Shown here in pieces: positions 1 to 64,000 of a DNA stretch of 64,000 nt (positions are counted from its first letter, which is position 1; the number at the start of each line of letters is the position of its first letter). Both the position numbers and the translations under genes were made by a program. This DNA comes from Lama guanicoe. Lineage: Eukaryota. Location: positions 937,063-1,001,062 of the forward strand of contig MU053557.1 in assembly GCA_013239625.1 (NCBI GenBank), in the 5' to 3' direction. Below the pieces are notes generated by a model that ran no database searches, was not told the origin of the DNA, and saw only the letters and a program-made list of their open reading frames with translations.

Positions 1-1409
1 GAGGTGTCACACTAATTCTTCTGTCAACGGTATATGCAGTTAAAAAGTAGGCCTCTTAGAGGCTGATTCTGAGTGTATCTTTATGATGGAATGTCAGCCC
101 TTGGCACCTGGGGAAGTTAGGTTTCCCCTCACCTCCTCTTCCCCCACAAGGAGGCAGGAATCTGGCACTGTAATTTCTTACCTCTCCTTACTGGTTGTGA
201 AGATCGGTGCGACGATGCAGGTAACGCGTCCAGCCCTGTGTATGGCATAGGGTGGGTGTAAATGTAGGTCAGCGTTATCATCACTTAGTGTCTGTCTGTC
301 TCTCTCTGTCCATTAGGCTTGTGGTCATATTAAAGGAATCTGCTTTCTCCACCCTGCTCTGTCCTGTGTTAATCACTGTGCTCAGTAATGAACTCTTCCT
401 GAGAGCTTTTCTTCCCCAGATGATGGACTGTTGAGATAGGAAACCCTCCCCAGTTGGGTTTGATTTGGCCTACAAGGTCCCAGACGGGGCTCGAGACCTG
501 CACCTGGGCTCTGACAGCACTGCTGGGCCCCTTTCTCTTTCCTTATTGTAAAACAAGGGTGCTCAGTGGCCTGGAAGATCCCTTCTGGGTCTCTCACTCT
601 GTGGCTCTGCCTGGGCCTGCCCACGGCGAGTTCTGCATCACACCCCGGTTGGCCTGCTCATGGCTGTGCTTCTCACGGTCCGAAGTTTTTCTGGTTACCT
701 TCGACTTCAAAGCCGTTTATGACTTATAAATGTTCCAAGACAGTTCTTTTTTTTTTATCTGTGATTCTCAAAAAAATCACAGTGTTCTCTGGCTCTTAAA
801 CCACTGCTCTAGGTTAATTTGGCTTTTTTTTTTTCTTCCACCAGGAAGTTCAACAGAAATTTATGTTTGCTTTTATCAATAAGCCATAGATTGTTGTATT
901 TTGATTTTACCCCTTTGAGGAGGTATCACATACTGATTGGTTATTGAAAATTCCTTAAGCAGTATTGGCAAATGTTAAATCTTACTCATCTGGCAAAGGG
1001 CTTTTTTTCCTGTGCTAATTAAGTGCGTACTTCAAACACTGTTGATTGCTGCCAGGGCAGCCCGGGTAGAACGAAGGCCGGCGGAGGGGTGTGACATACC
1101 CTGACATCAGGAAGGGTGCCAGAACTCTTCAGCCTTCATTTACTTTATTTTCACTTCTCTCCAGTGAACATGGGGAAGGGAGCTGAGGTTTCTTTTATAA
1201 ATATAATGATAAAAGACCCATGAAAATCTACATTTTCAAGTTGTCTAATCAGTTGATTAATTTCTAAAGCTACTGAAGGGCTGGAAACCCTGGGACTATC
1301 ACATCTCGAAGTCAATACTTTAACCCTTTTGGCGTCTTAGTGTTTTTGAAATGTTTCTAGTAGAAAATCCTTGTGATGTTGAATCATGTGTCCAACAAAA
1401 AGAGCAGAG

Positions 1410-1630
1410 AGTTGGTATTAAAAGAAATCTGAGTTTGAATTCTCAGTCTTCCACTTGTAAACTCGGTAACTTTGGGTCAGATAGTTAGCCATTTTAAGCT
1501 ACAGTCTCCTTGCCCATAAAAAGTAAAGAGAATACCATCCACTTAACAGAGTTATTGTGAAGGTTAAATTATCTAAACTCCTAAGCACAACGCTAGGCAC
1601 TTAGGGTCCTCAACAAATGAGAGCTATTGT
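1410..1630 (+). mobile_element. MIR SINE
   Basis: Degenerate MIR core and tail (tttgaattctcag...ttattgtgaaggttaaa...ggcacttag). Confidence 0.7.
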
Positions 1631-1959
1631 TTTGATGCTAAGTTTCTGGTTTTCGAGGTACAGCTATTATCTTGTTCACTGTTGGAGTAGCTGGGTACAG
1701 CAGGTGGTAGTATCATTACCTTTGTGTGTCTTTTGAGAGTGTTAATCAAATTTGTTGGGACTAGTGTAGCCAAGAGGCTATGATTCCAGAGAAGAAACAA
1801 GTTACCTGCAAAGTGGCTCAGAAAAGTGACTGTACTTGTGCCCTAAAGCACAGGCCAGTGTCAGTGCTGGAACTGCACACGTGCTGAGAGCATGGAAGAT
1901 AAGCTAGACAGACATTAAGTGTTTCTATGAATTTGATGTCGTATTCAAGACTTACTGTA

Positions 1960-2440
1960 AGTAACACAACATGAAATTTCCCTAGATTAGGCAAAAAGAG
2001 AATTTCTTGGCTTATAAAATTATAAGCCTAGAAATGGGACCAACTTGTGATACCGCGAGATGGAGGGCTTGGTCTCTTGACTGTTCTTCTTCTTCATGCA
2101 TGACTGTCCTCTCCAACCAATAAGGAAGATGGCCAGTGAACTCACATTCTCCTAGCTTGGTGTGTTCCGCATCATAGAACAGATACTACCCATCAGTTTC
2201 AGCAAAACAGCCCCAGCAAGGACTCCAGTTCTCCCAGCCTGGGTCACATGACCATGCCTGAATCACCCACTGTGCTTGGGAGATAGGAAGTCCACACGTG
2301 GGCCACATGTCCTCCTCTTGTGGCTAGGCACAGCACCATGGTTGACAGCCCCTTCAGGACACCATGGAATAGGGAAAGGGAAGCTCCCTGAAGGAAAAGA
2401 AGGGTGTTTTTACTGGAAAGGGGGGACAAACAAACCTTAT
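1960..2440 (-). mobile_element. Old MaLR LTR (MLT1-like)
   Basis: gggtcacatgaccatgcctgaatcacccactgtg and flanking motifs resemble reverse MLT1 LTRs. Confidence 0.45.
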
Positions 2441-3287
2441 AATAATTTCATATACATTTCATTCTAAGAGAGAAAAGACCGTGAGATATTGATTGAGAGG
2501 AGTTGTAGGGGAACTTATTATTTAGGGGACTTGTTCAAGCTTGTGAAAACTGAAGAAGAAAATTGTGAAAGGAAGTGGCCAGGATGAAGGGGACTAAGTG
2601 GGAAAAGGGATGAGGATGGGCCCCAGCACTCCCTATGAAATGGCTGAGAAGGGCTTTGGGGGACAGGAGTAATTAAATATGGTCTTAGCTGAAAAATGCT
2701 GAGGCTAAGAGGAGGAAATACAATAAGGAGGAAGAAAGCAAGAAAAGGACACAAAGGACCTGGAAAATGAAATAAGTGTGTCATTAAGGAACACTTGAAA
2801 GAGCGAGGCGGTAGAACAGGAAGTTAAAATTCAGGATTTCTTGCCATACACACAGCATTGCACTGCTTTATTTAGAGAGAAACCTTAAAGGTTTCTCTGA
2901 GCTAGGAGGGTGTCTGAAATTCAACAAAGTGGAAAATTACATGCCTAGAGACCATAGTTGAGTGGTTAGGAAAGTTAATTTTTACTTAAATTGTATAATG
3001 CCTTTAGGGATTTGGGGACATTAATAGATAATTATGAGTGATAATTAGCTAATAAATATATATCCAATTATTCAGTTCTGGATGGATTTTGCCATCATTT
3101 CTGTTGGTGAGTATGTTTTATGTTTTTGTCACATGTGCATTAAATGTCTAGTGATATGCTTAAATATTTTCCATTCTAATAACCTCTGCATATCTGTTTT
3201 TTTTTTTTTTTGGGCAGAAGGTTTACTGCCTCTCACATACACTCTAAGCCAAAAATGACTTTCCGTATGCATCATCCATTTCCTCTT

Positions 3288-3660
3288 TCATTCATTTTCA
3301 CGCAGGTATTTCCCGAACATCTACCGTGTGCCCCAGAGTGTGCATTAGAATTCACAAGGGAATAGACATAAGCCTTAACACAGGAAAACAGACATTAGAC
3401 CAGCCTAGAAACACATCCATAGTTATGCAGTGTGGTTGTGTGATGGAAACAGGCTGGAGGTTGGGACTGGCTTAAACTGTGTTGGGGGAGAGACATATGA
3501 AGAACTTTGAGAAAGGAATGTGTAAGCCGAGCTCTTGAAGACAAAAAAGAGCTGAAGAGGTGAAAATCAGAAGAATAAGTGCTGCTGGCAGAGGGAAGAG
3601 CCAGTGCAGAACCCTTAGTAAGGAATAAGAAAGGGCAGTAGGGCAGCAACTGAACTGAGG
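3288..3660 (-). mobile_element. L2 LINE 3' fragment
   Basis: cattcatt...tatttcccgaacatctaccgtgtgcc is the reverse L2 3' end, followed by purine-rich L2 body. Confidence 0.6.
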
Positions 3661-3761
3661 CGGTGGTTCTTTTCCTTCCCTTCCCTAACTCCTCTGTTAA
3701 TTCACATGGTCCAGCAAGTCAAGAGCTGTGTCTTTCTTTTCTGTTGCATCCCTGGCGGGGT

Positions 3762-4311
3762 CAGTGTGCTCTTACTAAGCTGTTGTCTCTCAGCTCCAAA
3801 CCCACACCCTCTACTGTGCAATGTGATGCTGGGGCTAGGATTCAGCTCACCACCCTTTTAATTGATCCAACTGGCTTCCTTTTAGGTTCCGTCCATAGCG
3901 GGCGCTAGAGGAAGACTATAATACAGGGAGAGAAGGACTCCTTTGTTTCCTGCTCATCAGCATCAATCCAGAAGCAATTGGTCCCAGTTCCCAATTTTGT
4001 TTCTTTTTCTGTAATCCCCAGACCAGGCCACTTCAGCGAGACCAGGACCAGCAGGCAGGGTGCCCTTCTCAGACACCTAGGTCCCACCTCCACAGGATGA
4101 CTCTGGCTAGCTTCAGGTTCTACTAACCCCATCGTCTCCCCAGCCCTAAGGGAGGTAGCTGCCTCTTGCAATCACTATCTTGGACTCCTCCATGCCACTT
4201 TTTTTGCATTTTCACTCCTCCAACGTCTGCTTAAACATTCCTGGTATTAAATTCTCCATGTTAAGATAACAGGTGGAATGTCTGTTTTCCTAACTGGCCC
4301 TGACTGATGCA
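3762..4311 (+). mobile_element. ERVL solo LTR (LTR33-like)
   Basis: Starts with ctcttactaagctgttgtctctcagctccaaaccc, has ATTAAA near the end and terminates ...ggccctgactgatgca. Confidence 0.6.
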
Positions 4312-5479
4312 TAGGTAGTTTCACTGTTTACAGTTGCCCAAACTTGCCACCTCTTAATGAGGGTCCCCAGCTGGGCCCATCCAAGGCCAAATGTCCATGA
4401 GTGGAAAAGCTAAGTCGCAAGCAAGAAATGATGTGATGGTCAAGCTGGAAGATGCATTTTGCACAGTCTGCCTGTTTCCAATCTCCTCTATGCAATATCT
4501 TTTCCAAGGCTGGCAGAATTATAAAAATATCAATTTGGGCATTATTGACTTTTCAGCTGGGATACCAAGAAAGTGTTTCAGCAGCCTCGATAAATTAAAT
4601 CTGGCCACCTAGCTCCCAGACTGGCAGGCTCCTACATCATTGACAGAGAAGACAGGGGAAAGCAGTTTTCCCAGCTGTTGCTGTAAATGATGTGCATTGT
4701 GTTTGCAACCATTAGCAGGTGGAGGATTTGAAGTGTGGGTAGATTGCAGAGCTGCCTCTTTTAAAAATGCATAAGCACTTTGTGAGTTTGCTAAGTCATG
4801 TTTCACTCAGCTCGGTTTGAATTTTTCATAGGGGAGAAAGATTCTGTAGTCTTTCCTCTTTTATTCCTTCTATGTCAGTAAGAACTTAGGGCTACAGTGG
4901 AAAGGGGCCAAGTCCAATCATATAATTTTCTTGATTGGTCCTCAATTTTTTCCAAGTTGTAAAATGTTGGAAGATTTAGTGTTTAAGGACTTGAGTCTGT
5001 TGAGTTTCCTGCCCTTCCCCGTTTAATCCAGAAGACAGATTCCTCCAGGCTCTGGGTTTAAATTTATTCGATGTGTCTTCAAGTAAAATTTTACCCTGGA
5101 AGACTCATCCGTTTGTGAAATCCTAAGCACTGCAAACTGTAAAGGAGCCTTCTATCCAAAGTGATGCCCTGGTCCCACACTATCTACCAGACACTGTATG
5201 TGCTAGCGGTTACTCTCCATTCCCAAGACAAAGTCAGACCTTACAAAGTGCTCGGTAGATACTTCCCTAATGAATCCAGTTATAGCATCAGTGCTCTTCC
5301 TAACGTGATATTCCAGCCAGACCCCAGCATCCGTTGTACAGCATTTTAGTGGAAGCATCACCATCATATCTAACAAGCTCCTGACTGGTTTTGTTCCTGT
5401 AGGTCAGTGTGTGACTCCTAGTAGAATAAATGTATATGGTGACTGAAACGCTTATTGGATGCCACAAACCATGAAACAC

Positions 5480-5650
5480 CTTTGCCTTAACTTTTTCATT
5501 TAATTTTCCTAAACCCCTTATGAGGAAGATACTGTTATGAGCCTTATTTTTCAGACAAGGAAGCTGTGGCTCAGGGAGGTAAAGTAACTTATCCAAGCTG
5601 ACATATTGTGGGGCCTGATTCTGGAGCCTGAAATTTGTCTGCTCTGCTAT
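5480..5650 (-). mobile_element. MIR SINE
   Basis: attttcagacaaggaagctgtggctcagggaggtaaagtaacttatccaag is the reverse MIR core. Confidence 0.7.
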
Positions 5651-8379
5651 CAACTTCACATAACTCAACACATGTGTTTGCCTCACTCATTTAATCATCA
5701 GACATTTATCAAACCTCTGTTGTGTGCCAGACAGCAAAAATTGATGTCCAACAAATTCAACAATGGTTTGCTTAAAAATAAGGACAAGCTATTAGCCTCT
5801 TTGACCAGCAACTAGTTAATACATCCCCTCAAAAGGCAGCAGGTGTTTTTCTTTTTTATTATAATGAAACAGACTTCTCTTAGAATGAAATGGTTTTCTC
5901 TCTGTATCTGACTAATCAATTGTAACCTGTTTTCTCCACAAATGGAGAGCCAGTATTGAAACCTCAGGAAATGGAGAGCAAAAGTATGTTGCAATCTGAA
6001 GTACCAAGGTATTTAGGAGATCATGGTTTGCTGTGATGGAGGGGATTCTAGCGTACCCTGAGTTACATAATTGACCTTTCATAGATCTTTGTGCCCTTTC
6101 TAGGACTGGTGAGCACATGTCAGTGGGACTGCAAGGGCAAAAGGGTCTTCTGTGTTCTGGTTTAAAACTTCGGTCTTCTGTGGTTAAATTCTTGGGATGG
6201 GTAGCATCAGACAATGCTTCCAAAGAAGAAACAGCAAGATTCTCGTCTTACATTTTGGTTATTTTTCAAATTTCATAATGACTCTTCCCACAGCAGCTCC
6301 CGCTGGACTGTATTAATCCCATCGTCTTCCTTGATTTCAACCTAATGTATAGACTTCAGAAGCCATCTTACAAATTATCTTTCCAAAAGAGTAAAAACAT
6401 TCAAATGTACTCATAAAATATTGAAACATGTGGTAGTCTAACAGGCTCCCCTAAAATTAAGTTGTTCCATTTCCCTTTAATAGTGAAAGTGCTTAGAATA
6501 AGTAGAAAGTAATGAGAAAGTAATACTTCTGTTTTTCCCGGAAGCTGGAAGATGCCAGCTGACATTTAAACCCCTGCTCATCCCAGCCGTTCAGGCAGGA
6601 AGCAGCGCATCCGTGCCAGGTTCTTGGCTGGGGCAGGTAGTGGAGGGCTGCGTGTAGTTTTCCACCTGAATACACAGAACTCCCTCCCATGATGGTGTTT
6701 GTGTTGTGAAAATGCCTTTTAGAAAAGCCTCGGGTTTCACTCCAGGTCCACTGAATGGAATGACTTTACCATGAGGAAGATAACTCTTGGGCAGGGAAAC
6801 ACAGGCTTGTATTTCTTCTGGTTCAGCTGGGTTAATGGCCAAAGTATTTTGTCATCTTCTGTAAAGGTAATAGGCAGGCGTATTCTAGCACATAGTTCCT
6901 CTCGTTTCTTTCTCCTGTTCCTCTTTCTTTTTTTAGAAGCTGAGTTCAGTTTCTGAACTTTTCTCAAGAAAGGGCAAACTAGATCAGCTCTGACTTGATG
7001 TGATTACTTTTCCTTGACCCAATTCCTTAGAGACTTTTCCCCATTGAGCCATATTAGTATGGGGATGGCCAGGTTTGCAGAGGCAGAGGCAGATTCTGCC
7101 TTCTGAAGGAGAAAAAAAGTTCACCTCAGAATCTAGGCTGGCAGACAGAAAACGTTTCCTATCACTGATATTTTCAGTCACCAGCTGGTACATGTTGAAC
7201 AGTTTTTCTGTTGCACGGAAGATATTTATTTGTAATAGCCTGAGATAACTAGGACATTACTGCTGGGGTGATTCCTTTTGGCTAATTGGATTGTTGCATT
7301 TCACTTAATGGGTATATAAATACAATGATTCCACATTTTAAAAAGTGGTTTGAAGGAGCAGACATATATTGAGATACTTTTGGCATTGTAATTTACAGGG
7401 ACTGTGTTTTTTTCACTCTCGCTGGAAAAAATGTAGAAATTGCTATAAATATTTACATCATTTAGATACAAAGAGGACAGGCATTGTACAAGAAGACAGG
7501 ATATAACTCTCCTAATAGTTTCCATTCTAGGGCTCCTCTACTTTGACCACATTAGAAATGACAGTAAAATGGGATCTTTTTAATGTGACTTACATTCATG
7601 GGAATAAGATATAGTGCAAATCAAAACTGGGTCTCCTTTAAAACATATAAACATACTATATTATCCATGTCCTCAATATTAGCATCATAAAGTAGATTGA
7701 TTTCCCTTTATTTTTTATGGCTTAAATGCAGTGTACTATATGAGGTACCCAGTGTATCACCTGTGATCATCAAACAGTATTAAGTTTGTAACTCCAAGAA
7801 GACTATGGTTGTTCAGAGGGTGGAGGGCTGGGAGCAGTGACTTACATTTAGGAAATTGCTTTGTGCCATGATTGGGGGTTTTTTAGTTCAGGGAGCCACC
7901 AACTGTGTATCTGAAAAATGGCTCTCCCTCTAAATAGCTGAATGCAGTACTATGAATCAAGCCGCAGGCAGACAGGGATAGAGGAATTCACACTGGCTTA
8001 GATATAAATGTAGGGGCTCATATAAGTGAAAAGCTCAGTGACAGATCTGCCTTCAGATATGGCTGGATCCAGGTATTTACATTTTTACTGGAATAGTCTT
8101 TCATTGAATTTCTACACTGTGACCCAAGCTATTTTCTGCAATTACAATAATGGACACTTTACTGTGTCTACCTCAGGGAGCTTATGGCATAGTAGCTGAG
8201 ATGCCGAAGGTAGAAAAGAATTACAACAAACATGATATGTACAATAATAAAGGCACTTACAAAATAAAACCATAATTCAGAGTTAAACTTGACAAATATT
8301 TCTGAGGAGAGATGAACAAGGACTTTAGAGAGAAGTTACAAAATTGTTTTGAAAGAGAAGCAGGAATTTCATAAACAGC

Positions 8380-8610
8380 CTTGATTATAGTATTTGGGAG
8401 ATCTGTATTCAAATCCGAGCTCTGCCATTTACAAATTGTGCCATTACAAATTGTGCAAGTTTCTTACATTTCCAGGGCCTTAGTTTCTTTGTGTGGAAAC
8501 TGGGAGTGGAGTTACTTTCTTAGAATTATCATGAGGGTCTGGCGAGTTGATGAGTGCACAGAGCTACATGGGGCTGGTGCAGAGTAAGCCTCCCTGACTA
8601 GTAGCTGTCA
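8380..8610 (+). mobile_element. MIR SINE
   Basis: ttcaaatccgagctctgccattt...ccttagtttctttgtgtggaaactggg. Confidence 0.65.
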
Positions 8611-8689
8611 TTGCACTCTCATGGACTCCCCCTGTTGTACCTGCCTGCAGTGATACAGGGCATTAGATTAGAGTTTAATCGGCCTCAGT

Positions 8690-8900
8690 AAAATCAGCTA
8701 GCATTGAGTGCTTCCCGTGTACCTCAGACTGCATGTAGAGTTTCACTTGGCATATCTAAATCCGCCCTACAACTCTAGGCAGTAGGGGTGTTATTATTCT
8801 CATCTCACAGATGAGGAAACAGAAGCCTCGAGAATTTAAGGGGCCTGCCAAGGTAGTAAGGCTCATGAAGGGTGTAGCTGAGTAACTATCTGACTCTGTT
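8690..8900 (-). mobile_element. MIR SINE
   Basis: attattctcatctcacagatgaggaaacagaagcctcgaga. Confidence 0.7.
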
Positions 8901-8989
8901 GCCTATGGGTGGAAGCATTAGCCTGCATTTCCTCTTAGCAGCATCTCATCATTAACTTCCTCCCCTCAATGGATTTGGCTGCTGGGTAG

Positions 8990-9586
<597 letters not shown>

Positions 9587-9635
9587 GGGCAGGCTGGGGG
9601 GGGGGGGGAAGAAACAAACCGTGTCACCATTTTGA

Positions 9636-9641
9636 AATAAA
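9636..9641 (+). terminator. Candidate proximal poly(A) signal
   Basis: AATAAA 50 nt after the stop codon. The downstream element is weak. Confidence 0.3.
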
Positions 9642-12600
9642 CCTCCTAAACAGAATCCACATTTGAAAAGAAAAACAACAATCCACGTTTATTAGAACAC
9701 AATAGCTCATTGACCTATTACTACTGCCTACTTACCTAGTTCACCTTAACACGTAAAGCCACAGGGTAGATTTCTCTCCAGATGTGCAAGTGTAAAAAAA
9801 TCTTTTTTTTTTTGGTGGGGGGGGAGTTATTTCTTTGTTTGTTAACTTGGTCCCATGTCCTGAGTATCTTATCTCTAAGGAGAGCCAGCTATGTAAGAAT
9901 AGCTGAGAAGACGTGGGAATCCTTCCTCCCAGACTGGGTTTTTCTCTCATCTTCTATCTCCCTCCTTTGAATGAGAATATGGTAGAGACCTGGCCCAATG
10001 GCATATGTTTGGATTTTTAAATTTTCCTTTTCCCTTTTGTTTATGGGGGAAGGGGTGGGGGGAATGGCAGATTTATATGACTTTTCACTCACATCGATTA
10101 TGTGCCAGTTTATAATGACCCCGTCTGCATGAGTGTTTGTGCAACACAAGCACAACGAAGTGTGTATATACATACGGCGCACGAGATCCCAGGGCCTGGA
10201 CGTCCTAAGGGCTGTGCTCACACTCCCAGCAGCACCCTCTTAGGGTCCTTCCGACACACGAGCCTCTGCTCTTTTCTTAAAGCCCTCCTGGGAAGGTTTC
10301 CCAGCCTCTCTTGGCAAGGCTTCCGAACATCCAATAACCCTCATCATCAACAAATCACCTTCCTTATTTCGAAATTATCACCCTCAGGCTCCACTTTACC
10401 ACGATGCTCTTTCTCTGTGCTAGGAGAGCTAGTCAAACTTTCTTTGTATTAAAGGAACCCAAACACCCATATCCACAAAAATGACTGCAAAACGACCCCA
10501 CACTCAGCCTGCCCTACCCTGGGCTGAATTACTTTCCTTCTCTCAGTATTTTCAGAGCTCTTACTGCCCGTGTTGTAACGGTGTGGCCTTCCCACATAGC
10601 CCACGTTGAGTTCTCTGCACTCCTGTGTAGCCGTGGGAATAAGAACAGCACAGAGTCCTTTAAGGCTCCCACTTTTTGTGCTCAGAGGAAAGTGTTTTTC
10701 ACATCCCTCCTAATCATTTCTCATAACCTTTTAAAACTACAGTGCTACATTGTTACTTTCTTGTAGCCAGATCTGTTTGCCTTTGGGATCTGGGATTTGG
10801 CTGTGTCCATACTAGGACTTGGCCGTCACTGATGTCTGTGAACAATCCATCTGGATAACTGGAGCCCCGAAATGATGACTCCGGCTTTCTAAACCGTCTT
10901 TCTTGATTACACCCTTGACTTGTATAGACACAGCCAAAAAGAAACTGTGAATAGCCATCCATCCATGTGACTCTGTATTCTATTCACCTACCAATAGTTC
11001 TTTCATAGACTTGTGGTAAATGAAGATTAGAGGCCAAGTTTTACCTTCAGCATTCCTCATGCAGTTAAGTGGAAACTGAAAAATAATTTGTCCATCATTA
11101 ATTGTGTGCCAAGCACTCCTAATTTCTTTCTTTTTATTATGTGTGTATGTATATATGTGTCACAGGTAATAAAGGCAACTGGATGGTGTCTGTAGGAAGG
11201 AAAAATAACGACCAGTGGCTTCTTTTTGAAATCTTTGATTGATACACGTTTATCATGTAAGAGATCCATCTTAATTTCTGTTATTATACCCATTAGTATA
11301 TGGATATCTTTCTGAATTTTTTGTAATTCTTGCCTTCACACCCGGGCAACAGACTTGGCCAGTGGTTTCTTGTCCTGATGATTTGAATGGAGTTTACAGT
11401 TTTACTTAAGTAAGAAAGAAAGATCATTTGGGGAGTTGAGTTGTCAAGAGAATTATAATTATGAATTTAAGTGGTATCCTTTTATGTGTTAATATATTAG
11501 TTGACGTTTGATCTTAACTGCAACATAGCTTTGTAAAGCCTAGCAGTAATCTTCAGTCTTTTCAATGTTTCTTTATGCCATATCAGAATACCACCGTCCT
11601 AATAATAGAAGATTTTGCAAAGGATCATAGAACTTCATGGGTCAAGAAGTTAAATTTGGTGAAAATATCCCTGAACTCACTTTGGTCAGATGATTCTTAC
11701 GGTCCTCCTGGAAGTGCTGTCAAAGAGTTGGGGGTCCGAATAAGAAGGGCAGAGTCCCAGCTTCCTTAAATTTCAAACCTGATTGTAATGGTATCAGATC
11801 AAGACACACTAGTAAGAATTAGGGAACTAGTAAGATGGCAGTCAACCCACTACTCTTACCGCATACTTTAAATAGGAAATTGAAGACTGCGAAGAAAATG
11901 TTCATGGCATCACTTCTCTGTCCTTTGCCCCGTCATGACTTTTTCCTGGGTAGGCAGTCTTTATACCCTCAATGAACAAAACTAGTGGGAAGTCTGTTTA
12001 AAACAACAATAAAATTTTTAATCTGGGTCAGGTCTAGGCTGATACCCACTCCAAAGTGTCCAAATAGCTGAAGCAACAGCATGCTCTTCTTGTGTGTGGG
12101 TGTTTGGTGCAGAGGTGATGGTAGACCTGGCCGGTGAAAGATTCTGCAGGGGCACCGAGTCACTGGACACCTTCAGTCCTAGCTTGAATGGGATTCGAGT
12201 GAGGGCTACGTGGCCTGCAACACTGGCAGTAAGTTCTGGGTGAGTTAGAAGGTTAAATACTGTAGTAGCCCTGGTAGTCACCATGAATCAGGCCCATTGT
12301 CCTGAACTTAACATAGTTTTAAAAACGTGTAGTTCAGTTCCAGGCAGAATGATACATATGGTTTGCTTCTTGGATATTCGTTATGACAAGGGCTGATAGG
12401 AAGAAACTAGTAGCATCAAATGGGTCAAATGGATGAGGACTCATATGTGCAGAGCCCCAACTTAAGTTGCCTCCTGGAAAATTCTGCAATGCTGAAACCC
12501 CCTGAGGTTTGAGTGTGGGGAGGCGGTGGTCATTCACTATGATATGTGGGTCTTCTGAAGTCAGAACCGTATTTATAATGTCCTCCTACCCACTGTCAAA

Positions 12601-13954
12601 AAGAGAGTGACCTGTGTTCAGCAGGAAAGGGGGAAGACAGGAAAATAAAACTGTGGGATCACTGTGGTAGTGTGCTCTCCCTGCCCCCACTAAGAAAAAT
12701 ACGGCACTGAGGAATGGCCATAAAACACAAAGTGAGGCGGCTTCCACAATACGCAGTGATGTTGTCTTTGGTAATTGTAGGCACAGTTATCTTCTGGAAA
12801 TGCATGCATGGTGAATTATAATAAAAGGGGAACAGTGCACAAATCATAAGTGTTCCCTTTGCTATTTATTCTTCCATAGCTTTGTCTGTCCCCAACTAAT
12901 TCGTTTGTTGGGGGCACATTTATTAAAAGAGCTAACATGGAAGTTTTCACTTTTCCACTGGCCTTATTTGATTCAGGGCCACCTTTATCCATAGGTGTGG
13001 ATGTGTATTGTTCATTCTGGGTCATCTTTGTTGTCTTTGCGTGTGTTTCTGGATTACTTTTGCTTCTCTGGGCTTTTGATTCCTTTCTGACTATCCTTTG
13101 TCTGTGCCAAGCGAAACATGCTCCAGGGAGAAAAAAGAAAAGGCGTATTTGGTGTTTTGCAAAATTACTTGACACCAGGTCCCGGAATGGGAACCAAACT
13201 TTGATTCTCATCTATTTTTCTTGGTTACAATTCCAACCTTGCAACTTGGTATTTATCATAGTGGATTAACTAAGAGCACTTCAGTGCTGATGTTTTTTGC
13301 TACTAGATGTAATGCCGTGGAACTTGACTAACCTTGGTCTTCTAGATGTTCTTTACTAGAGTTAAGACTCTGAACTTTTAGGAAGAATTCTTTGTCACCT
13401 CCACTCGACCTAACAGTTTTCAGAGGGAAAGTGCAGAGAGTCATTTTTCCCCCAATGACTCTGGCAGAGAGATGTTTTTTGCCAATTTGCATTCTGGGTT
13501 ATAGGTTTAGCGTGGGCTGTTTCTCTTTTAATGTCTTTGTATTGTTGGCATCTTGCAATCTTGATGGCCCACTATTCCAATTTATTTATTTTCTTTAATA
13601 CTGTCAAAATAACATGCTAGAGAAAGAATCAGAGTGAGCATTCTGTATTCTGAGTTAAAATGGAGTTAGATGTCATTTGTACGAGTCTGTACAATGATTA
13701 ATATCTGTAGAGAAATTAGACCAAATGAAACCTGCTAGAATGGTTTTGATTTATATTGTCTTCATCATTCTGATTTTAGATGAAATGGTTATTGCTTTCC
13801 ACCCCTGCTGAAAAAAGAGAGTGTTAAACTTTAATAATCACAGCACCATGATGCAAGCACAAAGCTTGTTCATTTGAAATGTCTGTTTTTCTCATCTTCA
13901 CATATACTTTAGAATAGAGACTCTCTCTCCTGTGACCTCCTCTGCAAACTTTTG

Positions 13955-14133
13955 GGCAGTGTTTCCAATACTCAGCATGCATAAAATCATTTGTAAAAAT
14001 GCAGCTTCCTTCACCCTAGCCCCGGAGAGTCTGATTCAGAAACTTCAAACAGGGCCAAGGAATCTTCATTGTGCGTCATTATCCTTAATGATTTTAATGA
14101 GATGGCTTGTGGACCTTTCTTTGAGAAACTGCT
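13955..14133. mobile_element. MER5-type hAT DNA transposon (in the 3' UTR)
   Basis: cagtgtttcc...tctgattcag...ggccaaggaatct...tttgagaaactgct. Confidence 0.6.
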
Positions 14134-16129
14134 CAGAGACAATGCGGAGGTCAACATATCTCTCACTTCCTTGTGGTACTTCCTCTCTCTTTCCACTGCA
14201 GATAAGTCAAAGCATGCATAATTCATTATCTTAAGAGAAAAGACCCCAAAAAGGAACACCCAGGACAAGGGCAGAGTAGATTTCCATAATTTCTTTGTCC
14301 TTTCACCTGCCTGTCAATCATAACGTCTTCTCCATGTTGTGTATGTTTATGCCTTTTTTTTTTTTTCCCATGCTGAAAACCTGCATCAGTATAGTTTTGT
14401 GGCTGGGTAGATGGGAGCACATGTCTGAGTGAGATGTGCCCTAATGATGCCCAACAAGGAGTTGTTCATTTCTAGGCCCTTACGCGGTTCGGGTCAGAGG
14501 AACTTGAGGATGATCCATAATTTAATGATGTGTGTGGCCCCAAAGGGGGTTCCAATAACTGCATGCACAAACTACCCAAATGAATATGGAATGATTCATG
14601 ATTTCAGCTGTATTTCACAAATAAAATCCTAACTCATGGAGCTGCTCAATTTGTCCAGTTTGACTCAAACAGGACTAGGAGGCTCTCAGATAGTTGAAGA
14701 CCCTGAACCCCAACATTAATTAAAAACTTCAAGCGAAACCAATGAGGGAGAATAAATTTAAAAAGAAAAGAAAAAAAAAGAAGGAGTGGATACAAAATAG
14801 CTGTCATAGTCCCTAAGTAATGACATGAAGTTCTCTAATTTTCCAGGCACTCTGACCAGGAGAGATGGCTGTACTATGATTATTCAGAAAGAAAAAAATT
14901 TGGAGGTTTTTCAGTGATCCACTTGGTCCCTGCATGTACAAGAGTAACTAGAGAGGTACCAAACTCCCACGTGCTACCAGAAATAGAGAATGGATGACTT
15001 AAATTCATGCTTGTCATGATCATGAGTTAGCATTTAAGTAAAGACTACTACAAAGGAAAGGAAATAATGGTTAATGAAACTAATGAGCTTGAGACACTAA
15101 TTAAGATTACTTGGCCAAGAATTTTAAAAAATAACAATAACTTTAAATTTGATTCAATTTGCCTTCCCTCCTTTACTTCCCAAGTGGGATTCCTTTACTT
15201 CCCCAGCTTCCTAATCTTTAAAAAATGTTCCTCTTGTTTGTGAACAAATTGTGTTGTTTACTGGATAAAGAATTTTGAGTTCCTAGACTGTCATCCTTGC
15301 TTTATTTAGGAAATCTACTTTGAAAAGTCTAAAGAAAAATGTGTCCCTGTCCAGTGACTATCAAGGAGTTTGTCCTGGGGGAAGAAGGCAGTGATGTTCC
15401 TGTTAATCAGCTTTCTAAAAGCACTTACATGCCAACTCGAGGATTTAGTAAGTCTCCTCTCTCCAGCGACCTCTTCCATCTTGTCAGTTTATTCTTAGAA
15501 TTGACCTTTAGCTAATTTACCTGCATTTGCACAATAAAAATCAGCATAACTTCAGACTCTCCCCCTGCTGATGTTGGCTCCATCCATCACAAATGGAAGA
15601 GGACTGATGCACAACTAAGTAGTGGAGAAGAGTTGCTTTATAATTGCATCTGTCTGTGTGTGCACGTGTGTGTGTATGTGTGTACATGTGCAATTTTTAG
15701 CTTGGTGTTGGGTCAGTGGCTAGTCATGTCCATGGTAACGCTATCCAAGTGCAAGGATAAAGTTCTTTGGTTACAAAGTTTAACAGCTTTGAATTCAGCA
15801 CTTTGAATAGTTTTTCTTCACGGTGGGTGTCAGTCTTTGAGAATGTTGAGAAGAGCTGGTTTCCTGATGCAAAATTCAAACATTTCAGATTTCTAGATAA
15901 AAACCAAACTCATTTTCATTTACATAGTCACTGGTGGCATCTTACTAAAAGAAAGAAAAAAGAAAATGAATGCCTGGGAAATTAAATGTGCATCAAATTC
16001 ACACTGATCACTAGCAGTTTTTGTCAACTGCAGCCAGTGGTCAGTGTTTTATCTTGAAGGAGAGAGACACACAGAAACACTTGCAGGAACAGCTCTTCTC
16101 TGATTTTTGTGAGTTATGTGCATTTAAGG

Positions 16130-16339
16130 CAGCGACTCGCATCCAGGGGAGATTTAGCACCCCAGGGAACTTTCCCCAATGCCTGGGGACATTTTTTGAT
16201 TTTCATGATTTGAGAGGTGCTACTGGCATCCAGCGAGTAAAAAGGAAGCTGCTAAATATCCCACAATGCACCAAACAGACGCCACAACAGAGAATTATCC
16301 AACCCCACATGTCCATGGTGCTGAGGCTGAGAAACCCTG
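16130..16339 (+). mobile_element. MER20 hAT DNA transposon (in the 3' UTR)
   Basis: tgctactggcatccagcgagta...gctgctaaatatcccacaatgcac...gctgaggctgagaaaccctg matches the recalled MER20 consensus. Confidence 0.8.
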
Positions 16340-17299
16340 AGTTAAGGGTTGGCTTATATCTTCTAAGACATTCTTAACCATGTAGAGACAGACTCTGGGT
16401 CAAGAGATAGGATGAAATGAACAGCAACAATTTGTATCACCTTAATTCTGTACAGTGTTCATTTATTATCACTTCATACAGATGTAAATGCTAAAATTTG
16501 GAGAAAAATGTGTCATTTTCTTCCAGAGTTCCAGTAGTGATGAGGCAGGCCTGTGGGCTAGGACTCTTTCTTCTATCTAAGTCTTTTTGTGCCTCAGGAA
16601 AAATGCTACTTCAGTGGAGTCATCAACTTTATAGCAGCGAAATGTGTTTGTCGTGAAGCACTTTGGGGGCATTTTAAGTTAGGTGACTCTATGAGGGATG
16701 TTTTTTAAGCTGATCAACAGTAGACAACAAGGTGCTCTCAGAAATAAAACAGGAAAGAGGGAGCAAGAATGCTTAGAACAGGCCAACGACTTCATTGTCT
16801 TTAATGCTGAGTGTGTCCTCCATTACTTTGGGTTGAATATCCCCTCACTAAAGATGATACTTAGATCTTGGAAAATATGATCCTCAGACTCAGACAGCTG
16901 CCCCCATGCCCTTGTTGTCAGAGATGTGACAAGTCTAGGCACAGGCTCTGGTTACTGAGCCTTATTTCACTCGAAACAGGTTTTGTGTCTTAAAGAATTT
17001 GACATTTTTCTTTTAATCTAACATGCTAACCTCCCAGTGATAGAATAAAGGTCAGATTATTCTCCCCCATGTCATACAAGGGAACCTGAAGACCCAGAGA
17101 GTTTACGCTAGTCATTTGCCTATTCATTTGTTCATGTGTTCATTTAGGGCCCAGTTTACTGTGATAAGCATTGTCGTCTACTAGGGACTAGAACTTGGGT
17201 GGTCGAGCTTGAATTCATCCAGATCCTAGGCTGACATTATCCTGTGTGTAGTTCCGATCCACTTTGTAGATTTACGGTTTAAATATCAAGTTACAAATA

Positions 17300-17530
17300 A
17301 TATATACGAAGGATTTATTATTATGTGCCAGAAACTCTCCTAAGAGCTTTATATACCTTATTTATTTAATCCCATAAAGACCTAATAAAGTAGCCCCTGT
17401 TATGTCCTCTTTTTACAGAAGAGGTCAGTAACAGAAACGTAAAGTAGCACATCGCTTGACAAGAGCAGAGACAGGCTTTCATCAAGGTTTCTTAGACCCC
17501 AGAGGCCGACAGCTTAACCACCTCATGATA
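17300..17530 (-). mobile_element. MIR SINE
   Basis: tatgtgccagaaactctcc...tttaatccc...tttttacagaagagg. Confidence 0.55.
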
Positions 17531-18064
17531 CAAGCTCTTCTCTCTGTTTTCTGGATTTCGCCTTTTAATAGTTTCTTCTAGTCTAAGCAGAAGGCAGCCG
17601 GGATGACTCCAGCCTGAAATCCTTCCTGAAAGTCGCTAGCTATTTTGAGTTGCAAGTCCCGTGAGGCATGCACATCCCTAGGGGATAAAGGACAGGTTTG
17701 GATGGGCACTTTTGCCTACCAAAGACTGCTTCATGGAAGAAGCCCGATCAAGGGGCAGTGATGTTATAGAAGAGAGATATGGTGAGGACAGTGCCCTCTG
17801 AAACCCATAGCGGTCAGCTAGCTTCCAGTTCACCAAGGAAGATTTCACTAGGGGTAAGACAGGTGTCTGTGTATGCACGCACGCGTATGTGTATGTGTGT
17901 ATGGATGAATCTGCTATTTTCACCTTTTGGCTTTTTAAACAATCTCAAGTTTTGTTCATGACAGGTCAGAAATCTGAATATGATTGACTGCCCCTAGCAT
18001 CTCATCATTACTGTTCTAAGTTGGAAAAAAGGGAGGCAGCTAGAGAAAAGAAACTGCACTGAAA

Positions 18065-18193
18065 TGTGTGAGTGTGTGTGTGCATGTGTTGTGTATGTGT
18101 GTTTATGTATAAATTTTTGTGTATATATGTATATATGTGTGTACATCTATCTAAATGTATATAAATATATCTATACATTTGTATACATATATA
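18065..18193. repeat. Imperfect (TG)n/(TA)n microsatellite
   Basis: Directly visible. Confidence 0.8.
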
Positions 18194-21063
18194 AGCAGAT
18201 CTTAGTTTGAAACTGGAATTTTGAGTTTGAGGGATTTATTATTATTATAATTTATTTTTGATTACTAGACAGTCTAACACAGTTCTAATTTCCAAAATTC
18301 TCTTCCATTATGAGTATAATGTATGTATCTATGGTGCAGAGAATATGATTAGAATACCTAGGTTTAACATCTGTGGATGCAAAACCAAACAAAAGTGCAT
18401 TTAAGGAAAAGCCAAACTTGGAAAACCTGGCTTTCTTATTTGAACCATTTGTTGGAATTTCAAACTATGTATTGTCTAACTTGTTCATTAAAAAACAAAA
18501 CAAAACAACAACAAAAAAACCACCACCACCACCAAGTAAAGGTGGTGATGTTTAGGAAGAAAATAGAGGTCTATGGCAGCATAAATCCAATGGTTATCAT
18601 GCCAGTGGTATTTCGCCTGCCTATTTGTTAGTTTACTATCTCCTTATTGATTTCACTTCATCATTCATGGGGGTCCCTGTGGCCTTACATGATTTTTAGG
18701 TGGGGCTCATTATCTGTTTAATTATTTTAATGCTACCGTAAATAACTTGTAATATGCATATTGTAAATATATACTAAAGCTCAAGGGCACATTGTAATAA
18801 TAGCCAAACGTTTTCTAGCCTCCTGCAAATAACCCTTTACGCCTGTTTATACAGATACCAAAATAGTTGCTCAAAGAAGGAACAACATAAAAGTTAAACG
18901 AAAGAAAATGTTACTTATCTGTTTTGGCATCCGGTAGGCATAGGACCAAATGACTGAAATTTGGGCACTCTTAAAGGTACGGTAAGTTATGTTTTTATCC
19001 ATAGCCATGTGCTTTGCATATTTTGGAGAATATGAAAGGTGTTTTAAGTCAACCTATGCAAACAGAGCTTCCCTGGTGCTCCTTGGGATCAGTTTATTGC
19101 ACACAAGCTCATACCTTCAGAAGCTCAGCCTGGCTCAGCTGATAGTCCAGGCACAGACTCTCCCTCCCAGGGACCTGTCAGGTTAGCTCAGTCAGAAACA
19201 TTTGCAAACCTATTGAGAACGGTCATTCACTTTTTCCCCAAAGGCTCCCTGCAGATATGGTCTTAAAAGCCTAGGAAAGAAAATCAATTTTGTAGCAATT
19301 AAATGTTCTAATTAGGTTTAAGGACACTTTAAGAAGGAGTGGTTGGTTTTCTAAAAAATTTTGGAGCAGAGGGAGAGGTTTAACACCAACCTTGGCTTCA
19401 AGTTCCCATCTCATTTTTCTTTCCTTTATTTTTATTCCAAAGAAGTATGTTGGATCAGGAGAATTTTGCTTAAAATATTCTGCTTAGTTTAGAAAAGGAC
19501 AGATTAATGTTTTTTGTACATCATGAGGGGTGGAGAAGTGGGGGTGCCCAAACCCCTCATCACCCTGTTTCTGACTCATGAGTTACTGGAGTGGTATCCT
19601 ACTTGAAACACGGAGAAGCAGAAACGTAGAGCAGCTGCATTTCAGAGCCTCAGTGAAAGCTGTTAATGGGATCTACCGTAAGTGCGTTACCACTTCGATT
19701 AGCGATGGCATCTAGCTTGTTTCCCTGATAGGAACTTGGTCTGTAAAATCAAGACCCTTTGGGTTGGCTGAAGGAATTGAACTAATGGTCTCAGTTGAAT
19801 TCCTGAGCATCTTTTCCCCACATCTCTTCAGATCCAGCAGAGCACTGAGTAGAATCTAACAAACAACATAATTTGTCCAAATTAAACCAACCTGTTTAAA
19901 TAGGATTAGCACCACTGTTGACACTTACAAAGATCCTGCTGATTGGGATACCTGGGGATCTCCAAGTACCACGTTTGCCAGGGACTGTCAAGCTCCTCGT
20001 ACATCCATCTCTGATGCTTTGAATGTGATGTCACCATAGACAGAGGAGTCTGAATTTTGCTGGTACTAACCCTGAGTGGTGAATCTGTTGGGGCCTTGCT
20101 CATGTTCCTTTTTCCTGACCTCATTCAAGTGCTTGATGACTTGGGTTGGTTTGTTGCACACTGATGTATACCAAGTGACACCCACTGAAATTACCTCTTT
20201 TCCTTTCGAATGCAGTTCACTTGTACATAAGTGTAATGTCAAATTGTTTACAGGTTCTTTTTTTGTGTGTAATTGTGATAGCAGATTTAGCTCAAACTTT
20301 AAAGGAATCTGTTTACTGAATTGTGTTAAAAATGAATGTGCTTATTACAGTATAAACATCATTAATTATGGACTCCCATGAATGCATGTCTACCTGTTGT
20401 CAACTCCCAGCAGCTCGGTTATCCAGCAAAAAGTCTGCAGTCTGTGAATAGCAAAATATACATAAACTTCTGTGACTCTGCTAACTCAGTAACTGTTTTT
20501 ACCTTGGTATGTAACACTGTAGATTTCAGCCTGCTGTATTTCTTTCTTACCTATTTGTTTTTGCAAGAGAAACATGATCTAAGATAGCACTTCTAATTGT
20601 CCCAATGGAATTGCGCACCATCTTGGCGATCATTGGTCCACCCAAAAGGCAGCTGCCTTGTGCTGGAACAATGGCCCTGAGCAACGTATAAATATATATA
20701 CATACATATCTATGTATGCAATATCGACAATGCTAATTATTACCATATATAGTCTCACTGCCAGTGGAAACAAGCTATTTTCTTTGGAATCACTGATGGA
20801 TATACAGAGATTAATTTGCTACTAACTGCTTTCATATTCTGTTTAGTTCCTAGAGTATGGTAAACGACACAAGTGCAGTATCAGTATTGTAAAACTGTGT
20901 GGTGAAAACTGCAAAAGTCATTCTGTGGATATATTTTAAAAGGCAGACCAGAAACTATATTTCAGATCCTTGTGTGAATATAATTACAGAAATAGGTAAC
21001 TATTTTTTATGTGTTTCCATAGATGACTCCATTTCATATACATTGTAATTTAGCACCAATCGT

Positions 21064-21110
21064 AATAAATCGTTTGGTAACATTCAGTTGTTATAGTTAT
21101 CTATTTTCAG
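21064..21110 (+). terminator. Distal polyadenylation signal of KCTD16
   Basis: AATAAA at 21064-21069, upstream TGTA elements, CA at ~21081-21082 and downstream ttgttatagttatctatttt. Confidence 0.65.
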
Positions 21111-21269
21111 TATTCGTGAGAGACTGATGATTCAACATTATTTCACGCTAACTCAAGAATTTCAGATGCAAGGTAATTACCATTGCAATTAGTTTATTTC
21201 TGGTTTGTTGTGGCAGCTTGCTGGACTGGGGTATAAAAAGGGAGACTGAATAAGTTGGTTATTTAACTT

Positions 21270-21490
21270 TCTTAGAATGAGACTGCAGTGAGCTGAGGCC
21301 ATGTCGCTGCCTCTTCTTAATCAGATGGCTTTACGCTGTTGATCCAGCCTCTTTGGACCACAGTTTCCTCATCTGAAAATAAAAAATAAAAATAATAGAC
21401 ACCTCATAAGGTTCATGTGAGAATTCAATTAGAAAACCCAAAGTACTTAGCACAGTATCATACATTAAATAGATGCTTAATAATCCCTAT
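21270..21490 (+). mobile_element. MIR SINE
   Basis: cagtttcctcatctgaaaat...cctcataaggttcatgtgagaattcaa...tacttagcacagt. Confidence 0.75.
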
Positions 21491-24059
21491 TCACTAGTAG
21501 TAGTTTCATCCAAAATGCAGGCTGACGAGGAGTTTGACTTTAGTACTCGGAATATATGAATATATTTTCCTTTTTTTTTTTCTCTTTAGCTTTTCTGGCA
21601 TTGCCTATAGAGCTAAACATTCAGTATGTTGTTTAATCAAAAGGGAAAAATTATACAGGGGATAAAGGGGAATTCTACGGCTTGTGGGGTGATTTAGAAA
21701 TAATTTAGCCTTTGCTGCTGTAAAATATATTCAGAACACTTGTCCCATGAAATGTGCAGAAAAAAGGAAAGGGATTGGACAATGTGCAGTTTGGGAAATA
21801 GAACCTTTTTACACACCCCTCTTTGTAATGTCTAAATGCTCTTTATTATATCTAAAGGCCTGGGAGCTACACAGTAAAGGAACTTTTGAGCTTTATTTAG
21901 CCCAGTATCTCCCAGACTTTTCTCACTAAGGACGCTTCTAGTTCTAAGGCACACATTTTGGGAAAAGCTAATTTAGCCCAGTCTCCTCCTTGTACAGGAA
22001 GGAAAGCTGAGACCCAGAGAGGGGAAGGGATGTGCTGAAGGTGTGATGGTCCTAGGTCTGGAGCCCCATCTATGGACCCAGGCTAGGACACTTCCTCCTA
22101 AACCCCTCTTACGTAGATGACAGATAACAACAATGGCATTAATCAATTAATCGGAAAACTTCTTCTAAATTCACAGCCTCCTTCCAGCACAGACGCAAAC
22201 TAAAGAGTTGAACGAGGTATTGAAGGATGAGGAGGAGACAGGTGAGGACGCAGTGGACAGGAATCCTGCCGTAGACTCAGTTACCCCGTGAGATTGCTGA
22301 AGGACAGACGTAAGGCCTCCTGAAGCTATCTTCTGAGATAGTCCCTGCCGTGACACAGATACTGGGCCAGGCTGTCCCTCTGCCCAGCACAGGGGTAAGA
22401 GCTTAGCTGGACCAAGAGGGTGGAAGGGTGGGAAAGGAAGTTTTCCTATGAATTCTTGTGTGGGAAGCTGGGGGCTTTCCTCCAGAAAGCTTAGAGAGAA
22501 GCCCCCAGTGTTGAGAACTTGTGAAGTCGTGACCTCCACAGCCCCAGAGGATGCTTATGCAGAGCCACAGTGCGGTCAGGTGCGGGCCACAGGGAAAGGT
22601 GTTGCCACCACTGTGCCAGAAGCACACAGAGAGTGAAGGACCCAGATCAAGAGGGAAAGCTGGCTACAGCTTTAAAGGAAGAGAGACCGCAAAGAATCTG
22701 TGACCACTGATCTGCCTCGCACAGCAGCTGGGTCCTCCTCAAATCCAGGGTCCCGAGAACACTGCCCCTGTGATGGGGTGGTGGGGACACGAGGCTGCTC
22801 CCTCTAATTTCCTTGAAGCCTGCCTGGGTGGGAAGGTAAGTGTGCAGGGACTGGGCCAGGAGAACACTGACGGTGGGTCTGGGGAGACTTGGGGAGTCCT
22901 CGGGAGACGTCATCCATCTCAGGATGGAAGTTACACAGAACCAGCAACAGCACACAGCCGCCGTCCAAAAACTCATCTGTTTGACAAATTGAGTTGAACA
23001 GGGCTTGATCAAAAGGATCACAGCTTTTGAAACAGGGGTAGTGAAATAGGGAAAAACACCACCTTCCCAGACAATATTTCTCCTCCCCTCTAATTTAAAC
23101 CCAAAGGCAGCGTTCCTTCCCATGCTTACGAAACACCTGGAGCCACATCAATTTTGGCCCCAATGACAGCTGCCACTGAGACAAGTCACAGTAGGTGTTT
23201 ATCTCAGTTGGGGGCTGGTAACAGCCCCTGGCCAGGCAGAACACCATCAGCTTAAAATTAGCCAAGCTCACCTTGCAAGGCTGACAAATAATAATGTGTC
23301 AGCAGCAAAGGTCCAGGAGGGCAGGTTTTCCAAATGCTCAGAACCCCCGAGATCTCCAGGGACAGCCCTTGCTGCTTCATCTCAGCAAGCAAATCATGAA
23401 AGCTCCAGAAAGACAGTCTGGGCACCAAACTCCATCTTCAGCTTGTTTTCTCCTTCCTTCTCTCTCCATCCCCCACCTGCAGGGTAATGAGAAACAAAGC
23501 ACCCTCTGTAACTTACGATAGCCAGTGAAATGGACTTGCCTTTCCTCTGCTGCTGGGTCTGGGCTCACACCTGCTCTCCAAGCCTATGCAATCCCTGGTG
23601 GAGGTAAAGCAATGAAATCCGCCGCCTCCAGGTCATAAAACCTCGAAACGCATGCGTCCTTCACCCAGATAAAGCTTTTCTTTCCTCTATCTCTCCTGCC
23701 CTCCCCACTTCTGCAGCTCTACATTTCTGCTTTTCTTTTCGTATTTGTTTTCTCTTTGGATGCCTGATACATGGAGCAAACTAATATAATAAACCACAGG
23801 ACCCCATGTCCAACATCCCCACCCCAGGCCCACACTTCTTTCCAGGCCTCAGTTTCCTCACCTGAGCTGTAAACGAGGAGCTTGGAGGAGATGCTTCTCT
23901 GCACCCTTCACCATCCCACCTCTATTATTTTTTAACCTTCGGCTCTAGTTGGTCTCCGACTTGGGAGACATGGGTAGGAGAGGGCAGAGGAGGCTTCCCT
24001 GGGTCACAGAAGTTGACAATTTCAGATTGTCTTTGAATGAAAACGTCTCTTCTACCTAA

Positions 24060-24238
24060 CAGAGCCCAAACAATAAAGGTAAGTTGGATGTTGTTCTGTC
24101 TTTCCAAACTGTGATGTTCCAAAGTTATTGTGAATGAGTCAGCTGTCCTCCCCCTCAGCAGAGCCCAAACAATAAAGGTAAGTTGGTAACTGTGATGTTC
24201 CAAAGTTATTGTGAATGAGTCAGCTGTCCTCCCCCTCA
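24060..24238. repeat. Two-copy tandem duplication (98 bp + 80 bp)
   Basis: 24060-24157 and 24159-24238 are identical except for a net 18-nt internal deletion in copy 2. Confidence 0.95.
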
Positions 24239-25579
24239 CCTCTGACAAGCCTCCCAGGGGGTGAAAAGGACACCCAGTGATTCCCCTCCTGCATTACCCA
24301 GGGCTGCAGCTTTGATTTCAGCATGTCCAGTGTAAGTGCCCATTTTCTCTTCACTGTGGATAGATGGGAAGGAATTGGCAAGGCGGACAAATAGTCAACT
24401 GATTGGAGTCAGAGAGGGGAAGGGCACAGTTGATAACAAATTTTTCTTCCTCTCCCTTACCCTGGGGAAGTGTGTCCTTCAGTACCTAGAAATAATAAAC
24501 TGATAGATTTTTTTTTAAATAAGGAGATAGACATATTTCTCTCTCTGCCACCTGACATTAACAAATGTGAGAGGGTGTGAGGGACCGAAAGAGAGACGTT
24601 ATAACCATCAAGTCTGTGTGCCTGAGGCGTAAGAGTTTTTTCGACAAGAGTCAATGAATAGCATGGTAATTATCCTGATCTAGTCTTCAGAGAGCTGCTA
24701 CCTGCAGGTCCCTTTCCAAAGCCCAGCTTCTGTGTTCACAATGGGATCGAGTGTGCACTGTCTGTCACCTAGCACCTTGAAGTTTTCTGTGAACATGCTT
24801 GTTCGCCTGAAGTTTCCTACAGCAGAAGCAAAAGGTCAGGGTTTGGAAAGAATTGCATCATTTTCCTCTTAGAGCCATCCTTTAACACAACTTCCCTTGG
24901 GTCTGTATTGCTATGGAGTACCATGCATTGATATTTATGAAGTTTTGAGGAAATGCTGGAAATAAAGCAGAATAAAAGTTAACAAGATAACATAGAAACA
25001 TGTTCAGTGCCGTTGTTCCCCATATTTGGTAGTATTCTTTTATTAAGAAGTAAATGTCAACCAAAAACAAATATATACAAGGGATGTCTTCTTGTTTGAA
25101 TGAGGAAGTTAATTATTTTCCGGTTTATGACATGCAGGCAATGTAGATCCATCTTAGTCCCAAGACAGTGGAAACACTCGCACAGAAGAGGCTTCTGAAA
25201 TACCCAGGACACACAACCAAGAAACCCTGTAGGTTTCTCAACAACCTTAAGGGCAGTGCTGGAGGAAGTCAACACGAGTACTGAGCTCTGAGCATGTGTC
25301 TGTAAAACCATAGGAAACAGAACAGAAGGACAAGCGATCAGCAATTATATCTCCCACAGGTACAAGACCTCAGGATGCTTGTCATGGACCAACTTCCTTG
25401 ACCTAACCCCGTGAACCTTTCCTTCCTTCAGCTCTTCCCCTCCCTGACACTGTTGCTGTTTCTGCTCTGGTTCTCTTACTGGAATTTCTCGGTGTAGCCC
25501 GGAAAAGAGGCAGAAAATAGGCAGCAAGGAGTTGGAATAAAATAGGGTCTGGGAGGTGAGGGGAGGCAGGTCTGGAGGC

Positions 25580-25743
25580 TTAATTCTCAAGTCTGGCTGT
25601 GGATAAGCAGCCCTGGCATCACCTAGGGATGTGTTAGAACTAAAGAATCTCAGGAGCACCCCTACACCTTTACGGAATCGGAATCTGAAGTTCAGCAGAA
25701 CCCAGGTGGCACAGGCACATTACAGTCTGAGGGGCATTGGTCT
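25580..25743. mobile_element. MER5-type hAT DNA transposon
   Basis: ggcatcacctaggg...gaatctcagg...gaatcggaatctg...cacattacagtctgag. Confidence 0.65.
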
Positions 25744-25953
25744 ATAAGGTCTGGTAGAATGCGCAGAGATAGCCTCGGAGAGGTGAGGGTGAAAGCACGT
25801 ATGAGAGGTGGCTCGTCCCAAGTGCTGCCACGGATTTAGGTGATGTGGTGGGCGATAAAAATACCACCAGTGAGTGGAATGACACTCTGTGCTTAAATGA
25901 GGACTGTTTATTACTAAATTTTTAAAACTCCTTACATTGTACAATAAACTTTA

Positions 25954-26094
25954 TACTTAAAAAAATGGGGGGGTAGGTAATTTGTTTGTTTGTTTGTTTG
26001 TTTGTTTATATTTTTAATGGCGGTACTGGGGATTGAATTCACCACCTCATGCATGCTAAGCACGCACTCTACTACTGAGCTACCCCCACCCCCC
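25954..26094 (-). mobile_element. Camelid tRNA-derived SINE (Vic-1 type), copy 1
   Basis: The minus strand reads GGGGGGTGGGGGTAGCTCAGTAGTAGAGTGCGTGCTTAGCATGCATGAGGTGGTGAATTCAATCCCCAGTACC, with Pol III A and B boxes and a (CAAA)n tail. A 16-bp TSD tgYacaataaacttta lies at 25938-25953 and 26095-26110. Confidence 0.9.
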
Positions 26095-26156
26095 TGCACA
26101 ATAAACTTTAAATGTAAAGTTTTGCATCTAATATAAACAAAAAGAAGATGATAAAA

Positions 26157-26273
26157 TAGGTAATTTGTTTGTTTGTTTGTTTGTTTATATTTTTAATGGC
26201 GGTACTGGGGATTGAATTCACCACCTCATGCATGCTAAGCACGCACTCTACTACTGAGCTACCCCCACCCCCC
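26157..26273 (-). mobile_element. Vic-1-type SINE, copy 2 (part of a tandem duplication)
   Basis: Identical to copy 1 apart from one TTTG unit, and duplicated together with its flank. Confidence 0.85.
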
Positions 26274-26796
26274 TGCACAATAAACTTTAAATGTAAAGTT
26301 TTGCATCTAATATAAACAAAAAGAAGATGATAAAAGCTGACTATAACTGCAACCATCAGATATAATCATGGTTAACATTTTACCCTGCCTCCCACTTTCT
26401 TGGTATATATGTATTTACTATATATCTATAATACGTATAGGTAAAATATTTATTTAGAATATAAATTAGCTATAAAACATGAGTATATGCCAAACCGTAA
26501 AACACATTAATATATTGATATCAATTATTTAGGTTTAATATGTTAATTTTATAGGGATGAGTCTGTAAAAGCCATGTGGTAACTTTTGTTTCTGGTTTAT
26601 AACGTATTTTGATATTTCATAAAACTGAATTTTAGGAAGCATTGTCTTTTATTAATAATATTAGTTTGTTTTAAATGTTAATGTTTAAAAGACTGACTAT
26701 ACTGAATGTTGGCAAGTATGTAGAGCAGTGGGAACTCACATATACTACTGGCAAGAGGATACAGCAGCACAGTTAATTTGGAAATCTTTTTAGCAC

Positions 26797-27279
26797 TGTT
26801 TCCAAAACAGGGTTTGCTGCACAACACACCCAGAAGCCAATACCATGGCATCCGATTTTGAGAAAAGAGAAAGCTTTATTGCAAAGTCAACCAGCAAGGA
26901 GCCACAAGGCACAGCTCAGATCTGTTTCCTTGATCCAGAGTTAGGGGTGAAATTTAAGGGGTTCAGGATATTTCAAATTTGGAAGCTGAATGGCTACTCT
27001 TGAGTCAGTCCATAATAAGATACTTGTGCTTCTGGAAGGCAGATTTTCCTTGAAGGACTTCTTGCTTCGCCATGGGCTCCAGTGGCAGTGTTTCTGTTAA
27101 GTTCTGTAGACTGAAGATTCTTGGTTCCAGGGTCATCCTGTAGATGCAGGTTCCCATCCTGAACACATGCATTGGCAGTGCTGTTGCCATAAAATAATTC
27201 GAAGTTTGATTAATCAACAACCTAGTTAAGGAGGATAAACTAGTTTAAGCTGCTGGTCAATGTGTTTTGTGCTGTTTCA
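26797..27279 (-). mobile_element. ERV1-type solo LTR inserted in an old L1 fragment
   Basis: TG...CA termini, 4-bp TSD-like gcac/gcat and minus-strand AATAAA at ~26875-26880. L1M-like sequence lies on both sides (26690-26796, 27280-27530). Confidence 0.7.
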
Positions 27280-28378
27280 GCATTATTCGTTAAATATCAG
27301 TAAAAATTCCACACTGGAAATAACATAACCCTTCCATAATAGATTGGATACAAACAAGAATATATACTGGGTGAATCTGTTTATGCAATATTCCACACAG
27401 AGCTAGGCTCTGCAGTGAGGAATCAGCACAGCGGTTCCCGTTCAGGAGGAGCAGGTGGGTAGTGACAGGGGATGGAGTGCGAGGGCTTCTGGACCGTCAA
27501 TGATGTTCTGTTTCTTGACGTAGATGGTCAAGAAATAAACTTTGATAACGGAGTTGAATAAACATGATAAAGCAGTGCCATATGTTTTAGAACATTTGGA
27601 GAACAGATAAAGCATCGATTACTAATACCATTTTGATCTATGCCCCCCTGACCTTTGTTTTAAAAGATCCTAAATCCATATAATGTATATTTGTTACAGT
27701 TAAACCCCCCGAATCAAAATGTACAACTATAAAGGGAAAGACCACTGCAACTCCATCCTACAGAGGTAAGTTCTGTTAAAATTTAGTGTTTATTCAGGAG
27801 GGAGTTGTTTTTAAGGTAAATCGTATATTTTTGTAAAATAAATTGGGTTTTGCTAACTTCAGATTTCTTTCTTTTTTTTTTTTATTTTTTTTTTTTTTTT
27901 TGGTGGAGGGGCTTAATTGGTTTCTTTTACTAATTTTCCTTCCCAAACTTCCAATATACTAAACTCTATTCAGTAAGTGAAAGGGAATCACCTTCGTTTA
28001 GGCTCACGGTCCCCACCACCTCCCTTCTTTTGCTACAGAGTTACATGTTTATTTGAGAATTAGAAAGGGGAAAAACGGAAAGGGAGATTAGTATTGACTG
28101 AGACCCATGGGTCATCCTGTAAGGAAATTCTGTTCGGAAGTATCACACCCCTGGCGCCCAGTGAGCTGCTCATCTCATACAAAAGCCAAGAGTCATCATT
28201 CGAATACTCAGAGCCATCCCAGGTCTCAGGCCAGCCCATGGCAGAAATGTAGAAAAGAAGGATTGGTGACATACAGGCTCACCCATCTGCTCCACAGTCC
28301 CCTCTGCTCTGAGTTGTAGCAGGGAGGTGGACTCTGAGAAAATCTAGTGCTCAGAAGGCCCTTTAAAATCATGTAAGC

Positions 28379-28583
28379 CAGTGGTTTTCACTTGGAGCTA
28401 CGTTTGCCCCCCAGGGGACTTTTGCAGTGTCTGGAGAAGTTCATGGTGGTTGGATGAGGGAAGGCTTGCTACTGGCATCTAGTGGGTAGAGGCCAGGGAT
28501 GCTGCTTAACCTCCTACAATGCCTGAGACAGCACCCAGGACAAGGCAGTATCCAGTCTGAAGTGTCAGTTGAGATGCTGATAA
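28379..28583 (+). mobile_element. MER20 hAT DNA transposon
   Basis: cagtggttttc...ttgccccccagggg...tgctactggcatctagtgggtagaggccagggatgctgct. Confidence 0.85.
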
Positions 28584-28595
28584 GATCGGATAAGA

Positions 28596-28632
28596 GTGTG
28601 TGTGTGTGTGTGTGCGCGCGCGCGCATGTGTG

Positions 28633-28685
<53 letters not shown>

Positions 28686-28687
28686 GC
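28596..28687. repeat. Compound (GT)n/(GC)n microsatellite
   Basis: 92 bp of uninterrupted purine-pyrimidine alternation. Confidence 0.95.
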
Positions 28688-31600
28688 CTTGCAGGAGGGG
28701 TTAGTTTTGCCTCAGGCCTCCAAACGGGTATCTAGATGAACAGACCTCGACAAATTTTCTTCATCCTTAAGGATGTTTCCTTGATCGTTTAGTTCATTCT
28801 GTGATGATTTGAGTTGCAAAACTCACATTATTCAGGTGGACTGGCACCTTTTTGTGGAGTGGGGGCACAGACATACATTGGGTGGACACCAAAATTATTA
28901 AAAATATATCACCCAAGGCAGTCTTGTGGGAAACCAGTAAGTTGATTATTCCAATGAGGCAGTTTGGCAGCTCCTTGTCCAAGCTCCTTGTGAGATCAGA
29001 TGGAAGAATCTCGAAGAGGAGCCACTCAGCTGAAACCACCCCGTGCAGGAGCAGACAGTGAGAAACATGGGAAGGAAACAGTGCCCAGGCTCAGAGAACC
29101 CGGACTCCCTTTGAGACGCACAGGACTTGCTGGGGGACCCTAGGCAAGTTATTGAATAAATTTAGAACTTTGTTTTACAAAGGAGGGGGAAAATAACATT
29201 TATTGTGGATCTATTATTCACTAGCTACCTTTACAACTTTCTGTCATTTGGTCCTCATCATAGCTCGATGCAGTAAATATTGGTATTCCTACATTACTTA
29301 CAAGACAGAGAGGTTAAGTTACCTGATCTGCCCAATATCAGACAGCCAGAAGGTAGTGGGGCCAGGATTTCAACTTAAGTGTCTTGATAGCTTTCATTTT
29401 TTACCTTTCCAGAGATCCTGTTTCCTCAACCTGTGAAACAGAGATGATGCATGGGATTTTGCGTGACGATTTATTGATTTAATGCACACAGCCTCAAAAG
29501 AGCAGTAGACATTTAATAAATGCTGAGCGTGATTTTTAATCATTATTATTATTTTGACCCTTCCATGCTCAAAAAATGCCCTTTTATTTGTAACAAATGG
29601 CTGCTTAGAAATGAAATTCACTCATCATTATTAGACACCAATTATGCAGCTAATGTACAAAATTCCTTTGAAATAAAAACTCCCCTGATTTTCTCCTTTC
29701 TGGCTGACTTGAGAAGCTCGGGACCTGACAATGTGACCCGGAGATAGAAATCAGTCTTGCCCTGGCTTGAGTGCCCCCATTTACGGAGCAGGAGGCTTGC
29801 CTGCCCTCTGGCAGGTCGGTGGGAGGTAAACCGAGCCACTGATAACGCGGCTGAGCCGAGCACATTCTCCAGGGCTCAGGAGTTGCCTTGCTGCCTGGTT
29901 ATCAGGCTCTTGAAGTACTCTCCAGGGATTTGCAACTTTTAGAGTAAATGATCCCAGTTTGGGAGGATGAATAATTCAGTGTTAGCGGGAAATTTTGGAG
30001 AAACACAAGTGTGGGAGACACTCTGGGACCCTGGGATGTTAGTTGTGCTTGGAGGCAGCCCCTTGCAACACGTGGTCTTAGACTCCCGTAACCCACTAGC
30101 ACCCCACCCCACCTGCACCCCTGTTCCACCCACACCTGTCAGGCCTGCATCACACCTCCTGTCAAAGCATCCAAGGCTTTTGTTAAGATGCAAATATTAC
30201 TTGGGAGCAATAAATGCATGAATGTATTAGCACATTTTTAACACTGTGTTTGTTTATCAGATTAGCTGTCCCTAGGGGAATGACAGCTAATTTGCATTTG
30301 TATTAGAGTAGAAATGTACCACTCAGGGAGGTTTGGTCTGGAGTTAGGTAGAATTTAAGAGGGATATATTATCACATCCTTTGATCTCTACCAACTTGCT
30401 CCAGGCTTTCCAGGAGCCTGGCCCCTAGAGGGTTAGGAATTGTTTCCAGGTCACAGGACTAGGAAGGAGCCGGGCCTCCCCTGAAAGCTGAGAGTTGTAA
30501 GTCTAAATCCATGCTAGCTGCTCAGTGCCTTGTTGGTAGGAAGCCAGGCGGTCCAAGAGCGAAGAAAAGCATGGCCTTGAGTTTGACAACTTGGGTTTGA
30601 CAAGATTTGGGCTTAAGAGGACAAGCGACTTTACCTTGTTTTAAAGGGAGGCAGAGAATAAGGTGCGAATGTATAGTTAGGATGAGGTGCAGATGTGTAT
30701 GTGTGCCTTGGTGGAGGAGTCCTTTTGCCAGAACCTTCAGTGACTTTATTTACTGCATCTGAACAGAGAAACATGCCTTGGATCTGGGCTCTTGGTCCTT
30801 TGCAAAGGGGGAACCACTCCTTCAACCACATGGGCAGGGGGAGGGTGAGACTGGCCTTGGGGGAAATCTGTTTCCCCTTGGATTCCTGCCTAGGCCCTAA
30901 GTGACTGTGATTTTTGTATTTGCAACGATGTAAAAAGCACTTGGCACAAAGTAGGTACATATGTTTGGTGGTGAATGTTAGAATAACGTCCTGGACTTAG
31001 ATTCAAATATGAGGGTCTTGAGCCCCCGTTCAGGTGATTACTAACTGCATTTAGGCCCAGCCCTAAGATTGCAGGGCCTGGGGAAAGAGTACACATGGAT
31101 GTCAGCATACCATATCTCTAAACATTCGAAGACAATAAATCAAGCTAAAAACCTGTTACATAAAATGTATTTTATCATCCTAACCTCGCCTTCATGATGA
31201 CAAAATCAAACTGCGTAAAGCTTTGGCTTTTACATGATCGAAATCTTGCAAAATATCAGAGACAATTGAATCTAATTATTATTGCCTGTATCCGGGTGTT
31301 TTATATTTGAATGAGTAATAGAATAAAGACATGCATAACTAATAAATTACGAATACTCATTCCCTCATTTTTTCTTTCTTGATTGATTTCAGCCAAAGCA
31401 CTAACAAGGCTGTTAAAATCAAGATTTTTCCCAAATAATTTGGTTTTGTAACAGTAACTATTGAAAGGTTAAAGAATATAATTGTAAAATTGTTACACTT
31501 TAAAAATATGTACATAAGATTGCACTCAAAATGTCCACAGTTTGATTATATTTTACTCATAAAAGCAAATTACAATAAATGCAACAAGTTATAAAGTACA

Positions 31601-31723
31601 AAAAACATATTCCATGTGTTTTCAAAATGTTTTCTAAATTCTGCAAGCTTGTGAAACATAAAAGAGAAAACTTAAATTATTAATAATGAACATCAGCACA
31701 TAAAAATATAGTTATTTAAATTT

Positions 31724-31793
31724 CATGACTGGGACATTGTGCTGTACACCACAAACTGACACATTATAACTGACTGTACTTCAATTAAAATAT
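31724..31793 (+). mobile_element. Severely 5'-truncated L1 (70-bp 3' stub)
   Basis: ...ctgacacattataactgactgtacttcaattaaaa is an L1 3' terminus. A 19-bp TSD with 2 mismatches lies at 31705-31723 and 31794-31812. Confidence 0.8.
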
Positions 31794-31904
31794 AATGTAG
31801 TTATTCAAATTTGAAAACTTGTAATTTAATTTTAATTACATTTTGAAAATGTAATTACTTCTTATTATATAGTTTATATGTTAATTAAATTATTTACATT
31901 TCTA

Positions 31905-32345
31905 ACATTTAGGAAAATTCCACCCCACCCTTCTTTTCTTGGTTCTTTTGGCTGGTCAAGTAACTAAAATGACATATGATAGATTGACAGGAGAAAATCA
32001 AATTTAATTATGTACCTACTGGAAATTCACACTAACGTGAGAAATTGCAAAGACAGGCAAAATGAGGTAAAGATGTCATTCTGGGCTAAGGAGAAGGAGT
32101 TAGGGGCCTGTACTTCAAAGGGAAGGAAGGCAATTCAGAAGGAGAATGAAAAGTGTTTGGGGAACAGTGTATGCTGGGCCGTCCCTACACGACACAGAGA
32201 GGACTGCTCGGTCCCTCTCTGTCTACCATGCCAAGCTCATACCATGCTCTGCTGCCCAGGATGACAGTTCCCTTCCTGGAACAGGCCCTCCATCTGAACT
32301 CTTTTAGGCACTTGGGGGAAGGTCAAAGGTTCTTCCCGAGTGGCA
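31905..32345 (-). mobile_element. ERV1-like LTR
   Basis: ttcttttggctggtc...gattgacaggagaaaatcaaatttaattatgtac resembles the reverse U5/R of laurasiatherian ERV1 LTRs. Ends are uncertain. Confidence 0.45.
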
Positions 32346-33569
32346 CATCCTGGGGCGACTCACTCTGAACCCCTCCACGTTCGGTCTCTAATTACACAGG
32401 AAGAATCGGCAGGTGCTGTGGGAACATCAGGGTAACAGGAGTTGTCTGATACTGGAGATACAACCCAGCCACCATCGGGAGAATACTGCCATCGTTCCAC
32501 TGTACCTCTGGAACCTGGCTCTGTTGAACACGTAGAAGGGAGAAAGCAGAGGCGCTAGGGGGAGAGGCTACTTCATTGCGCAGGAATCTATTGCTTGCAT
32601 ACTGTCGGAGAGAAAGGATTTGACTAGTGAGTTAATTTGCCTGTCCTTTTACCTGAGCCCCTGTGCTGCTCACATCCTATACTCTCTGAAGCAGTATCTG
32701 TCTCCAACACCAGCAACAATCACAAACGTTCACGGCTTTTGGACAGAATTGCCTTTTTAGAGGGCATAGGGCAAGAGAGGTGGAGAAATGTTTCTTTGGC
32801 CTGAACAGCATTAATCAGGAGGGGATGTGTAGGATTCAGGGTCACAGTGTGCCAGGTCTATGTCTGCGTGCTGGATTCTGAGCACCAAGGTACCCACGCT
32901 TCCTTACACTTATTTTGTGTGTGTGTGTGTTACATAGGTCCTTCCAATGCATGAACTTGGAGTAGCGTCCCCTTTTGCCTGGTGTTAGTGCAAAATTATG
33001 TGCATGATTATGGGTAAGTCACTTTTCTGAGTGTAGCTCCTCTCTCTTGATAAGGGGGAACATTACCTCCTGACCTACGTATCTCATCATGTTCTTGAGG
33101 AGAGTAAGGCTGTGTTTGCGAGCCTTTTTTAGAATAGATTTATGATTTTGTTTAGAGTGAGGTATTAAAGGAACATAAACTTAGCAAAATAGAGTTTATT
33201 GTTTGCCTGTATTTCTTTTTTGTGTGTACTTATTAGCAAAGGAATCAGAGTGAATTAAGTAGACATTATCACCATGTATCAAGTGTTCGCTAGGAATTTC
33301 TCTTAAGACAGCCCTTCATGCATAGGACTCTGGAAGGCTTTTAATCTTTGTCTTATTCTGAAGTCTATTAAAAATTCTAATGTCTGTATATAGTAAAATG
33401 GAGGTGGCATTTATCCCATAAAGTCAAGCCGTATCAATGATTGGCAGTTCATTTGAACGTGAGGGTGATATCATCACTTCCATCTTTCAGGGACAGATTA
33501 TTCATTGAAATCTTACCTTCTCATTTCTTTATTTTGCTCATTTTTTCTGATAAAAATTTTCCAGATTAT

Positions 33570-33770
33570 GAGAACATATTCTGTGCCAGACCCTAGGCTA
33601 AAGTTTTCCATATAGTAGCTCACTAAGCCCTCACAATAACCAGGTTCTACCATTATGATTCCCATTCTCAGATAAGGAAACCGAGACCAAAACATTTGCT
33701 CAGAGCATACAGATGGGGAACAAAAGGACTAGAGACAAGATGAGTCTGATTTCAAAGCACAGTACTGTCC
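33570..33770 (-). mobile_element. MIR SINE
   Basis: ccctcacaataacc...cccattctcagataaggaaaccgag. Confidence 0.7.
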
Positions 33771-34969
33771 ACTGCAGAGGGTGTTGAAGGTGACAATCCA
33801 GGTTCCAGGTTGACTCACCTGTTCTTGACTTCTTTGTTTGGATTCGTAATGTCCTGCTGGGACTGGGAGCCCTTTAGAGAAGATCTCTTTGACCCAGAAG
33901 TCCGAATTGGGGGCGCCTTGGCCTGACTCACATGTTACCAGTTGTGTAGGATACAGAGTGCAGATGCTGAGGGTCAGGGCACTGTATCATTCCGATGTGA
34001 AGGAAAACATCAGCATGTTGTTTTGGGCACAGCTGTGTAATCAAAGCCACACAGCCTAGATGGATTTCAGCTAATTGGTTCAAATGGAAACTTACAGCTG
34101 GAATGGGGTGAACCGGATCCCGTCTGCTGTTGTGCATGCACACCAGCCCCCATCACGTTCCCCGATGGCCACAGAAACAAATGCCCTCCTTTGCAGAGAG
34201 GCACTGAGTGGTGGCACACAACCAGCTAAGCCGTTTCACACTTGCAGGCGTTCAGGGTAATGTATCTGCTGTCAATACGCCGCACACACATTAGAGGCGG
34301 TTGTGACAGCGTTGCTGGCACACTATTGATTCATGGCAGAGGCTGTTTATCTGTGACAAGAAAACATCAGTTGATATTGACAAATCATCTGAAAATACTC
34401 ACCTACTTGCAGTCTGTCAGCCTGAGTGAAATACACAGTAAACTGGCTGCTGGAAGTCAAAATGGATCCACAGGGAGAGAGTGTCCACAAAACATTAGAT
34501 AGTCAGTGCAAATGCACAGCCCTGGTCCATTGACAGCAAAGGAATAGTTTGCTCCCTGTAAAGCCAAAGACTGAAAGCCAGTCATGTTAATAGCAGGAAA
34601 GAACAGTGAGTGAATTTGGAGTGGGGCTTGTTTACGTAATTCTGTCCTGGTTATTGACCTTAAAAAATGAAGATGAGAAACCGCCTGGTATGCAGTGCTG
34701 GATGGATGAAAGGGTCTAATGTACTGGGGAGATAAAAGTGCGCCCTTATGTTTAAAGAGCCAGGATCAAGGTGGAGGGTTTTACTTAAGCCAGCATTTTA
34801 CAAGCACATTACGGACTTCCCTCATTTCCTTCCCTGTTGGTGATAGAAGTCAACAAAAGTTGTATAAATTGGGGGTGTGCATTCTGTCCAACTAGAAGGG
34901 TCCATACAGGTTACCTGGGGTAAAAAAAAGATGGCCTTTGGTCTATCAGTGCTGTTTCAAAAAATGTAT

Positions 34970-35110
34970 TCACTCATTCAACCAAGAGTTATTTAGCACC
35001 CTACTGTGTGTCATGTACTGTGCTAGGTGGTTGGGGTACGGATGAGAGCAAGACGCAAGTCCCTGCCCTCATGGAGCTTAGATTTCACTTTGGGAAGAAG
35101 ACCAAAAAAC
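34970..35110 (-). mobile_element. L2 3' fragment
   Basis: ttcactcattcaacc...tttagcaccctactgtgtg...tccctgccctcatggagctta. Confidence 0.7.
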
Positions 35111-35379
35111 GTTAATATAAAATAAAATAAGTGAATATCAAAAAAGCAAAGCTGTAAGAAGTAGCATGTCAGAGACACAGGTAATTGAAATGGGTTTTTG
35201 CCACACGCAGCACGAAAGTCCTCACTGGTAACAGCGACCTGTTTGGGCATATCTGGGTGTTGCCCAAGTCCTCCATGGGCCCACTCAGCGAGGGTAGCAG
35301 GGTTAGGGAAGAGAGCTTGTATGTTTTCGGTAACTGCACTGAGCAAGCTCTGTAACTAGGCACTCTTACATACCATAAG

Positions 35380-35570
35380 GATTGGGAGCTTGGTGGGAAG
35401 AGTTTGGGATCTGAAGTCAAATTACCTCCAATATCCTACTGCTATGACCCTGGGAGAATCATTTAAACTCTGACCTTCAGTTTCCTCGTTCATAAAGTGG
35501 AGAGAGTACCTTTGCTGGGTCACATATTTAAAATACGTGGCACATAATCGGCATTCAGTAAATTAATGAG
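35380..35570 (+). mobile_element. MIR SINE
   Basis: gctatgaccctgggagaatcatttaaactctgaccttcagtttcctc. Confidence 0.65.
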
Positions 35571-35869
35571 TCTTCCTAATCTTCTAAGATGGGTACTGAG
35601 GGCACTAGGCTAAGTCTGAGGCTGTTGAAGGCCTAGAACACTTAGTGTTTTTAAAAGGTTGAATGAATGGGGCTTTGGATCCGCATCTAAGTGACTAGAT
35701 CATTACTCTTGTCATTGTGCTTAATGCTCTGACATAGCACTTCAACAATATAGTCCTGAAACTACTCCTACCACTGTCACCACCCCTGCTGCCAAGACCT
35801 CCGTTCCACCAGGAGCACCACTTCCACCACCGTCAACCCCACCGTCACCACAGCTACTTCTCTAAGCAT

Positions 35870-36090
35870 CTTACCTTTGTTGAGCCCTTTCAATGTACCA
35901 AGCACGAAGCCATGGAAAATATCTCATCTAATTCTTACCACAACCTCCTGTGATGATGTTCTAACGTCTCATTTTACAGATGAGGAAACGGAGGCATGCT
36001 CTAGGTTAAGAAATGCATTCAACTCCAAGCAGCTAGTAAGGAGTAGAATTGGGATCCACACCCAGGAACCCTAATTCTAGAAATTCCTCG
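35870..36090 (-). mobile_element. MIR SINE
   Basis: cattttacagatgaggaaacggaggc. Confidence 0.75.
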
Positions 36091-39000
36091 CATAAGCTGT
36101 GTTCGCAATACGTAATCCATCTGAGCTTTCCTAAGGCACTCTGTAGTTCTGACTGAGTTGTTAAGGCAACCACAGAAACCGCAGTCTGGTTACTGTGGTC
36201 CTCACTAGCCCGGAAGCAGCTGGACCACTTGGCTGCCTGCTTAGCAGCATCCCAGGCTGCCCTTTTCTCTTCTGGGAGTAGCTTAGCCCCAAGGAAACTC
36301 TGGCTCAACACGTGCTCATTGATGGTGTTATGATAAGGAAAAGACAGAAGGAAGATCTACCAGTAAGGCAAAGGCTTGCAAGTAATACGCTCTATTAAAA
36401 AGCTTTCCTGGGAGTTACTAATGAAAGTTAAGAAACTGGTATTTCCTTATTTGATAGGGTCCCCTGTTACGGATTGATTGAACTCACACATTTGCCAATT
36501 TACTGAAAATAACTCGAAGCATCATTAAATGAATTTCCATGGAGTCCGATTTCAGTCTGCCTTATCTCTTTGTTTATAGCCACTCTTTTCTGAGATGCTG
36601 CAGGGAACACTCTTTTTCTCCAATAGACCTAATGGAAGCAGGAAGATATTTTGCTAAATTTATAGGAATCCTTTGCCCTGACTTGTCTAAATGTCCTTAG
36701 CTCAGTTGCCTGTTATTTTGAATGGTTATTTTGTGTATGATGTTAGTGGCGTGGCTGTATGTCCTGGGAATCAATTCTGTTTTCAGGAATAAGCCTGTAA
36801 GATCTCTGCAACAGGATTATTTTATAGGTGAAAAAAAAAAGTTACATCATAATAAGTTCCTTCCGGAGTTTTAACAATGATATTACATTGGATAAGGTAT
36901 AAGACCTAGGGCATGCCAAATTTCTGGTTAGAATGGGATCTGCTTTAATGAGACATTGTTGCATTGGGGATGGGTGTGATGAGAAATAAACTTACGTGAC
37001 CGGTCAGCTACTACTCAGTGCAACTTGTGAAAGTGGTGCTGTTTTTAATCATTTATATTTTCAATGCCAGCTGGCTTCTGCGTGGTTATTGATATGACAG
37101 TCATAGAGGGATACAATATGCTTTGCCTACTTTTCGTCAAAGCTCAATTTCCAGAAATAATACTGTAGTCCTGTGTAATTGCTTTTCCAAGTTGGAGTTA
37201 AGTCAGTGGGCTTTCTAGGGCAGCCCCCACAATTCTTAGACATTGAGGAGGCCAGTGTTGGGTGGTTCCTATTTTCTCACTTCGCACATGATGAAGTAAA
37301 GACATAGGAACTGGTTTTAATTCTTATATAGAGTAAGTGGTGGTGCTAGGATTCAAATTCAGGTCTTTCAGATGCCAAAGTTTAACTCTCTTTTTACCCA
37401 TCATGGTATCCTGACTTTTTATGACCCCAATAAGGAATTCAGATATTTCTAATGCTGTACTTAATTTGCAGGGTGGAATGTAGTTTTTGAAGCTTAAATG
37501 TCTTCCCTGTTGCCCAGATATTATAACCTCTTTATTTAAAATCCCATTTATTTTATTTCTCAAATATTTTTAAAATATTTACCATGTGTCTTGGGATACA
37601 GAGAATAAGACATAGTAGTCACATTAAAAAATCTCATAGTTCACTGATCTATATCCTGTTACAAATTCTATATTTCAAAGCTTTTCATCATTATATTTTT
37701 TACAGTATGTTGCAATGTTTATTCTGTTATTTTTATTTTATTGTCACTATATGATTAATAGCTTCTTCTCTGTTACACCTTTACAAGTCCCAGATCAGAT
37801 ATTTAAACGATAGAAAATACTGCTTCACCACATTGAAGTGAAATGATCTTCATTTTCTTCACATTTTACTTTATAACAATTCTATCTTAAATCTTCGTGA
37901 GAATTTTATTGTCTGAGGGAATATTTACATAGTTATTAACATGTAATCTAGCGTAATGGTGGTGGTTTTCACTGGAGCAGCTAATCTAAGCGGGATAGTT
38001 AACCACAGTGAACTATACCAGTCAATTAAGGAAGGGAGTTTTGAAAAGCGAAGAAAACATGATACTGTTTGCACAGATAATTCCTTAATATATTTGTTAT
38101 TGTAGAGTTCATGTGTTCAAACTTGTGTCCGAATATTTCCTTTTATGGATTTCTGAAGCTGAAGAGCTATGTTCTCCCTGTAGCTTTGCGTGTTAGAATC
38201 ACCACCAGGACATAGGGTTTTAATTGAAACTGGAAATAGCTTGCACATTTTAGTTTTCAGATAATGGGTCTTATCTGATGCCTAAGTTTTTGAGTACCCA
38301 AATTAATGAGAGCATTTCAAAATACAGAGGGGGAAAGTGTGGAAAGAGGGTAGACTATGTACTCAGGGAAGCAGGATCTGAGACCTGTCTCTGCTCCTGA
38401 GCTCCAGTGACCTGACAGTGAGGTCCGCGTCCCTGAGCTTCAGTTTCAGGTCTCTCATCTGCAAAGTGCAGAAAGTGATGATGGCAGTGCCTGTCTTCTG
38501 GGATGGTCACATCCTTGTCGGAGGAAGGCAATGGGAAAATATTCCTATGGCTGTTTGTTAAGCTGAGCACATATCTATTTTTCAAAATTTTCAACTACTC
38601 AAGCTGTACACAACCCTAATCTCCAGCACTCAGCTTAGGGTCTAGCAAATGACTGGAACCTCCAGACGTGATAGTTATTGTTATGATTAAAAACATGATA
38701 GTTCTAATGGTGGGCCTTAAAGGTCTCTCTTAAAGTCTAGAACAGCAAGCTCTACATTAATTGTTCTTGTCCAAGTCCCCCAGATTGTCTTTATGTTAAG
38801 GATGCAAAAATTCTGTCTCCATCAGCTGTCCATTTGGATGATTCTGACTGTGTATACCTGGCCAGATGTCCTCAACAAAAGAAGTCAGCCCTTAGGAAGG
38901 TGAGTGAGCATCCAGCCACTTCTCAAATTGAAATATTTCCAGATTTAAACAAGTGTTTGACTGAATGCTATCTTGCACCATATCCCCAGTGCTCTTTCTT

Positions 39001-40104
39001 ATTTTTTATATATCTTCTAATAACACCTGTGCTTGAGTGACGAGGTAGTACAGTTTTGCTATTTCTGTTAACAAAATAATGTTTATGGCTTTGCTATTTT
39101 TAGAGATAAAGAAAATTACCAAAAATGTGTGCTTAAAAACACAGTTGCCAGGCAGGGCATACCCCTAGAACACAAGAGGAGTTGACTCAAGGATAGGTCT
39201 TTATGATCCAGAGCCAGGAAAGAGGACAATGGCTCTAAGAAATGCAGTGTCTTCAGGAAAATAGGCTTCGACAGTCATAGGAATGGTTGTGAATGGGAGA
39301 AAACGTAGGCTTTCTGCAAATGATGATCAAATCTTGCACCACGTTTGCCTACAAGCACCCACCAGGCTCCAGGACTCTCTTCAAAATACACGGTAGAATT
39401 CTCTGTGCATAAGAGCATCAAGCATTTATAACTATAAGCATGAGACCTTCGTGAGTCCTTTAGGGTAAAAGAGACAATTTATATGAGTAGAAACATACAT
39501 ACCGGTTCTTCTGCGGGCACAGCATTTCCATTCAGGAAGGTTTCATTTTAAGATGCAATTCACCAGTGGCCTCTCACTTATACATTTCATATATTTATTT
39601 ACCACCATCTTGTTCCTACCCTTTGGTTTATACGAAACACCAGGAAGCTTTGTGTCTAATTAGCTATCTCTGGGAGCAAACTGCTACAAATACTCTCTCT
39701 TTTTCCTTCTTAGTAAAATGAAGATGAATTTAACCAGTAAGTTCGAATATTGCCTTAGATGGCTGCATGGTACCAAATAGTGGATGATTCTGAAGCCCAG
39801 CCATATGACTCTATATTAGAATCCTGGCTCCACCTCTTGCTAACTCTGTGTATCAGTTACTGCTTAATTATAGATGTAACTTACCACTATAAGTATCAGG
39901 GAATAGGAAGTATATCTCACTCAGTGGTGGGTGGATCTAGGCGAGGAAAGAACAAAGCCAGAAGAGATAGAGAAGATGTCTCTTGAAATTTAAGCAGTAA
40001 TTAATTTTCTCTTAGAAAGATTCACCATTACACCTTACCATATTTTCAATCTCCATTCCACCCCCCACTTCCTCAGTCTGCTTTGATAAAATTCTGATTT
40101 ACTC

Positions 40105-40613
40105 TGTGTACTAGTTAACTTTACCTGTCAACTGGCTGGGCTAAGGAGTACCCAGATAGCTGGTGAAAAATACTTCTTGGTGTGTTTGTGACGGGTGATT
40201 CTGAAGGAAGTTAGCAATTGAATTTGTGAGCTGAGTCAACGCAGATGGCCCTCACCAGTGTGGGTGGGCTTCATCCAATCCACTGAGGGTTCAAATAGAA
40301 CAAAAAGGTGGGAAAGAGTAAATTCTCTCTCTCTCTGCTTGAACCAAGACATCCATCTTCTGCCTTTGGATATTGGACATGGCTCTGGTTCTCAGGCTTT
40401 GGGGCTAGGATTAGGCCTTCACTGTTGTTCCCCTGATCCTCAGGCCCTGGGACTCAGACTGAATCATACCGCTGGCTTTTCTGGTTCTCCAGCTTGCAGG
40501 CATCGGATCCTGGGACTTCCCAGCCTCTATAATTACATGAGTCGATCCCCATAATCCATCTTCTTATATATATCCTATTGATTCTGTTTCTGTGGAGAAC
40601 CCCGAGTAACACA
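40105..40613 (+). mobile_element. MLT2 (ERVL) solo LTR
   Basis: TG...gttaactttacctgtcaactggctgggctaagg...catccaatccactgaggg...aatagaacaaaaagg...cctattgattctgtttctgtggagaacc...aca. Confidence 0.85.
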
Positions 40614-40724
40614 CTTTGAGTTTGTTCAGTTCTTATATATGGATCACGTTATCTTTATGGGCCTGCTTTTATTTTTTTTCACATAATGTCTAATCCTTTC
40701 ATATTTGTTATAATATCCAAGGCG

Positions 40725-40958
40725 AAGACTCTAGCCCTGTAGATCAACTGTACTGTAATCTAATATAAGGATTATTTCTCTACACAACTGCATTCTCATT
40801 TATCTCATTGTAAGGCCCGCAGCTTTGTAGGTCAACTATATTGTAGTTGACTTCAGTGTAGGGACCGTAGCTACGTAGGTCAGCTGTATTGTAATCCACT
40901 GCAGTGGAAGAATTAGACCCTAATTTTATGTACTGTGTTATAGTTTATTCCAGTGCAA
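40725..40958. repeat. Degenerate ~48-bp tandem repeat, about 5 units
   Basis: Units starting at 40816 and 40864 align with a 48-nt period. Approximate consensus is acYgtagctYtgtaggtcaactgtattgtaatYtactYcagtgtaagg. Confidence 0.65.
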
Positions 40959-41699
40959 CAACTACACATCTATTATATGGACAAATTTAGACTTCAAGAA
41001 CCCGAAGCCTAAAACTGTTAATGAAATTGTTACTATCACTTGGCATGCCAAGAGACACCTCAGAAATAAAAGATTCAAAATCTGAATGCAGGCTTGCAGG
41101 AGGTGACACTATAATGACAGCCATACAGAAAAACCCCCAATGTAGTTGATAATTGGATTCCTTATTTGCCTCTATCTAGAAGAATCTGTTCTTTCACTTG
41201 ATCTTTTAGTTAATGGGCTTTAAGTAGCATCTCTGATTACTTACAATTAGCCCTGCATTGTTTAATCTGCACCTTTAGTTCTCATTTGTTTGATTATATG
41301 CATAGAAAGAGTAAAAATGTTAAAGTCAAGGTGGATACATTCGCTGATATCCACAGTGCAGACGGAAAGTAAAAAGGCTCTATCAATCAATTAGCTGTTT
41401 CTGGAACCAGCTGTATACACAATGCCAAGGATCGGAGCATTTGGAAACATCTGGCTAATTGACAGAATCCTCCTTTTAACAGCTAGATGTTTGATATCAG
41501 ATCGACTTGATGCACACAGAAGCCGCTCTCAAGATTTGGGGCTTGGAAAATCATCCTCAATTAATAAGACGAAGACCAAGACCATGAATCAATAGGATCC
41601 ATGTGAAAACTTGAAAGTTTAGGAATTAAAAAAAGAACTTGTCCTTTAGTCAAAATCAGATTCTAGGTTCTGTAAAATATTTCCAGGAAAACAGAAGAT

Positions 41700-42170
41700 T
41701 CTTCTTATGAAAACCTAACATAGGACATAACCTAGAGGGCCTAAGGTATGGCAGTGACTTTAGATACAACACCAAAGGCTTGATCCATGAAAGAAATGAT
41801 TGATAAGCTGGACTTCATTAAAATTAAAACTGCTGTTCTGCAAAGGATAATCTCAAGAGAATAAGAAGACAAGCCATCGACTGGGAGAAAGTATTTGCAA
41901 AAGACATCTTATAAAGGACTATTATCCAAAATATATGATAACTCTTAAAATTCCACAATAAGAAAATAAACAGCCTTCTTACACATGGACAAAAGACCTG
42001 AACGACACCTCACTAAAAGGATATACAGATGGCAAATAAACATATGAAACGCTGTTCAACGTAACAGGTCATTACAGAATTATTAATCAAAACAATAGCA
42101 TACCACTATACACCTGTTAGAATGGCCAAAACCCAGAATGCTGACAACACAGCAAGCTGGTGAGGATAAA
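41700..42170 (+). mobile_element. Old L1 (L1M) ORF2 3' fragment
   Basis: gataagctggacttcattaaaattaaaa...gactgggagaaagtatttgcaaa...atacagatggcaaataaacatatgaaa. Confidence 0.85.
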
Positions 42171-44219
42171 AAAGAAAAGGGAAAGTAACCTTGGAAACTT
42201 TCTTCCCCTCTAATTCAGGTTCATCCCCAGTGAGGAGTGAAGATCCTGCTGGGAGAATTTTTCACAAAGAGAATGAATGGTGGTGTAATCGTTACATAAC
42301 CATCAATTACTAAAGTATAAAACGGATGTGCCTTTGCTTCCAAACTCTTCCTCCTCCCCTGCTGTTAGGAAGCAGTGCTGTTCTTTCAGGCATCAGGGCT
42401 CCAAGCATCTGTGTCATCTTTAATTTCTTCCTCTTCTTTGCCTTATTTTCCATTCAGTGGGTAAGTGCTTTCTCTTGAGTCAATTTAGAGACATGTTTCT
42501 TATATATCTTTTTACTCTTCCTTGAACTGAACTTCAAGTTCAGATCATATAATCTTTTTTCTTCAAAAAAAGAGTATTCAACTTCTTTTTAATTATAAGA
42601 ATAATACTTTTTTTGGGTAACAAATTCAAATTTTAAAAAGTGAATAAAGTACAAATTGAAAGTTTCCTCTTCTCTAATCTCACTGCCCAACTGGCAACAA
42701 TGGTTATTTCCTGATTTTACTATGCTCATAAAATAAATTGCTATATACCTTTATCTAGCTATAATACCTTTATCTACATATAATGTATTCATATCAACAT
42801 ATAAACCATCATCACAAATTAGCTAATATTCATTGAAGAATTACTATGAGCCAGCAGTGTGTTACACGCTTTACATAAATTTTCTTATGTAACCCTTGTT
42901 GTCCTATCTGGTAACTGATTGAACCAAAATGCTAACCTTGCCTGGTGAACTCCAGAACCTCATATTTTACTCTTGGCCTATTCTTTGTTGCTTTTTAAAA
43001 ATAAAATTGCTACGACATTATACATGCTGTTTTGCAACTTTCTTCTTTTTACTTAACATATTAGAGACACCTGTACTTATATTGAAATACCTCATTCTTT
43101 TTAATAAGCCGTATAGTATTCTGTTGCACAGAAGAAATAATTTGTTCAGTGAAAATACTCCCTAAGAACAGACACTTCAGTGATTCCTTTTTTTCTCTTT
43201 ATTATAAAACATACAATAAGTATTTTTGTACACTTGAATTGGTTTCTGTTAGATACGTTACTTAGGAGTAGAATTATAATAAGTTCTTAACTTGTTTTCC
43301 CATCTCTACTCTCTGCCCTCTCAAATCTGTCTTTCTCATTTCACCCAGATTTATCACCATGGAGCATGGTTCTGATCCCACCACTTCCTGGTTCTGGGTT
43401 CCCTTGGACTTTTGGATAAAGTCTAAAACCTTGCCTCTTCCGACTTTCAAAATTTCAGATATTATCACTGTGAACTTATTTCACCCATTTCTCTTTCACT
43501 TACTCAGTGCTCCAGGATCAGCTGTTCCCAGCACTGCCTTAGCCTGGAATCTCTTCCTTCTCCTCCCCCTTTTCTAGTATGATTCTTACTTACCTTCAAG
43601 CTCGATTACTAATTCCTTCACAATGATCCCCAGCTAGAAATTATAGTGCGATAGTCCCAATTTCCCAAATATCTAATCCATATCCCTCTCTGTTTGCACA
43701 GTCATCAGGTTCTAACTTGTATTAGAGCTGATCTCTAATACATGCTTCATCATTCTCTGAAAATTCTGACAAGGGAAAGGAAAGAAAAGAAGATAAAAGA
43801 AAAAAGAAAATCCTTGTGGGCATGTTCTATGTCTAATACATCCTATATCCCTAGTGGCAGCTAGTATTGGCTTGCTAATTAAGTAGTTATTTCAAAAATT
43901 AATTTGTTTTTAAATATAAAGACCATTTTACTATTTCCTTGAGGTTCTTACTTCTTGCTGCTTTATTAGGGGTTTTTCTAGAAACTTCTAAAAAATGAAA
44001 TATTTGGATGATGATATCACATGCACCTTTCACACAGGGTTTTATAGAAAGCTGTCCTGTCTACAGTTTGTGGTATTAGGCAGCCTTATCCATGATGCTT
44101 TCCTCACATCCCAGGAGATTGGGCTGGAGACGGATGAACATGTGATCTGTGGACAAGCAAATTTGATGCTAGTCAGTAAAATTTGATTGATTTTATGAAA
44201 TAAAAGATGAGGTAAGCCA

Positions 44220-45067
44220 TATGGTATTTTTCTTTCTCTTTCTGGCTTACTTCTCTTAGTATGACAATCTCCAGGTCCATCCATGTTGCTGCAAATGGCA
44301 TTATTTTATTCTTCTTTATGGCTGAGTAGTATTCCACACACATATATGTAATTCTATACATACCACATCTTCTTTATCCAATCATCTGTTGATGGACATT
44401 TAGGTTGCTTCCACATCTTGGCTATTGTAAATAGTGCTGCTATGAACATTGGAGTGTTCGTATCTTTTCGAATTAGTTCCCTCTGGATATAGCCCAGGAA
44501 TGAGATTGCTGGTATGTCTAAGGTAAGTCTATTTTTAGTTTTTAAAGGAACCTCCATACTGTTTTCCCTAACGGCTGCACCAAACTACATTCCCACCAAC
44601 AGTATAGGAGGGTTCCCTTTTCTCCACACTCTCTTTATTGTTTGTGGACTTTTGAATGATGACCATTCTGACTGGTGTGAGGTGATACCTCATTGTAGTT
44701 TTGATTTGCATTTTTCTGATAATTATATGATATCACTTACATGTGGAATCTAAAACAAATGACACAAATGAACTTATGTACAAAACAGAAACAGACTCAC
44801 AGACATAGAAAACAAACTTAGGGTTACCAGGGGAGGATGGGGGGTGGAGGGATAAATTGAGAGTTCAGGATTTGCAGATACTAACTACTATATAAAAAAT
44901 AGATAAACAATAAAGTCCTACTGTATAGCACAGGGAAATATATTCAATATCTTATAATAGCTTATAAGGAAGAGGAATATAAAAAGGAATATATATAAAT
45001 GTATATTTATAACTGAATTACTCTGCTATATAGTAGAAATTAACACACCATTATAAACCAACTATAT
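44220..45067. mobile_element. 5'-inverted (twin-primed) L1 insertion
   Basis: 44220-~44722 is the minus-strand ORF2 C-terminus (MPFAATWMDLEIVILREVSQKEKEKYHM) and ~44723-45067 is plus-strand 3' UTR. A 17-bp TSD with 2 mismatches lies at 44203-44219 and 45068-45084. Confidence 0.9.
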
Positions 45068-46899
45068 AAAGATAAGGCAAGCCAATCAGATTCTCCTTCA
45101 GAATTTGGAAAATGAGAACGATGAGGCTGAGATGTTGTATGGAAGGCATAAATATATGTGGGAGTGCATCAGGGCCCAGAGTTACAAGAACACATGAAAG
45201 ACGTACAGTGCAGTCATAGATTAAAGCATGGTCCCTAAAGGCAGCTGGTGTTACAGGCAGTCAGATTCACCCTTGAAATCCCTTACAAAGGTGCCACTTT
45301 GGACCAGCATACTGTTTCTTGGTAAGCTCAACATAACATGAGTTTTCTATAGTTTTGGAACAGATTATTGCTTCTTCAGTAGAGCACCAGATGAAGCAGT
45401 TGGCTTGCCATATTTTACTGAAAATATGTGTCTCTAAATACTAGATTTACACTTGGTGCCGTGAGATGATCATGGTACAGGAGGCACCTGGAAACTGAAC
45501 GTGACAAAGAGAACAGCAGTTTGAGGACACTCTTGCTCACTTCTGTGTGTGTGTGTGTGTGTGGGAAGCACTGAGAGTTAATTATGCATAAGATAAATCC
45601 CCTTACAATTTGGCTCCAGGGTGGAGAACAGAGGAAGAATCCACTGGAGGGAGAAGATGAAGCATTATGCAAAGAGAAGGAGAGTTACCATGAGGTAGAA
45701 GCTGGGAAGCCCCAGACAAGGAGGCAGAAGGAGGCAGCGCTTCAAGCTGGCTTGGATTTGGAGCCGCCCGTTCTTCTGCTCCAGTCTGTGCCTATCCTTG
45801 CAGTAAACCCCCCCTCCATCGTGATAACTGATAATAACCTTTGCTCATTACAACTGAAATGACACACGCTAGTCAGTGCAATGGTCAAGACACTTCTTGA
45901 TTTCTTCTGAGGTTTGTGTTGTGTCCATGAAAATGCTTCTGAGTGCTAAGTGGGAAAACATCTATGGAAAATATTCTCTACTGTATGCTTTGCAGAGAAA
46001 TTATATATTGGCATTTCTGGAGCTAGAATATTAGCAAAGAGATCAGAAGGCAACACAAATAAAGAACAGACAGTTAGAATTTGGACAAAGTCGTGTCATC
46101 TGCCCTTTTTTTTGTACATAGACTATCTAGTGTGTTTTACAGGCAATTGAAATCACCTTAAAGGTAGCTCAGATCAATTTCAGATTTTCAGCCATAGGTA
46201 AATCACATTTTGTGTCCCTTCTTGCACATCATAACTGAACAAATTTCAGTGTGAAATAAAATGCTTTTATTATTTCTTCCCATGGAAAGCAGATGCATGA
46301 TAGTCGGCTTTGAATAAGTTCTGTTCCCTCCTCTTTGCGAGAAGCCTATACAGAGAACATTCTGGGATTTAATCAGCAAACAGTGGTGGAGAATTAGCTT
46401 AGAAAAATATCCCTCTCTAACACATCTGCTCTTCAGACAGACACTGTGTACTGCAAGGAAACATCAGACCTCGGAAGAGAAAGCAGGAAAGCTGCCAGGA
46501 AAAGGCTGGCAAATCTGGACTGCCTTTTGCAACATCTGTTGGGAGTCGACAAACTGCCCAGTGATGTGCAGCCTGGATTATACTGATCAACTTTAGTGCC
46601 AGCTCCTGACCACAGGGAAATTGGTTTCCAGGTTTACTGGGCCGCTGCCGAGAACACAGAAAATTCTTGGAGCAGAAGAAGACAAAGAGTTTTGGATGTG
46701 CTTGGGAATACAAAAGATCTTTGTGGAAACCTTAGCTTTCTTTTCCCCCTCCATGGAGAACGATGGTCTTGTGATCTGTGCAGAAACTGTTTTTCTTCAT
46801 TTGCAAAAAGCTTGGATTGGAACATATATACACACTCACATTTCTACTGAGAACTCCAATTAGCACATGCTGCTTCATTTTCGAGGAATTAAAAAAAAG

Positions 46900-47200
46900 A
46901 GATGCCAACTCTCTGAGGTCCTTTACAGTGGAAACATGTCGTCAACCATTATAGCCTCTTTTGTTGCACTATCTCTTTCCTCCAAACCAATAACTTCTGT
47001 TTCTCGTGAATGCACTCGTCCGCTCTTGCCGAAAATGCAAGCCAACCCGTCTCTGCTCTCCGCTGATCAGAGTCATCATGCTGGCTTATCGTCTGCCTTC
47101 GGACAGATTCCACTGATGATTCTGGCGAGGTTATTTTTATTTACGAAACCAGAATCCAAAAGTGTCTCTAGAACATTCCCAGATGGGGTTTGACCAACGA
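46900..47200 (-). mobile_element. Possible hAT/Charlie transposase relic
   Basis: Minus-strand fragments RWS..GNVLETLL, QKLLVWRK and DMFPL occur in the order expected for Charlie-type transposases. They are frameshifted and very degenerate. Confidence 0.3.
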
Positions 47201-47549
47201 ATGAGGAAGCCAGATTTACCAAGAGGCTAATCTGAATTTCTTTACATGATGTCTAAAGAGAAAACTAGTCAGAAGACAGAGAAGAAACACGTAAGGAAAT
47301 GAAACTTCTGTTAGCAGGTCACAATAGTAAAATCTCACAGTGTGCCAACTCTGTGGGGTTTTGTGTAGGTTTTCTCATTAGTCCTCAGGAGTTGCCTTTA
47401 AGGAAAGAATTGCTATGTTTATCTTCTTGGGTCAGAGGCATCTTACAATCTGCCTAAAATTAATTTACTTGGTAAGTATACAAGTTTACATGACTGTAAG
47501 CTTCAAGATTTTCTAATATATTCTACTGCCTCCGCAGAGTGTTGTTAAT

Positions 47550-47685
47550 GATTCACTCAATAAAGAGTTTTTGAGTGCCCGTTCTGTGCCAGGAGTTTGT
47601 CCAGCACGGGGGACACAGCAGTGAAAAAGAAAAGGAAAATAAAGAAAACAAAAGTCCGCCCTCGTGGAACTTACATTCCATTGTC
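47550..47685 (-). mobile_element. L2 3' fragment
   Basis: ttgagtgcccgttctgtgccagg...gccctcgtggaacttacattc. Confidence 0.7.
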
Positions 47686-47789
47686 AAAGTCAGAAAGACC
47701 CTGAGAGGGAATCTCATTTAATCTAACCTAATGCAGGCAGGGGACTGAAATACAAAACTTCCCCTCAACTCTGAAGTCACATTAACCGC

Positions 47790-48000
47790 GTAGTTGGAGC
47801 AAAGGCTCCGAATCTGGATTTGAATCAGGGTCCTATCACATCTGGGTGGCAGTCTTGTTTCCTCCTTCTGTAAAAATGGGGTTAATAATGATGTACTTCC
47901 TCTATAGGACATTTTTTAAAGACGGGAGGAGCTAATGCACATCGACTGCCTAGTATAGCCCCTCACGCAGAGCAAAAGCGCAGTAAAAGATTGCAATGAT
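47790..48000 (+). mobile_element. MIR SINE
   Basis: gtttcctccttctgtaaaaatggggttaataat. Confidence 0.7.
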
Positions 48001-49299
48001 TGATGATGATGGCGGTGATGGTGAGAGATTCTAGACCAGTATTACAACAATAAAGAGGGCGACACTTTAACTCAGAGGAGAAGACGACTCAAGGCAGAGC
48101 AGACAGTGCCAACTAATCTGAAATGTTTTCAAGCCTGGTGACCACAACTGCATGAGCTCTTTTTTTTTTCTTTCTTTCTTTTTTTTTTTTTTTTTTTTTG
48201 GCATCATCTTTACAAGTCCTTGGCCCATGATGTGCCTTCTGGAGAGGCACAGGGACAGCGTGGAGATCCGGCGCTGGTTTGGGGAGCAGCAGGGCTCCAG
48301 GATTGACAGTCATGGTGTCAGAGGGAGCTTCCTTTCCACCCATGCACTTCCCTCTACCTCCTCCCAAAGGGGTGGATCACACTCATCAGAAATCCCAACA
48401 GCCCATCAGTGGGACACCTGGTGGGAAAGAAGACAGTAACATTAACGCTTGAGTTTGACTTGTGATCTAGAGAAGTTTAGGAATTTTGGCTCAGCAGATG
48501 AATGTAAACCTGCGTGTTCAGATTGTTTTGCTAGGTAACCCTGTTTACATTTATACAATTTCTTTGAGAATTCCCAAACTTCAAAAGCCTGAATTGGCTT
48601 AACACGCCTCGCTGGTGTAACTCATAGATCCTGCCCGTTGTCATTTAGAGCGACACAATCTGGCAGTTTCCACACTTGCTAATTAACAAATCCCGAGGTG
48701 CTAGAGATGGGAGGTTTTATGTCATTTACGTTCCAGAGGTGAGTTATGGCCCTAGGACAAATTCTCCTTCATCGCAGTCTGCTAACATCTTTCTTCAAGG
48801 ACACAGGGAGGCCTCAAGTCAAGCACTTAACCTCCCTGTGTCTGAGTCTCCTCAACTATGAAATGGAAATACATCTTGTGAGACTGAATTAAAATAATGG
48901 CTCTGAACCCTCCAGTTGGAATAAATGTCTCTCAATTCTTACAGAGATCTGATTGCACAATTCACTTCCTCTCTGTGGTACTTTCTTCCTTTATTTTTTT
49001 TTTTTTGTCTATCTCATCTTCTCAGTGACATCAGTTTAAGACTGTCTATTCCATCTCTAAACAAACCCTCCTTCCACAACTCTTTGCATGATCTTTAATT
49101 CTGTTTTTTTTTTCTTTAATACAAATTTGAGTAACTTCTCTGTGCCAGGCTCTGTATCGCTGTAAATTAGCTGTGAAACTTGTTCTCCTGTGGTTCTGTC
49201 TCCTTTTACATTTATTAGCTGCTTCAGGGTCAGAGTCAAGGAGGGGAGAAGGCTAATTAAAGGGAAGCGTGTGATTTTTTACACTGCTGGTATTTTTTT

Positions 49300-50400
49300 T
49301 AGTATATAACATTTTGATTTTAAAATAGTTAATTTAGATTTAAAGAAAGTTGCAAAGATGATACAGAACTTTCTCATATACCCCTCGGCCAGTTTTCCCT
49401 AATGTTAACATCTTATATTTCCACAGAGAACATTTATACACAACTAAGAAACCAATTTATGGTTGCATTGCTCTTAACCAAACTCCACACTTGATTCACG
49501 TTTCACATGTTTTCCCATAAGGTTTTCTGTTCTAGGTTCCCATGAAGACACCACATTCATTTAGTTGTCCTGTATCCTTAGTCTCCTCTGGTCTGTGACA
49601 GTTCCTTAGTCACTCTTTGTTATTAACGACCTTCACAGTTACAAAGAGCACTGGTCAGGTATTTTGTACAGTGTCCCTCAGTTTGGGTTTGTCAGATATT
49701 TTGCTCTTGATTAGACTGAAGTTGTGAGTTTTTTAGAAGACCTCAGAGATGAAGTGCCCTTCTCATTAAGCCTTCTCAGGGTGTGGGCTATGAACATGAC
49801 TTATTCCTAGAGATGTCCATCTTGATTCCGTGGCCAAGGTAACGTTCACCAGGTTCTGTGTTGTAAAGTTAGTTCCCCCTCGATCCTGTAGAATATTCTT
49901 CAAAAGCATGTCACTAAAGCCAGGCACATTCAAAGAGGTGGTGATAAGCTTCACTTCCTGGTATATATGCATAAATAATTTGGAACTCATCTGTAAGGAA
50001 GATTTGTCCTTCTCCACTGTTATCTGCCCATCTGTCTATCCATCCATTTATTCATTTGTATCAGCATGGACTCAAGTGTGTTTATTTTATACGTTGTTTT
50101 GTAATGGAATACTGTGTCCATTATTTTGCTGCTCAATTGGCCATTGACACCTTTTTCAAATTGGCTCTCGTATCCCGCTGATACGCCCCCATCCTTTTGG
50201 TTTTTGAGTACTTCTTTATTTTCACACACTAAGAGATGCTAAGAGATGCTGTAGGCTCATCTTGTGTTCTCCCTGCCCTGGTCTGAGAATTAGCCATTTC
50301 TCAGGAGCCCTGACTTACTTTACTGGAGAATAGTATTAGAGGCCAGTCTCAGTGTGCTTATTGCTCCTGGGGCTTCACAGATTCTAGGCCTCTTAGTAGC
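49300..50400 (-). mobile_element. Old L1 (L1MC/MD-like) 3' UTR
   Basis: tttagatttaaagaaagttgcaaagat...ttccctaatgttaacatctta...cactggtcaggtattttgta is typical of reverse L1M 3' ends. Confidence 0.75.
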
Positions 50401-51309
50401 TGGCATGGTTTTAATCCAACATTGAATCCTCTCTGCACTGGAAGCTTAGTCATGGACTTTTCTTTTGGAACATGCTTGTGGGTTCCTCAGAGGTCCCCCA
50501 CTGGAGTCATCCAATAATGGTTACTTTATTGGCAATGGGACCATTGATGACTTTTCAACATGACATGATGATGAGAGCTGTCTTCTAGTAACATTACTTG
50601 CATAGCGATTTGAGGGACGACATGCAGTAGAAAAGAGAGTGGAATGGGGAGGTTAGTTAGGAAATTGATGTACTAATCTAAGGATTATGAAAAAAAAAGG
50701 AAGTCTGGACAAGGATGGTTACTGTGCAAATCAAAAGAGGGGGTCAACTATAAGAAACATCTATTAAGGGTATTGAAGACCTGGGTGGTCCCAGCTACTT
50801 CCTGCCATGGTTGTGTGCTTATGGATTTTCTGACACCCAGTTCTGCTGTTACTGCAGTACATGAGTTGGGACAGCTTCTAATCTCAGTCAGACCCTCAGG
50901 CCATTTACAATGGGAGATTTGCAGAGTGGTTCCTATCATCTGTGGCCCTTGGGGCTCAAATCTCAAGACTGGATTGCCCACAGCTTCTGCATTTTGGTAC
51001 CATTTTGCTGTTTCTCTCTGGGCAGTGGGTGGATCCAGGCAGGATGTATGACTGGACACCCAATGATGGTTTCAAATTGCTCTTGTAATACTCATCCTTC
51101 ATTTGCCCATTTCCAGTATCTTCTCAGAGGAAGCATGTAGAAAAGTACATGGAAATGTACCCAACAAGAGCTTATGAGTCTTAGATAGCTCATCAGATAG
51201 GAATTTGTAGTTCTCTAGCCCAAACGTGCATTTTTTCCCCTGATGGCTACAGAGAGCTTTAAATGGCCATGTAAGAAGTTCACATTTGCTCCTCTAGGAC
51301 CTCTCTTGC

Positions 51310-51620
51310 TACCCAAAATGCAGCCCACAGAGGAGCAGTGGAAGCATCACCTGGGAGATTGCTGGAAGTGTGCAGAGTATCAGGTACCATGTACTAAATA
51401 AGAGTCTATATATTAATAGGATCCTTGGATTGTCCATGTGCACGTTGAAGTTTGAGATGCAGTGGTCTAGACCACTGGTCCACTAACGTGGCTGTACATG
51501 AGGATCTTTGGAGAGCTTTACAAAATACTGATGCTTAGGTTTACCCCTACAGATTGTGATGTAATTGGTACTGACTGTGGCCTGAGTATTTGGATTTTTA
51601 AAACTTCCCAGTGCTTGAGG
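51310..51620. mobile_element. Two adjacent MER5-type hAT elements
   Basis: agcatcacctgggag...aagtttgagatgcagtggtctag, then ctggtcc...aaaatactgatgcttagg...ggatttttaaaacttcccc. Confidence 0.6.
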
Positions 51621-51779
51621 ATTGCCATGGTGGACATCACCACTCCAGAGGGAAGACTGAAAGAACCTAAAGCAGTACCTTAAGGAAGAAAAACCTAAGA
51701 ATAGTACTCTATATTCTTCTGATATTACCCAAAAACCTGGCCTGTGGCACACACTATCAGTAACACTAGGCATGGGTAT

Positions 51780-52438
51780 TGTTTTTCGATCAAACAATGT
51801 GGAAAAGCCATCAAACTGCTGACCAGAAGGGTCCTAAAAATACCACATTTAGAGCCACAAGTAGCTACACTCAGATCTGGGATGGGTTCATAAGGCTTAC
51901 CCTAGGTTATGGACAATTGAGTATCCAGCACTCCTACATTGGGAACAGAAAAATCACTCTAAACAGAATCAACCCAACTGCACCAGGGATATGGGATGAT
52001 GGATATCACTGAAACAGTGTGGTCATTAAAGGACAGTGACTGGTTTGGCACTGACTAGTTGTGCCACCCAGGTATTTATTGGGTCACCCTGAATGGAACC
52101 TAGTGGTGGTTTGGCACAAATCTTTGGCCCTGGCTTCTACCTGGGTGGTCAAAGAGGTGTGCCCTAGGTTTCCCTGGGCACAGGGGAGAATCCACCCACC
52201 ATAACAAAAATTGCTAATCTTCCTCTCTTCAAGGCTAGGTGGGCACCTTCTGTTTTCCACAGGTATGAGTGATTTGTCCGCTGTCTTTGTCCCCTCCATT
52301 GGCCTGCAGGTCATTATAGCACACATAGAATCTTTTACTGAATTCATCCAGCAAGCCTTAAATGATAGCCAGCAAACCTATCTTTACTGAACACTGAAAT
52401 GTCTCTAATAAGAAAAGCTGTCCTTCAAAACTGGACAG
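51780..52438 (+). pseudogene. env: Endogenous retrovirus env relic (SU C-terminus, fusion peptide, heptad repeat)
   Basis: Hand translation gives PGIYWVTLNGT*WWFGTNLWPWLLPGWSKRCALGFP...ANLPLFKARWAPSVF...AVFVPSIGLQVIIAHIESFTEFIQQALNDSQQ/SLLNTEMSLIRKAVLQNW, with stops and frameshifts. The 5' boundary is approximate. Confidence 0.85.
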
Positions 52439-53228
52439 TCTGACACGAGAAGGGGGTTTCTAACACCAATAAACACCAGCCAGGTATCCTACAATTCGTC
52501 TCAGTTCTGTTCCCATCTGCCCAGAGATAGCATGATTCTCCAGTTTAAGGGTTTAGTCTTGTAAGATGGCTACTCTCCCATCCCCCATTCCTACGTCAGA
52601 CTTTGGACGCCAATCAGAAGCCCAGCCTTGCGCTTGCAGCTTACAGATTGGAGGTTAGGAACCTCCTCCTTGGACTTCAGCTGCGATTTGCAGGTGCAGG
52701 TTGTTACCGTGCTTCTGGCCACTGGTTGTAGATCAGAGTTTCCCCAGACCCCCTCCTTAGGTTTGATTAATTTGCTAGAGCAGCTCACAGAACTCAGAAA
52801 AACATTTTACTTTTGAGGTTTACCAGTTTGTTATAAAAGGTTGTAACCCAGAAACAGTAAGATGGAAGAGATGCATAGGGCAAGGTATGTGGGAAAGGCA
52901 CGGAGCTTCCATGCCCTCTCCAGGTCTATCACTCTCCCCAAATCTCCACCTGTTCACTAACCTCTCCAAACCGCCACCCCCGCCCCCTTTTTTGGCTTTT
53001 ATGGAGTTTTCATTGCACAGGCATGATTGATGAAATCATCAGCTGTTCGTGACTGAATCAACTTCCAACCCTCCCCGCCTTTTTTCCTCCCTGGAGGTTA
53101 AGGTGCAGGGGGAATGAAACCTGCCCCCCCCATCACTTAGCAAATGCCAAGAATTTTGGGAGCTTGGTGCCAGAAAGTGGAATGAAGTCTAAATATATAT
53201 ATTTCTTATTATAAATCACAATATCATA
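52439..53228 (-). mobile_element. MER21-like LTR inserted into env
   Basis: The minus strand starts tatgatattgtgatttataataagaaatatatat, the recalled MER21 5' end. Flanks gacag (52434-52438) and gacgg (53229-53233) resemble a 5-bp TSD. Confidence 0.8.
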
Positions 53229-53590
53229 GACGGCCTTAGACATTATTGCTGCCTTACAAGGACGCACCTGTGCCATTATCCAAACAGCGTGATGCGCTTT
53301 TATACTTGATGCGTCTGCTAATGTATCATCTTTATTAAAACCACACGAGAACCCAAGTAACTACCTTAAGTGATCATACTCCCAGCCTAGGGTACTTAGC
53401 AAGTAAATAGTTCAAATCATTGGGCTCATAGTGGAAAATGTTACTTATTTTGGGAATTATATTTTAATCTGTGTTTTCTCTTACATTTGCCTATAATACT
53501 GCTGTGGAATCTGCCTGCAATGCAGTCACATAGCTCTCAAACGAGCCACCTCCACGCTACTAAAACCGCTCGCTGACCACTCAGGGTACG
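53229..53590 (+). pseudogene. env: ERV env relic, TM part (ISD end, CX6CC, membrane anchor)
   Basis: TALDIIAALQGRTCAIIQTA*CAFILDASANVS, where CX6CC has one Cys changed to TGA. A hydrophobic stretch follows (WKMLLILGIIF/LICVFSYICL*YCCGICLQC). Confidence 0.85.
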
Positions 53591-53608
53591 TTGTGGAACT
53601 GGGGGGCG

Positions 53609-54330
53609 TGTAAGATTATAAAAGTCAGTCGTCATAAGGGATAAAATGTTGGGGCGTTCCTAGAGAGGCTGTGACCGCTGGCTGACCCTTGAGCTTAACC
53701 CCAGCGAGCGGAGGCTCCTCAGCCAATCCCTGTCCTCAGGCTGCAAGCTCCGCCCACCGCCCCCACAGGCCGAGCCGTTTTGCAGGGAGGCAGCCTCGCG
53801 AGAGCTGCGGAACTGGAACCACCTGGAGGGAATCCTCTTTCCAGTCACGCGTCTCCGTATAAACTTGTGAGGCGCCGGCCGCGACGGGCGCGTGGGGAGG
53901 TCGGCGTCTTGCGGTGCCCAGGACAAGCCGCGGGAGTAAGTCCCCTTGCTACTTAGACTGTCGCCTCCCACGGTGGAGGCGCCTGCTCTTTTCTAGGTCT
54001 CTCGTTGCTGTTTGGGGGGGGTCCTGTTTGGGAACCAGCAACGCCTGAGGGTGTTATTTAGCTGGTTTGGGGGTGCGGCTTAGTACTTCTCTTTTGAAGC
54101 TTCTCCGGTAATTTTAATACGCTGCCAGCATTGAGAAACTTTGCTTTTAGGCTTCTGGAGGCCACACTCGGACACGGTTTTTCCAGAAATGAAAAAACGC
54201 CGTGGTGGAGTTGAGGCGTTTGCCGAGAGGAGCGGAGGCCGAGGCGCAGGCCTTCTGGACGGCTGCTCTCCCTGGGGAATGCGCTTCCTGCCCCGTCTTC
54301 AAGATGGATAGCACTGTATTGTGTAAGTAC
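53609..54330 (+). promoter_or_regulatory. CpG-island-like promoter, probably the 3' LTR (~53609-54043) of the env-bearing ERV plus flank
   Basis: About 30 CpGs in ~440 bp (hand count). CCAAT 53723-53727, GC box 53750-53755, CTCGCGAG palindrome 53795-53802, CTCTTTCC ~53835-53842, TATAAA 53858-53863 and donor GGA|GTAAGT at 53936. Confidence 0.7.
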
Positions 54331-56267
54331 TACATTTTATTATTCCTCATACAAGATTTTTATTACTTGTTTGACTCCTGGGTAACCGAATTCTGTGATA
54401 ATTTGCAAATTTGACAAGCGCCGAATTATGAATGCATTTCACGCGTCTTGTTGGAAGCCGGGTATTAAGCACTGTATTGTGCAATTGCCTCAAGGCTGCA
54501 CTTTACAAGTTTTAAGAACCCCCCAGAAAGGTTCTTCCCTCTGCTCCAGAGCACTCCCAGTGAATCTTCGCAAACTTGACTTCTCCCGTTGCCCGCAGTG
54601 ACTTGGCGGCCAAACAGGCTTTTCTCAAGTTTTTGCAATCAGCCCGTATTCTCCTTTTAAAACACTAGTTTCAGCTCTTATTTTTAGAGTCTTCTAATAC
54701 ACCCTGATAAATGTTCTTCTCCTAAGGGCTTGTCAGGAACAAGGGTGATTGATAAACTTTTCCAAAGGGAAGAGAAAAATGTTCTCTCTAATATCTGCCG
54801 TTGTGACAGATTACATAAATAATGTTCTAAGGCTAATCGGTACTAAATGAATTTTGTATTTTAAATGTTTTCTGCAGCCATCCAGGTATGAATCACGTTT
54901 CTTTATCAAAATCATTATGAGGGCCGCCTTGACTTGTAAAATCTAGCAAATAAATATGGGAAAGCAAATGGTGCTAGGTGCCTGCGTTTGTATTATTAGG
55001 GCATTGTTTATTCTGCCAGCTCATAAATCATCACTCTATGTGAAAAGACTTGCCACGGAAACATAAAATCGTTGTCCTTGGTCATCACCAGACGACTGGG
55101 GCTTCGGCTGTTCACTCCTTGTTGGTGTTGGATTCTTTTTTTTGTTTCCTGTATTTTGGGACAGAATTCTTTGTGGCAGAGGTTTCTGAAATGTGTCAGG
55201 CAGGGCAATTTGAGGTGCTACATGAGCAAATATTTTGATCTTAGCAATTGCAGTATTTATCTATCTTTGACAATTAAGCCTTCTGATGGAAAATGCTTCC
55301 TACTTTGCTTGCCTCCAGAGGCATGGAAGCAGAAAAAGCTGAAAAGGAACAAAACAGGGAGTAAAAAAAGAGGAGCTAAAGGAAGGGAAAAGAGGAGGGG
55401 TCCAATGCTGAGAAAGGTATTGGACCCTGGGGTCCTACTAGAGATAGAAGGATTTATAGAGGTAGTAACATGTGTGTAAAAGCTTCTGACACTTTTCCAT
55501 TGGGCGGGTCTGTCTCCTGTGGCCACTGAAACTGCAGTTAGAGAACTCTGCTCCTGATCCAGTGCACCCATCCTTAAGAGCAGAGGGAGAGGGGGCTTTG
55601 GAAAGGTGAGTGGAGAGAAAGATGGGCAACAACAAAGACATGATCACTCTTGGGAAACCAGGCAGTGAGACTGGGGCTCAAAAGATTTTTAGAATCGTTG
55701 ACAGTTCAAGGCTACACAACTCTGGGGATGTGTGTGCTTGAGGCATATGACAGGGGAACCATGTTATAATAGAGAACTCTCTTCGTTTATTAATGAACAT
55801 GAGTATAATTCCTAGCTGTATGTTTAAGTCACCCTGTGACCTTGACACAAACCCTTTCCCTTCTGAGCCTCAATATCCTCTTCTGTAAAATGCAAATTTT
55901 CAAAATGTTTTCATTGCCATTTTTAAGAACCACTAAGTCCAGTATGATTGTTGTTGCTGTAAGTATTTTTTTTTGTTATCTTATATTCATGGCGAGATTT
56001 CACATTTACTTTTAGGTAATTTTATTTAAGTTAAAATGATTCTACTTGAAGAAAAATAAGTCAGTAATTATAGTAAGAGCTGACGCTCTGATGGCATTTG
56101 TCATTCTGTCACGCTTTACACGTATTTGATTGTCATGTGATTATACTTTGCATTAAAATGCTTTGCATTAAAATCCTATTCTAGTCCCACTTTATAGACC
56201 CTGAGATGTAGCAGTTGAATATCATGGTCAATGTCAGACAGTTCATGAGTGGAGGAAGGTCCAAAAC

Positions 56268-56807
56268 TGTATCTGTCCAACGAGTCCAAACTCGTTCTGC
56301 TCGCCGCACAATAGGCCAGTAAATTGGAAGACGAAGTGTTGGGGCAAGGAATAGTGACTTTATTTGGAAAACTGGCAGACCGAGAAGATGGCAAACTAAT
56401 GTTGTGGAGAACTGTCTTTCTCAAATCAGAATTCAGGCTCCTTTTATACTAAAAAGGGGCGGGGTGTGTTGGTTGTTGCAAACTTCTTGGTGTAGAAATT
56501 CTTTGTTCTTGGAATCTCTTGTTCTTGTAGCTGTCCACGTGGGTCAGGTCATGGTGCCCCTGTAAAACCGCTAACAAAACTTTTGTATTCTGCAACTTGT
56601 TATCTTTATATAAATGCAGAAGTGTTAATACCCTTAAAGGTCAGAACCCTGAGAATAGGCTCTCCTGTGTATTTCAGGCTAAAGGCAATGTTCTTGTACA
56701 AAAGATGCAGAGCCAGCAAGACTAAGCCTAGAAAACAGGGCGCAGAGTTAAATTAAAGCCAAAGGAACATATTTAATATGGAATCAGATTTGTTCTCTTC
56801 TCTTACA
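56268..56807 (-). mobile_element. ERV1 solo LTR (MER41-like) inserted in a MIR
   Basis: The minus strand starts TGTAAG...TCTGATTCCATATT and has TATAAAA (~56443-56449), a GC box and AATAAA (~56359-56364). MIR halves lie on both sides. Confidence 0.7.
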
Positions 56808-57224
56808 GACCTGTATGCTCTGGCTCCACAGTCAACAATGTTACTCTACTCCATCATTCTACTAGTCTACCTCTGAAGTATCAATACAAAAAGAATTATT
56901 TGGCAAAAACAGGGAGGTTGCTACTCATGAGACACTGAGTAAGTGTCTAAATTTCACTTGGTATCTCATTAAATGAAGAAACAGGTGTTAAGCACTGTAT
57001 TGTGTAATTGCTTCAACTCTGCACTTCACCAGTTTTAAGAACTCACCCCTGAAAGGTGTTTCTTAAAGCTTTGTCTAGTATGTAAAATGAATGCTCAAAA
57101 ATGCTGTCATAGATGAACAAATGAATGAGTTTATATTCTATATCATAATCTATGGTATCTTTCTAAAACTCAAATTATATCCTGTCACTCCCCTGGTTAA
57201 ACTTTTTTGGTGGTTTCCCATTAA

Positions 57225-57390
57225 GTTTGCCAGAGCAGGGGCACCCAGTTAAACTTGGATTTCAGATAAACAGTTTTTTGGGGGGCGGGGTATAATATAA
57301 TCTGGGCAATATTTGAGACACATTTATCCTAAAAATTATTCACTGCTTATTAAATTCAAATTTAGCTGGGCCTCTTGTATTTTTCTGTCT
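57225..57390. mobile_element. MER53-like palindromic hAT MITE within L2
   Basis: Inverted arms cacccagttaaacttggatttcagataaaca ... aaattcaaatttagctgggc. Confidence 0.7.
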
Positions 57391-57716
57391 ACCGTACTCT
57401 TCATTGCCCTCAATGTAAAGTCCACGTTTTAAAGTTAGCTTTCGAGTTTGCAGTCTGTTCACAGCTTACTTTCAACCTCTTCTTGCACCATTCCCAGTGT
57501 AGACTTCATGTTTTAGCTGCATCTGGATATTTTCAGTTCCCTGAACATATACTACCCTAATATGACCTTTTCATATACTGTTCTCTCTTCAGACTGTTCT
57601 TAACCTGAGTCTTTCGTCATTCAGATTAAATGATACTCAGGAATTCCTAAGTCTAGGTTAGGGGCCACCATGCTGCTCTCCAGCCAGAGTTCCCATTACG
57701 CTGTGTAGTAACTGCC

Positions 57717-57830
57717 TTTTCTTTCATTGAAGTATAGTCAGTTACAATTTGTCAACTTCTGGTGTACAGCATAATGTTTCAGTCATACATACACATCATA
57801 TGCATACATATATTCACTTTTTCTTTTTAA
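57717..57830 (-). mobile_element. Truncated L1 3' end
   Basis: ttgaagtatagtcagttacaat...tggtgtacagcataatg. Confidence 0.8.
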
Positions 57831-59305
57831 CTTGTTTATCTTTCTCTAGATTTTAAGCTCTTGGGGGGCAGAGGCTGTCTACATCTTGCTTACTGTTGCA
57901 TTCTTGTTGTATGCGCACTACATGGTATGATCTAAAGCAATGTTTGTGGAAGAAAATGACCTTAAGAGCTTAATTATGGAGCAAACTCAGATCTTTGATT
58001 ATTTTGTGGATTCAGAAAACAAGTGGTTGACAATATATACACAATAAAATGAGTGTTGATGCATGCCTCTATTCTTCATGTTTTGCTCGTTTAAGATCTA
58101 TTTTGCAAATGAATGCATTTAACATTAGAAACAAAGCTTTAATTTTTTTTCAGATGGAATAGATATAGTGATCTCCTTTCAGAAGCACCATCTATTTTGT
58201 TCAAATGAATGATGCATAAAATTATATCTTTAATCATCCCAATAAGTCATTACAACTTCATAGGTTATTTATCAGTTCCCACAGAATTTAACATCAAAAT
58301 GTCATTGACCCAGTTAGTTAATTCTATGTCTGAGTATTAGCAACTTTTCTATAGTCTGAATGTATTAGACAGTAGTAAGCCCCACAAAGGAACCAGGCTG
58401 TATGGGACATAGTGCTCAGCTATTTAAGGCATCCTGGGGACATTCTTGGCAAATATCTTTCCAGAACTTAGATTGGTCAGTGGATAATCAATAATGTAGC
58501 CATTTTCTAGAGAGGGCTATCTTAGCAACCAGTTAAGATTTTTTTTTTCATGCTAATATGGATCCAGCACCTTTATCACGTTGCGTATGGAGAACTTACC
58601 AAAAAGCTCTGCTTTATCAAGATCATTTCATCCAAATCAAATAGATTTTTACCATGGCATGTAAGCAGACTGCTAACAACAACAAAAAAATAGATAAGAA
58701 CATGAGATTTTGAGTTGAAGATTGCTCTTAAAACTTTCTGATTCTGTTACTCTGAGCCTCATTCATCTTTTTTTTTTTTTTTTTGTAAAATGGGGCCACT
58801 GATACCTACTTGTGGAAGAATATTGCTTTAGGTTTCTAACTTTTTCTAATGACTTTGGCTGCAGTTAAAAAAAAAATGTTGCTTATCTGTTTGTCTGCCT
58901 ACCTGTGTGATTTTTCTCTTCTCCTTGGATATATACATGCAAACACACACACAGAAGTGGAAATTTACACAACCCTTCTGCTACCCTGGATCAAATACCA
59001 CCTGAAAGCAACCAGATGTGCGCTGAACATAAGGGAAGTCAGCCTCCTTTGTCTTAGTTTGACAACAGCTGTACTTTACCTTTTTAGGATGTATAAATAC
59101 CAGTAAGACTACTGAAACAAGTCGTATCAGTTCTAATTGTTTTCCCAAGTGGTGCCAAATGAACTTGACTGTTCTTTGTGATACTTGTTGCATTTTGATT
59201 CCATCGGCCTTGGGAGGATGACAATGAAGCTGATAGAGGTATAATTACTGTTTCTCTACATATCCACATATCTCTGCAATAAAATTCAATGTATGTCTTT
59301 TTCTT

Positions 59306-59563
59306 TTTTCTTTTTTTTGTTTCTATGGAACTTAGTACTGTGGCTAGATTTTTTTTTTTTGAGGTCTGTCTTGTTTTCTTTATTTGCATTCTTTTTTTTT
59401 TTAATGAAGTATAGTCAGTTTACAATGTTGTGTCTATTTCTGATGGACAGCATAACGTTTCGGTCACATACATACATGTATTTGTTTTCATATTCTTTTT
59501 CATTATAGGTTACTACAAGCTATTGAATATAGTTCCCTGTGCTATACAGTAGAAACTTGTTTC
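59306..59563 (-). mobile_element. Truncated L1 with 3'-transduced sequence
   Basis: L1 3' end at 59403-59563 with three poly(T) tracts. A perfect 13-bp TSD atgtctttttctt lies at 59293-59305 and 59564-59576. Confidence 0.8.
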
Positions 59564-60221
59564 ATGTCTTTTTCTTGCAGCCTTTAAAAACTGCTGAAAA
59601 TACAAGGGTCTGAACTTACATGTGTGCCTAATAATGTTGGTAATGATTTGCTTTTAATAGTGAAAGTTTGGAAATAGCATAACTGTCTAAAAATAGTGGA
59701 AGTTCATGGCTGTTCTTCACAAGTCTTCACTGAGGAGCACATCAGGAATGTGCTCTAATACAGCTGTGTTTTGAGCAGCACCTGGTTTTACCTGGCTGCC
59801 CTGAGGACAAGGTTGATCAATATCTGGAAGCATACCTGAAGCCCATTCATGGCATGCTGATTGGAAGGTTCTGAATCATGGTATACACATAAGTTGAAAT
59901 ATTTGAAGCTGGCAGAAATGCTGACGTCAGTCTAAATGTATTGGCATTAAAAGATGTCTGTAGCAGATTGTATAGGAAGGGGAAAAAGGTTAGATTTGAG
60001 TACATATAGTTTATACAACTTACTCATAAATGCATGCCTAAAGAAATGTCTGGAGGGAGAGTCTCCAATATTTTATTGCTAAGTAATAAGATTCTGGGTG
60101 ATATTTTAAATCTTTTATGTAAAGATTCGTTGGAGTTTAAATGTGTTCACTGTTATGAGATGTAATTTTCCCCAAATGATAATCCTATATATATTAAATC
60201 AGGAGTGAGATTTCACGTTCT

Positions 60222-60730
60222 ATTGTTGACATTGAATTCGTCGTCCTCCATCCTGCTTCTTTCCTATTGGATGACAGCCTTACACTTTGGGGGATCGGGT
60301 TCAGTTTCCTATGGGTGGACCAGGATGAGTTCAAGCCATTGCTTTTACCAGTGGTTGATTCAGAACACTGTCTAAGGTAATGAGATCATGTCTGCTTTTA
60401 GGCCACAGATGATTTGAGAATTGGGAATCTGACTCAGTTTAGAATATGAAGATGGGAGTACACTTTCCTGATGTTTTCTGAAAGTTTCCTTAGAATAGAG
60501 ACTTACATAGGTGATCATCCCTTCTTTCTCTGGATCTTTTTTTCATTGTTGATGGGCCGTTTTGCCCGAACATTGAACCAGAGTTAAGAGAATTGAAAAG
60601 AAATGGAGTCAGAGTCCCTAAATTAAGCACTCTGGAATCCTATTTTACTCACTTTCCCAAGCAAATTCTCTTTCTGTAGCTTGATAAACAGTTTGATTTC
60701 CTTGTAGTTGGAAACATTTTCATAGAGTGA
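60222..60730 (+). mobile_element. Old MaLR LTR (MLT1-like)
   Basis: Degenerate MLT1-type motifs (ccagtggttgattcagaa, tgactcagttt, aaattctcttt...cttgtagttg). Confidence 0.4.
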
Positions 60731-60924
60731 TCTACTTGGTTAGAGGCGAGAGCAGAGCTACTCTACTTCCATGCAGACATGTCAGAGGGGTTCTTTATCA
60801 GGTGTGGTGAGGTACAGATAAAGATAGCGGCCATGTCTGTCTATCTAGTGTACATATACACACACGTGCAACGTATATATGCTATTTTAATGTGTACGTT
60901 ACAAAACTAAACCAGTTTTGTGAA

Positions 60925-61215
60925 TTGTCTTAGTGCTGTGGAAATAGACATACCATATATGTGATGTTAAAATTTACAGTTGTCTCATTTCAAACTAAAC
61001 ATAAACGTGAAATTCGTCTTGATAATATATTACTTCACTCAATGTATCTAAAATAGCTTTTCAACATTTAACCAATACAACATTATTAATGACCTACTTT
61101 TATTTTTTGTATTAAATCTTCGAAATCTGATATGTGTTTTGTGCTATTTTTGAGCACATCTCCATTTCGGGAGCTGCATTTGACTGCCTAGTAGCCACAG
61201 GTGTCTAGCATTATT
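60925..61215. mobile_element. MER33-like hAT element
   Basis: gtgaaatt...aatatattacttcactcaat...aaatcttcgaaatctg...agcacatctc...tagccacagg. Confidence 0.6.
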
Positions 61216-61393
61216 AAACGTCATGAATCTGTCTTCATGCTGGTGTTTTCCAAGAGCTAGCAGCAATGGCAAATTCGGGAGTTGATTCTATGCATTCTTA
61301 GACCCCACGCCAGACCTACTGAATCAGAATCTGCATTTTTGCAGGATTCTCTGGCGATTTGATTGTACATTAAAATCTGAGTAGTTATTAGTT

Positions 61394-61808
61394 TTACTCT
61401 TTTTTAATTGAAGTACAGTCAGTTACAATGTGTCAATTTCTGGTGTACAGCACAATGTCCCAGTCATGCATATACATACATATATTTCTTTTCATAGTCT
61501 TTTTCATTAAAGGTTATTACAAGTTACTGAATATAGTTCCCTGTGCTATATAGAAGGAATTTTTTTTTTTGAATCTGTTTTTGTATATAGTGGCTAACAT
61601 TTGCAAATCCCAGACTCCCAGGTTTATCCCTTCCCACTCCCTTTCCCCCCGGTAACCATAGATTGTTTACTATTTGAGTCTGTTTGTTTTGTAGATGAGT
61701 TCATTAGTGTCCTTTTTTTCTTTTTTGAGATTTCACAAGAGTGATGTCATACGGTGTTTTTCTTTCTCTTTCTGGCTTACTTCACTTAGAATGATGATCT
61801 CTAGGTCC
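61394..61808 (-). mobile_element. 5'-truncated L1 (relatively young)
   Basis: Reverse L1 3' end with a perfect 11-bp TSD agttattagtt at 61383-61393 and 61809-61819. Confidence 0.9.
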
Positions 61809-64000
61809 AGTTATTAGTTGTATTATTGTTAAGGTTGGTGTTACTCTGATATTGGCAGAAATGAACTGTTCATACCTACCCCCTCAGCGACTCTAAGCTG
61901 TGTGGCAGGGCTAGGGCAAGCGGGAGGTACAGACGAGATAAAGTGCTGACCAGTGCCTGAACGTAGGCCTGGGTGGAGCTAGTTCAGGAGTGGTAGGGAC
62001 TCTCCAGACTGTAGTCCTGATGCTAGTCCTGAGATGGATCCACAGGCCTCATAATAATGAAAAGATTGATTGTAAATCCCATGTGAATGGCACAGCTGTA
62101 ATGTGTTGATGTCTTCATAATCAACAGATTTATTTATACAGTCTTGTTTTGCATGAGAAATGTCTGATATGGGATTGTTGGTAAAATATTTACAGATCTT
62201 CAAATTATCTTTTGAAAGGAGGGGCTGGAAATTGAATTGAACAATATAAGGTCTTCATTAGGCTCTTGTCACATGCCAGGTTTCTGTGTATTTGCTTTGA
62301 TTTGATTCCGGTTGGCTTTGTGGTTTTTTTTCCCCCCCAGTGATATACGATGTCAATTTATCAGGTAAAAATTCCTCATTCAGTGGAAGGGGGAGGCCAG
62401 TGAATTCTCAGGAAAAGCAGAGCTGGTTTTGGATTTCACCGTGGGCGTAAACCTGGGTACATTTGTCTCCTCTATAGTTATTTTTCTATTCATCCCAAAC
62501 CTTATCTGAATAGATAATAAACCACTTCATGAGCAGATGTGCCACTTATTCATCTAGTTCCGTAACGATAATGAAGAAAATTTAATCTGAAGTGTCTGTG
62601 GAAGATGAACTAAAGCCAGATTGGTATGAATAATAAAGGCTCTGAAATGTTGGGCCCCACGTGAGACACCAGTCATGACGTACTTGACGGTGACAGAGTC
62701 CAGTGGTGCACAGGAACCACCACCTCCTGGTGCTGGATCCACAAAGAGCTGCTGTTTCTGCACATGTAAACATTCAAAGTTGCTTAGAGCATAAAGAAGC
62801 ATAAAGGATACATTTTCTTGCAGCTGGAAGTAACATCTGACATTGCAAAAAGCTGCAAATGTGTTGGAGGGATTGCTTTATTCAAATAAATGTAAGAAAC
62901 TCAAAAACATGTGCATCTTAACATTTTTGTTAAAAAAAAAACAAATTGAGACCAATTTCCCTCTAAACTGTGCAAAATGATCTCTTGGGAGATAATGATT
63001 AGCTTGAAACCTGCTGCACATTTGACCTTAGTTTTATACACGATACATAGCTGCTCTTGACGTAAAGGGACAGGTGGTCTCTGTAGCTAGAAGGCACTTG
63101 AGTGTTCAGTGAACTCCAAACAGGACTTTGTAATATGGATTGTGTTTCTTTCTCATTCCTTATTGAATTCAGTGCATTACACAACCACAACAGCTTATAG
63201 ACTCTAAAAACGTGGGTTTTGTCCAGCATTAGCCACATACCCAACATTTTCAAAACAGTTACCTTTCCTCTGTGCTTTTGTGTCTGTTTGGAAAACGAAT
63301 ATCAGTTCCCCTTGTGGATATATTGGCCTGAATGGCCTTTATAAGTTGTACTTTCTTGGTAGATCCTTGTGGCAATGATAGACACCTAAATAATTCTGTC
63401 ATGTTGAAACAATGGCAAGAAGTATATATTGTGCACAGAAAATCCTGCTTTGACCTTTGTGTGTGGCACCACTTAATAATTCAGTTAACAAACCCCATGA
63501 GAAACAGTTTATAATTATTTCTTAAAAGTCAACATGGTTGTAAAATGGCTTGCCAATATAAGCAGAACAGGCAATTTACAATAACAGGTCCATGCTGTAC
63601 TTAGACTTTTCAGTGAATTTAATACTTTTAAGATAGCCAAACCACTAGCCCCAAGGAAATTATCAACCTGTTTCTTTATAGTACAAACAGAATATGAAGT
63701 TTTGCCTCAGGAAAGATGTCTTATATTCAAATCAGTGATACTTATTGATATTGAGCTTTTCATATGCTACACCACCCACTTTGCTCCCAGCTTTCTTCTC
63801 TCCTGTATCCTGCTTCTGGGAATGGCTCCATTATCCACCAGGCTTTTGCCTCCCATCACTCTCCTTCATTGTTTCACCCTTTACGCCTGGTCTAGCTTAT
63901 CTATACTCTCATGTTACCTTCTGAAATGAGACCGTCTTACGTGTCTCTTGTGAGCTGTTTGAAGGCAGACACTAAGCCCTACCAGTCTCTGTATCTGAAA

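What the first reader, a model, noticed from the sequence alone, without database searches (positions are those of the whole stretch)
53590..54330. Probable exapted ERV LTR promoter: CpG-rich promoter exactly where the 3' LTR of a dead provirus should be
Seen: the env relic ends at ~53590 and is followed by a G-run (53601-53606, polypurine-tract-like) and TGTAAG at 53609. Then come CCAAT, GC box, CGCG palindrome, TATAAA (53858) and a GTAAGT donor (53936). No AATAAA/ATTAAA follows where an LTR R region needs one (cttaga at ~53952 may be its remnant). This segment keeps about 30 CpGs in ~440 bp, against only 2-3 in the 660-bp env part at 51780-52438. Established: old methylated ERVs lose CpGs, and LTR promoters with internal donors give chimeric germline, embryo or placental transcripts. 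Inference: this LTR stayed unmethylated in the germline, lost its poly(A) signal and drives a host transcript.
Basis: partly seen in the sequence, partly recalled or inferred. Interest (0 to 1): 0.75.

Follow-up and report, generated by a model that had tools for sequence, protein, structure and literature searches.

The report
Old retroviral LTR turned CpG island
The end piece of a long-dead virus in this mammal's genome has kept the DNA signature of a region left unmethylated in germ cells and still looks like a promoter, but nothing yet shows that it makes an RNA or serves the host.

Summary
The motifs and CpG counts are real. 53609-54050 holds 32 CpG in 442 bp (o/e 0.77), the only strict CpG island in the 64 kb window. 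The upstream env relic is confirmed (66 relatives; PRIMA4/PABL-like clade). Two corrections. First, the G-run and TGTAAG at 53609 lie in env-tail sequence shared with a relative through 53631; the LTR more probably spans 53647 to about 54043. Second, CpG retention is not confined to the LTR: env 3' of an insertion has o/e 0.68 and the right flank 0.77-0.56, against 0.05 in env 5', without a GC rise. This fits long-term germline hypomethylation with sloping shores, centred on the LTR. The LTR identity rests on position and anatomy; no DNA relative or 5' LTR was found. Transcription, start site and splicing are untested. KCTD16 ends 44 kb upstream on the same strand and no Pfam family hit 10 kb downstream, so a coding host target is not in view. 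Verdict: probable LTR-derived orphan CpG island, a known kind; exaptation unshown.

The parts
8990..9586 (+). Last coding stretch of KCTD16 (context; ends 44 kb upstream of the island)
   Evidence: 98 proteins at E<=0.001 among 191 candidates, top named hits KCTD16 at 83-99% identity
51592..52440 (+). env relic, 5' part (SU end, start of TM), broken by stops and frameshifts; CpG-depleted (2 CpG, o/e 0.05)
   Evidence: 66 relatives at E<=1e-3, best 6.5e-18; tblastn extent; CpG
52441..53228 (-). 788-bp insertion splitting env; MER21-like solo LTR by recall only; CpG at background (o/e 0.28)
   Evidence: relatives' coverage falls to 0 across it; P0220 residues 280 and 283 flank it; a 7-nt stretch recurs at both junctions with 2 mismatches
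53229..53631 (+). env relic, 3' part (TM and tail), includes the G-run 53601-53606 and TGTAAG 53609; CpG kept (o/e 0.68 to 53600, GC 42%)
   Evidence: P0220 283-418 aligns to 53233-53631, E 1.4e-6; 53518-53631 at 54-56% over 39 residues; CpG
53636..53646 (+). Purine tract (10 of 11 purines), probable polypurine tract
   Evidence: sequence; lies just past the end of homology with the relative; inference
53647..54043 (+). Probable 3' LTR, 397 bp, 31 CpG, o/e 0.76, GC 64%
   Evidence: position after env and purine tract; promoter motifs in LTR order; weak terminal inverted repeat; no library match obtained
53723..53727 (+). CCAAT box
53750..53762 (+). Two GC boxes (CCGCCC)
53858..53863 (+). TATAAA; start site expected near 53888 (inference)
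   Evidence: (0.14% of shuffles)
53936..53941 (+). Possible splice donor GTAAGT (6 of 9 consensus positions; would close a first exon of about 48 nt)
   Evidence: GTAAGT occurs 45 times in the window on both strands; use untested
53952..53957 (+). Hexamer two mismatches from a canonical poly(A) signal, where an R region would hold one
   Evidence: one of 2 such hexamers in 53864-54043; identity as a remnant is inference
53417..54366 (.). CpG island by the 500-bp/55%/0.65 rule, the only one in the window; shores reach about 53230 and 55100
54048..54138 (.). Piece of an old interspersed repeat (MER5-like by recall) directly after the LTR; marks the return to host DNA
   Evidence: aligns to 61230-61400 (minus strand, 1 of 500 shuffles) and 51480-51625 (4 and 1 of 500) in targeted tests; not picked out by a whole-window scan
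54323..54328 (+). Second GTAAGT, at the right edge of the island
54949..54954 (+). First AATAAA downstream; possible end of an unspliced RNA of about 1.1 kb
   Evidence: use untested

Best explanation
This is the 3' end of an old, 5'-deleted provirus with a PRIMA4/PABL-clade env. Its GC-rich 3' LTR (53647 to about 54043) seeded a region of about 1.9 kb that has been largely unmethylated in the germ line for a long time, so CpGs were kept and some gained, in the LTR, in the adjoining env tail and in host DNA to the right. The inherited CCAAT, GC and TATA boxes most likely still give some + strand initiation near 53888 in germ cells or early embryos; with no poly(A) signal in the LTR the RNA would run into the flank as a non-coding transcript, spliced at 53936 or 54323 or ended near 54949. 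Shown: env relic, insertion, CpG gradient, motifs. Inferred: LTR limits, hypomethylation. Untested: transcription. No host function is claimed.
For: env confirmed: 66 relatives, 2 of 20 scanned carry TLV_coat, P0220 spans both parts and hits TLV_coat at E 8e-4, below the curated cut-off; Atlas top cluster for relative P0016 is PABLB-Env-like, 0.94; a published PRIMA4/PABL_A env shares the motifs (PMC4724089 file 4). One gene, one age, two CpG fates: o/e 0.05 against 0.68, binomial P 4e-5; identity to relatives 43% and 53%. Flanks o/e 0.77, 0.71, 0.56 at GC 53, 42, 38%. Against the single relative P0220, env 3' has 3 CpG sites where the relative shows the decayed type and 0 the reverse, in 183 bases. 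3 CpG in env 3' sit where the relatives' common residue cannot hold them, so probably gained. In a local duplicate, 54436-54538 has CpG at two places where the copy at 56951-57063 has none. Motif set in 0 of 5000 shuffles. Shores up to 2 kb around sperm-hypomethylated islands are published (PMC4509998).
Against: No DNA relative of the LTR was obtained and no 5' LTR exists in the window (score 15 against 13-16 for shuffles). An ungapped scan of 10,800 start/end pairs did not single out 53647/54043; the terminal repeat is best of 34 TG starts only once the 3' end is fixed by eye. 53609 and 53647 have the same purine count upstream, 11 of 14. The relative's translation gives no significant match inside the LTR (best 11 of 300 shuffles among 18 tests). 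GC skew across the TATA box (-0.15 to +0.14) is within window noise, sd 0.16. Site counts are small. No methylation or read data were seen.
Confidence: 0.5

Rival explanations
1. Passive island: the LTR escapes germline methylation because of its CpG density or bound factors, but is not transcribed to any real extent; the motifs are viral leftovers.
For: A retrotransposed CpG-rich marker stayed unmethylated in male germ cells, methylated in soma, and lowered methylation of a flanking CpG (PMC4509998 section 3). Every motif listed is expected in an LTR from the start. Only 2 of 24 listed runs are on record as RNA holders.
Against: TATA, CCAAT and GC boxes are intact in an element whose env has lost about half its residue identity to relatives, which suggests use; the family's own decay rate at these motifs is unknown.
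Confidence: 0.2
2. One reading: an exapted promoter under selection that drives a spliced host transcript with a function (a long non-coding RNA, or an oocyte transcript that lays methylation downstream).
For: Intact promoter motifs, a donor about 48 nt after the expected start, no poly(A) signal for 1 kb, 5 acceptor-like sites downstream. The stretch is near-identical in 16 DNA runs of 4 coded organisms (13 without possible source runs). Precedents: LTR52 at ZNF791 in pig and cattle oocytes (PMC11734915), MER21C at ZDBF2 (PMC12129452).
Against: KCTD16 is upstream on the same strand. No Pfam family in the three + frames of 54000-64000, no Rfam match in 50000-58000. Internal donors are a family trait of some LTRs, and about 97% of acceptors joined to MLT2A donors were unannotated or non-coding (PMC8559712). 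Conservation in other orders was not tested.
Confidence: 0.15
3. Not an LTR: a host CpG island or enhancer that merely abuts an env relic whose LTR was lost.
For: No library match, no partner LTR, weak terminal repeat; 47 of 78 CpG of the region lie outside the proposed LTR.
Against: GC jumps to 64% in a 397-bp block that starts 16 bp after the end of env homology and a purine tract, and ends where an old repeat piece begins; CCAAT-GC-TATA order fits U3.
Confidence: 0.1
4. GC-biased gene conversion at an old recombination hotspot raised G+C and with it CpG.
For: [quoted passage not shown]
Against: The shores are not GC-rich: env 3' 42% against env 5' 44%, flanks 42% and 38%, yet o/e is 0.56-0.71.
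Confidence: 0.05

Closest known systems
Retrotransposon-derived CpG islands with sloping shores (PMC4509998; passages and part 1 of 4 of Results read)
   Same: An inserted CpG-rich sequence, a graded effect on flanking CpG within about 1-2 kb, germline hypomethylation.
   Different: There methylation was measured on new insertions and methylomes; here only the evolutionary footprint is seen, on an old LTR.
LTR promoters with internal donors: MLT2A (PMC8559712, passages), oocyte LTR-initiated transcripts (PMC6102241, abstract only)
   Same: TATA, start and donor inside one LTR, read-through into host DNA.
   Different: Those have CAGE and spliced reads; they belong to other LTR families; no transcript is shown here.
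LTR52 beside a CpG island promoter at ZNF791 in pig and cattle oocytes (PMC11734915, passages); MER21C first exon at ZDBF2 (PMC12129452, passages)
   Same: Old LTR at a CpG-rich start in a mammal, possible germline or early-embryo transcript.
   Different: Those have a downstream gene or island to act on; no second strict island or coding target lies in this window.
PRIMA4/PABL env clade (PMC4724089: passages, sections 28 and 34, hits in supplement files 1, 2, 4)
   Same: The env relic shares its motifs with the entry labelled prima4a/pabla and with one further entry in file 4 whose label I did not see.
   Different: This env type occurs in several groups, including class III HERVS, so it does not name the LTR family. 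A MER70-like LTR is a recalled lead only.
Orphan CpG islands (PMC12582260, PMC11170920; passages)
   Same: Intergenic island with no known start site; may act as an enhancer.
   Different: LTRs make up only 1.3% of human island sequence (PMC12582260), so an LTR-centred strict island is uncommon though not new.

Membership tests
Retroviral 3' LTR | Follows env in the same orientation | tested here: met
   env homology to 53631, block starts 53647
Retroviral 3' LTR | Polypurine tract directly upstream | tested here: inconclusive
   10 of 11 purines at 53636-53646, but 53609 scores the same over 14 nt
Retroviral 3' LTR | TG...CA ends with short inverted repeats | tested here: inconclusive
   TG start; end reads CG; best of 34 TG starts with the end fixed; not top in the open scan of 10,800 pairs
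Retroviral 3' LTR | U3 promoter (CCAAT, GC, TATA) in order | tested here: met
   53723, 53750/53757, 53858; set in 0 of 5000 shuffles
Retroviral 3' LTR | Poly(A) signal in R | tested here: not met
   none of 14 hexamer variants in 53864-54043; nearest are two mismatches away; decay is inferred
Retroviral 3' LTR | Matching 5' LTR and target-site duplication | tested here: not met
   no match in 1-53600 on either strand; the 5' part of the provirus appears deleted
Retroviral 3' LTR | Match to a described LTR family or dispersed copies | not testable with these tools
   no genome held, no repeat library; collection scans gave no true relative
Gamma-type ERV env, PRIMA4/PABL clade | TM similarity to TLV_coat and clade motifs | tested here: met
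   through relatives; the window's own frames gave no Pfam or PDB hit; no tree built
CpG island | >=500 bp, GC>=55%, o/e>=0.65 in sliding windows | tested here: met
   53417-54366, o/e 0.78; GC 53.7% over the merged span
CpG island | Unmethylated in germ cells | not testable with these tools
   inferred from CpG retention only
Exapted LTR promoter | Transcription start inside the LTR | not tested
   no reads laid; two RNA runs hold part of the words
Exapted LTR promoter | Splicing to host exons or a host gene | tested here: inconclusive
   no Pfam hit on + frames 54000-64000; KCTD16 upstream; exons beyond the window or non-coding exons not excluded
Exapted LTR promoter | Conservation under selection or a phenotype | not testable with these tools
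   no orthologous loci from other orders available

The most novel reading that the evidence does not exclude
An old ERV LTR has become a selected germline or early-embryo promoter in this lineage, firing a spliced non-coding RNA into the region beyond KCTD16 (or acting as a CpG-island enhancer of KCTD16), and the split env beside it is a same-age internal control that records how far and how long germline hypomethylation reached.
Probability: 0.15. Interest if true: 0.55.

Novelty: new member of a known kind. Interest (0 to 1): 0.3.

Why it matters
LTR-derived promoters and islands are well known, so one more candidate changes little by itself. Two points have modest value. Strict CpG islands centred on an old LTR are uncommon (LTRs are 1.3% of human island sequence, PMC12582260). 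And the locus is a neat natural experiment: one env gene, split by an insertion, lost nearly all CpG on the far side and kept them on the near side, which makes the reach and age of germline hypomethylation around an LTR testable by plain alignment across related species. If a conserved transcript or an effect on KCTD16 were shown, it would be a lineage-specific regulatory element beside a GABA-B receptor subunit gene (role of KCTD16 recalled).

Tried and rejected
Own genome: none held. Reads: none laid, so the RNA question stays open; runs X19 and X20 (0.17, 0.08, RNA by guess) are no evidence. Pfam on 12 window frames over env and island: 0 families; PDB with the env 3' frame: 0; word-based search with a 41-residue env piece: 0 of 2 candidates. 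DNA relatives: 0 of 55, 0 of 44, 0 of 29; 1 of 28, L001, is GC-rich DNA with no match to the window and was dropped. gag or pol upstream: no Pfam hit in the three + frames of 42000-51600 (minus frames only 50400-52440). 5' LTR: none. Rfam 50000-58000: 0. GC skew: noise. Strand asymmetry of donors and poly(A) signals (two signals within 520 nt on the antisense side, none for 1.09 kb on the sense side): too few sites to weigh. The pooled count (env 5': 40 loss-type sites of 132, 1 kept-type; env 3': 4 of 54, 5 kept-type) is biased because env 5' has far deeper coverage; not relied on. Bacterial promoter scan: irrelevant. Camel repeat libraries in the supplements of PMC8605555 could not be read and might name the LTR family. 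Three short LTR motifs were absent from file 4 of PMC4724089. Searches for a published element here (listings only) showed none; some searches gave background only. Earlier scan notes: nothing.

Full report
Setting. The window is mammalian DNA, 41% GC, CpG o/e 0.28. The last coding stretch of KCTD16 lies on the + strand at 8990-9586 (98 hits among 191 candidates, top named ones KCTD16), 44 kb before the finding. No genome is held. 16 of 24 listed runs, from 4 coded organisms, hold 0.93-0.98 of the words of 53230-55200; 3 of them may be the source of this DNA. So the stretch is real and shared by close relatives.

Observation. All motifs are at the stated places. 53609-54050 has 32 CpG in 442 bp, o/e 0.77; 51780-52438 has 2, o/e 0.06. 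The best 500-bp window (53801) has 36 CpG, the next best elsewhere 17, and 53417-54366 is the only island under the strict rule. CCAAT, GC box, TATAAA and GTAAGT occur together in 0 of 5000 dinucleotide shuffles, driven by TATAAA (0.14%) and GTAAGT (3%); the motifs were picked after the fact. Lack of a poly(A) hexamer is shared by 99.6% of shuffles.

The env relic. The window's own frames gave no Pfam or PDB hit and a short word search failed. A full HMMER search with one frame of 51782-52387 found 66 proteins at E<=0.001, best 6.5e-18, unnamed fragments in the 20 clusters looked up. Of 20 of the 66 scanned, 2 carry TLV_coat above the cut-off. Relative P0016 is nearest to a PABLB-Env-like cluster (0.94) and to syncytin TM chains (E 0.002). 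An entry labelled prima4a/pabla in supplement file 4 of PMC4724089 shares the motifs; the same paper notes that this env type also occurs in class III HERVS, so env does not name the LTR. Relatives cover 51592-52440 and 53233-53428, with nothing between; P0220 (TLV_coat E 8e-4, under the cut-off) has residue 280 before and 283 after the gap. The gap is a 788-bp insertion, 52441-53228 (MER21-like by recall). No gag, pol or 5' LTR was found upstream, so the provirus is a 3' fragment.

Where the LTR starts. P0220 and its cluster align in one frame through 53518-53631 at 54-56% over 39 residues (0 of 1000 shuffles). This covers the G-run and TGTAAG; the relative's residues there do not require a G-run. 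Homology fades after 53631; a purine tract follows at 53636-53646, then TG at 53647. With the 3' end set at 54043, 53647 is the best of 34 TG starts for a terminal inverted repeat, and 53609 scores poorly. Against this: an open ungapped scan of 10,800 pairs did not favour that pair and both starts have 11 purines in the 14 nt before them; and homology through 53631 would also arise if the relative shared an LTR that began at 53609, though it shows no match further in. Right after 54043 lies a piece similar to two other repeat-like stretches of the window (1, 1 and 4 of 500 shuffles in 3 of 10 targeted tests, regions chosen by eye; not found by a whole-window scan). The block then reads U3 of about 240 nt, TATA, expected start near 53888, donor, a hexamer two mismatches from a poly(A) signal, and a short U5. 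It works like a 3' LTR in layout; membership of a named family could not be tested.

The CpG pattern is regional. o/e runs 0.05 (env 5'), 0.28 (insertion), 0.68 (env 3'), 0.76 (LTR), 0.77, 0.71, 0.56 (flank to 55100), then background; 31 of 78 CpG in 53229-55100 are in the LTR and the median CpG lies at 53946. The two env parts are one gene of one age (43% and 53% identity to relatives) and differ at P 4e-5. The shores are not GC-rich (42%, 42%, 38%), which argues against GC-biased conversion. Against one relative, env 3' shows 3 kept-type and 0 loss-type CpG sites in 183 bases; env 5' shows none of either in 188. 3 CpG in env 3' look gained (one of these sites was classed both ways in two frames). 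A 100-bp local duplicate has two CpG in the near copy and none at those places in the far one. These counts are small but agree. Published work shows graded shores within 2 kb of sperm-hypomethylated islands and that an inserted CpG-rich sequence can stay unmethylated in male germ cells and methylated in soma (PMC4509998). So the footprint supports germline hypomethylation but does not need a host function.

Is it a working, exapted promoter? Untested. No reads were laid. Two runs on record as RNA, from one study labelled reproductive system, hold 0.30 and 0.28 of the words; this could be a transcribed part, DNA carry-over or a diverged relative. The donor matches 6 of 9 positions and GTAAGT occurs 45 times in the window; a second one lies at 54323, the first AATAAA at 54949, and 5 acceptor-like sites lie downstream. 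No Pfam family hit the + frames of 54000-64000 and no Rfam family 50000-58000. KCTD16 cannot be started from here. Donors inside LTRs can be a family trait, and about 97% of acceptors joined to MLT2A donors were unannotated or non-coding (PMC8559712). Real cases exist in related mammals (PMC11734915, PMC12129452; PMC6102241, abstract). Two searches for this locus showed no report in their listings.

Papers seen: PMC12582260, PMC11170920, PMC8559712, PMC11734915, PMC12129452, PMC5753468, PMC8605555 (passages; supplements of the last not readable); PMC4724089 (passages, sections 28 and 34, hits in supplement files); PMC4509998 (passages, first part of Results); PMC6102241 (abstract and outline). 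Family names MER21, MER5, MER70 and the camelid SINE are recalled and come from no match made here.

Verdict. Probable LTR-derived orphan CpG island with an intact-looking promoter, kept by germline hypomethylation and probably giving some non-coding transcription (0.5); passive and silent (0.2); exapted with a function (0.15); not an LTR (0.1); gene conversion (0.05). New member of a known kind; interest 0.3.

Noticed in passing
window 54310-54326, 54436-54538, 56951-57063: A 100-bp stretch is duplicated 2.5 kb apart (85% over 74 nt) and a 17-nt part of it recurs a third time at 54310; origin unexplained, no Rfam match.
   Followed up: partly
window 52434-52440 and 53229-53235: The two junctions of the insertion repeat 7 nt with 2 mismatches, longer than usual for a target-site duplication; the copy nearer the island keeps a CpG that the far copy lacks.
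   Followed up: partly
window about 56235-56810: A second LTR-like stretch (recall only) 2.2 kb right of the island has CpG o/e 0.40, not above background.
   Followed up: partly
window 46800-47300: Stretch with raised CpG (14 in 500 bp, o/e 0.65) at only 42% GC and no obvious repeat; perhaps a conserved regulatory element.
   Followed up: no
window 25985-26335 and 24107-24238: Exact tandem duplicates of 172 nt and 51 nt: recent duplications or assembly artefacts.
   Followed up: no
window 51480-51615: A repeat-like piece runs straight into the env relic at about 51600, which may mark the deletion that removed the 5' part of the provirus.
   Followed up: partly
window 28590-28700: Mixed (TG)n/(CG)n microsatellite that passes the loose CpG-island rule.
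   Followed up: no
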